A stretch of 61,476 bases of DNA, filler included, from Dugesia japonica (Eukaryota): NCBI GenBank assembly GCA_001938525.1. It is 5 parts of 5 records of this genome, joined end to end, with 100 filler letters (N's around TTAATTAATTAA, not from the genome) between each part and the next. Parts side by side here need not be neighbours in the genome. Positions count along the whole stretch, not along the records: positions 1 to 10,774 come from MQRL01505756.1; 4 more parts are not named here. The stretch is one strand, 5' to 3'. The notes under the pieces are model-generated. The model ran no database searches. It had not been told where the DNA came from and worked only from the letters and a program-made list of their open reading frames with translations. A program made the translations under genes and the position numbers. Positions 1-61,476 of the stretch are shown here, piece after piece (the stretch's first letter is position 1; each line of letters opens with the position of its first letter).

Positions 1-1
1 C

Positions 2-115
2 AAACGTGTTGATTCTTTAAAATTTAATATTATAGATGAAAATAATAATCCTATAGATTTTAATGGACAAACTACTTTTTTATTAGTTCATATTAAAAAA
101 TGTATACAGTCTTAG
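2..115 (+). CDS. C-terminus of minor capsid (penton-like) protein, 5'-truncated by window edge
   Basis: Frame 2 reads KRVDSLKFNIIDENNNPIDFNGQTTFLLVHIKKCIQS*, matching the I.D.NG..IDF.G.....L.LH C-terminal pattern of Polinton minor capsid proteins. Overlaps the protease start. Confidence 0.6.
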   Translation, partial: KRVDSLKFNIIDENNNPIDFNGQTTFLLVHIKKCIQS

Positions 116-492
116 ATTTTCTAAAAGCATTTGGAATAAATACAAAAACTAATTTTGATTTGCATTCTATTGCTGATTTTTTAAATTTAGAACTGGAAAT
201 ATTAATGATAGATGAAATCAAAAATTGGTTCACGCATAAACCGAAAATTATTAATTATCAAAATTCAAATCAAAAAGGAACTCATTGGGTTGCTTTTTCT
301 TCTGGCTTTTATNNNNNNNNNNNNNNNNNNNNNNNNNNNNNNNNNNNNNNNNNNNNNNNNNNNNNNNNNNNNNAAATTCAAGTTCAACCTTTTGGAACAA
401 GTATTTGTGGAATTTTATGTTTATACTTTTTATATTCACTAAAATCCCAATTCTTTGATGAAATAATAAATGAATTTTCCGAAACTTTATAA
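100..492 (+). CDS. Adenain-like (adenovirus-type) cysteine maturation protease
   Basis: IINYQNSNQKGTHWVAF (catalytic His) and IQVQPFGTSICGILCLYFL (oxyanion Gln, catalytic Cys). The Asp motif falls in the N gap. Confidence 0.87.
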   Translation: MYTVLDFLKAFGINTKTNFDLHSIADFLNLELEILMIDEIKNWFTHKPKIINYQNSNQKGTHWVAFSSGFYXXXXXXXXXXXXXXXXXXXXXIQVQPFGTSICGILCLYFLYSLKSQFFDEIINEFSETL

Positions 493-534
493 GAATTACT
501 TGAAGACCCTTATAAAAACCCTTTTAATAAATAA

Positions 535-1665
535 ATGAATTTTTGTGGAGAAACATTAAATAGTCAAAATAATACAGAAATATTAAAACATGTTTCTGCT
601 NAATTAAAATTAGAATCTATTAATAATGAATCAAGGTTTGTTAATGAAAGTGGAGATTCAATTACTTGTTTAAAAATTATTAATGAACCCAAAAACGAAC
701 TAGATGCAGTGAATTTAAAATATTTTAAAAAGTTACAAAAAGAAGTATCTATAATAGGATCTCAATTAAGAAACCATAATACTTATATTCACAAACATTT
801 TGGTTTACGAGATAAACTTTTCATAACTCATGAACAACTTTTAGATAAAAACTTGGATTAAAGATAAAGCTGACTTGTTAATTAAAGTATATAATACCAA
901 TAATGATTTATTTAATTCACAAGTAGATACTGATAAACATATTAATGAGTTTAAAAAAGAAATCGTAAAACTAACAAAAAAAATTAATAATTTATCAAGT
1001 ACTTGTTCACCTGAAAAATTTATGAAGATTAATTTTGAATTGGAAAAACTATCAGAACAAATCAAATTATTAAACATTCCTTTAGAAGAAGAATTTCTTA
1101 AAATAAAACAAGATCTTCATATTGATTGGGTTGTTGATATTAATGATTATATTAATAAAATAAAACAAACCCAACAAAAACTAAACTTTATAGACAAGAA
1201 TAGTTAAACAAGATTAGCGAATTAATTGATAATTATTTTCTATACTCTGATAAAATAAAAATAATGAACCCTAAAATACTTTTTAAATTAACTACTTTAT
1301 TAACAAAGAATGAATTACCACATTATTCTGGATTAACACCATTTAAAATAAAAAGAAAAGGAATATCAAAAAGTTTTGTCGAAAAACGCTGTAAATATTA
1401 TTTTCTTGAAGAACCATTAGAACTTTATTTTTATTTTAAAAGACCATTAGAACAAGTAAATGTTTTATTTCATGGTTATTGTGATATTATTTATTTTAAA
1501 ATCTATATAGTAATCAATAATAAACCAGAAGAACATGAATTTAATTTCACTAAAAAAGAGATATTTCATTTTGGAATAAGTGCAAGGAAACATAAACCAA
1601 TAGAAAGAATTACTTTAATTTTACCAGCAAATATTTATATTGATAATATTACAATTTCAAATTAA
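535..1665 (+). pseudogene. Putative virion fibre/spike protein split into three ORFs (535-861, 851-1207, 1204-1665)
   Basis: The frames abut or overlap at about 850 and about 1203. N-terminal RFVNESGD and EPKNELDAVNLKY motifs, a coiled-coil middle and a beta-rich C-terminus. Confidence 0.4.
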
Positions 1666-1679
1666 TCTTGGATGAGGAA

Positions 1680-2550
1680 ATGGATGAGGAAATGCCAGAA
1701 GGTTCAATTCTAGAAGGTAAAAAATATCCAGACTTGGAAAAATATATTTATAAAGATCAAAAATATACAATTAAAGATTTAAAAACTAGATTATCAAGTT
1801 TAAGAATTGAAGATTTTGAATCAGATCTTTATTTCATTGATGATAAAATTAAGCATTATAAAATTTTTTTCTAAAAGATGGTCAAGGTTAGATACTTCGA
1901 TTAGATTTACAGAAATATTAATTGCAACGGTTGTTGGAATAACTGGAACTATATTAATTTCTTTAGGAACTTTAGATGTAGGAGGATTAATTCCAATTAT
2001 TTTAACAAGTGTAGTTTTTTGTATTCCAGTAATTGGTACTTTGAATTCATATTTAATAAAAACAAAATAGAATAAGTTTAAAAATTTAATTCATGAATTA
2101 GAAACTGTTAAATACAAGTTATTTTTATTTCAACAAAAGGCTTTATCTGACGACCTCTTAACAGATGAAGAAATATCAATAAGCAAAAATATGGTAAAAC
2201 AAGTTAAAGATTTAATTTCCCACAAAAATCCNNNNNNNNNNNNNNNNNNNNNNNNNNNNNNNNNNNNNNNNNNNNNNNNNNCTTTAAAGCCAAAAGTTAG
2301 CCAAAAGTTGCCAAAAGATTATTCTTTGTTTAAAATTTATTCTTAATAAAATGAAATATCTTTTAATTTATTAGATATTTCTTTAACAGATGAAGAAATA
2401 TTAATAAGCAAAAATATGGTAAAACAAGTTAAAGATTTAATTTCCCACAAAAGTCCCAGAGGGTCCCATAAAATTGAAAATGATTTATTAAAAAAACTGG
2501 AAAATCAACTTAATGAACAACAGAAAATAATTACTAAATTAAAGAAATAG
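1680..2550 (+). pseudogene. Two-transmembrane Polinton/adintovirus accessory protein ('gasderminX'-like)
   Basis: YPDL near the N-terminus, a hydrophobic hairpin ILIATVVGITGTILISLG...LIPIILTSVVFCIPVIG, then KALSDDLLTDEEI. Frameshift at about 1865, TAG at 2068; C-terminal part duplicated (2158-2232 vs 2384-2457). Confidence 0.5.
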
Positions 2551-2714
2551 CACAAACGAAGTGGAAATAATGTCTATTTATACCCTTAATTTTTAGGTTT
2601 GTATTAATTTTTAAAGTTGTGACCAAGGTCACAGGTTTTATATTTACATTTTAAAAATGGTTCACGCGTGAACCGTTTTATATTAAACTCCTTTCAGTCG
2701 TGAGAGCAATTTAA

Positions 2715-5700
2715 TTATTGTTTTAATTTATCGAATCTTGTATGCCACTCATCACAATTTGAACATTTATACTTGTTACCATGTGGCCAAGTTCTTATTC
2801 CATTGTCTTCTATTAGTCTTTTGTCGTCATAACCAGTTAAAGCAATCTTTTTCTGTTCCACTAATTCTATTTCATGTTTTTTTGATTTTAAACCATAATT
2901 TATTCNNNNNNNNNNNNNNNNNNNNNNNNNNNNNNNNNNNNNNNNNNNNNNNNNNNNNNNNNNNNNNNNNNNNNNNNNNNNNNNNNNNTGTCTAACTTAG
3001 TATTGGCCCCTTCGGGGTCGTATTCATATGGATAACTTTTTGATTTAATAAAATCACATTTTGTTACTTCATCTTTCATTTGAAATAAATTATTACCTAG
3101 TAAACTTTCTACTTTATTTAAATTATATCTTCCAATTATTTCTATAAAAATTGAATCTGTGTCATTATTTCTTTTAGCTTCGTTTCTTTGATCGATATTA
3201 AATTGAATGTAATCTTTTAACCAAGGTTTTGTTGGAAGGATATATTTTGAATGTATTTTTTTTATTTTCATTCCTAAAGAAAGATTTAAATCTAATGTTG
3301 AACCCAAAACTATATAATTTTGTTTATCGAATTGATTCAATGTTAATTTAATATTTTTGTTAGACAATTTCTTTTGAAAAGATAATTGATATGGAGCTAA
3401 CATTTCTTGAGTTATATTTATTCTATCATGTGCCAATGGAAAATATTTAGTCTTTTCATGAATTTCTTGTGGATATTCTAAATCAACTTCATAAATGTAA
3501 TTAACATCTGGGGTTGATTTTCTATATATTAAATTTTCAGCTTNNNNNNNNNNNNNNNNNNNTAAAGGCTATGCCAGACAGCTTGCGTAAAGACTGTTTT
3601 CATCTAAATATTTTATAAATGTTTCTTCTTTTCAATTTGTTGGTGGAGTTTTATTTTTAATTAATTAAAACTTGTGCTTTGTTTAACTGTCTAGTTCTTC
3701 CAAATCTATTATTTGATTTTTGGTTATTTGAAAATACCTGTCTATCTCCACAAACACCAGAATAACCACCCCTAACTCCTAATTCAATCTTTAGGAAAGT
3801 ATCATAACTTTCTTCTTGAGCATATTTTAATTTAACTGGTGTGAATTTCATTCCTGCAGCCCAAGTTAATCCTGGAGCTGAATAACAATAACTTGTATCT
3901 ATTTGATAATTATTTAAACAAATCTCTCTGAAATTTTCAAAGAAATCAGCTAAAATAATTACATCTAATTTCATATAGTGCATTATATAATCCCATATAT
4001 TATTAAAATTACTAAATTCTTGTATAAATTCATTATATTCTTGATCGGTTATTTCCNNNNNNNNNNNNNNNNNNNNNNNNNNNNNNNNNNNNNNNNNNNN
4101 NNNNNNATTATTCTTTTATTGATTTGCCACAAAAAAATTCCCCGAATCAATCTGTCTATTTAATTTACCTCACAGTAGGTGTGTTAATACTTTTTAATAA
4201 TTCAAAAAAATTGATTAATGTTTTTTCCTTTAACATATTCATATAGAAATGATATTTTCTTTGGAGCAAGATTAAATGCTCTTAAATGATTATATTTTCC
4301 AGATTGATTTAATAATTTACCCATAGTATCAATTGATCTAAATGGACACATTCTTGCTGAATCTAAAAATCTAATATGTCTAAATTCAAAAGATATATAA
4401 ACTTCATCAGTATGAGGAATTGTTCTTTTAACTTCTGTTGGATATTTTGTTAATAATTCTTTGAAAAACAGATGATTATCGTAACCAAATGCATTGTGAA
4501 AATATAAAGGAATAAATAGATTCTTTATAGATTTATCTTGCAAATTACAATTTGAATGAGAATAACCTCTAAATTCTCCATTAAAGTGATTGTGATCGAT
4601 TACCAAGTTTTCAGTTATATTTTCATAACAATATCTACATTTCGAATATTCTCGAAAGTTATTTGTTTGAACTTGACCATTGAACTTTTTAATTAATTTA
4701 TTTTCTTTAATATCAATTAATTTATTATTTATTTCTTCCAAGAATGTAAAGAACTCTTCATGAATATTTTCTCCGTAAAATTCTTTATATTCATTTTGAA
4801 TTAAATGTTGATATTTACTTGCTATATAAATTTCAAGAGATAATGGTTTTTGTTTTTTCGTTGCTGTATTAGTCCAACTTTCGAAATCAGCATAAACTAC
4901 AAATGGTAATTCATTACTAAAATGATGATTTTTAAATGAAAAATATTTATCATTTTCAAAATAAACATTAAAAGAATCGTAATTAATACATTCTTTTTGA
5001 TGATTAATTAATAAAGTTTTACTTCTCTATGAATTCATACAACATAAACACAATTCATTTTTATGATTATTAGTACTTGCAAAAACACCAACATCTCTAC
5101 ACAAAATATAAGGACCTTTGTAAAATAATAAATTACATTTATTTGTGTTTGATGATGGGTTACTTTCATAATGAGAAATATAAATAGGATAGATTTTGGG
5201 GCTTTTTCAGTTACTTCAAAAACATTTACTTTAAAATCATTAAATTTTTCAAATAATTTTACATTATCAATATTTGTTGGAAAATTTATTTCGTTTATTT
5301 TTAATTCAGATAAATAAGGAGTATAATTTAAAACTCTAGTTGGCTGATCTTCAAATACATGTTTATGAGCTAAAATTGAATATAGAAAACAATAATTATC
5401 TTTATTTTTAATATTAATTACACCTGGTTTAACAAAAGGTCATTTTTGATAACTTGAGCCTACTAATTATTGATATTTAGAAAGTTCAATTTTAAAATCA
5501 ATTATATAATCCAAATTTCATCCACTTTCACTTTGATCTTCATCTTCCATATATCTTTAAAGTTTATTTAATAACTCTTGCACAATAATTTCAACATCGC
5601 TTTTGATTGTTATTCTTTAATTACTAGAATATGAATTAAATATTCTTTCTTCATCTTCTTTATTATAATTAAAATTGACGCTCAATCGTAATATCAACTT

Positions 5701-6527
5701 TTTTGAATAATCAAAATATTTATCAACAATTTTAGTAATTTCTTTTTTAAACCTGGTTATTAATTTACAATTTAATGTTTTTACGTTTCTTGTTAATTCA
5801 ATTTTACTTTCTTTAAAGTATTCGATATTAAAATACTTTATATTTTTCAAATGTTTAAATAACTTTCGAATTTCATTCTTTTCAAAATCAATTGCATCAT
5901 CTCCAGGTAATTCATCAAATAATTCTTTAACTTTTTCTTCATTCGATTTTTTTACACGCTCTTTGTGTAAATCACTGTTGAAATGTGATTGAGGATGATT
6001 TTTTCTTGTAAATTTATGATCGCAGATATTACAATACAATGGAACTGCACTAACCCCAGTATTAGAACAATTCGTGGAGTTTTTATGCAGTCTCAAACCT
6101 TTTTCGGTTACTAATCTTTTAAAACAAATGTAAAATGTGTAATAATCATGTACATTTCGTGAACAGGTTCAAGATTGAATATGAGACGACAATCCCGCGN
6201 TATTTTTAAAAGTCTTGTTACAAATAGAACATTTAAAATTGTTTCGATTATTCATTTTATAAATAAAAAATTTGATTTTATAAAAAACTACCTTGAAGTT
6301 CTATATTTGATAATAATACATGAGATTTTTTATTTAGAGTTATTTTTTGTAATTGATTCTTTGGAAAGTAGATATTTATATTTTTCATAAAAAGCATTAT
6401 TATTTTTTGTTATTGCCTCAGCTATCTTTATACAATCCAAATTTGTTAATTTTACTTCATTATCTTCTTTGAAAATATCCAGTGAAAATTTTAAACCAGG
6501 CTGTTCTCTTATATTATCATTATTCAT
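2715..6527 (-). pseudogene. Protein-primed family B DNA polymerase (pPolB) with N-terminal Zn fingers, OTU-like region and EndoVII/HNH-like insert
   Basis: Motifs in order: CSICNKTF..LSSH and CNICDHKF..SHFNSDLH; GSSYQK*P..VINIKNKDNYCFLYSILA; PFVVYADFES; CRYC..DHNHFNGEFRGYSHSNCNL; FHNAFGYDNH; RFLDS; YMKLDVIILADFFENFR; YSAPGLTW; GVRGGYS; KPWLKDYIQFN; DTDSIF; DDKR..NGIRTWPHG. Confidence 0.93.
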
Positions 6528-7620
6528 TTTATTAAGAATAAATTTTAAACAAAGAATAATCTTTTGGCAACTTTTGGCTAACTTTTGGCTTTAAAGTTCA
6601 ATGCTTTGGCTAACTCATTATCTGCATCGGCATCTACAAATACTCGTCCAACTTCATTTGATATTCTTTTTGATTTTTTTGTTAAAATTGGTTTATGTTG
6701 TTTTAACTTTGATAATACTATATTATTTCTTTTATCAGTTAAACTNNNNNNNNNNNNNNNNNNNNNNNNNNNNNNNNNNNNNNNNNNNNNNNNNNTAATT
6801 CTTTAACTTTTTCTTCATTCGATTTTTTTACACGCTCTTTGTGTAAATCACTGTTGAAATGTGATTGAGGATGATTTTTTCTTGTAAATTTATGATCGCA
6901 GATATTACAATACAATGGAACTGCACTAACCCCAGTATTAGAACAATTCGTGGAGTTTTTATGCAGTCTCAAACCTTTTTCGGTTACTAATCTTTTAAAA
7001 CAAATGTAAAATGTGTAATAATCATGTACATTTCGTGAACAGGTTCAAGATTGAATATGAGACGACAATCCCGCGTTATTTTTAAAAGTCTTGTTACAAA
7101 TAGAACATTTAAAATTGTTTCTATTATTCATTTTATAAATAAAAAATTTTATTATATAAAAAACTACCTTGAAGTTCTATATTTGATAATAATACATGAG
7201 ATTTTTTATTTAGAGTTATTTTTTTGTAATTGATTCTTTGGAAAGTAGACATTTATATTTTTCATAAAAAGCATTATTATTTTTTGTTATTTCCTCAGCT
7301 ATCTTTATACAATCCAAATTTGTTAATTTTACTTCATTATCTTCTTTTAAAATATCCAGTGAAAATTTTAAACCAGGATGTTCTCTTATATTATCATTAT
7401 TCATTTTATTAAGAATAATTTTTAAACAAAGAATAATCTTTTGGCAACTTTTGGCTAACTTTTGGCTTTAAAGTTCAATGNNNNNNNNNNNNNNNNNNNN
7501 NNNNNGGCATCTACAAATACTCGTCCAACTTCATTTGATATTCTTTTTGATTTTTATGTTAAAATTGGTTTATGTTGTTTTAACTTTGATAATACTATAT
7601 TATTTCTTTTATCCGTTAAA
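5922..7620. repeat. Tandem duplication (~876 bp period) of the PolB 5' end, promoter and HTH 3' end
   Basis: ORFs 5617-6096/6739-6972 and 6330-6527/7216-7404 are near-identical with scattered SNPs. The copies are separated by an N gap. Confidence 0.9.
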
Positions 7621-7985
7621 CTTTCTTTTTTAGGAATTTCCTGAATTTCAAAATTACCAGTTTTATTACTAAAACATAATCACCCTAATTATCTTTAATA
7701 TATTGTTGAGACTTTTCATCAAAAGAATATTTTAATCTACTAAATCGTTTTCTCTCAGGTTTTAAATTTAATTCTCTTAAAGTTTTATTTAAGGCTGGAA
7801 TTGTCATCCCCATTTCTTTAGCTATAGTTGAATCTTTTAAATTTGGATTTTCTNAATGTAATTCTTGGTATCTAGTTGCTAAACAAGTTTTCTCTGATTT
7901 AACAAAATGTTTTAGATCAAATGATTTAGAACAATTAACAAAATCAACAGCACTAACACTAATCTTTTCTACTTTCTGTAGTCAT
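7455..7985 (-). pseudogene. Helix-turn-helix DNA-binding protein upstream of PolB
   Basis: Minus frame reads ...RYQELHXENPNLKDSTIAKEMGMTIPALNKTLRELNLKPERKRF..., a classic HTH pattern, and ends ...NELAKALNFKAKS* in the 6.6 kb duplicate. Has internal stops; not in the ORF track. Confidence 0.6.
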
Positions 7986-8148
7986 TTTTCTTTAGTGATA
8001 AAATAAGGTTTTTATAAAGAATAAATAAATATGAAAGTAAACAAATAAATATACAAATAATAATCACTAAAAATATTATTACATGTTTTTGATTTTTACA
8101 TTTTATTTTTAAATTATTAATAACACTATCACACAAATCTTTTCTCAT
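7969..8148 (-). CDS. Small single-pass membrane protein (59 aa)
   Basis: MRKDLCDSVINNLKIKCKNQKHVIIFLVIIICIFICLLSYLFILYKNLILSLKKNDYRK*; a diverged tandem copy lies at about 8145-8256. Confidence 0.45.
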   Translation of the reverse strand: MRKDLCDSVINNLKIKCKNQKHVIIFLVIIICIFICLLSYLFILYKNLILSLKKNDYRK

Positions 8149-8714
8149 TTTTCTTTAGTGATAAAATAAGGTTTCTAAAAGTAATAAATAAATATGGAAG
8201 TAAGCAAATAAATATACAATTAATAATTAATAAAAATATTATTACATGTTTTTGATNNNNNNNNNNNNNNNNNNNNNNNNNNNNNNNNNNNNNNNNNNNN
8301 NNNNNNNNNNNNNNNNNNNNNNNNNNNNNNNNNNNNNNNNNNNNNNNNNNNNNNNNNNNNNNNNNNNNNNNNNNNNNNNNNNNNNNNNNNNNNNNNNNNN
8401 NNNNATATTATTTTATTTCTTTGTTTATTATTTTCAGTTTTATTTAAAGCAGTTAATTCTTTTATTTTTCCTTCATCACATTCATTCATTCTCTCCAGTT
8501 CTTCTTTTAAAGTTTCGTTTTCTATTGCTAAATCATAAATTGTATTTCCAGCCATATTCATTGCTTCTTCAANNNNNNNNNNNNNNNNNNNNNNNNNNNN
8601 NNNNNNNNNNNNNNNNNNNNNNATTTTTACATTTTATATTTAAATTATCAACATTTATTATAAAATCAATTATTACTTTTGAATCGACTTCTATAGTCAT
8701 TTCTTTAAAGTAAT

Positions 8715-9071
8715 TTATTGAAGTGATTGTTTTGTAATATTATTTGATCTTCTAATAGCACTTAATATTATTTTATTTCTTTGTTTATTATTTTCAGTTT
8801 TATTTAAAGCAGTTAATTCTTTTATTTTTCCTTCATCACATTCATTCGTTCTCTCCAGTTCTTCTTTTAAAGTTTCGTTTCCTATTGCTAAATCATAAAT
8901 TGTATTTCCAGTCATATTCATTGCTTCTTCAAATAATTTAAATTTTGGATAAACATCTTTTAATATTACATTTTGTTCTTTTACTGAAGAATTTAAAACT
9001 TTAATATAATTTTCTTTTAATTTATTCATAAATTGAGGATTTTGTTTTATATCATCAATAATCTCATCCAT
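8715..9071 (-). CDS. Hypothetical coiled-coil viral protein (copy 1)
   Basis: Open 118-aa frame from the ATG at 9071 (MDEIIDDIKQNP...NETLKEELERTNE...); repeated at 9529-9885 and partly at 8405-8572. Confidence 0.55.
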   Translation of the reverse strand: MDEIIDDIKQNPQFMNKLKENYIKVLNSSVKEQNVILKDVYPKFKLFEEAMNMTGNTIYDLAIGNETLKEELERTNECDEGKIKELTALNKTENNKQRNKIILSAIRRSNNITKQSLQ

Positions 9072-9528
9072 TTTTTCTAAATATAAAATAGTGTTTATAT
9101 AAATCAACTGACAACCTAAGTAGATGTAAAATTGCGTTTTCCAGACAAGTATTTTTTTTATATTTACAATACATTATTTTATCCCATGACAAATTGTAAG
9201 GTAAAGGAAGGGTAGAACCTTGTATGGAAAACGCCATTTTACATTTACTGCTGTACTTGTAATTTGTTATAAAAATAATTTTTATTTAAAAAAGTTTCAA
9301 GTTAATCTGTTGGTTTAATTCTGTATGAATCAAAATAAAATGATTTATCAGACGAATGTTTTAGATCTTCACTCGTTTTAAAACAANNNNNNNNNNNNNN
9401 NNNNNNNNNNNNNNNNNNNNNNNNNNNNNNNNNNNNATTTTATATTTAAATTATCAACATTTATTATAAAATCAATTATTACTTTTGAATCGACTTCTAT
9501 AGAAGAAAAGTCATTTCTTTAAAGTAAT

Positions 9529-9885
9529 TTATTGAAGTGATTGTTTTGTAATATTATTTGATCTTCTAATAGCACTTAATATTATTTTATTTCTTTGTTT
9601 ATTATTTTCAGTTTTATTTAAAGCAGTTAATTCTTTTATTTTTCCTTCATCACATTCATTCATTCTCTCCAGTTCTTCTTTTAAAGTTTCGTTTTCTATT
9701 GCTAAATCATAAATTGTATTTCCAGCCATATTCATTGCTTCTTCAAATAATTNNNNNNNNNNNNNNNNNNNNNNNNNNNNNNNNNNNNNNNNNNNNNNNN
9801 NNNNNNNNNNNNNNNNNNNNNNNNNNNNNNNNNNNNNNNNNNNNNNNTGAGGATTTTGTTTTATATCATCAATAATCTCATCCAT
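9529..9885 (-). CDS. Hypothetical coiled-coil viral protein (copy 2, 814-bp duplication)
   Basis: Near-identical to 8715-9071; contains an N gap. Confidence 0.5.
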   Translation of the reverse strand: MDEIIDDIKQNPXXXXXXXXXXXXXXXXXXXXXXXXXXXXXXXXXLFEEAMNMAGNTIYDLAIENETLKEELERMNECDEGKIKELTALNKTENNKQRNKIILSAIRRSNNITKQSLQ

Positions 9886-9932
9886 TTTTTCTAAATATAA
9901 AATAGTGTTTATATAAATCAACTGACAACCTA

Positions 9933-10063
9933 AGTAGATGTAAAATTGCGTTTTTCAGACAAGTATTTCTTTTATATTTACAATACATTATTTTATCCCA
10001 TGACAAATTGTAAGGTAAAGGAAGGGTAGAACCTTGTCTGGAAAACGCCATTTTACATCTACT
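9933..10063. repeat. 131-bp unit with 31-bp inverted repeats starting AGTAG (candidate Polinton terminus or mini-element); duplicate at 9119-9249
   Basis: Left arm AGTAGATGTAAAATTGCGTTTTTCAGACAAG (9933-9963); right arm CTTGTCTGGAAAACGCCATTTTACATCTACT (10033-10063). Confidence 0.8.
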
Positions 10064-10238
10064 GCTGTACTTGTAATTTGTTATAAAAATAATTTTTATT
10101 TAAAAAAGTTTCAAGTTAATCTGTTCGTTTAATTCTGTATGAATCAAAATAAAATGATTTATCAGACGAATGTTTTAGATCTTCACTCGTTTTAAAACAA
10201 ACCCAATGTGAACCGTTTTTATTTGAGTTTTGATAATC
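10064..10238 (-). pseudogene. Second adenain-like protease fragment, cut off before the catalytic Cys (duplicate at 9250-9385)
   Basis: DYQNSNKNGSHWVCFKTSEDLKHSSDKSFYFDSY...YFYNKLQVQQ, running into the AGTAG repeat. Confidence 0.8.
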
Positions 10239-10774
10239 TACGTAACAGCCAAAGCTGAAAAAGAAAGACGACCAAGATTTCATGAGGAAATATGTAAGAG
10301 AAATGCCCAAAAAGTAGCAGAGTATTATCTGGAAGAAATATACTCAATAATATTTTGAGAATGAAAGATTCACCAAGGAGGAGCAGGGAAAACAATGAGC
10401 AGAAATAGTGGTAGCCGTAATAAACAACCCTGTAACAGACGAGAAAACAGAAGTTAACCTACTTGAACTATGTAAGTTATTAGTAGGGGATAAATTGGTA
10501 AAGCCAGAGATCATACGGAAATCCAACATACCCATACAAACAATTTTGCGGTGGAAGACCTAAGGAAACAACGAAGACTGATTCTAGGACTCAAGGTAAA
10601 ACATGAATGGGATCCGATTCAGTTCAATAAACTCTTGGTCAAATGGAGACGAGCAAAAATGGAACAACCCACACCACTACAAATCAAGTTTAGAATAATA
10701 GACCCTAATGGAGACAAAATTCCAATCAGTATACCGATTTATAACAAAGTAAAACGAGAAAGACATACTAGAAG

Positions 10775-10874
10775 NNNNNNNNNNNNNNNNNNNNNNNNNN
10801 NNNNNNNNNNNNNNNNNNTTAATTAATTAANNNNNNNNNNNNNNNNNNNNNNNNNNNNNNNNNNNNNNNNNNNN
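10775..10874. other. Artificial contig linker N44-TTAATTAATTAA-N44
   Basis: Exactly 100 bp with a six-frame stop cassette; four identical occurrences in the window. Confidence 0.97.
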
Positions 10875-11198
10875 TTTTAGGTTAAAAATCAATGCCCTAT
10901 GGTTTTACTGTTATAAGGAATAGCAGAATTCAACGAGTGAAAAAATTAAATTCTAAATTTTATTGTTACTGGTACATAAATTTTGAATGTGAAGGTGATT
11001 CTGAAAAGACGGAAACTTTGAAAAGAAAAATTAATGAAACCATTTATCCAGAATGTGATAAAAAACTTTGTTAATTATTTTGTAAAATAAATATTTGTGT
11101 TTATTCTTTGTTCAATTCATTTATTTATTTGTAATTAAAAAAAAATTCAAACTAAATTTTTACAAGGAATGAAATATTTTAATTTATGAGTTCTTGTT

Positions 11199-12247
11199 AC
11201 ATTCCTATTTTACTTTTTCATTTCCTATATTTTCATAAAAAAATTTTAAAAAAAATATTGAAACATGATTTTCACCATGAAGGAAGCATTTTACGGTACA
11301 AGTTCGTGAGACATTCCTATCTTACTTTTTAATTTCCTATCCAACAATACCTTTCGTCTTTCAATAAAATGAAAAGTGGGCTGATGCGCCATTGTCTACC
11401 TACTCTCACGTCCTTCTTTTTTCACCATGAAGGAAACGTTTTTCGGTAATTATTCTCTGGACAATGTATAGACAGTTTTTAATTCTTAGATCAATGATAT
11501 CATTTTCAAGTTGAAAATTTTAAAGCTACCCCCCCTAAAGTCAAATTTCTTAAAATGTCAAATATCTCAAATCTGAAGCATTTTCTCTGATGGCAATGGA
11601 TATATGAAATGCAGACAATTAAATTTTCTACCTTTTGCGTATAGGTGTTTTGGGGCCATTTTCAAAAATAAAGGAGATAGATTGCTTTTAAATCTTCAAA
11701 GGATAATATGTGTGCCGCCGACACACAAATCGAAAATATGAAGATGACAGAAGTTCTTAGAATTAAATTCTACATCTATAAGTTTAAAGTTGAATTTCCT
11801 TCGACGACTAGGGGGACAGGTGGGGAGTGGGCTGTTGCGCCATAATCCTTATCTCCGAAACGAAGCACTTTTCAATAGTTAATTTCCTTTAGGTCATGTA
11901 TAGGTACTTTTTGATTTTAGGAAGAATGGAATCGGTCTTAACTCGAAAAAATTAAAATTAAAAAATTTAAAAATTTAAAAATTTTAAATTTGAAAAATCC
12001 GTTTACGTTGACGTGTCACTAAATTTTTAACGCAATAATCAGATTCGTCATCACTTTAAAATTCCAACGAGACCAAATTTTACTTAATTAAAACAAAAAA
12101 TTACCACAAAAATTAAATTTTTAAAAAAAATTTTTAAAAAAAATAAAAAAAAAGATAAAAATAAGAAGTAAAAAAAATGTTCAGCCCAAAATTTTCTCTG
12201 ACCAGAGGGTGGGAGGGGGTGGGCTGATGCGCCACTATCTACCTACT
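11199..12247. mobile_element. Right-hand terminal region of an AGTAG-terminated (Polinton-like) DNA element
   Basis: GTGGGCTGATGCGCCA(C/T)T(A/G)TCTACCTACT at 11376-11404 and 12219-12247, a partial copy at about 11827, and short subterminal direct repeats. Confidence 0.5.
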
Positions 12248-15168
12248 CTCAAAACCTACATATTGTATCAAATGCTAAATGTATCAAATGCAAAATCACT
12301 GGTGGTTGGGGATACACTTCAGACACCGCTTGGATAGCTTATGATGCTTCTTTTGCATACCCGCTAATCATGAGGGTGTCGAGGTAACCTCGTTTGTCTC
12401 CGTCCCAACAATTTAAAACTTTGCTCTCCCCTAAAAGAAATTCTGTGGTAGCCCATGGTTACTAGGAAACAATATAAAATAGTATACAACCATTCAAAAG
12501 AGAAATTTATTTTTTAATATCGGCAGAACTCAATCTGATAATAATATTTATAAAAACTGGAATTGAATTTAAAAGAATATTAAGTGATTTACTTAAAATG
12601 AAAGATTTTTGGTAAAAGGAGAACTTGTTCATAACACTTCGCTTAAAAGTCATAAATAATCGAGACATTACAAAATAAGATGAAGCATTGTATTTATGTA
12701 TTGTTTTCATAAGACATTTAAATTAATTTTTAATATCTAAAATGATGCAAACAAATGCTAGTCTTCGGCAATAAATTCAAAATTAATGTTTTCGTCTGGA
12801 TCGACTAATCTACACTGATATTCAATCGAACATAGACAAATATATGGCGAATCGTAATCAGTATACCAAGAATAACGGGGAAAAAATTTTGAATGAAAAA
12901 CTGTTAAGACTATATATGTAACGGATATTACCGAATAATATTAGTCATGTTATTTAATTAGTATGACGAAACTAATAAAAATTAAGATGATTAATATACT
13001 ATTTTTTTAAGTTATTCAAACGTGAATATAGATTAGAGCAAATAATAAGTACCTATTTTATTGTCATACTATTTGGTTATATTCGTTGTAAATATATATA
13101 TATATATAGTAAAAAATAAATAACGCCATTTAAAATAAAACTTTATTGTGATATAGCCTTTTCATTATTTTATAGAGATTGTTTCATAATTCTACATTAT
13201 TATAAATGAATAATATTTAGAAAACCGATGCACAATAACTAGTCTTTAATACATTTTAATTTTTCACCACGATGAAAATAGCGAACGTGTTAAAAATCCA
13301 ATCGTTGGAAGGCTTTTGAAATATTTACCATTATATTCATAAAATACCAAGCATAATCTCTCATTGTTAAGCAATTAAACATAACAAAGATTAATATCAG
13401 TTTCTTGATTGGTAAGAATATTTCAAACGAATAATAAATAAAATAAACGATATTACAAATTCCTCAACATTCATCATAGACAACCAAACAAAAAAAAAGA
13501 AATCAAACAAATCCTTTGACGACTCCACCTCTGTATAGAGCAGACAACAAAAACATTTGTCAAAAAAAATTTTTAACTGGAGCAAACGTAAACGAATAAG
13601 GAGACAGATATTGGCATATATATGTCTAGTTATTAATTCTTTCAAAATTGAACACTGTGGATTCTAGCATTTATTTTTAATATAATTTTATAATAACAGT
13701 TGTTTCATGAACATATTAATTTAAAAATAGAAAAGAAATTCATAAAAAATAACATTTATTTAAAATAGCATAAATTATATGTAAAAAAAACACAAAATAA
13801 AATTTTTAAAAATTTGCAAAAAAATTACAAAAATTTAAAATTAAAACATTCTAAGTATAATATATCTAAAATACTTAAGAGACTTTTCTATATTAAATAA
13901 TACAAAAAATTATTTTTGAAATTTTTTGAGTTGAGTTGATTTAAAAAATAAAATCATTAAAATTTCAAATTAAAAGTATAAAAAATTAACCAATAAAATT
14001 TCGATAAAATTTGAAGAATTGAGTAACAAAGATCTATTGTATTGAATATCTCAAGAATTGTATTGAATGTTCCTGAAGAAGACTATTGTCGAAAATTTGA
14101 ACCTTTTTACAAATAAATTTTATTTTGTTCGAAGCCTTTTCTTATTTTAATGAAATCTCAAATCCGATCAATGCTTAAGTCCAACAATTATTTTCACAAT
14201 AATTGTAATTATGTAATGATACTTATTTAAATTTAATTTTAAAAATATTATTTTAATAGAAATTTCAACAAAATGATAAAACATTTAAACTCGGTTTTTG
14301 AAAACATCCTCATGATCATTTTTTCCTATTTCTAAAAGAAACTTAAATATATAATTTCTTTGCTTATATACGCTACCTTTCTTTGATTGTTCATTAGTTA
14401 AGTAATCGAATAATACGTTAAAGATCTCTACCCGAAACTTCTCCTTGCCATTAAATATATCACTATTCGCAAATATCTTTCACTTTTCGTAAAGATTTTT
14501 TTTCTTAACCGTTTATTTGAATCATTAGTTTCATATATTCAAATTCTTAGCTTTTACTTTGCTCTTAGTACTTTTTGTTTTAAATTTCCCGAAATTGTTT
14601 TACAAATAATTCTAATGTTATACATAAAATTTTGCTTATTTTGTTAAAATGTTTTTGGACTTCCTCCGATATTATTGTCAAAATTTTATTTTCAAGTTTT
14701 ATTAATTTTTTAAATAGAATAATCGTTTCTTTTTTACAATAAAGTTTTTCTTCACCTTCCTCACGAATATACTTAACATTTTAAATGCAATAAATGGATG
14801 ATGATTCATATATATTCATACGTATAATCGTTGCAAAATCCCAAAATAAGCAATTCTTGGTGTCAATATTCTAACTGTTTCTATTCCTACTAAAGTTAAA
14901 ATTTGCTTCATAAGGTATAAAATCAGCGTATTTGTTTCAACAAAGTATTCCGCATTATAATGTATTATTTAAGAATCTAACCTTACCAAGAATGGCAGCT
15001 TTGCAATCATTTTTAACGTTTGTTATTGATGATTTACTAGAGATTATCATAAATGTTGTTCACAATAATGTAAATGTAATCAAGGCTTAAAAGCAAGTAT
15101 ATGAAAAATATAAACAATTAGTATTATCGTCTGTAAATAGTAAAATAGTAATAGATTAATGAGAACAT

Positions 15169-18100
15169 TGTTATATAACAAAGTGATTACTTTAAAGGTG
15201 TATTACTACCAATTTAGCAAGAAAAACAGAAACCTCATCAAACATTTATTTAATACATTTATTATTTAATACAAAGTTACTATGAAATCAAAAAACAGAC
15301 CCCGAAAAGTTTTAATATTCAAATAAATATGAGCAATAATTATTTTAATTATTTTCTAAAAATATTTTAATTTCATATAAATTTGAAATTAAGCAATTCA
15401 AATATCATTCTCACATCCCCTATCTTTAAGAAATTTTTGATCTTTTCGAAATTTCTTTCCATCGTCCGACCCAGATATGTCATGTATCTTTTTTACTACT
15501 AAGAATGGACCTACAAAACGATCTTGATCCTTATTTCTTGTTTCCTCCTCGATAAGCACTGCAACTAAAATATTGAATGTTCTCCTGGTTGGGTACGTAA
15601 CCTTCGGTATATTTTCTAACTTCTCGAACTCTAGTTTTCTAGGTGGAATCCATCTTTCTCTGTTGATTTTTCTACCAAACACCATTTCCGACAGGCTTTT
15701 ACCTTTGTTTTCTGTACTGTCGCTTTTATTGCAAATTCAATTTTTGGTAGAATTTCTGCCCAATTCATTGCGTTTCTGTCTGCTATTGATGCCCCAATCC
15801 AGTCTCTAACAGTCCAAAATTTTCTTTCTATCTGTCCATTCGTATTATGGTGATAAGGACTTGAGAAACATAGTTTAATATTTATCTCATCTTCCAATTC
15901 TTTGATTATTTGTGATTTAAATACCTTACCACAATCTGTATGAATATATCTTGGAGCTCCTACCTTTAATATCCAGTTATCTTTCAATACACNNNNNNNN
16001 NNNNNNNNNNNNNNNNNNNNNNNNNNNNNNNNNNNNNNNNNNACATCCCCCATCTTTAAGAAATTTTTGATCTTTTCAACATTTCTTTCCATCGTCCGAC
16101 CCAGGTCATCTAGAACCAGATATGTCATGTATCTTTTTTACTACTAAGAATGGACCTACAAAACGATCTTGATCCTCATTACTTGTTTCCTCCTTGATAA
16201 GCACTGCATCTAAAATATTGAATGTTCTTCTGGTTGGGTACGTAACCTTTGGTATATTGTCTAACTTCTCGAACTCTAGTTTTCTAAGTGGAATCCATCT
16301 TTCTCTGTTGATTTTTGTACCAAACACCGTTTCCGCCAGGCTTTTACCTTTGTTTTCTGTACTGTCGCTTTTATTGCAAATTCAATTTTCGGTAGAATTT
16401 CTGCCCAATTCATTGTGTTTCTGTCTGCTATTGATGCCCCAATCCAGTCTCTAATAGTCCAAAATTTTCTTTCTATCTGTCCATTCTTATTATGGTGATA
16501 AGGACTTGAGAAACATAGTTTAATATTTATCTCATCTTCCAATTCTTTCATTATTTGTGATTCAAATACCTTACCACAATCTGTATGAATATATCTTGGA
16601 GCTCCTACCTTTAATATCCAGTTATCTTTCAATACACAAGTTATTGACTCTTTATCTTGTTTTGCTGTTGCTGTCAATGATATATATTTAATATAGCGAT
16701 CGATAATAGCCACGATATATTTCTTTTTTTGGAAAGTTTCTAGCCATGGTCCTGCTATATCAATAATTATTCTTTCAACACCCTCATCAACTCGGATTTT
16801 ATAGTTAATTCATTAATTTTAGTTGTTACCACCACCTTCATTCGCTGGTATGTTTCGCATCTGTTCATAATTTCCTTTACACTTCCCCACAACCTAGTCA
16901 TGTCATAATGTTTTCTAATATATTTGGCAACTTTTTCAGTTCCTACGTGTGCTAGCAACTGATGCATTTCTCTGATCATATCTGATTTTCTATCTGTTTA
17001 TATTCAATTCCTTCCGTTTTGTGTTAATTTCTGACCGTCTATCCATTGAAATCTCTCTTCCTTACCATCTTTGAGCTGTTCTCGTAATATTCGTATCTCT
17101 TCATTATCTCTTTGACATTTTGATGTTTTCGTTATTTTATTCAAACTTCTCGTTTTTAATTTGCCCCTATAATATCTTCGTGTGTCATCATGCACTGTAC
17201 ACATGTGCCCCATGCCTGCTTTGAGAAAAAATCCGCATTGCCATGTTTGTTGCCTTTCCAATAGTGTAAATAAATGTCTAATTTACGTAGGTAATTGATC
17301 CAATTTTGAAACCGTTCCGTTATAGGCTTCTTCGTAGTTAACATAAACGCAATCGCCTTATAGTCTGTTCGTAGAGTGAATCTTCGCCAATATAAATAGT
17401 GACTGGAATGATTGCAAAAATAGAATATCGCTAGCAGCTCCTTTCTTGTTATACAATAATCAAATTTGTAATTATTCATTGCATGTGATCCATTGTTGTC
17501 AATTTGTGAACATTTGGTACCAATTGTATTGTAGCTTGCATCCGTATCCAGTATGAATTCTCTTCTGACATCCGGAAACACTAAAATTGATGGCTTGGTT
17601 AAAGCTTCTTTCATATCTTTGAATGATTGTTTGCAGCTATCTGTCTTATTATTTCAACTGCACAGTTTTTTTATTTCTATAGCCTTCTTTGCGTAATCCT
17701 TTATGAATCTTCTGTAATAGCAACATATCCTCAAGAAACTCATCAATCCTTTCACGCAATTTGGCTTTTCGTATGTCTGTATTGCAACCAATTTTGCTGG
17801 ATTGGTCTGACCTCCTTTATCACTTATGATGTGTCCCAAAAATTTGATCTCTTTTCTTAGCAATTGACATTTAGACGGGCTCAGACCTAATCCTGCTTGA
17901 TGAATTTTGCTAAATATTTGATCCAGTGTTTTGTAATGCTCTTTCAAGTTTTCTGAATATATTATAATATCGTCTAAATACAGCATTGTTCCCTTAGTTG
18001 TACCTAAAACCTTTGTCATGAGTTCCTGGAATGTCCCAGGTGCCGAAACTATGTAAAACGGCATTCTATTGAAGCAGTATTGACCTGACTTTGTTGAGAA

Positions 18101-19021
18101 GTTTGTTTTATCTTCTGAATCCTCTTCTAGCTCTACTTAATAGTAAGCATTACCTAAATTTAATGAGCTGAAGAAATTTGACCTGCCTAATCTATCCAGA
18201 ATGTCTTCCACATTTGGCATTGGAAATGCTTGTCTTTCCGTAATAGCGTTCAGCTGTCAAAAATCCAAACAGAGACGAATGTATTTCTTTTCTTTTTTCC
18301 AGATTTATATCAGTGTGGTGTTCCATGTTGAATTGTACTTTCCCATAATTCCATTTTCAAAAAGATTACGTACTCCTTCGTTTATCTTATCTTCTAGGTT
18401 CATAGGTGTTCTCCATGGTTTAACATTAATAGGTTCACTTTTTTGTTAATATTTTATGCTTGACCAGTTTTGTGCATCCTATGTCCCATTTATCTGCCGT
18501 AAAGATATTTGAATGTTTTTTTATTAACTCCTTAATCGTGCCATTTTCTAATGCATTTATCTCACTCAAAGCTTTTTGACATCTTTCTTCATCTGTAATA
18601 ATCCTTCCTAAATGAGGCTCAATATTGCAAATCCGATCTTAATTATCTTTTTCTGCTGTATCTATCCAACATAGTTCTAATCCAAAACTGGTCTGCAACT
18701 CAATGCCACCAATTATGCTAGGGATTACCTTTTCCACAACTATGAAATTAATACATTTAGTCATATTGTCGATCCCTACTTCCACCTCAACTCTTCCTTT
18801 GGTACCGCAGCCTGTCCTTGGTTGCTAATAACGGGACATCCTTGAATTTGTAAAGCACATCCATACCCATCACATTAATTCTTGATCCGGTATCCAGTAG
18901 GCATTCAAACTTCATGTTTTGGATCTTTATCGCAATACTCGGTCATATCTAACCACACCTTTTCCCCCATTCTTCCACTGTTGTGATAGTTGGTTCAACT
19001 GCTATTTCTCCCTTGATTATT
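15169..19021 (-). mobile_element. Ty3/Gypsy LTR retrotransposon, decayed pol (PR-RT-RH-IN) with PPT and probable 3' LTR (about 15169-15415)
   Basis: LLDTGS protease, YLDDII RT, ILDTDAS/ITRKELLA RNase H, IHTDCG..NGQIER integrase. PPT AAAGATAGGGGA is followed by TGTGAG at 15415. The integrase 3' end is tandemly duplicated across a gap. Confidence 0.9.
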
Positions 19022-19084
19022 GATATCTCCTTCTTTAAATAATTATAAACTTGTTCTTTGACATCATCCTCTATATTATTGGAA

Positions 19085-21255
19085 TGAGGAAATATTTATT
19101 AATTAATAAGTTTACCCAATAGAAATTGAGTTATATAAATATTAATATTGAAATGTTTGTATTCAATATTATTTATATTATGAAATATGGTTGGTAAAAG
19201 TAAAATAAATGATGTCTCAAAATATTAGTAGTGATTTACAAAATGATTTACCAATTGAAGATTTACCTAACATGGTGGCAGTGGTAAATACCGATTCTAT
19301 TACAGAGAGGTTATTGCCGAATGTGTTCTGCAGAGCAAAGGATATTGAGAAATTCGTCAAGCGGTGTAAATTGTATTTTGAAGCTAAAAACATCGTCAAT
19401 GTGAAACAACAGGAGAGATTAGTCTCTTGTATGTTAGATGAAGATTTTTTGGAATAATATGAAAAGACTTTGAAAAAGGCTCGTATACGTATGGCATTTG
19501 AGAAAGAGAAAGATTTTATCAAAGATTTTCAAAGTTTGATTAACTACAGGCGTGGAAATGAAGAGATTCAAGTTTATTTTAAAAATGTAAAAGATTAAGT
19601 AAAAAGATTATTTACAAATATAAGATTATTTATTTACAGTAGAGGAATTGGTTCGAGCCATCAATTGCTAAATGAAGTCAGTAATTATCCTCAAGGGGTC
19701 GAAAAGTGTGATGATATAGGAGAAGTTACAGAAACAGTATACAGGTTCTAAAGAGGGAAAGTTTTGCGGATGATAGAAAAGTTGAATGGGTTGGAACAGT
19801 TTGAAGCAGAAAAGAAAAAAAATATTTCGTACATTAAATTGCAAGGCAGACCAATTCAAGGAAATAAAGTAGAATGTCTATTAGATACAGGGACTCGAAT
19901 TAACGTGATGAGTTTAAGTTGTTTTAATAAATTACGAGAAGTAAATTTAGAAATGAGTGATGAAAGATTGCGTTGCGCAAATAATAACACACTTGAAATT
20001 GTAGGGAAAGATGGAACCGGAGTGATAATTGATGAAGTTTTTAAAGAGATTACTTTCTTAGTTCCTGAAAGAGTAACACCAGATCTGATAGGAGGAATAG
20101 ATATTGAGAAGATTTTTGGGTATCAGCTTATGCAAAACGCCGATAGCAAAACGGATGAAAAGTCGAAAATCACATTTGCAATATTAAAGTGAAATTCGGA
20201 AGATAAATTAAAAAATGAGAGCTATTAACAAAAGCCTTAAATATTTTGAAGACTAAAGACGATCACAGGTTATTGAAAATAATTAAAAGTAAAGAAGATG
20301 CTTTTATGGCAGATAAATGGGATGTAGGACGCACACTAACCTGACAAGACACAAAAAAACTCAAGTGGTGACCCAATCAATGTAAAACCGTATAGACAAC
20401 CAATTAACTTAGAATCTAAAAACCTTGCATAAAACAATGCATAAGTAAAAAGATTATTTACAAATAAAGATTTTACTAAGGAAAAAATGGTAGCAAAGAT
20501 GCTAGTATATTTTTCAGATAACAAAAAAGTTGCAGAAGAAGTGACTTTGCAGAAACGAGAGAATATAGAAGAAATTGAAGAAACAATGACGTTAGTTGAT
20601 CGAGTAGAGAAAAACAGAGACCAAGTTTATGCAGTTAGAAGATTAAAGAGGATCAATAGTTATTGAAAATAATTAAAAGTAAAGAAGAGGCTTTTATGGC
20701 AGATAAATGGGATGTAGGACGTGCACTAACCTGAAAAGACAAAAAAAACCAATCAATGTTAAACCGTATAGACAACCAATTAACTTAGAATCTAAAAATC
20801 TTTTTGAAGTTAGTAGTATCCGGAAATGCAACTCTCCATGGAATACCCCACTGATTTGTGTTTGGAAAAAGGAAACGAAAGACATAAGAATATGTTTGGA
20901 TTTCAGATAATTGAATGCTGTAACGAAAAGACAAGCCTTTCCTGTGCCTAATGTCGATGAAATGGTGGACAAGTTAGATGGAGCCAAATATTTCAGTTCT
21001 ATAGATTTGGGAAATGCATACATATCAGGTAGAGTTCGAAGAAAAATTTCAAGAAAAACGACGTTTTCAACGAAGCATGGAAAATATTGTTTTAATAGAA
21101 TACCATTTGTCATCACAACGCACCAGATACATTTCAGTATATGATGACAAAAGTGGTAGGCAGAATCAATGGAGCCATGGTTTATCTTGATGACATCCTG
21201 ATATTTACGAACAATAAAGATCAACACTATGAAGTAATTGAAAGAGTATTAACAA
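19085..21255 (+). mobile_element. Ty3/Gypsy copy with short 5' LTR, gag, PR and partial RT; internally deleted and scrambled
   Basis: LTR-like 19085-19187, gag from 19209, LLDTGT protease, RT WNTPL/YLDDIL. A gag piece (about 20440-20640) lies between two copies of the RT N-terminus. Confidence 0.88.
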
Positions 21256-22032
21256 ATTAAATTTTAAATTAAATATTTATTGGGAATTATTATTTTACTG
21301 ATTACTTTCGAAAAGAGATTATTTACATTTTATTATTTCATTAATTTTTTTCTTTAAATCAAAGAAAAAATCATAAATCATTACTTAAGAAAATTTTATT
21401 AGAACTAATTGCTACGAGCTTTAGAGTTCATACTACAATATAGATTACACAATTTCTTAAGTGAGCATTGATAATAATCCATAGTTTTAACCATTTTAAT
21501 TCATCAGAAGAAATCGTTACAGAGCTTTTGATAATATTTCCTAAGAAGTCACCACTTACTTATTAAACTCAAAAGTAAAATGTTCAGATCGATTTTTATA
21601 AAATTTACATCAGTATTTATACCACTTTTCTGATACGCCCTCAATCTTTCTATTTACTCGAAAAATTTTACTATATTTTTAACTGCTATTGACTGAAATT
21701 ACCATGTCATATCGTATCACTTCCTTCTATTAGTTAATTTTTTGGAATTTCAAAATTAATGGAATCCAATTGGCTGTTCTTTAAAACTATTCCTGGTGAA
21801 GTTACCGCTTTCTAACTAAGATTTTCGAAATCTAAGCCTTTTTCTGTTCATGATTTTCTTGTTTGCTAATTTTTAATAAGAATCCTTCGTTTTCTTCTGT
21901 TTTCACTTTATCGCAGATTAATTTTATTTTTGGAATGAATCATTTTAATCCGACTCAATTATTTTTATGTTCATAAATTAATTTTTTTTTCTTCTTTTAT
22001 GATTTATTAATTTGGTTGGTTCGTGTTAAATA

Positions 22033-23411
22033 CAGGGTGTTCAGTATAAAAGTTGACTCGAAATTTTTATTGGCATTGTAAGTTTCAATTGGTAGTTGTA
22101 AGTTTGTGAATACAAATCATGTTTAATACTAATCAAGTTTAATAAGTGCCTACTTATTTATGTTTAATGGATTACATTTAATGATATTTATTAAAATATA
22201 GTCAAATAAATAGTCAATATTAGTAACTTTTAGACAATTAACTGATTTTGCCATTGAAGAATGGCTCTTACCACAGCACAACGCAGCCTGGTAGTCGAAA
22301 GCTATTTTCGTTCTGGAAGATTTTTAAATGAAAGATGGATTTATTCTTACGATGCATGCTCATTNNNNNNNNNNNNNNNNNNNNNNNNNNNNNNNNNNNN
22401 NNNNNNNNNNNNNNNNNNNNNNNNNNNNNNNNNNNNNNNNNNNNNNNNNNNNNNNNNNNNNNNNTAGACCAAGTCGAGTACCAGAAAATACAGTTAAGGA
22501 AATTAGACAGCAAATGTTGCACAGTCCAAAGAAATCCACCAGGCGATTGTCCCTGGAAACTGGACTATCTGTTGGAAGCTTCCACAAAGTTGTCCGTAAC
22601 AGACTTCACATGCATCCTTACAAAACATATGTTCTTCATGAGTTATTTCCCACGGATCATTCCAAGGGAATTCGATACTGCCAATGGTTCAAAGCCAATG
22701 TGGAAAATAACCAGTTGGATACGATCTTTTTTACTGACGAAGCTTGCCTGCACCTTTATGGATACATTAATTCTCAGAATTTTAGAATATGGAGTACAGA
22801 AAATCCACGCCAGTATATCGAATCTCCATTTCACCCTTTAAAACTTGGTGTATGGATAGCGATTAGCCGTACGAGAATCATAGGCCCCATTTTCTTTCAT
22901 GAAACAATAAATTCAGAGNNNNNNNNNNNNNNNNNNNNNNNNNNNNNNNNNNNNNNNNNNNNNNNNNNNNNNNNNNNNNNNNNGTTTCAACAGGATTCTG
23001 CAGCAAGTCACACAAGCCGTCACACAATGAATCACTTGACAGCCCTATTTAACCATCCCATTATCAAAAAGAACTTATGGCTGCCACGTAGCCCGGACCT
23101 CACACCTCCCGATTATTTTCTTTTCTGCTCTCTAAAAGATTATGTGTTTACAAGAAATCCTCATACTCTACAGGAACTGGAACAATACACCACGGAATTT
23201 ATTCGATCTATCCAACCACAAACATTGGTCAACGTTTTCAATAACATGCATTTCCGTATTGAGTCCTGCCTAGCGCAAAATGGTGACCACTTTCAACATC
23301 TTCGAAACCTGTAATTATGTTATAAACTTTTTGTAATAAACTTTGTAATAAACTTTTTGTTTGATGTTTTCCAAAAATAATTTCGAGTCAACTTTTATAC
23401 TGAACACCCTG
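22033..23411 (+). mobile_element. Tc1/mariner superfamily transposon with perfect TIRs and TA target-site duplication
   Basis: TA|CAGGGTGTTCAGTATAAAAGTTGACTCGAAATT ... AATTTCGAGTCAACTTTTATACTGAACACCCTG|TA. Confidence 0.96.
22261..23314 (+). CDS. DDD transposase (rosa/DD41D-like lineage, DD38D spacing)
   Basis: FFTDEA, FQQDSA and WLPRSPDLTPPDY with 38 residues between the second and third Asp; N-terminal HTH SPKKSTRRLSLETGLS. The frame change lies within an N gap. Confidence 0.9.
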
Positions 23412-23789
23412 TATATATGGATTTTAACTTTCCAACTCCCAAATAATTTATTTGATTTAATTTTCTGCTGATAATTATTAATTTAATTCAGCATTTTTAT
23501 TAACTTTAATTAATTATTTGACAGTCTTTACTAGCTGCTATTTTGTTTCTTAATTCGTCGGGTTTTTTCTCTGTGATTATTCTTCTGTTCTTATTTTTAT
23601 TGCTGTATTTCATAGTGATTTTGTCTCTATTTAAAACCAATTTTATTCTGTGCTTCGTTATTTGTTATTATCTTGGATTTTTCCTAATTATTCTCGTAAA
23701 TTTATGTTTAATCTTTTGTTCAATCTTTCTTGGCCTATCTATTCGGCTTTATGATTACTGCTTTTCCTACTACTTCCTTCTTTGATTTC

Positions 23790-24640
23790 TATTCTACATA
23801 CCAGCCATTATTGTTTTCTTAATCGAGTGTTCTACCCCAACAGTTGCTCTTTTTATGTTCAAATTGGTGTAGCACTCTTCTGCCCTATGTCCACAATTTC
23901 TACATCGTTTGAACCTCACTTCTTCACATAATAGTCTAATGTGACTAACCTTTCTACAACCACAGTATTTTGTTGGATTTTTGTCTGGGCAAACTTGATT
24001 TACATATCTAATTTTATGACAAGTCCAACATTCTACCACTTTTTTTCGTCGGACAATTTGCTTTAGTATAACCGATTGTATGACATAGCTAGCAGTCGAT
24101 ACAAATTTCTCATAATTTTGACTTGTAACTCTCGTGTAACGTCAAACAGCATCAATTTGATATTTACTTTTCTCGTCATTGTTTCTTCAATTTTTTCTAT
24201 ATTCTGTCGTTTCCGCAAAGTCACTTCTTCTTTAAATTTTTTGTAATATGAACAATGTACTACCATCTTTACTCTGGAAATTTTTATTTGTAAATAATCT
24301 TTTCACTAATTCCTATATTCTTGAAATAAACTTGAATCTCTTCATTTCCCCGCCCATAGTTAATCAAATTATGAAAATCCTTGATAACATATTTTTCTTT
24401 CTCAAATGCCAAAAGTAAGAGACTGAAATTCTTTCACCTTTTTCAACTTCATTGCATATTCTTCCAGCAAATCATCATCTAATAAACAAGAAACTAATCT
24501 TTCCTGTCGTGTAATGCCGTTAACATCAAAATACAATTCACAACGCTTTATGATTTTTTCAGTGTCATCCATTCGTCAGAACACATTTGGTAATAACCTA
24601 TCTGTAATTTAATCGATATTTACCGCTGCCACCATTTTAA
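23790..24640 (-). mobile_element. Decayed Ty3/Gypsy gag fragment with CCHC zinc knuckles
   Basis: [39 protein letters not shown]; homologous to the gag at 43.6-44.7 kb and 60.6-61.5 kb. Confidence 0.85.
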
Positions 24641-25954
24641 GTAAATATTCTAAAGATAATTTATTTTCTAAATCACAATTATTCAAAAAGTCAAAGCAAG
24701 CCAAAAAATACAAATGATATATTTTTACACAATTGATTTTTTGAATTTTCATACTTAAAACTACGATTTTTCGGGTTCTACATACAATTATGTGGTTACA
24801 TAGACTATATATAAATTTATACATGGGTACGTATTCAGTTGAAACTCCTACCCTTCAGTGCATACATAAAACAGTAAAAGCCGCTTAATTAGACCATTGA
24901 AAAATTGATCCAGTCGCATATATCGCTCAAAACATGAAAACCTAAATCAGGTAACGTTTTCGTACTACTTCGGCTAAATCAGACCAGAAAGCCAGTCTAC
25001 ATGTGGTCAAATTAAACAGCTTTCACTGCATATTGATAAGCCCCTAAGAAGAACCAGGTAACAGAAATAATTTTGAAATTAAATGAATTCTAAACTATAA
25101 AAAAATTTAACATTTAATTTTCATCAGTAACGGCTGGAAATCCGGCGTTTACGTAATATAAGAGCGAAAGACCTTAATATCGGCCTTGAATTTATGTCAA
25201 ACTATATATGTATTGGAATGCATCATAAACTACAGTTTTTACGAGAATAAATTGAAAATATCTTAAATTTGTAAATGCGTTATAAATAGGTACTAGAAAA
25301 TGTAATGTAAAATAGATTTCCAATTATCATGTTATTTGTTTTATTATAATACCTCATTAATGATATTTTATTTTCTGTAATGCTGTTTTTGATTTATTTA
25401 TATTATTGAATGTTACAATAAATATTTGATAGAATTTGTCAAAAAATTGGTGTTTTCAACATTCATTTTCGTCTTATTTGAATATGGTTTAGTTTTAAAG
25501 CTATTAGTATTCTGTTCTGTATTGGTATAGTTACCGATTTGTTTAGAATAGCACTAAATTCTCTTATTTTATTGGCACAAGATTGAATACGTAAGCCATA
25601 CGAATTTAATGATAACAGGTAGTTTCGAATTATTATACTCGGCAAAGTAAAAGAAAAGTTGTAACAGATTTTCTATTAAATAAACCAAAACGGAATTAAC
25701 ATCAGACCCAGTAAAGGTCTATCGTTACGTAATTTTCGGGCGTTCAATATGGATCTTATAAATATAAAAATATAAAATAAGAAACAGAAATTATTTATAA
25801 AAGTATTAAAATTTATTTACTATACCCATAGAATACACATGGTGGTTGATTGATTTACACGAGACGGACAGTTAGTTAATTTAACATTAACAGATTTATT
25901 TTCATTTAATAAATAACAAACACTTCCCACTTTTATAAATATAAATATAAAAAA

Positions 25955-27973
<2,019 letters not shown>

Positions 27974-28441
27974 NNNNNNNNNNNNNNNNNNNNNNNNNNN
28001 NNNNNNNNNNNNNNNNNNNNNNNNNNNNNNNNNNNNNNNNNNNNNNNNNNNNNNNNNNNNNNNNNNNNNNNNNNNNNNNNNNNNNNNNNNNNNNNNNNNN
28101 NNNNNNNNNNNNNNNNNNNNNNNNNNNNNNNNNNNNNNNTCTACTAACTTGAATAAATCAAAAAATTAAAAATCCTTGGAGACTATCGTCAAACATTTGG
28201 ATTATTAACAAAAAAAAATTTTATCAGATTTTTTCATTTATTGAAACTTTAAAAAACGATCAATGGTTATTATTCTCGCAATAATTGTAAAATTGTCTTT
28301 AAAGTTATACTCAAAATTAAATTTTGCAAATTCAAACGTTTTACTTTAATATTAAAGGAGATTTTAATATGTAAAACGTTTGAGTTGTTAAAGATAACTA
28401 ACAAATTTCGTCAAGGGGCTTATATTAATATGAAATTTGAT

Positions 28442-28797
28442 CAGTGTTTACCAAAGTGGGCGATACCGCCACCTGGGGCACTTGAACTATCCAGGGGGCG
28501 ATAGTAGTCCTGGGTGAATTAGGGGCATTGAATAAAAATAAGGAAGTGGTCAAAGTATAAAGGAGGATAGATTTTAAATACAATTTGTACATATTTCATT
28601 TTAAAAAAAAAATATTGTAGATTAGGAGCATATAATTTCATTTATAATGTAATGAATATTAAAAAGAATGCTTAAAACTAAATTTTAGGATGTAGGTAGA
28701 AATAGAGATGTTAATATCTTTTTTGTTCATTTAAAGGAGGGCGAAGAGTATTTTTTTTAAATGGAGGTGGTAGGCCAAATAAGTTTGAGAACCACTG
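28442..28797. mobile_element. hAT-type MITE (~356 bp)
   Basis: TIRs CAGTGTTTACCAAAGT and AGTTTGAGAACCACTG; imperfect 8-bp TSD AATTTGAT/ATTTAGAT. Confidence 0.78.
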
Positions 28798-29083
28798 ATT
28801 TAGATTAATAAGACCTAAGTATTATCAAATAATTACTAAGATAACTTAATTTAAATTACTAAATTAATTTTTTACGTTCTTATAAAAGTTTTGTTGTTTA
28901 ATTGATGTTTGTAATTCGAATTTTGTCTTCTTCGGGAATTAAGTGAAATAAATAAAAATATTTAAAATAAAACATTTTGATCGAAGCTTCTAATCTCAAT
29001 TTGATGAAATTTAAAATACGATCAATAATCAAGTCCAACAATTATTCTCCCAATAATTTTTGTAATTGTAAAAATGGTAATTT

Positions 29084-29183
29084 NNNNNNNNNNNNNNNNN
29101 NNNNNNNNNNNNNNNNNNNNNNNNNNNTTAATTAATTAANNNNNNNNNNNNNNNNNNNNNNNNNNNNNNNNNNNNNNNNNNNN
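29084..29183. other. Artificial contig linker
   Basis: N44-TTAATTAATTAA-N44. Confidence 0.97.
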
Positions 29184-29350
29184 AGAAGTGATTCAGTTTA
29201 TTTTGATATCTAATAAATATTTGTAGTAAATTGTTGTTGTATCTTAACCTAACATAAACAAAGATTCACATTTATTAAAACAATTCTCCATTAAAAGGCA
29301 CTATCGAGTTATCCTTGCAAAAAATCGTAAAATGCAATATCATTTACATA

Positions 29351-29640
29351 TCAATTCATTTCTGAAAATACATTTAAAACTGTTTGCTTGACTTTTGTGC
29401 TCGTTTCGTGTGTTTGGCGAACATTATATCTTGATTTTAATGTACTAAATGTGTTTTCAATTGGATTCAAATCCGGTGAATAGGGCGGCAAATATTTGAA
29501 TTGAATGTTATTGCGCTCTTCAAAACTTCTCATCTTGACATGATGAAATTTCATGTTATTCATAACCGAACTTTGGGAATCTATAATTTCAAAATGCCTA
29601 TCACATTCTATAATAATGCCTATAAAAAAAGCATTCGCAT
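29351..29640 (-). pseudogene. IS630/Tc1-like DDE transposase C-terminal fragment
   Basis: VMNNMKFHH...YLPPYSPDLNPIENTFSTLKSRY. Confidence 0.8.
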
Positions 29641-30534
29641 TTCCACTTTATTAATTCAAATTCAAGATTAGTACTATACTTCGGAATAATAAAAATATTA
29701 TAATTATTTATTAAATCCAGTTTTATTAATTTTGCCATCCTATCTAAAATTTTAAATCAAATATCAATGATACCAGCGTACTAATGTGACACTTGATACT
29801 TTTTGTCATGGCACAGTTCAGGAATGTTTGCCTTGATATTTGACGTTATCACAAAGGGCTGGATCCGACCCGTGGGGCGTAAGTTGATTATGCCTATTCT
29901 GGATAACCATATTTTCAGACAGAAGGAGTACTATTTATTAAAATTATCATTTTTCATTTTCATCAATATTTGAATTTTTTTGAGTAGAGACAGCTAGAAT
30001 CAGTAATAAAATTTTTTTTTAATTTTTGGCAAAACTTGTATACTGGTCATTTATTATTTTTCATGTTTTGTAATTGATTTCAGTATCAAATAATAATTTT
30101 CATAATTTAGTATAATTCATGTTATTTTGATTTTGGTTTTCTTCAAATGATTTTATACAAATATTTTTCTAACCATTTATATATTCCATATTTATAATAA
30201 AAATTCCAAAGGTCATCTCTAAAACTCTTCTCAATATTTGCTTTTAATCCGTATTAATTATTTTAAAATTTCCTTTAACTATTTATAACTATAAAACGTT
30301 TTTTTCAGTTTACGGAAATGGTAAAAAAAACTAAATTTCACATGATTATTATAACATTTATTTAAGACATTTACGAAAATAATTTAAGATTTTAAATAAT
30401 TTCAATGTGTTACTGATAAATTTTTGGGAATGCGTCCTGAGCATGTAGTGATGATGATTCATTGCTTAATAAAAGTAGACGTCTATATTTTCTTGTTCAC
30501 TAACATTTCTAATGAAATTGTCTACTAAATCTAG

Positions 30535-30726
30535 CAACCACAAATACAGTGGAAAACTACATACACATCCAACAAAACTACTGGTCCACAATTAACATAT
30601 CCACCAATCACTGACAATATTTCTGTTCCACTAGTGGTTGTCAAGACGCGCAGTGAATCTACATCGTCAATTATTGTATCTAATACTACAAATAACAAAG
30701 TTGTTCGTGGCCGTTCTTTCTCTCAA
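30535..30726 (+). CDS. Probable internal exon of the WNK-like gene
   Basis: Open S/T/P-rich frame ending ...VVRGRSFSQ|GTAGGT (phase-0 donor), compatible with the phase-0 acceptor at 35056. The 5' boundary is uncertain. Confidence 0.45.
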
Positions 30727-33700
30727 GTAGGTTTGTTGTTCGCACTGTAATTATTCATAACCAATATATGGCTTGCCTAGCTACGTATAGATACCTTTCA
30801 TTTTCTTTTGTTATAAAATTTCCTTTCAATTTGCACTTTAACACACATTGATTATTGCTAGAAAGCTGCATGCATTTGCCATAATTTTTATAAATTACCA
30901 TGAATATATGTTGATTTTGATATTTAACTATTTGATTAAACAGCCGCAACTATTTTTATGATTTTTGTAATTTATTGATTTCTCAAATTCCAATAGTTAA
31001 TATTTAAATATGCTTTTTAATCAAACGTAATAATAATAATATTCTGGTTTTCAATTGAAAAATTAATGTTCTCATTTGAAATTCATAACTTACAAAGTTT
31101 AAAATTTTAATTTAATGAATTGATCGACCGTCCTTTTATAACTAATTTTGTTTCTCGAGTTTTGCTAACTTCAAATGCGCTAAATTAGTTATTTGTAAAT
31201 TTTAATTCGATTTGGTGTAAACATAATTTGGTTATGGAAAACATTAGCATTGTCAGTTTGTCAGATTTGCATACAATTCCATCACAGATGTTAAATGGAT
31301 AAGTCTCAGAAATTCAATATTCCTGGTATCATTAAATGTTTAAATGAGAGAATAATGTGTTATAAAATAATACACGCGAATAGCATAAATTATTGATGTA
31401 TTGAAAAAAACACTGGATGTATTGAATAACGAGTTATTTGAATTTTATTTAATTTTAATTTGGTCAATAAGTGAAACTCATTAACGTAAATGTAATTCTA
31501 TTTGTTACACGTTTCATATTGCGTTATAACATTTAGTTATTCTTTGAAATAAGTGCTGCATTTTAAAAATATAATTCTTTAATCATGATTTATACTTCCA
31601 TTTATTTTTCATATATTTTTTCAAATTCAATTAAATCAATTAAAATTGATTTATATCATTCTTTTACTATGTAGTATTATAAAATAATAGATGATTTTTT
31701 CCATTTTCTTTTAGATAATATTTACTGATGGGATTTTCTATTATAATACAAATAAGTTAAGTTAAATTTATCTTTAAACCAATTTGGAAAATCATCTATC
31801 TACACAAAATAATTTATTCTGTGTATCTTGTTGCAATAATTACTTCGAGTTTTTGTTCTTTAATAGCATCGTTTAAATAGAAATTTAGTCAAGAATTTTT
31901 GTTAGTCATTAACAAAAAGTACATAATGATAAAAACCTTAAAATAAATTATTTTGAAATTAATCTTGGTTTCGTTTTAATTTAATTTTTTGCGTAATAAA
32001 TGCATAAGTAAGCCAAATTTTCTGCACCGGTGCATCGGAAAATATGGTTTTTGTAATACAGTGTTCACTTAAGACATGTACTCGTTTGAAATGGTAACAG
32101 TCTTTGTGGATTAATCTGAATACATGTGAACAACCTAAAATTTTGATAAACATACAACATCAATAATTTATATGGTAAATAACAATTAAATACTAGAATA
32201 TCAGAATATCCCAGTTTTCTTCTAAACACTTATGAACGAGTCGACACATTAATTAAAACATTTTTCAAGGTTTCTGGCTGAATATCACATTCATTTTTGT
32301 TTCATGGTTTTAGATTATTTTTCTGATTATCAAATAACATGGTTCTTAACAACCAACAACGCACATTTCTGATAGTGTTATTTCATAACAGGTTCTTTTG
32401 GTATATGAAGATGAATTTATTCTGATAACAATTTCATGAACAGTTGCCATGCAGAACTATCAACATAAGGGTTTCATTAAATACACGGATTGACGTACAT
32501 AAACGATGAGAAGGGCGGTTTTCTGCAATCTGATTGGTTGATACTAAACTATACGCATATTGCAATGATCAAGAAGACAGCCGACGAGCTCTATGATTTT
32601 AAAAAATTCACAATACTTTTTTTCAACAAATAATCAATTAAAAAACAATAAAGACATCTGCAGTGTTTTTGTAAAAATAAAATATTTAAAATTTTGAATT
32701 TATTAAATTTTTGAAACTATTTAATAGAAGTTTACATTAGTTTTAATTTATTGATGTCAAAGAAATGCATAAATTTAATTGTGTTTCCAATTCGCATTTC
32801 GGATTGTGCATCGACAAATTAATGCTGGTTTAAAAATTTGATGCACCGGTACACCTGGTCGAGCCCTATAAGAAATGATAATTTTCATTAAAATATTCTA
32901 TTACAAATTTTATTTCGTAATGAATCGATTATAAATGGTATCTTTCATCAATAGTTCACTGATAAAGAAATTAAATCTGTGTTGGTATTCATCGAGTTTC
33001 GAGTGAAATATTAGGTTTGGATAATATTTGATATTTTTTTGATGAATTGAATTAAGTTAATTAATATTATAAAATTCCCAATAGATAGAATGGGAAACGT
33101 TCATAAATTAAAATTTTAGATTTTCGTAGTTTTTTTTGCACAACACGAATAATTTTGCAAATAGCTAAATTTTTCGTCTATTATTTAAATTCCATTTTTT
33201 ACGGGTTTCATGATTTAAAATATCAATTTTAAGCCATTTTGTATTATTTTACATTTAATTTTATACAATATATATAAATATATTTTAATCTGAATTAATT
33301 AAATCCTCAATTTATTATTCTGCGTCGCTAGTTTCAAATCTCATGAATTTTTAAAATTAGTTTTTGAAAAATACATATAAGTGGAGTCTATTTTGATAGT
33401 AATTCGTAATTTGATAACCTCTGTAATTTCTTCGTATATATTTGATTTGTTTTCAATGCCAGTTTTATTTTTATGGTTTTTTTCACGTTTTTAATTTTGC
33501 ACCAAATTCGGCGATTTTACTGTTCATTTGATTTAATAATGCATTATAACTGAAATAGTTTTACATTTGTTAGTAATAACATCTTCTTTTTTGTTAAGAA
33601 TTTATCCATATTTATTTTGTTAAAAATTAAGCAAATGAATTTTATTTCTAACCATGTTTCAGACTTGTTTGAATAATCCATTTCACTAAGCGTTACATTT

Positions 33701-35055
33701 TATTACATTTAATATCGTTAAATAAAAATCATTTATTGAATTAAAAACGTTTTCTGTTAAAATAATATTTCCTACTTTTTTACCCAAAATTTAGCAGTTG
33801 AAATACAAGTTATTTTTGAATTTCTATTTTTTTCAGAATATATTTTCACTCGTTAATTTTGGAAGATACAATGTCCTTAAATTCTTTGAATGTTCCAATA
33901 TCTTTTGCTTGCACACAAATTGTTAAACCACTGGGGATTTTCCTTTGCTTGCAATGGGTCTTATAAACTTAGACATATAAAATAAGGAAAACATCAAATC
34001 AATATAATTAATATAAATTTATTGCGATATCCACCCTGTTTTATTCGATTTTTCTGTTTCACAGTTTATGAATTAAAGGAAACCCTTTTCTACCATTTGC
34101 CTAAATAGACATTACATGGTTAATTATCATTGAATTGAACTCGGTGAATTGCATTAAAACATGTCGCTTTTTAAAAAACTTAGTCTGAGATATACTGTTT
34201 TCGAAATAGTCGGAAATGATCATTGAAGACTTGAACTGTTGGAGATAAATAATAAACTTGACGCTTCTATTTATTAATGTCATTTGATAAATTAATTATC
34301 TTCCTCAACAAAATACAATTTCTTGTTTATAAAACCACTTAACCAACAGGAACTTCCTTTCAAGGAAATATTATTATCCATTGTTCAAGAAACGCCCCTG
34401 TCGGAAATAAAGCTTCATATAACAATGTGCTTCATCACTCAACTTTAATATTTATGATAGAAGTCTTCTAATTACTCAAGTCTTGTTTTTTCACCGCCTC
34501 ATTTGGCTCATTTTTTACTGTTCTTTTGTGATTTTATTTCTTTGCTTTGTTCTTAGATTTTATTGAAAATTTGCATTTTTCCATGTTTGACATATATGAA
34601 AGACTTCATAAATAAAATATTAAATTAATATTTTTTGCAGAATTTTCTGCAAATTTCTAATACGAAATCTTTTAAATAGATGTAATTATTAAATTTTTCT
34701 ATATTTTGAAGTTTTAAGTGATGTTTATTAGTTTCTACTGTTTCTATTAGTTTCTTCATTAACCAAAACGAATCTTTAACATTCAAAAATATGTATATAT
34801 AAATAAAATTATTTAGATAACAAACTTTTAATATACTTTTGATTTAAATACTTAGCAATTTTATTGTTGTTTTATTTTAAATGATTATATGGAAATTCAG
34901 TAATACAGTCTACTTCATGCTTAATACGTTCTTAAACAAAAGTAATTCATAGTTTTAAATTTTTTTTACAGACTTGTTTATTAATTGCATGATTTTGGGA
35001 AATCAATAAAGTTTTTTTTCTAAATTGATTTATATTGAATGATTATCAATTTTAG

Positions 35056-35247
35056 GTTCAAGAAAAATCTAAACCCAAAAAACCAAAAACTCGGTTAAAA
35101 TCCAAATATTTATTGAGAATTTCGGATATTACTGAAATTCCGTCTACAAAAGAGATTAAATTGGATTTTCAAATGATGCTACCAATGAACCAAATGAAAT
35201 TTTCTTTCACATTGAATAATGAACTTAATCTTTCAAAGTGTTTAGGG
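35056..35247 (+). CDS. Penultimate exon of WNK-like gene (basic stretch plus start of a CCT-like domain)
   Basis: tttag|VQEKSKPKKPKTRLKSKYLLRISDITEIPSTKEIKLDFQMMLPMNQMKFSFTLNNELNLSKCLG|gtataa; the 57-bp intron 35248-35304 splices in frame to the long ORF. Confidence 0.75.
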
Positions 35248-35304
35248 GTATAATTTTTTTTAAAAACTTCATGATATTTTTATTTATTAATTTATTTATT
35301 TTAG

Positions 35305-37761
35305 GATCCTTGTCAATTTCCAGGAGAATTACATAAGAAAGAGATTTTGGAATCTTTAATTACAACTCTTAAAAAGATTTGTGATTGTTTATTAGAAGAT
35401 AGTACTTCTATTCCTTTAAACGAAGATTTCGTCTTTCATCCGTGCTTTCCAAATACGGGTTTGGTAAAATTTTCCGATTGTACCTATCAAATGCAAATTT
35501 CATCCGAAATTTACGAATCTGCTCAATCAAGTTCTGGTTTATTGAACCAATATAAATCTTATCTTAATACCATTCCACCAAACTTGATTGGAAATCCGTT
35601 AATTGTTAGTTCTGCCTCATCCAGATCCTTATCTCGCCATGCAAGTACTGAAGATTTATCCTGGAACATTAATAATCCTTCCTTTCCTGTTTCTGATCAA
35701 TCGTGGTTACCTATAGATATGGATTATATAAATACAATTCAACTAGATAGCAATCAAATGTCTGCTCCTGTAATAGATGCTTTAAGGAAACCAAGTAAAT
35801 CAGTAACAGATGCTGATAATAGTAGAAACATAAAAATAACAACAAAGTGTACTTGTAATCCATCGTCAAAGGATTGCTGTATCAGAATACCAGAATTTCT
35901 ATTTCCATCCATTAGACAAATCATTGATAAACTACAAAATCCGCATACGAAAGGACTCATTATATTACCACAGTCTAACGAAATATTGTTGAGAAATCTT
36001 AGAATTCTTGAAATTCCTCCAGACCACATGTTCTTTGGCCTTCCATGCTCCGATTCTTCATTTAATGTAGTAAAGGGTCATAAGAATCACGATTTTATAA
36101 TTGCAAAAGACACGAGACAATCAGAAAGTGCCAGTCATAGTAAAAAGTGTGTCTATCAAATTCCAAATGATGGAGCGGTTTTGCTTGATTCAACCGGCGA
36201 GATTCAACATTTACAACATCCCAGTCTTGTTATTCCACCACATGGCCAATCAAAAGCTCAAATCAAAGAATTGCCATTTGAATTAACTCATAATAAAAAT
36301 CAGTTACTTGACTGTAACCAAATTGTTTCTGTTCTTAAATCGTTGTCTATGATTCAAAGCTCGTCAGATCTTACTAAAGATGAAACATTTGACAGTCCAG
36401 TTATGTTGGAACCTGTAATGAATTCACAATCAACTGGAATTGATAAATTCGAAACTTACGATACATTGCAACAAAGAAGAGGATCAGGAGACAATACTGC
36501 TCCAGCTCAGCAAAATCCATCACAAGTTCAAGTGGAATGTGTGTCATTTCAATATGTACCATTACCTAAATCAGTTAGTTCCAAATTAGAATGCGAAAGT
36601 GGATTGGAAATCGTTGATCGAGATTTACCAAGACAACAAGTTCGTAATCGTAAAATTTCAAATGAATCATTGGAGGCTATTTCAACGCGACGTGGACCAA
36701 TGTATTTAAATGAAGTAGAACATTTAACACAACAGTCGCAACCAATTCTACAAAAAATGGTTGTCAATAATCCAATTGGTATGCCAAACGTACGAGCCTT
36801 ACAAGTCGGTGCAATTTTGAATCAAATGCCAGTACAGAGATTACCAAATGCTGGAAATACGGTTGGACATTCTGGACAATATGTACTTTCTCAATCTTCT
36901 GTCAATCAAATTCCTTCAAATATTTTAATGCACAATTTAGCTGGTGTTCCACAATACGGAAATCCTACTTCAGGCACTACTCCAGTTACAGTAGTAATAT
37001 CACAGAGTAATAATACTGTACCAGTGGTTTTATCCAATCAAAATCCAATTGGCATTAATTTTACACCAATTGTCCCTGGAATGATGGCGAACCAAATGCC
37101 TCAAATGCATATCCAACAACAATCTCAGTTATCAAATCAACGCATGGCAACTCCAATGTCGATGTCTAGTCAACACCTTGCTAATATGCCCGGTCATCCA
37201 ATGCCAAATCTTGTGACCGGGTCGATACTGCCTGGTTATACTAACTCAATGCACAACTCAATTCCAACGGCTACTTCTGAACAACATTTCGTACCAGTAT
37301 CTCATCCTACAGAATTCATAAATATTAAAGACCAAGTTCGTCAAATGCCACAAATCCGTCAAATATCTATGGGAAATAACTCGTTTTTCGATCCAAGTAT
37401 TAACAGTTCTATGATTCCCGATCATATGAGAATTAGAATGAATCAACCGATTTCAACTCCATCCCAGTCACAAACGGCACCAATTCTTTTCATTCCTTAC
37501 TCTAACATTACTACTGCACAAAATTCAATTCCAACCGGAGTTAATACACCGAAACCCGGTCTTTCAGATCAACCGCAGGTACAACAGTCAGTACAGCAAC
37601 CACAACAACCACAAATGAGTTCCATTCAAGTTTCATCTGAATCTTCTAACGCAATAAATAATCAAATATCAGAATCTGATAATAATAATAAAATAAAAAC
37701 TGAACAGACTATTGGTCGATTTGTCATCAGACCTGTTGCAGAAAATTCAGAAAAAACATAA
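35305..37761 (+). CDS. Terminal exon of a large Q/P/S/M-rich protein ending in an RFx[V/I] motif; WNK-kinase-like C-terminal half
   Basis: Uninterrupted frame of about 818 codons after ttag at 35304; low-complexity tail; C-terminal IGRFVIRPVAE. The coding call is strong; the family call is weak because no kinase domain is visible. Confidence 0.7.
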   Translation, partial: DPCQFPGELHKKEILESLITTLKKICDCLLEDSTSIPLNEDFVFHPCFPNTGLVKFSDCTYQMQISSEIYESAQSSSGLLNQYKSYLNTIPPNLIGNPLIVSSASSRSLSRHASTEDLSWNINNPSFPVSDQSWLPIDMDYINTIQLDSNQMSAPVIDALRKPSKSVTDADNSRNIKITTKCTCNPSSKDCCIRIPEFLFPSIRQIIDKLQNPHTKGLIILPQSNEILLRNLRILEIPPDHMFFGLPCSDSSFNVVKGHKNHDFIIAKDTRQSESASHSKKCVYQIPNDGAVLLDSTGEIQHLQHPSLVIPPHGQSKAQIKELPFELTHNKNQLLDCNQIVSVLKSLSMIQSSSDLTKDETFDSPVMLEPVMNSQSTGIDKFETYDTLQQRRGSGDNTAPAQQNPSQVQVECVSFQYVPLPKSVSSKLECESGLEIVDRDLPRQQVRNRKISNESLEAISTRRGPMYLNEVEHLTQQSQPILQKMVVNNPIGMPNVRALQVGAILNQMPVQRLPNAGNTVGHSGQYVLSQSSVNQIPSNILMHNLAGVPQYGNPTSGTTPVTVVISQSNNTVPVVLSNQNPIGINFTPIVPGMMANQMPQMHIQQQSQLSNQRMATPMSMSSQHLANMPGHPMPNLVTGSILPGYTNSMHNSIPTATSEQHFVPVSHPTEFINIKDQVRQMPQIRQISMGNNSFFDPSINSSMIPDHMRIRMNQPISTPSQSQTAPILFIPYSNITTAQNSIPTGVNTPKPGLSDQPQVQQSVQQPQQPQMSSIQVSSESSNAINNQISESDNNNKIKTEQTIGRFVIRPVAENSEKT

Positions 37762-38590
37762 CTTCATTTGATTTTTTTTAACTTGTTCATTGTTGTCGAT
37801 TAAATTTATCCGGTTTCTGATTGTGATTAAATGATTACACACATACAAAATTCGATTAAAACACAATAAAATCAACAATTGGAATCATTTATTTTTAACA
37901 CTGAAATAAAATATCACCAGTTACAAATTAATTGATTTCGAACAATCTAGATTTATTTTATGTTATTGCGTTGTTGTGTCCTTGGCGTGTTTAATTTTTC
38001 ATACTTTTTACAAATCTATTATGATAATTTATTTGAATAAAAGATTTTGTTAAAAAAAATATTAATCAAGAAAACATTTAATTATTAATTTCATTATATT
38101 TCTGTTCAAGTTCGATCATCAAGCATTTATACTTGTCATCGATTTCTTTAATATCTTGTTCTTCTTTCTTGNNNNNNNNNNNNNNNNNNNNNNNNNNNNN
38201 NNNNNNNNNNNNNNNNNNNNNNNNNNNNNNNNNNNNNNNNNAAATAACAATTTAAAATCCAATAGATGCATATCACATGTTTGGTTATATATTTCTAATA
38301 TAATAATTTATTTGACGATAATTGAGAAAGTAGTCATTTAAAAAATTAACAGAAAATATTCCATATGTTGGTGGAAAAATCCACGGAGTGTTTTAATTTT
38401 ATTTTATTAATTCCACTTTATTAGAAGTTAGTTAATCTAGAATAGGAATGGCTTGAAATATAATATATTTTTATCCATAGAATTTACAATTTAAGGTAGG
38501 AATGATTAAGATAATAATGAAATAACCACAAAATGTAGAGGTAGCTAAAAATCTAGTAAAGTGCCTTAACACAAAAATTGACTAATAAAA

Positions 38591-38930
38591 TACAGGGTGC
38601 TCCAATAGGTAAACAGACGATAATTTTTGCAAATAAAATTTTAAACGTCTCGGAAGATATTATAATGCAAAATAATTTCGAATTTAATTTATTGAGGTTT
38701 TGTTTTGAAGGTCTTCAAAACTCACTACAAAAAATTAGAGATTTAGAATTTGAAGTTCTTCATCCAGTATACTTACCTGACATGCCTTTTTCGAAATTAC
38801 TTAAGTGGAAAAGAAAAAAATGGAATATCAAAACCGCACCGAACAATTTCTTTGCATGTGATGAGATAATCAATTTACTTTTAAGATGGGAAAAAGTCAT
38901 AGATAACAATGGAAATTACTTGGTTAAATT
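38591..38930 (+). mobile_element. Internally deleted mariner remnant
   Basis: TA|CAGGGTGCTCC terminus, then QKIRDLEFEVLHPVYLPDMP and LLLRWEKVIDNNGNY (mariner C-terminal motifs). Confidence 0.7.
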
Positions 38931-39479
38931 TGTTAATTTTTCTAAGTGTTGGGATTTTAGGCTTTGACGGTTTTATGAGGTTTCACAGCAAATGATTTAA
39001 TACGTACATAGCATTTTAAGGCTATTAGATATACTTGTTTTCCTGGAACCGATATAATTGAATACAAGCGATTGCAGATGGAGAAGTCATTACAAACGAT
39101 GAATATGAAAATTGAAAAATGATAAACCAGATAGACACAGACGATAAGTTAGAAAACAATCAATATCATATTATTGTTTAATAGTTATCTGTAAATTAGT
39201 GAATGATTTCGAACTCGGCACATCTTCTCAGGTTCTCTGTTATCAGTTGTACCCGAAAGAAACAGCGTATTTATCATTTATTATTTAACATTATTTAATT
39301 AACACGTAAAACACATTTAATCATCAATATATACACCATCATTGTTAATGATATCAGTCCATCTTTGTACCAGATTTTTAATACCTTTCTCAGTAAACGA
39401 TGGCTTTTTTTAAGGTGAAGCATTCCGAAAGAGCAATTCTGACAGCATTCAGATCACTAAATCGTTTACAGCTAAGAAA

Positions 39480-39579
39480 NNNNNNNNNNNNNNNNNNNNN
39501 NNNNNNNNNNNNNNNNNNNNNNNTTAATTAATTAANNNNNNNNNNNNNNNNNNNNNNNNNNNNNNNNNNNNNNNNNNNN
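39480..39579. other. Artificial contig linker
   Basis: N44-TTAATTAATTAA-N44. Confidence 0.97.
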
Positions 39580-41021
39580 AAAATTTGATAAATTTTGCTA
39601 AATGTTTAGATTATTATTTAAATCTGATATGTATTATTGAGCCTTTGTTTAGGACCTGCCAGATATGTAGCTATTTTAATACTTTGTTTTACAATCACNA
39701 ATTATTTATTTTATTATTCATGATTGCTACACAATTATGTACACGAATGATATGGAAAAAGTCAAAATAGCTGTATTCTCGAATGATAAAGAGACTATAA
39801 AAGTAAGACTCATGCCCGAATTATGGGTATGCATTGATGCGCGGAAGAGTACCATAGAATGGTGTAGAAGAGAGGCGAAATAATGTTTTCCACGAAAAGA
39901 TTTTGAGAGAGAGACCACATACCCGAAAAACGAACAACAAAAATTTATAAATTTCTTAATGTAAAAACAGTTATTTAATCTTCGATTGATTTTGGAAAAT
40001 AATACAATAAAAATTATTCTAGAAATTAAAATTTTTAATATATATATTTAAAATTTAAATTATATATATACATTATAAATCTAATAGAATTCATTTTTTT
40101 ATTTAATTAGTATATTTTTTAAAAATAATTCAACTCAAAATTTTCAGAAAGATACCAATCACCTAATTGAACGATTATAAGTTAAAGTAAGAAGTAAAAT
40201 TGATAAATTCTCATGAAGATAAAATTAAATGAATTGAAGAAATAAAGCTGATTTTTATCCGGATAATTTTTCCCCTTTGGGCTTAGCCTGTTTTTTGGTC
40301 TCATTCGTGCATGGCTTTAATAATATTCCTATAATTCATAAATAACTAAGATTATAAAACAGAATTTAATCTGAAACCTTTCTTCTACGACTGTTTCTAT
40401 AAACTATGGAGATTATTTTATTACAGATTCATATCTTTAATCAAACTCTTTGAAAGGCCTTTACTATATAAGGTAAAGTTGAGAGATTTATAGAGAATAC
40501 TTTTCCGATTGTTGCAAAATAATCATCCCATTAAACAATCCCAATCAAACTGTTAAATGAATAAGTGAAGCAAGAAATTTAATTTCATCCAGAAACTATA
40601 AGAACTCAAACCTTAGTCGAAACTCTCCTATTCGATATTTAGTTTTTTTCCATTGGGCGTCAGACTCGAGAGGTTCGACTGGATAGTTTTCCATGACAAA
40701 CGTTATTTTTTCAAAAATAATCTGTTATTATCATCACAAAAACCAACAACTGATTATAACATGTCATTTGTAGTTCACATGTCAAAAACGAGGAGGTTTT
40801 AATCATTCTAATCTAGAAAAATTCGAATGGTTGGTCTATTCAGATAAAATATATTGTGCCCAAAATATTGTTCATTAATTTCATACAGTATATCTACAGA
40901 ATATCTCAAACAAGTAGCACTTCAAAACCTGATTAAACAACCTTAACATACTTTCTAAACATTTTGGTAAGGATGGAGATCTGACAAAACACAGCAATGC
41001 AACTTATTATAAAAAAAAGAT

Positions 41022-44000
41022 ATCCCCCTTCTTAAGAAATTTCCTAAGTTTTTCCACATTTCTTTCTAATTGCTATCCATTTTCTCCTTGTACCGCATAC
41101 TGCCTTTCATGAATTTTCTCAATTATTCGATAATGTATTTCAAATCTGTCTTGACTTTTATTTCTAGTTCCTACTTTGATGGGTAGTAATCGCCCGCTTT
41201 AAATTCTCTTTTAGTAATCACGCCTGAAATGTTTTCGTTAGTTCTATCTGAAACATCTGACTCATCCCACTTTTCTATGCTAATTTTCTTTGAAAAAACG
41301 ATCTCAACCGGACTCTTTCCTGTCGTCTTCTGTTTTGTTGCGTTCATTGTAAATTCTTTTTCCTGTAAAAGATTTGCTCAATCTGTTATCTTTCTTTCCT
41401 GAAGTACTGCATTAATTAAATCTTGAATTGTTCTGAACTGTATCTCAATTTGCCCATTTGCATTATGATGATAGTGACTCGATAAGCAAAGTTTAATATC
41501 TAGCTTCTGTGCAAACTCTCTCATAACTCTGGATTCAAAGCTTTTCCATAATCTAATCTTATCTCTCTTAGACATCCAAATTTCAGTATCCACTTTTCAA
41601 AAATAGCTTTTGTATTGTTTCCTCGTCTTGTCTAGGCAATGGTATAAGAACCAGATTTTATACTGCACTGGTCGATTATTCCAAGAATTTATTTTTTTCG
41701 TCCACTTGTTTCACGCATTGGTTCACATATATCTGTGAATATCCCTTCAAACAAATTGGTAGTTTCTAATCTCTTTATCTTCTCTTTATTTGCTGTTGTC
41801 ACTACTTTGGTCTTCTGACAAATTTCACAACTACGAACAATTTCTGTATTTGGCTCCACAAATGATTTGCAATATATTTTTTTCTCAAATATTCGTACAC
41901 CTTCTCAACTCCTGCATGACATAATAATTTGTGTATTTCTTCTATTGTTTCATTTAGTTTGTCATCCGGAATTTCATTTTTTTTGATCAAATCTGTTTCC
42001 TCAGAAATGTTTAAATGATCTTCTTTTTCCATTTCAATTATGTTCAATATTCTCGTTTTAATCTTCCCTTTCTTAGTTGCTTGGTCCGCTATACAACTGC
42101 TCTAATATCTTTGACTTTCTTGCGTAGTTTTCTATAAACGTCCTGTAATGATTACAAATTCCCAAGAAACTTCGTAACTTCTTCACACAGTTAGGTTTTC
42201 CAAATGTTCATCTAGCTTCTATTTTAAACAGATCAGTTCTAACACCATCCCTGCTAATTATGAGTCCAAGAAACTTGATTTCACTTTGAAGAAACTCATT
42301 TTTTCCCGCATTGATTCTTAGACCAGCCTTCATTATTTCCGTCAATACTCTTTCAATTACTTCATAGTGTTGATCTTTATTGTTAGTAAATATCAGAATA
42401 TCATCAAGATAAACCATTGCTCCATTGATTCCGCCTACCACTTTTGTCATCGTCTCTTGATGCCAAATGCCATTCTATTAAAACAATATTGTCCGTGCTT
42501 CGTTGAAAACGCCGCTTTTCTTCAGATTGTTCTTCGAGATCTACCTGGTAGTATTCATTTTCCAAATCTATTGAACTGAAATATTTGGCTCTATCTAATT
42601 TGTCCAGCATTTCATCTACATTAGTCATGGGAAAGGCTTGCCTTTTCGTTACTGCATTCAAATGTCTGAAATCCAAACATATTCTTATGTCTTTCTTTTC
42701 TTTTTTCCAAACACATATCAGTGGGGTTTTCCATGGAGAGTTGCATTTCNGGATAATATTATTCTTGTAAAGGTTTTGGATAGCTTCTTCAACTTTAGAC
42801 TTTAAGTTCATTGGTTGTCTATACAGTTTTACATTGATTGGTTCACCACTCGTAATTATTTTGTGTCTTGTCAAATGTGTGGGTCCTACATCCAATTTAT
42901 TTGCCATCAAAGCATCTTCTTTACTTTCAATTATTTTCAATAACCGATGATTCTCTTTGATCTTCAAAATAATTAAGGCTTAATACGCCAAATTTTCCGT
43001 TTTTAAGAACCTGTATACTTTTTCTGCAACTTATCAATCGCTCTCTTTTTTTAATTTGTCTTCCAAATTTCGCTTCAATATTGCATCCGTTTTGCTATCG
43101 ATCTTTCACATAAGCTGGTATCCAAAAATCATTATTTATATAAAAATCATTATTTATTTCTGCATATCTATTCCTCCTATCAGATCTGGTGTTACTCTTT
43201 CAGCAACTAAGAAAGTAATCTCTTTACAAACGTCATCAATTATCACTTCGGTTCTAACTTTCCTAACAATTTCAAGTGTACTATTATTTGNACAACGCAA
43301 TCTTTCATCACTTATTTCTAAATTTACTTCTCGTAATTTATTAAAACAACTCAAACTCATCACGTTAATTCTAGCCCCCTGTATCTAATAGACATTCAAC
43401 TTTATTTCCTTGAATTGATACCGTAACACTTGGTCTGCCTTTTTATGGTACGAAATATTTGTTTTCTTTTCTGCTTCAATTGTTCCATTCCATTCTACTT
43501 TTCTCTCATCCGCAAAATTTTTCCTCTTTAAGAACCTTTATACGTTTTCTGTAACTTTTCCTATTTCATCTCACTTTTCGACTCACTTCATTTAACAATG
43601 GATGGCTCCAACCAACTCCTCTACTAATAGAACCCTGTATTTTGGGTACTGCCTTTCGAAATCATTTTCATATATTTCCTCATATCCATCGTTTGTACTG
43701 ATATAATCATCTTCAATCGCATGTGTTTGATTATATCGAGTTATTAATCTTTCTGCAGTCATACATTTCTCGCTTGTTCTTTTCGCTTTCAAATTTGTTC
43801 AGCACTCTTCTGCTCTATGTCCACCATTACTGCATCGTTTACACCTCACTTCTTGACATAACCTTCTAATATGGCCAACGTTTCCACAACCAAAACATTT
43901 TGTTGATTTTTTGTTTGGACAATCTCGACTTATATCTCCTGTTTTATGAAAACTCCAGCACTCTACTACTTTTTTTGTCGGACAATTTGCTTTAGTATGA

Positions 44001-44835
44001 CCGATCTTATCACATGACCAACATTCGATATTTTGTTTTTCCTTTCTTTACTCCACATGTCTATTCACAGTATGATTTACTGGTTTCTGATAATTTCGAT
44101 TTGTAACTCTCGCGTAACTTCTAACTGCATCAACTCGATCTCTGTTTTTCTCTACTCGATCTACTAACGTCATTGTTTCTTCAATTTCTTCTATATTCTC
44201 TCGTTTCCGCAAAGTCAGTTCTTCTGCAACTTTTTTGTTATTTGAACAATATACTAGCATCTTTGTTACCATTTTTTCTTTAGTAAAATCTTTATTTGTA
44301 AATAATCCTTTTACTAAATCTTTTACATTTTTAAAATAAACTTGAATCTCTTCATTTCCACGCCTGTAGTTAATCAAATTTTGAAAATTTTTGAAAACCT
44401 CTTTCTCTTTCTCAAATGCCATACGTAAACGGGCCTGAAAACCTTCAACCTTTTTGCCTTTTGTTCCAACAAATCTTCATCTAAAAACACGAGATAAATC
44501 TCTCCTGTTGTTTCACATGGGTGATGATTTTAGCTTCAAAATACAATTAGCACCGCTTGATGAATTTCTCAATATCATCTCCTCTGCAGAACACATTCGG
44601 CAATAACCTCTCTGTAATAGAATCTGTATTTACTGTTGCCACCAAGTTAGGTAAATCTTCAATTGGTAATTCATTTTGTAAATCACTACTAATATTTTGA
44701 GGCATCATTTATTTTACTACTACAAACCATGTTTCATAATATAAATAATAGCCAAATACAAGNATTTTAATATTAATATTTATATAACTCAATTTCTATT
44801 GGGTGAAATTATTAATTAATAATTATTTCCTCATA
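41022..44835 (-). mobile_element. Ty3/Gypsy copy: 5' LTR (44730-44835), gag, PR, RT, IN, PPT; RNase H deleted, 3' LTR absent
   Basis: gag with CCHC knuckles, LLDTGA, YLDDIL, HKLLCHAG, NGQIE and PPT AAGAAGGGGGA. At about 42075 the RT thumb joins directly to pre-integrase sequence. Confidence 0.9.
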
Positions 44836-46989
44836 ATATTTAAACAATAAAATTTTATTTTCAAAAATTCTGCCAATAACAATATTAGAACAATCATTTT
44901 TTTTGAAAAATAATTTATAATAATAAATAATAAAAAAAAAAAAATAAATAATTCATTGAAAAATTCACATTTACATTCTATCTTTACCTACTCATCGCAA
45001 GTTTAATAAACTGATTTATTAATGAAAAATTTAATTTATATTAATAATTTATACTATCAACGATATTATTAAATTAATGAGATTTATTTAAACATTTAAA
45101 TTGTTGATGTTAACAAATTGATTTATTAAAGGTAATTTTTCTGTCTATCTTAAATGTTTATTTTAATTTTCACAATTTTATTAAATATTAGAACGGAAAA
45201 GTGATCAAAAATTCTACTAGATTTTAAATCAGCTATTATAATAAATTAGAAAATTTTAAACTGTTCGCATAAAATTTCCAAAACATTTAATTAAACTCAA
45301 ATTTTCAATATTCCTGCTTTTATCTGAGCGAAACTAGAAATTTCTTTGATGTATAATATATTTAACCAAGCAACATAGCCGCATTTAAAATTGGCAAGGC
45401 TTCTCTAAAAGAAATCTAGGTATAAAATTTTTAAAAAACAATTTTAGATTTTTTACTAAAAAAATTCATTAAGATTTAAAAGATTATTATGATTAAATCC
45501 GATCCTAAATACGACAAAATAATTGTTTATTTTTATTATTTATATTAGTTTGTTTAAACAATATCAAAAGTCTCCATAAATATTTATTTAATCACAAATT
45601 AATTTTGGTTTTTGTAGAAAGTTAAAAAAGATGAATATTCAGAATATTCAAACAAATTAAGTCTCATTAATATTTTATTTTAAAAGAATGTTTTTTAAAA
45701 AATAACCCATACCTCATAGATATTCAAATATTTATCCATACATAAATACATTTTCATACACATATTTAAAAAATATTTAATTTAATATCTATAATGTTCC
45801 ATAATATATTTTACAAAAAATATATTTTTATATATACTCAATAATTTTAATTTTCAATTATAATTTTAATTAAAATTTTCAAAATTGACATTTTGCAAAT
45901 GTAAACATGATATGTGATCTAAATAATATAAAAAATAATATAATATATCAATAGGATAAATGGTTGAAGATGGGAGAAATAAAAAAATATCTAGGATATA
46001 AAACAAAAATTTATATAGAAAAAAGTGATCTAGATGATATCTTAGTAGAAAAACTAAACGAAGTATATAAAAATATTAAAAAATAGTGATAAAAGTAAGA
46101 GTATATGAATAAGATAATACTTAAGAATGTAATATTGTAAACATGACACAAAAAATAACATCATAAGAAGGATATAAATATATTAATACAACAAATATGA
46201 GAATATAAGTCAAAAACCAAACGAAGTAAGTATAAATTCTGGTGTTAATGTTTAAAGACCGTTGATAACTAAAAACGTAAAAATTTAAAATAAGCAACGA
46301 AGTAAGAATATTAACAAACTGTTTTATAATATAAAGTAGAATAATATTTTCAAATTTAATGATTATGAATTTATATAGTCATCTTTTAACATCATGATAA
46401 GGCACTAAAATCAATTTGACCGATACCAAAGATGTATTCAATAAATCAACAATTAAATATCTTCCATTTCTTATTTTCAAATTCCGAATTATAAAACCAA
46501 ATTACAAAATAATGAATAAGAAATTCACAATTAATAAGTATAATTTTACATCTGTTCTATTAATGATTTCCGAAAATTCAGTTACAAAATAATTACTAAA
46601 CTTTTACAGGAAATAAACTTACAAAAATTATTACCAGAAGAATTCAGTATTCTATAAATACTCACGTGAATTCACAGGTAGCAATTTTCTAAACAATTCT
46701 TTATTGTCAATAAAAATTTCATATTATTAATGTTTACTTTTTAAAAGTTCTCAATATTTAAATGTTTTTTTAATTGCCATATTTTAATATTAATACTATC
46801 ATTTTTAAGTTTTTCATAAAAAAATTCTTTGTATGATTGATAATGATGTGTATGATATTGAATTGCTTGAAAATAATTTGTGTGATGATGTTATACTTGA
46901 TATAATTGTTGATAATAAAAATAATTATAGTAGTAATGATAATTATAACGATAATAATAATTTATCAATTATTAATAATTTTGATAAAG

Positions 46990-49900
46990 AAATTTATGAA
47001 AATTATAATACCGTAGATAGTCGACCTATGAGAAATTTAAAAATGAATAATATTGTTACATCATGTTTACTTGATACTGGAGCTAAAATTAGTGTTATTA
47101 AATGAGTTATTAAAATGAATAGGAAATGTTTCAATAATTGATTCTGATATAAATGTCAAATGTGCGAATAATAGTTCTTTAAAAATTGTANNNNNNNNNN
47201 NNNNNNATGTAAAGCTTAATGAAAAAATGGAGAATATTTGTTTTTATGTTGCTAAAGAAATCTCACCACCTGTTATTTGTGTAATAAATCTAGTGAATAA
47301 ATTTAATATAAAACTCACCACTAATGAATAATCTGTTATTGTAATTAAATTTAAACCCAAAACATTAGAAATTGAAAATATTAAAGATAAAATGATATTG
47401 ACGATTTTAGAAAAATANNNNNNNNNNNNNNTGAAACATAAATGGGATATTGGAAAAACTAATACTGTAAAACATGAAATAATAACAAATAGTAAACCAA
47501 TTGCAATTAATCCTAGGCGTCAACCTTATCATTTAATAGATAACACTGAGTAAAATATTAAACAAATGGAAATAAATGGAATTATAAGTAAATATGACTC
47601 CCCTTGGAATGCTCCTTTGTTTGCGTAAAAAAACGAGACAAAAATGACAATGACTTTGCTTAGATTATCGATTGTTAAATGAAGTTACAGAAAGACAAAT
47701 TTTTCCTATTCCAAACTCTGAGTAAATGATGGATATTTTGTATGAAGACAAATATTTTACTAGTATAGATTTGGGTAATGCTTAATATCAAGTAAAATTA
47801 ACAGAGGACTCAGGATGTAAAACTACATTTTCGACAAAAGGGACAGAATATTATTTTAATAGAATGCCCTTTGGAATCGCAGCTGCTCCTGCTACTTTTC
47901 AGAAATTGATGACTAAGGTTTTAGGTTCATTAAATTTGAAGGAAACAGTGGTTTACTTAGATGATATTTTAATTTTTTCCAAAACTTTTAAAGAACACTA
48001 TAAGAGAATTGACAATGTTATGAAACGTATAAAAGAAGCTGGTTTAAAAATAAGTCCATCTAAATGTCATTTCATGAAAAACGAGATAAAATGTCTGGGT
48101 CATATTATTAATTCAAAAGACATCCATATTGATAGTGCAAAAATTGAAACAATTTTTAATTTTGAAACCCCAAAATGTGTTAAAAAGTTGAGAAGTTTTT
48201 AGGGCTCTCAAATTTTTATAGGGAATTTATAAAGGATTACACAAAGTATTCAAAATTTTTAGAAAATCTATGTGGTAGTAACCAGAAAAAATACACTGGA
48301 CAGATGAGTGCGAAATTTCTTTTAAAAATTTGAAAGCTGAACTAATGAAAACTCCAGTTTTAGCGTTTCCGAATTTTTATAAAGAATTTATATTGNNNNN
48401 NNNNNNNNNNNNNNNNNNNNNNNNNNNNNNNNNNNNNNNNNNNNNNNNNNATGGTGAAGAAAAAGTTATTGCTTACGTGTCTAAAGCCATGAGTAAACAT
48501 AATCTGGCCTATTGCATTACCAGAAAAGAACTTTTGGCGATTGTTTATTTCACAGAACATTTTAAACATTATTTGTATGGACNNNNNNNNNNNNNNNNNN
48601 NNNNNNNNNNNNNNNNNNNNNNNNNNNNNNNNNNNNNNNNNNNNNNNNNNNNNNNNNNNNNNNNNNNCTTAGCAGTTTGGATATTAAAATGGAATACAGA
48701 AAAGGTGAAGAACATCTGAATGCAGATGCTCTCACAAGAACGTATTGTGAAACGTGTGTCCAATGCCAGACTATACATAAAGAACCGAAATCTGAAAAAT
48801 TAAAAACTAAAATATTGGCACTAATGTTACAAAATGATGGTTGTAATTGGCAAGAAGGGTGTAAAGAAATCGATGTTATTAAAGAGAACTTAAGCTTTGA
48901 AAGAAATGATAAATTAAAATTGATTGAAAATATTGTTTATACTATTCACAATAAATTTGGATCCCAAAAGAAATAAGAATCAAATTCATTGATTATAATC
49001 ATCAATTATTATGCCATGCTGGATCGAAACAAGTTCTCGAATATATTTCGAGACAATTTGATACGGAAAATAAAACTGGTATAATATATAAAACTGTACA
49101 AAGCTGTAAAAAATGTCAAAAAAGAAAAACTGTAACTTCAAAAACAAAAAAAGACATAATTAAAACATTACCTACAGATATATTTGAAATTATACATATT
49201 GATTTCTGTGGATCGTTTAAAACCGCTAGAAATATTAAAAAATATATATTAGCTATTATAGATCAATTTAGCAAGTATATTTCATTANNNNNNNNNNNNN
49301 NNNNNNNNNNNNNNNNNNNNNNNNNNNNNNNNNNNNNNNNNNNNNNNNNNNNNNNNNNNNNNNNNNNNNNNNNNNNNNNNNNNNNNNNNNNNNNNAATCG
49401 AATTTGATTAGAGAATTAACAGAAAGAATACGAGGATCAAGAACAAATAAAGAAATGAAAGACAGTATTTCAAAAACGGACAGTATCAAGAAGGAGCTTA
49501 ATCTAGAAGTCAATGTTGCAGAGTTAAAGTTCTCAAGTCCGTATCCTAATTCTAGTAATGGACAAATCGAAAGACAATTTCGAAATATAAGAGATGCAAT
49601 CCATACAACATTACAAAATAAAACGAATAAAGATTGGTAAGATATACTCCCAGAAGTAGAATTTATGATAAATTCTACATATCAAAGTACATGAAAATTG
49701 AGCCCAGCGGAAATTGTTTTTGGAAAGAAAATTTCACAAGAATGGAATATTCATAACAATGTAGAAGAGAAACATGGAAATATAATAAAAAATCTGATTG
49801 ATCAAGATGAAAATAGTCAAAGCAAGTATGGAATTACGAAAAGTCATTTTAAAATTGTAGATAAGGTTTTGATAAGCTAATAAAGATAAATACAGGTACA

Positions 49901-50373
49901 AAGGCCCATGAATAATAATTAAAAAGACACATGATAGGAGTTATCACATAAAATTTAAAAATGGTAAAATAGTTATAAGAAATGTAGAGTGGTTAAGAGC
50001 TTTTAAAGAGAGGGGGATGTGAGAATATTTTATATTTATTATAAATGATTATACAAACTGTATGTTGCATAATTAATATTTGACAATGAGTTCACATATT
50101 TTGTATGTTGCATAACAGGCCAATGTTTGTTTGCTGATTGAGGTATGTTGATTGCTCAAATCATAATTACATATATATTTATTCCTCCTTTTTAGATTGT
50201 CATATTAATAAATATTATNNNNNNNAAACAGACTTCTAACAAATTTGATTTCTCTTTCTTTTCTCTTACAATATTCCATAAAATAATAGATAAGAGTGAC
50301 AAACATTTAGAGGGATATTTCTGTGAGAATGAACTGCAATGAAGCAAGTTATTAAGTATAAAAAATATCTTCA
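46990..50373 (+). mobile_element. Ty3/Gypsy decayed pol of a third family, with PPT and start of 3' LTR at 50018
   Basis: LLDTGA, MPFGIAAAPATFQ..YLDDIL, ITRKELLA, NGQIER; AAAGAGAGGGGGA|TGTGAG. The LTR end is only a guess. Confidence 0.88.
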
Positions 50374-51651
50374 TTATTACGATTAAGAAAAATGTAACTA
50401 TACGTATCTATTCCGTGATTTCACCTTAGGTCGATAATTCTGAAAGCAAATTTAGAAATTGCTACAATGAGCATGAAACTCAATGGCGCGTATTTTATCC
50501 TTGTCTAACAGATTATTTGTCACTAATCGTCATAATCATATCTTTCATATCCTTTACCAAACCATTCAGACTGCTAATCCAGACTGATTCATTCCCCACA
50601 AAGCAAGCTCTCCTCTACAAAACTTAGAATTGACATACAAATAAAGGTTAAAGCGATTATTTAATTTCATCTAATTTATGTCAAGACTGCACATGACATC
50701 CATTCCACATTGGAAAAAGTTCACACAACCAACCTTGAGAAATTTTAAGATCTTTGTATTGAGTTANNNNNNNNNNNNNNNNNNNNNNNNNNNNNNNNNN
50801 NNNNNNNNNNNNNNNGATGTCTGAGCAGTTGGTAGACCAAGAACGTTTGTATTTTCATAAAGCTCCCCAAAAAGAGTTAGATAGCTATCAAATTCAAATG
50901 CATAGAATCCAATATCTGGCGCTCGCACACCACTTTCAGTGCTGTAGATTGTCATGTTAGTTACTCTAAGCTAATTGAGATTAACCTAGCTCTTCTTATG
51001 GAAATCAATAATAACTTAAATCCTCTCCATCCAATCAATTAAGAAGAAGCAGTCATTTTAGGATGAGATAAAATGATTAGAAACTCTGTAAATGAATCAA
51101 TTTAATATATGATAGTCCATCGATTTGACTGCATATTTCAATCTCTGTAATCAATTTATGTATTTTTTTGCATCGTTTCTTAGGGATCAACAGCGCCGTA
51201 GTCTGATATTCATGTTGTGTGTTTCTATACCTATATTTTGAATGGAATAAAATTTTGGTATGTTTTTGAAAATTATTAGAGAATAAATAGTGATGTACTA
51301 TATCGTTATCGCTTTTATTGACCTTAAAGAATATAAAACAATTACTGTTATCTGTTGTATTGTTTTTATCCAAATCAAAATCTGTTTGTAAAATGCATAT
51401 CGCAATACAGTTTTTATATCTGTCGTATGTAAAATAACTTCTTTTCTATCTCTTGAGTCTTCTCATTAACTACATAATCAAAAATATTAAGATTTTTCTT
51501 AGTTGTTGGTAAATAATATCTTATATCTTCCGATTTTCTTTACTTAAAAGAATATTAACCTTTTCAATTTTATATATAAGATAATAAACAAGTTAACTAT
51601 TTCAGAAAATGTATCACATCTTTAAGGCACCAAATATTATTTTTCACAAAT

Positions 51652-51751
51652 NNNNNNNNNNNNNNNNNNNNNNNNNNNNNNNNNNNNNNNNNNNNTTAAT
51701 TAATTAANNNNNNNNNNNNNNNNNNNNNNNNNNNNNNNNNNNNNNNNNNNN
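51652..51751. other. Artificial contig linker
   Basis: N44-TTAATTAATTAA-N44. Confidence 0.97.
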
Positions 51752-52730
51752 CCATTCGCCATTTATTAATTAGAATCTAGACAATTTGAAAATCATTGGC
51801 TTTTCCTCAGAATATGTCGGGATTTGAAACCGGAGTAGATAGATAGTAGCGGTCTAGAACAGCCCACATACAGTACCTTTCCCCCCTCCCGAGGATGTAA
51901 CGAATGATTATTCAATAGGTTTATTTAGTTTATGTGTTGCATAATTAAGAGTACCTATGTATCCTTTTCCAGAAAATATACATCTTTCATCATCTGTCCA
52001 CGGTTTTAATTGCTCTCCCTCATTCTACTCGTCTGCTCCGCTGCTTGTACATCCAGATTCTGTGTTCCTTCTTTTCTTTAATCACCAAATAATCAGTTTT
52101 ATTGTTAATAAAATCAATATATAGTTGTATGTTTTCATCTTTTAATATACTCAACGGTTTTAGGATAATCAATGGTTTTCGGAGTATTCTTTAGCTTTTG
52201 GATACTCAATGGTTTTCAAAGTATTCCATAGCTTTTTTTAGAGTTTTCTATGGTTTTATGAGTTTTAAATGGTTACATTTCATACATTGTTGTCATTAAA
52301 TATGATAGGTTTAACTGATTTATTAGGAGTTTTATAAGTAAAATGACAAATGAGTACAACCTTGATTAACTCATACAACAATTCCATTATTTATTTACCC
52401 AATATACACATTCTTCATACAGAAAACTTTCATAATTATACAGTACTTTTTTCAAAGTATAATCGAATTTCATATAAATAGACTGATTTTCATTAAAACA
52501 TACTGGTTTTCATTAATTCATAACAAATCACTTAAGCCAAGCAGTAATACACTAGATTCAATACATCATAGACTTATGACTTATACCAATAAAACATGCA
52601 TTAAGTACAATAAATTATACTAATTTTATCTAGTCTTTTAAAAATCTCATTAATTTCTTACAAATGTCAATAAATATACATTAATGAATATGTACACGTT
52701 ATACAAATATAGACCACAAGTATAGATTAA

Positions 52731-52772
52731 ATTATTATTATTACTATTAAGACCTATTATTATTATTATTAA

Positions 52773-52814
<42 letters not shown>

Positions 52815-52871
52815 GACTAAACCCATATAAGTAATATAAGTTCAGGTGTATATATATATATATATATATAT
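52731..52871. repeat. (TTA)n and (TA)n microsatellites
   Basis: Visible directly in the sequence. Confidence 0.95.
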
Positions 52872-53729
52872 GAATTTGATTAAGTTATGAAAGTTTAACA
52901 TGATTGGTTGAATCTTTATATAAATGGCTTTAATTTGAATACTCATCTCATTAAAATGAAAACCATCCTATTGAATCTTTATAACATGAAGATTGAAAAT
53001 ATCGAGGTGAAGAAAGAACAGTGGCCATCATATTGTGAAGATTCAGAAAAGGACTGGACATACAGAGAACAAGAGGATACAAATAGAAAATTATCATAAA
53101 GATCATGGTACATTTTCATTAATAAATATTTTAAATGCAATTTTTGTCTTTTTTATTAAGTTTTTCTGTTTCTTATTAATTGCTCTGTGTTATTGTTAAG
53201 TATTTTTATTTTAAAAATTAATATTTCAATAGGTTATACACAAATGCTTTAGATAAACAGTAATTTTATCAAGTGTATTACTACCTTTATTGAATTAAGC
53301 ATTAATTTTAATAGGATATATACTCGTTTTATGCAAATTTTAATAAGTCTACTTAAATGTATGTTCTAATATCTTATTGATACAAAAGTTTCATACCAAT
53401 AGAACCTAATTTTCTATACAATTAACCATGATAAATTTAATTTATTTAATAACTATTCTATCCAAGTTCATTAAACATTATAAAATTAAATACAATCAAT
53501 AAACNNNNNNNNNNNNNNNNNNNNNNNNNNNNNNNNNNNNNNNNNNNNNNNNNNNNNNNNNNNNNNNNNNNNNNNNNNNNNNNNNNNNNNNNNNNNNNNN
53601 NNNNNNNNNNNNNNNNNNNNNNNNNNNNNNNNNNNNNNNNNNNNNNNNNNNNNNNNNNNNNNNNNNNNNNTGAAGAGATGCACGCAGAAATGCAGGCAGA
53701 TGGTGATGATGAAAGATAAATGATTATAT

Positions 53730-54090
53730 TATTTTAGAAGTGTTTGGAAATGTTGCAGAGTTTCCATGAAATGTCGAAATAATATGAAGAATTTCAGAGA
53801 AGTGTCGGAATATTATAAAGAATTTCCGAGATTTATTAAAATTTTATACAGAATTTCAGAGAAGTGTTGAAATATTCTCAAATCCTTTGTAAAACAATGG
53901 GAAAAGAATGCAAAACTTTCCGAGATATATTCAAAGTTTACACAGAATTTCAGAGAAGTGTTGGAAAATTATTCCAAATTTCCGAGTAGTCGTGACGGTT
54001 TATTCAAATTTTCACAGAAGTCATGGAAATATATCTAAAATTTCCGAGTAGTGGGTGTAAATTAATAAAGATTTCACAGAAGTCATAAAT
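53730..54090. repeat. Minisatellite, ~30-31 bp unit
   Basis: (G)AATTTC(A/C)GAG(AAGTG) recurs at about 53790, 53820, 53851, 53945, 53977, 54007, 54039 and 54070. Confidence 0.8.
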
Positions 54091-54949
54091 TGTTATACAC
54101 TGATAAAATATTTCATACACTATTTAACTATGTCCACGGACTTCCATTGTAATCATACATTTGTATTTCTTTAGATTAATAAAAAATTGTTACACATATT
54201 TGTTTGATGGGTACAAGTCATCGATTCTTGACAATAGTGTACTTAAAATTTGAATGTTATCTAGTCATATTTCAAAAGGAAATATGTTTACTATTCATTT
54301 TAAATAATTTTGATTTAAATTATTAATTAATTATATTAACATTTTAAATATATTTTGTTTAAATTCATTGTTTGCAACAAATGTAATCTTTTCAAATTTC
54401 TAAAATTTGTTCTTCATGTATATAAGTCAAATCTTTCAGAAATTGTTCAATATTACAAAGGAAAGCATGTCGACACTTGTATACATTTTATCTACACCAG
54501 TACAAATCATTAAACCCGTTACATCCCTTAACCAAATATAGACAATAAACCTAGTACATTCAATGAACCTGATACATTCATCAAACTTATACATTCAATT
54601 CATTTACGTATTTGGCTTACATATTATATTCAATGCTGTCATTCAGCTTAATCAACTCGTTCATGTTAAGCAATACAGTTACCTTATCCATTGAATATGA
54701 TTAATTTGTCCTATTAGACATAAATCAATAAGTAAAAGTCACTATTTTCATTAAAATAAACACTAAGCTGATTCNNNNNNNNNNNNNNNNNNNNNNNNNN
54801 NNNNNNNNNNNNNNNNNNNNNNNNNNNNNNNNNNNNNNNNNNNNNNNNNNNNNNNNNNNNNNNNNNNNNNNNNNNCTTCAAGGTAAATACCGTAAATTAA
54901 TCCATTAATCAATGAACACAGCAAAGTCTATATGCGTCTACATATACAA

Positions 54950-56340
54950 AGCTAATGGATAGAGTTAGCAAATAAGTACAGTAACATAATATGATAGAGT
55001 GAAACCAATGGGATACAGTAAAACCGATGAATATGTTAGTACAGTAAGCCAATAAGATAAAGTAAACCCCAAGTAATACAGTAAACTAAGGTGTAACAGT
55101 GAAACCGATGATCTTAGTAAAGCCCGTGTGTTACAGATAAAACCAGTGTAATATATGAATTACAACCATTGATGTGTAATTTAATTACACCTATGCACAC
55201 ATTGTAGTCGCCTATGCGCAAATTATCACCACCTATGTGTAAAATATATCAAACTATGTACAAATGATTGAAAGTTATGAGTAAATTATAACGAATATGA
55301 ATAAATTATAGTCATATATAAGCAAATCGTAACCAACTATTTTACATTGAGACATTAATTTGAACCTTTTTAAGTCTAAATTTCATTTTAATAACTTAAA
55401 TTTATAAAATGTCTATAGATATACACAAAATATATACTAAGTCCATAAGAAATTCCATTAAAATGTATAGACCCATAATTAAAATAAAACTTAATTTTAT
55501 TAAGATTTATTAAATTTCCATTAATCTCAGTAAAATTACTTAAATTTTATTAATTTCACTAATTTTCATCGAAAATAATAAGTTTAATAGACTTATAGTT
55601 ATCATTGAATGTACTCTATTGTCTTTGTTTTGTAGAGTTTAGCAGTTGTATTTAAACAGTAGACCAACGGTTATAATAAAATCATAGAAAACAATGTAAT
55701 AATATAGACAAATTTATTAAGATTTATTAAAATTTCCATTAATTTCCTTAATTTATAAATTTAACAGAGTTTAGCAAGGGATTTAGAAAAGACAGTAAAT
55801 AGATCAAACAAGTGGATAAAGTAAGCAAATGGGTATAGAAAACCTATCTGATACAGTAAAACCCATGACTTTCAGTAAATCAATAGAAAGAGTAAGCCAA
55901 TGTAACACAGTACACCCATGTATTTCAATAAAGCTAATGTGACACAGTAAAGCCAATGTATTTCAATAAAGTCAATGGATACAGTAAATCCCATGTGTTT
56001 CAATGCAGCTAATATAACACAGTAAAGCCCATGTATTTCAATAAAATCAATGGTCACAGTAAACCAATGGATAGAGTAAACCAATGTGACACAGTGAGCC
56101 CATGTATTTCAGTAAACCAGTGTGACACAGTAAAACCCACATGTTGCAGTAAGGCTAATGTGTTTCAATAAAACCATTGTAACACAGTAAAGCCCATGTG
56201 GTACTGAAAACCAATGGAATATAGTAAACTAAAGTGTAGTAGTAAGCCTATGTGATATAGTAAACAAAAAGTTTTAGTAAGCAAATGAATATAGTAAGTT
56301 AGTAGATATAGTAAAGTAGTGGACATTGTAAACCAATGAA
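54950..56340. repeat. Minisatellite arrays: ~18-19 bp CAGTAAACCAATG-type monomer (54950-55150 and 55790-56340, partly as a ~37-bp dimer) and a ~21-bp AATTA..ACCTATG unit (55180-55330)
   Basis: For example AATGTGACACAGTAAAGCCAATGTATTTCAATAAAGTC, repeated with variation. Confidence 0.8.
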
Positions 56341-57523
56341 CACCAATTAACAACACACATAGATAGTATTTTGTCATATTATATGCTGAAATCAGTCAAT
56401 TCAAGTAAATTATTAAATTTATTACAATAATTTAATATAATTTTAGTCTATTAATCTAATCTAACCTAATTATGTTTAGAAAAATATGTACTATTAAGAA
56501 AAATTATTTAAAATTAATAAGTCTTGTAATTTAAGTTTATCTTTTTATTTTGTAAATTTTTGAAATTTTTGAAAATTAAAATTTTACATGTGTTACCATA
56601 GCAATATTTTAATAGTTTTAATTTTTTATCAATGTAATATTATTATTTTAGTTTTTTCAATTTTTTAATGTAAATAGTTTGTAAAAATTTTAACGCTTTT
56701 TTTGAAAAATTATTTAAATTTATATCATAAAAATCATTAAAATTTGTCATTTACTAGAAAAATCATGAATTTAAAATAAAATGTAAAATTTTGAAATTNA
56801 ATGAAAATGAATTAAAATTAACACATGAAATAAAACTATTAGAAGGAAGAATTTTTATATAGAGAACTCTATACATAAAATGTTCAGCTTTTGATTTTGA
56901 GTTTAATGGTCTAAAAATATTTTGAAAAAAATTAATATTATTTTAATTATAATTATAACTTATAATTAATTATATAATTATATATTATTTTGAGAACCAT
57001 GCATGTTTTTACAACAAGCCCTATAGGAAATATATTCAGTTTTTAATTCTGAGTTTAAAAATATCAAATTTGTTTGGTCATTATTATTATTTTTAGAATA
57101 AATAATTAATTTTATTTAAGGTGGGACATGACACCTAACCATTTTCTATCTTTTGAACTGAAAATATTTTTACAACAAACCGTATACAAAATATGTTTAG
57201 AATTTTAATTTGAATCGAATGCTGTTATTTTCATGACCATACGACAAGTATTGCTTGAGAAATCTATGAAACAAGGTCAACTGTTTAAAATTTAATCGAA
57301 AAATCTAAAAAACAAATTTACAATATTCGACCTTCCCGAGCTAAAATTCAACCGTTCCAGCCAGAATTCAAAAAAGATTTTCACATATTCGTAACGACTA
57401 ATCAAAATGCTTCCATATTAAAACAGTCAAAACAATGAAATTAGTAAAACAGTCAGCGAAGGTGGGGGGAGGGGGGGAGGGGCGGGGAGTGCTGTTCTAG
57501 TGCGCTAGTATCCTACTACTACT

Positions 57524-60500
57524 ATCCCCGTTTTCAAGAAACTTCTAAGTTTTCCACAATTCTTTCTAATCGCTGTCAATTTTCTCCTTGTACCGCATAT
57601 CGTCTTTCGTGAATTCTCTCAATTATTCGATAAGGTCCTTCAAATCTGTCTTGACTTTTATTTCTTGTTTCATTCTTAATGAGTACAAAATTGCCACTTT
57701 AAATTCTCTATTTGTATTCTCATTTGAAGTGTTTTCTTTAGTTTTACCGGAAACGTCTTACTCATACCATTATTCTCTGCTAATCTTCTTTTCAAATACG
57801 ATCTCAGCTATGCTTACTCCAGTCGTCTTTTGCTTTGTTGCAGTCATTGTAAATTCTATTTCTGGTAAAAGATCTGTTCAATCTTTCTTTCCTGAAGTGT
57901 TGCATTAATTAAATCTCGAATTTTCCTGAACTGTCTTTGGATTTATCAGTTTGCATTATGATAATAGTGACTCAAAAAGCAAAGTTCAATATATAACTTC
58001 AGTGCAAACTCTCTCATAACTCTGGATTCAAAAGATTTTCCACAATCGAGTCTTATTTCTCTTGACATCCAAATCTCAATATCCACTTTTCAAAAATAGC
58101 TTTTGGTATTGTTTCCTCGTCTTGTCTTGGCAATGGTATAAGAACCAAATATTTATTGTACTGGTCGATTATTCTAAGAATGTATTTTTTTCGTCCACTT
58201 GTTTCTCGCATTGGCTCACATATATATGTGAATATGACTTCAAACAAATTTTTAGCTTCTAATCTCTTTAGTTGTTGTCGTCACTACTTTGATCTTCTGA
58301 CAAATTTTACAACTACAAAATATTTTCTGTATTTGGCTCCACAAATATTTTGCTATGTATTTGTTTCTCATGTATTAGTGCACCTCCTCAACTCTTGCAT
58401 GACATAAATATTTATGTATTTCTTCTATTGTCTTATGTATTTTGTTCTCCGAAAATTTTATTTTCTTGATTAAATCTGTGTCCTCAGAAATGTTTAAATG
58501 TTTTTCTTTTTCCTTTTCAATCATGTTTAGTATTCTCATTTTAATCTTCTCTTTCTTTGCATCTTCATATGACATTTAATATTGTACACATAACTCACAT
58601 CTTGGTCTAGATCCAATATCTGCATTACCATGTTGAATTCCTTTCTTTATTCCAAAAACATATCTAGACTACTCAGATGATTAATCCATATCTGAAATTG
58701 CGATGTAATTGCTTTCTTCGTCGTAATCATGAAGATTAGAGCTTTGTGATCTGTTCAAAGAGTAAATCTTCTAACGTACAAATAGTGTTTGACGTGCCTG
58801 CAGAAATAATAAACAGCCAATAACTCTTTTTCTGTAATGCAGTATCTCTTTTCATGTCTCATCATTAAGTGTGATCCATATGCAACAACTCTTTTTCTTC
58901 TTTTCTTATATCTCTGTGACAATACTGCTTGAATTGTATGAAAACTAGAATCTTTATCTAATATAAATTCTTTGTTTATGTCTGGAAAACCCAATATTGG
59001 TGCAGTTATTAGAGAATTTTTAAGACACTCAAAAGTATTGTTTATTTCATCTGTTCATTTTAATTTTTTTGTTGCTTGGCCCGCTACAAAACTGCTCTAA
59101 GATCCTTGATTTTCTTGCATAGTTTTCTATAGACTTTCTGTAATAATTACATATTCCTAAAAAACTTCGTAACTTCTTCACACAGTTAGGTTAGCCCAAT
59201 GTTCTTATTACTTCAATTTTAGACAGATCAGTTCTGACACCATTCTTGCTAATTATGTGCCCAAGAAACTTTATTTTTTTCTTTGAAGAAACTGACATTT
59301 TTACGGATTAATTCTTAGACCAGCTTTTATTATTTCCATCAATACTCTTTCAATTACTTTATAGTGTTGATCTGTTTTGTTCGTAAATATCAGGATATTA
59401 TCAAGATAAACCGTAGCTCCATTGATTCCGCCTACCACCTTTGTCATCATCTCTTGAAATGTCCCTGGTGCCGCTGCGATGCCGAATGGCATTCTATTAA
59501 AACAATATTGTCCATGCTTTGTGGAAATCGCCGCTTTTTCTTGATATACTTCTTCGAGCTCTACCTGATAGGATGTATTTCCAAAATCTATTGAACTGAA
59601 ATATTTGGCTCCATCTAACTTGTCCAGCATTTCATTGGCATTAAACATCGGAAAGGCTTGTCTTTTCGTTACAGCATTCAATTGTCTAAAATCCAAACAT
59701 ATTTTTATGTCTTTCTTTACTTTTTTCCAAGCAGAGATCAGTGGGGTATTCGATGGAGAGTTGCATTTCCTGATATTATTATTTTCGAAAAGGTTTTGAA
59801 TAGCTTCTTCAATTTTAGATTCTAAGTTTATTGGTTGTCTATATGGTTTTACATTGATTTTTTCACCACTTGTGAATATTTTGTGTCTTGTCAAATGTGT
59901 GCATCCTATCTCATTTATCTCCTATAAAAGTATCTTTTTTACTTTCAATTATTTTCAATAACCGTTGATCCTCTTTAATCTTCAAAATATTTAAAGCTCT
60001 TGTATATCGCTCTCTTTTTTTATTTTGCCTACAAAATTTTGCTTTAGTATTACAAATGTAATTTTCAACTTTTTCAATTGTTTTGTAATCGACCTTTTGC
60101 ATAAGCTGGTATCTCAAAATCTTCTGCATATATATTCCTCCAATCAGATCTGGTGTTACTCTTTCAGCAAATCAATCTTAATCTCTTTGCAAACTTCATC
60201 AATTATAACTCCAATTCTAACTTTCCCAACCATTTCAAGTGTACTATTATTGGCACAACGTAATCTTTCATCACTCATTTCTAAATGTACTTCTCGTAAT
60301 TTATTAAATCAACTCAAACTCATAACGTTAATTCTAGCTTCTGTATCTAATAGACATTTTACTTTATTTTCTTGAATTGAGACAGTAATAATTGGTCTGC
60401 CTTGAAATTTATGGTACGAAATATTTGTTTTTTGTTCTGCTTCAACTGTTCCAATCCATTCTACTTTTATAACATCCAAAACATCTTCTCTCTTTAAGAA

Positions 60501-61476
60501 CTGGTAAACGTTTTCTGTAACTTTTACTATATTATACCACTTTTCGACCTCTTGAGGATAATTACTATTTTCATTTTTTTCGTTTTTTAACAATGGATGG
60601 CTCCAACAAACTCCTCTACTGGTAGAGCCCTGCCTTTTGGGTACTGCCTTTTGGAATCACTTTCATATACTTCATCATATCTATCGTTTATACTGACATA
60701 TTCATCTGCAATTGCATGTACTCGATTATATCGGTTTCTTGATCTTTCTGCAGTCCTAAATTTCTCACTTGTTCTTTTCATTTTTAAATTTCTGTAGCAC
60801 TCTTCTGCCCTATATCCACCATTACTACATCGTTGACACCTAATTTCTTGACATAACCTTTTAATATGACCAACCTTTCCACAACCAAAACATTTTGTTG
60901 ATTTATTGTTTGGACAATCTCGACTTATATGTCCTGTTTATGACAAGTCCAACACTCTACTACTTTTTTGGTTGGACAATTTTCTTTAGTATGACCGATC
61001 TTATGACATGAACAACATTCGGTATTTTACTTTTTTTTCTTTTCTTCACATATCTATTCACTGTGTGATTTACCGGTTTCTGATAATTTTGATCTGTAAC
61101 TCTCACGTAACTTCATACTGTATCAACTCGATCTCTGTTTTTCTCTACTCAATCTACTGACGTCATTGTTTCTTCAATTTCTTCTATATTCTCTCGTTTC
61201 CGCCAAGTCACTTCTTCTTCAACTTTTTTGTTATCTGAACAATATACTAGCATCTTTGCAACCATATTTTGTTTTGTAAAATCTTTATTTGTAAATAATC
61301 ATTTTACTAAATCTTTTACATTTCTAAAATAAACTTGAATCTTTTCATTTTCACGCCTGTCGTTAATCAAATTTTGATAACATCTTTATCTTTTTCAAAT
61401 GCCATACGTAAACGAGCCTGAAATCCTTCAACTTTTTTCAACGTCTTTGCATATTCTTCCAACAAATCTTCATCTA
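57524..61476 (-). mobile_element. Ty3/Gypsy copy, nearly complete gag-pol (decayed); 5' end beyond window, 3' LTR absent
   Basis: gag with knuckles, LLDTEA, RMPFGIAAAPGTFQ..YLDNIL, ITEKELLA, HKYLCHA; same family as the 19 kb, 24 kb and 41-44 kb copies. Confidence 0.92.
60599..60641 (-). promoter_or_regulatory. Candidate -1 ribosomal frameshift signal at the gag/pol overlap
   Basis: In-frame slippery heptamer C CCA AAA (60641-60635) followed by the hairpin CTCTA-CCAG-TAGAG and a GGCTC/GAGCC pair. pol is in the -1 frame, and the heptamer is conserved at 43640-43646. Confidence 0.6.

Follow-up and report, generated by a model that had tools for sequence, protein, structure and literature searches.

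The scaffold that opens the window (here, the whole 61,476-nucleotide stretch of Dugesia japonica DNA that was analysed) carries a block of virus-like genes, which raises the question of whether it is a copy of a known mobile element or the trace of an undescribed virus. With a probability of about 0.85, the block is the right-hand part, some 8 kb, of a decayed endogenous Polinton/Maverick (polintovirus, adintovirus) in the genome of a Dugesia planarian, with a pPolB probably of the Beta/group-1 class and a length that overlap between haplotype contigs has drawn out to 10 kb. Such an element is of a known kind and of small importance alone: degraded Polintons are common and planarian ones were catalogued previously. 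Its one unusual part is the probable tip of an attachment fibre, which has no close relative in the databases searched.

Table 1. Features of the element and of its scaffold, in order of position.
Feature	Position	Strand	Remark
Minor capsid protein (penton, PX), likely; last 37 residues	1..115 (stop 113-115)	+	Cut by window edge
Adenain/Ulp1-type cysteine protease	100..492	+	One N gap inside
Probable fibre/attachment gene	535..1665	+	Overlapping frames 535-861, 845-1207, 1204-1665
Two-transmembrane (2-TM) accessory protein	1680..2550	+	Broken by frameshift and stop; 3' part twice across gap
74-bp inverted copy from the ORF preceding pPolB	2282..2355		Joined directly to second copy of 2-TM 3' end
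Two short hairpins/palindromes	2618..2674		In module-convergence gap; arms 7 and 8 bp
ZnF-pPolB	2715..6255	-	By homology; pseudogene
Lysine-rich ORF directly upstream of pPolB	6330..7677	-	Twice: 5920-6745 repeated at 6796-7622
Small ORF, HTH-like pattern	7685..7985	-	Pfam HTH_ParB E 0.073; RacA HTH E 1
Small single-TM gene	7969..8700	-	Hydropathy peak 3.35
Coiled-coil protein, 118 aa	8715..9071	-	More copies 8405-8572, 9529-9885
31-bp inverted repeat, 69-nt spacer	9119..9249		Second copy 9933-10063
Decayed coding-like DNA, different from the element and ending it	10200..10774		Composition change; outside element
Artificial scaffold linker (N44, six-frame-stop 12-mer, N44)	10775..10874		Structure present four times in window

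Translated frames place the penton end, the protease, the fibre-like frames and the 2-TM gene, in that order, on the plus strand, and the coiled coil, the small TM gene, the HTH-like ORF and the ZnF-pPolB (read from 6255 to 2715) on the minus strand. The point at which the two sets converge (2550/2715) lies within gap-free sequence, which bears out the first-pass annotation in its description of a structural module facing a replication module. All ten frames tested have a common codon-position signature (GC1 0.29-0.36 > GC2 > GC3 0.08-0.17). The overlapping starts and stops that had also been described occur at the penton/protease and small-TM/HTH junctions, but the remaining junctions are gaps of 14-165 nt. 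Of the frames scanned, only those of the 2-TM and small-TM genes contain hydrophobic stretches, as claimed.

The pPolB has 63 relatives at E ≤ 1e-3 (27-37% identity), and all 12 of the animal-type relatives tested are collinear with it along the minus strand, from 5757 to 2775. Its conserved N-terminal Cys motif aligns with Polinton pPolB relatives. Pfam detects Endonuclease_7 (E 9.5e-5) and DNA_pol_B_2 (PF03175, E only 6.8e-4), both under the cut-off, and a Pfam scan of the element yields no match at the curated cut-off. The model of the TP region is poor (pLDDT 47.2), its matches being generic alpha/beta folds (Z up to 6.6). Among the 63 relatives, PF03175 is precomputed on 2 and PF02945 on 26, and PF03175 is found on none of the four rescanned; the PolB of Beta adintoviruses is defined as divergent from pfam03175. 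This PF03175 pattern is consistent with a probable place of the enzyme in the Beta/group-1 class. A pPolB of Polinton/Maverick type is present as a pseudogene: it contains eight in-frame stops as well as frameshifts, and motif B with about 100 codons is missing near 3155. The copy is therefore dead, as had been stated earlier.

The protease aligns with the Polinton protease of a stray contig, L008 (BLASTP E 0.001), with the GTHWV (His), QxQ and CG (Cys) motifs of an adenain/Ulp1 enzyme kept; the acidic catalytic residue is not visible and probably lies within the N gap. Pfam gives Peptidase_C5 at E 0.051, below the cut-off (the L008 protease itself reaches E 0.0028), and no PDB sequence matches. 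Together with the collinear pPolB relatives, these motifs uphold the earlier assignment to the Polinton/adintovirus type. Judged by eye, the translation of the preceding 37 residues matches both the C-terminal block of Polinton pentons and their consensus (PMC4028283 Fig. S2), and a penton (PX) C-terminus is likely; these residues gave no Pfam match, and BLASTP did not align them with the L008 ORF that resembles a penton gene.

The gene after the protease has a short N-terminal region, a coiled-coil-like middle and a beta-sandwich tip. Its overlapping frames are best read as one frameshifted gene, but they may alternatively be two or three genes. In a single-sequence model, the tip (1264-1662) is all-beta from residue 52, with a mean pLDDT of 55.7. 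Jelly rolls and carbohydrate-binding modules match its structure best, with Z up to 7.9 and none reaching 8, a range in which, according to the tool's warning, similarity may reflect a common fold only. Foldseek returned five matches at E ≤ 0.001, viral tail and collagen-fibre proteins among them. These models point weakly to a lectin-like jelly roll. A search of 1.84 billion proteins gave no match to the tip, none of 143 candidates was a relative of the N-terminus, and the test for fibre-repeat motifs stayed within chance (not significant).

In the 2-TM gene, the hydrophobic stretch comprises residues 35-81 of frame 1804-2067. The open pieces of this gene have no significant Pfam or PHROG match and no tBLASTx match in 12 related loci; by description only, the protein is a candidate SLATT/GasderminX-like one. 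The 3' part of the small-TM gene occurs twice in gap-free sequence (7982-8093 and 8145-8256, 8% apart), its 5' part probably lies beyond gaps at 8569-8700, and its Pfam matches are weak (Ac76 E 0.0028, Orf78 E 0.057; under the cut-off). The adjoining ORF had been called a helix-turn-helix regulator; its faint matches (Table 1) support an HTH only weakly, and a regulator may be encoded there. The best Atlas score of the coiled coil, 0.81, is a lead only. The lysine-rich ORF between the HTH-like ORF and pPolB, missed by the first-pass annotation, has the coding signature of the other frames and no significant Pfam, PHROG or NCBIfam match. For none of the accessory proteins did the databases searched yield a relative, as is to be expected because planarian Polinton sequences are absent from them.

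It is unlikely, at perhaps one chance in five, that the element is the remnant of a polintovirus family confined to planarians and outside the catalogued Schmidtea ones, with a lectin-like jelly-roll fibre head that has no known sequence relative and with intact siblings in Maverick-rich Dugesia genomes that may still make particles. If it were true, planarians would be a tractable place to search for animal polintovirus virions. An intact natural family with a fibre gene would make it possible to test directly whether the Polintons of animals spread as viruses. Particles of vertebrate Mavericks are reported not to have been observed as of 2021, and in the literature searched planarian Polintons have apparently not been described gene by gene.

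The idea of a distinct, undescribed flatworm virus lineage, separated by its accessory set from catalogued Polinton families, is more doubtful still. The length of the pPolB branch, 2.12 changes per column with identities of 37-39% at best, would fit it, as would the lack of relatives for the fibre tip, the fibre N-terminus and the coiled coil, the tBLASTx comparison with the 12 related loci (none of 54 matches outside pPolB) and the absence of any flatworm example from the portions of the text and supplement of PMC8502044 covered. However, decay lengthens branches, no matches were to be expected from databases without planarian Polintons, and four Schmidtea mediterranea families are listed in PMC4028283 Table S1 (Polinton-1_SM, Polinton-2_SM, Polinton1_SM and Polinton2_SM), the first two, catalogued in 2014, with major capsid protein, penton, ATPase and protease. 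The gene kinds and layout have all been reported for Polintons. In the usual Maverick plan, accessory regions flank two modules that point inward (PMC8097293), adintovirus maps carry Fiber, SLATT, GasderminX, Cupiennin and ColicinX genes (PMC8502044; Starrett et al. 2021), and coral polintoviruses as a rule carry patchy accessory genes of unknown function (PMC11131425). The earlier suggestion of a special virion-forming lineage, recognisable by its layout and its accessory set, is not supported.

Among the known kinds closest to the decayed Polinton/Maverick are the Beta adintoviruses. Adenain is shared with them, and probably also a penton and a pPolB that diverges from pfam03175 and has an OTU-type motif at its N-terminus; membrane-active accessory genes may be shared too, and adintovirus maps include fibre genes. 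The window, however, lacks their integrase, hexon and FtsK, and no accessory gene could be assigned to GasderminX, Cupiennin or an Adintoc family. Vertebrate Mavericks (Barreat and Katzourakis 2021, PMC8097293) share the opposite-strand inward modules, accessory regions and mostly degraded copies; here, in contrast, no ATPase or PZ gene is recognised beside pPolB, the protease directly follows the penton and the published end motifs are not found near the right end. The Schmidtea Polintons come from the same host family (Dugesiidae); the present copy is a decayed one from Dugesia. In Schmidtea, Polintons are piRNA-silenced yet gain activity in the course of normal differentiation (PMC8532177). 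Three stray Polinton contigs (L004, L005 and L008) and the protein P0002 (MCG8431126.1) have the same pPolB type with an endonuclease-VII-like insert, in the three contigs beside ATPase, protease, PLA2-like and fibre-like genes; the fibre-like gene of L004 is repeat-rich (Phage_T7_tail E 1.5e-5), and the protease of L008 resembles the present one. Their pPolB identity to the element is nevertheless 22-37%, and tBLASTx finds no accessory gene in common.

About 1,850 bases of the element are repeated copies, mostly haplotype overlap at scaffold gaps. The gap-flanking repeats differ by 0-2.7%, like the host-side repeats (1.9% and 3.5%); the coiled-coil copies are 0-1.8% apart, and the duplicated pieces spanning the lysine-rich ORF differ at 10 of 800 bases and have in common a stop in the pPolB zinc-finger region. 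These copies, and the end of the scaffold at the linker, had escaped the first-pass annotation; DNA past the linker has no physical linkage to the element. The inverted 74-bp piece matches 6523-6596 at 100% identity and 7400-7473 at 98.6%, in both cases on the opposite strand, and is either a rearranged copy or a chimeric contig. Near 10200, GC rises from about 0.24 to 0.34-0.41, and the DNA beyond has no Pfam or NCBIfam match and no tBLASTx match in the remaining window. Position 10238, previously given as the element's end, has neither a terminus motif nor a partner repeat. On a neighbouring scaffold, 307 of the 323 aligned residues of RbAp48 agree with the Dugesia japonica protein, and of the 16 that differ, 15 fall at N-gap positions. 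This confirms the flatworm source proposed before and makes a Dugesia host likely. This marker and the element are on different scaffolds and the right flank has no assignment, so insertion into planarian DNA is deduced indirectly.

Very improbable is an origin as contaminant DNA from food or a symbiont, or as a patchwork of unrelated copies with a gene order produced by assembly. Gaps, repeated segments and the inverted piece could be read that way, as could the separate scaffold of the host marker; Polinton contigs are also often mis-assigned, all 12 related loci having been fetched from bacterial bins, and environmental carry-over is reported in adintovirus data (PMC8502044). Against this, the penton-protease, fibre-2TM, 2TM-pPolB convergence and pPolB-upstream ORF junctions are gap-free, a copy with eight stops is not a replicating virus, host scaffolds have the same duplication pattern, and Mavericks are abundant in Dugesia, where they have expanded (bioRxiv 10.64898/2025.12.11.693146).

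Integrase, major capsid protein and ATPase were not seen in the window, nor were the terminal inverted repeats with AG...CT ends and the 6-bp target-site duplication of Polintons; as the window starts inside the penton gene, the three genes would lie left of position 1. The earlier definition of Polintons by pPolB, adenain and penton was incomplete, the published one being PolB plus rve integrase; no rve match occurs on the element scaffold, and the only one found (16279-16809) is on another scaffold, beside a reverse-transcriptase fragment. Least tenable is passive germ-line capture of an integrase-less MELD or Polinton-like virus, which would suit the absence of integrase, terminal repeat and AGTAGT/AGAGAG-type motifs near the right end (10200-10240; the left end is outside the window) and has precedents in Hydra and spider data, but MELD viruses have an adenovirus-like PolB with no detectable OTU domain whereas this element keeps the Polinton N-terminal Cys motif, and the missing genes would sit left of the window edge.

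In an intact Polinton, pPolB uses its own terminal-protein domain as the primer for copying the linear genome, and a vOTU domain is thought to cut this domain off; the rve integrase inserts the genome, while assembly and maturation of the particle fall to major capsid protein, penton, packaging ATPase and protease. Judging by the models, there is about an even chance that the gene after the protease supplied a vertex fibre for cell attachment, its stalk a coiled coil and its tip a jelly roll that bound sugars. Somewhat less probably, the 2-TM and small TM proteins would act on membranes during entry or exit. More tentative again is a role for the HTH protein, the zinc fingers and the 31-bp inverted repeat in controlling how the minus-strand module is transcribed or replicated. 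The decayed copy itself is incapable of copying, integration, particle making or any of these proposed roles.

The intergenic DNA had been called hairpin-rich, which overstates the case: the 9,556 bases hold two GC-containing short hairpins against 1.1 ± 0.85 (maximum 3) in 40 shuffles, their density equals that of the remaining window (0.21 against 0.22 per kb), and six intergenic stretches fold with z from -2.1 to +2.1. The hairpin pair at the convergence point (z -2.94; 3 of 200 shuffles as good) possibly represents terminators or 3'-end signals. The 31-bp inverted repeat occurs nowhere else in the window, has no Rfam match and shows no flanking target-site duplication. It sits immediately upstream of a TATA-like box that belongs to the coiled-coil gene, and the arms of its two copies are 90% and 94% complementary (z -7.2 and -7.7; 0 of 200 shuffles as good).

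The element works in the manner of a Polinton and is very probably one; any gene of it for an integrase, a major capsid protein or an ATPase would lie beyond the left edge of the window. The largest open piece of its polymerase gene, pPolB (4205-5026, minus strand), has 63 relatives among 1,381 candidates at 27-37% identity, including brittle star, beetle and coral proteins; most of these rows are one redundant set of ENA proteins of about 1,400 residues. As tBLASTn queries, 12 of 12 relatives align collinearly from position 5757 to 2775. In these alignments a conserved Cys motif towards the N-terminus, exonuclease motifs, the palm and an insert rich in the Cys/His pattern can be recognised. 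Pfam and PHROGs scans both score this Cys/His insert as endonuclease VII, an annotation carried by 26 of the 63 relatives, with pfam03175 on two. Starrett et al. (PMC8502044) name a class divergent from pfam03175 "Beta" and bin it with group-1 Polintons. We infer that this pPolB probably belongs to the Beta class. A PDB sequence search with the pPolB profile returned zinc-finger matches only, and the predicted fold of the TP domain was uninformative. The N-terminal zinc fingers are uncommon but not unique to this pPolB, as 4 of the 63 relatives have a C2H2-like pattern and one of the fetched pPolB loci (L003) has it shortly upstream of its polymerase. A phylogeny had been proposed as a check. 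A tree was built from 21 rows: 15 of the hits (63 in all), 5 of the fetched loci (12 in all) and the window's 274-aa piece. In it the window pairs with P0002, the pPolB relative MCG8431126.1 (97/97), but on a long branch and with 8 of 18 forks open, and we therefore make no claim on its placement.

As sequenced, the pPolB gene is dead, in agreement with the first-pass annotation of the copy. The matched segments contain eight in-frame stops, and the frame changes twice in sequenced DNA and twice across gaps. Motif B is missing, and DTDS directly follows the segment that precedes motif B in the relatives. In seven of nine relatives checked, the two motifs are 100-105 residues apart; in the other two, the search pattern missed one of them.

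In the structural module, the protease, as first annotated, retains the His, Gln and Cys motifs when aligned to its counterpart on a stray Polinton contig, although Pfam gave only E 0.051 and a PDB sequence search nothing. The putative penton end, the first 37 codons of the window, fits on visual comparison the published C-terminal block of Polinton pentons, but BLASTP against one penton-like ORF gave no alignment. After the protease, the fibre-like region consists of three overlapping frames, which we read as a single fibre gene broken by frameshifts. Its putative tip, the final 133 residues, was modelled as a beta-sandwich at a mean pLDDT of 55.7 (residues 1-47 unresolved), whose closest structures among 48,161 chains are jelly rolls and carbohydrate-binding modules (Z up to 7.9, none ≥8). 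Viral tail and collagen-fibre proteins are also among the neighbours, and no specific receptor-binding fold stands out in this comparison. The predicted structure would fit an attachment tip, though not specifically. The tip has no sequence relatives among 1.84 billion representatives, and 143 candidates yielded none for the N-terminal part; for the tip, an Atlas score of 0.93 against unnamed bacterial clusters is a lead only. Similarity to the repeats of the fibre-like gene in locus L004 stayed within chance. A profile built from four of its repeat units, tested on 1,266 frames and 20 shuffles, ranked frame 535-858 third at 8.1 bits, within the range of the shuffle bests (4.0-10.2), and the best pairwise BLASTP hit to the L004 protein had E 0.31. 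The expected hydrophobic stretch was found in the 2-TM gene, and its open pieces matched no family in Pfam or PHROG scans or in tBLASTx against the 12 loci.

On the minus strand, the reading order is coiled-coil gene, small TM gene, HTH-like ORF, a lysine-rich unnamed ORF and pPolB. The lysine-rich ORF was overlooked in the first annotation. Those minus-strand accessory genes that were tested share the codon signature of the element, and none has a significant family match; the coiled-coil protein reached 0.81 in the Atlas, a lead only. At curated cut-offs, no element ORF was recognised by Pfam (28 frames) or NCBIfam (16 frames), and among 19 element frames PHROGs scored only endonuclease VII below E 1e-3.

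The intergenic DNA had been described as hairpin-rich, a description that does not hold, because the density of short hairpins exceeds neither that of shuffles nor that of the remaining window. Two of them lie side by side at the point of convergence of the modules (z -2.9). A 31-bp inverted repeat whose arms are 69 nt apart precedes the coiled-coil gene closely on its upstream side; it is present twice because of duplication, and both copies fold much more stably than shuffled sequence (z -7.2 and -7.7). It might, as a guess, be a regulatory or replication signal; a recent MITE was dismissed, as it has neither a target-site duplication nor another copy in the window. An Rfam scan gave no matches, and the element shows neither a terminal repeat nor any of the published end motifs. 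Near position 10200, the element yields to different DNA. This adjoining stretch (10200-10774) is decayed and coding-like, with higher GC and a purine bias, and has no family match in Pfam or NCBIfam.

About 1,850 bases of the element scaffold are second or third copies. Where such copies lie beside N gaps, they diverge by 0-2.7%, and the zinc-finger segment carries the same stop in both of its copies. The gap-flanking copies look allelic, and we read them as overlapping haplotypes of one insertion; true tandem duplications were rejected. Similar gap-flanking near-duplicates occur on host scaffolds (15413-16637 and 26929-27973), where two such pairs differ by 1.9% and 3.5%; together they suggest that haplotypes were left uncollapsed across the whole assembly. 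The contiguous pair 7982-8093 and 8145-8256, 8% apart, may instead have arisen by a genuine, older duplication. An inverted copy of a 74-bp piece also sits inside the structural module, which indicates that one or more rearranged or chimeric contigs went into the scaffold.

The layout of the element is that of vertebrate Mavericks, which have a conserved plan of inward-pointing modules with accessory regions, most copies being degraded (PMC8097293). Its accessory genes are of kinds ordinary for the Polinton group; what is left of the unusual gene set first proposed is sequences without detected relatives. This lack is expected, because such genes evolve fast and the host group is thinly represented in protein databases. 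Oomycete Polintons contain tail-fibre-like genes. Adintovirus maps show Fiber, SLATT, GasderminX, Cupiennin and ColicinX genes (PMC8502044), coral polintoviruses carry unknown genes of patchy distribution (PMC11131425), and across the wider group a 2026 preprint describes numerous SLATT and holin-like proteins. Four Polintons are tabulated for S. mediterranea, two with all four virion genes (PMC4028283), Polintons are piRNA targets in that species (PMC8532177), and Mavericks are expanded in Dugesia (bioRxiv 10.64898/2025.12.11.693146). By title and the start of the abstract, no gene-level account of planarian Polintons was found in literature that omits most subscription journals. The bolder idea that this is a planarian family of its own, whose fibre has a lectin tip and which still has live siblings, appears unlikely.

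Animal-type Polinton pPolB contigs (L001-L012) are also present in GTDB bacterial genome bins. In L008, a contig of 267 kb, a near-complete Polinton gene set adjoins genes of bacterial appearance, a sign that the contig may be mis-assembled or mis-binned.

Four identical linkers divide the window into five scaffolds, so proximity across them is meaningless; the element is confined to the first (1-10774). The others contain reverse-transcriptase, rve and zinc-knuckle fragments and an RbAp48/RBBP4 gene. The latter agrees with the protein of Dugesia japonica in 307 of 323 aligned residues, and all but one of the 16 differences fall at N positions; identity to other named animals is about 61-82%. 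This match places the source of the assembly in Dugesia and probably in D. japonica. The element itself is assigned to this host by co-assembly only.

Coordinates of window features and of Polinton contigs in bacterial bins
Feature	Position	Strand	Remark
Artificial linkers	10775-10874, 29084-29183, 39480-39579, 51652-51751		44 N, 12-mer with six-frame stops, 44 N
RbAp48/RBBP4 exon	25955-26950	-	host marker; near-identical to Dugesia japonica protein
LTR-retrotransposon fragments	15400-21250, 23800-24700, 41000-44850, 47600-49700, 57500-61476	both
818-codon open frame	35305-37761	+	Ser/Gln/Pro-rich
Polinton contig L004	898-9215
Polinton contig L005	155-6911
Polinton contig L008	2011-8290

The LTR-retrotransposon fragments (RT, rve, CCHC knuckle) are decayed and related to each other, mostly 66-94% alike. 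The 818-codon frame, without a Pfam match at E ≤ 0.001, is probably a large host exon. A 328-codon frame (22328-23314, plus strand), which we take from its motifs to be Tc1/mariner-type transposase-like, also lacks a Pfam match at E ≤ 0.001, possibly owing to two N gaps, and is bracketed by a 47-bp inverted pair (22027-22073 and 23371-23417). Imperfect short-period repeat arrays, spaced at roughly 31 bp and 19 bp, lie at 53756-54041 and 55820-56261.
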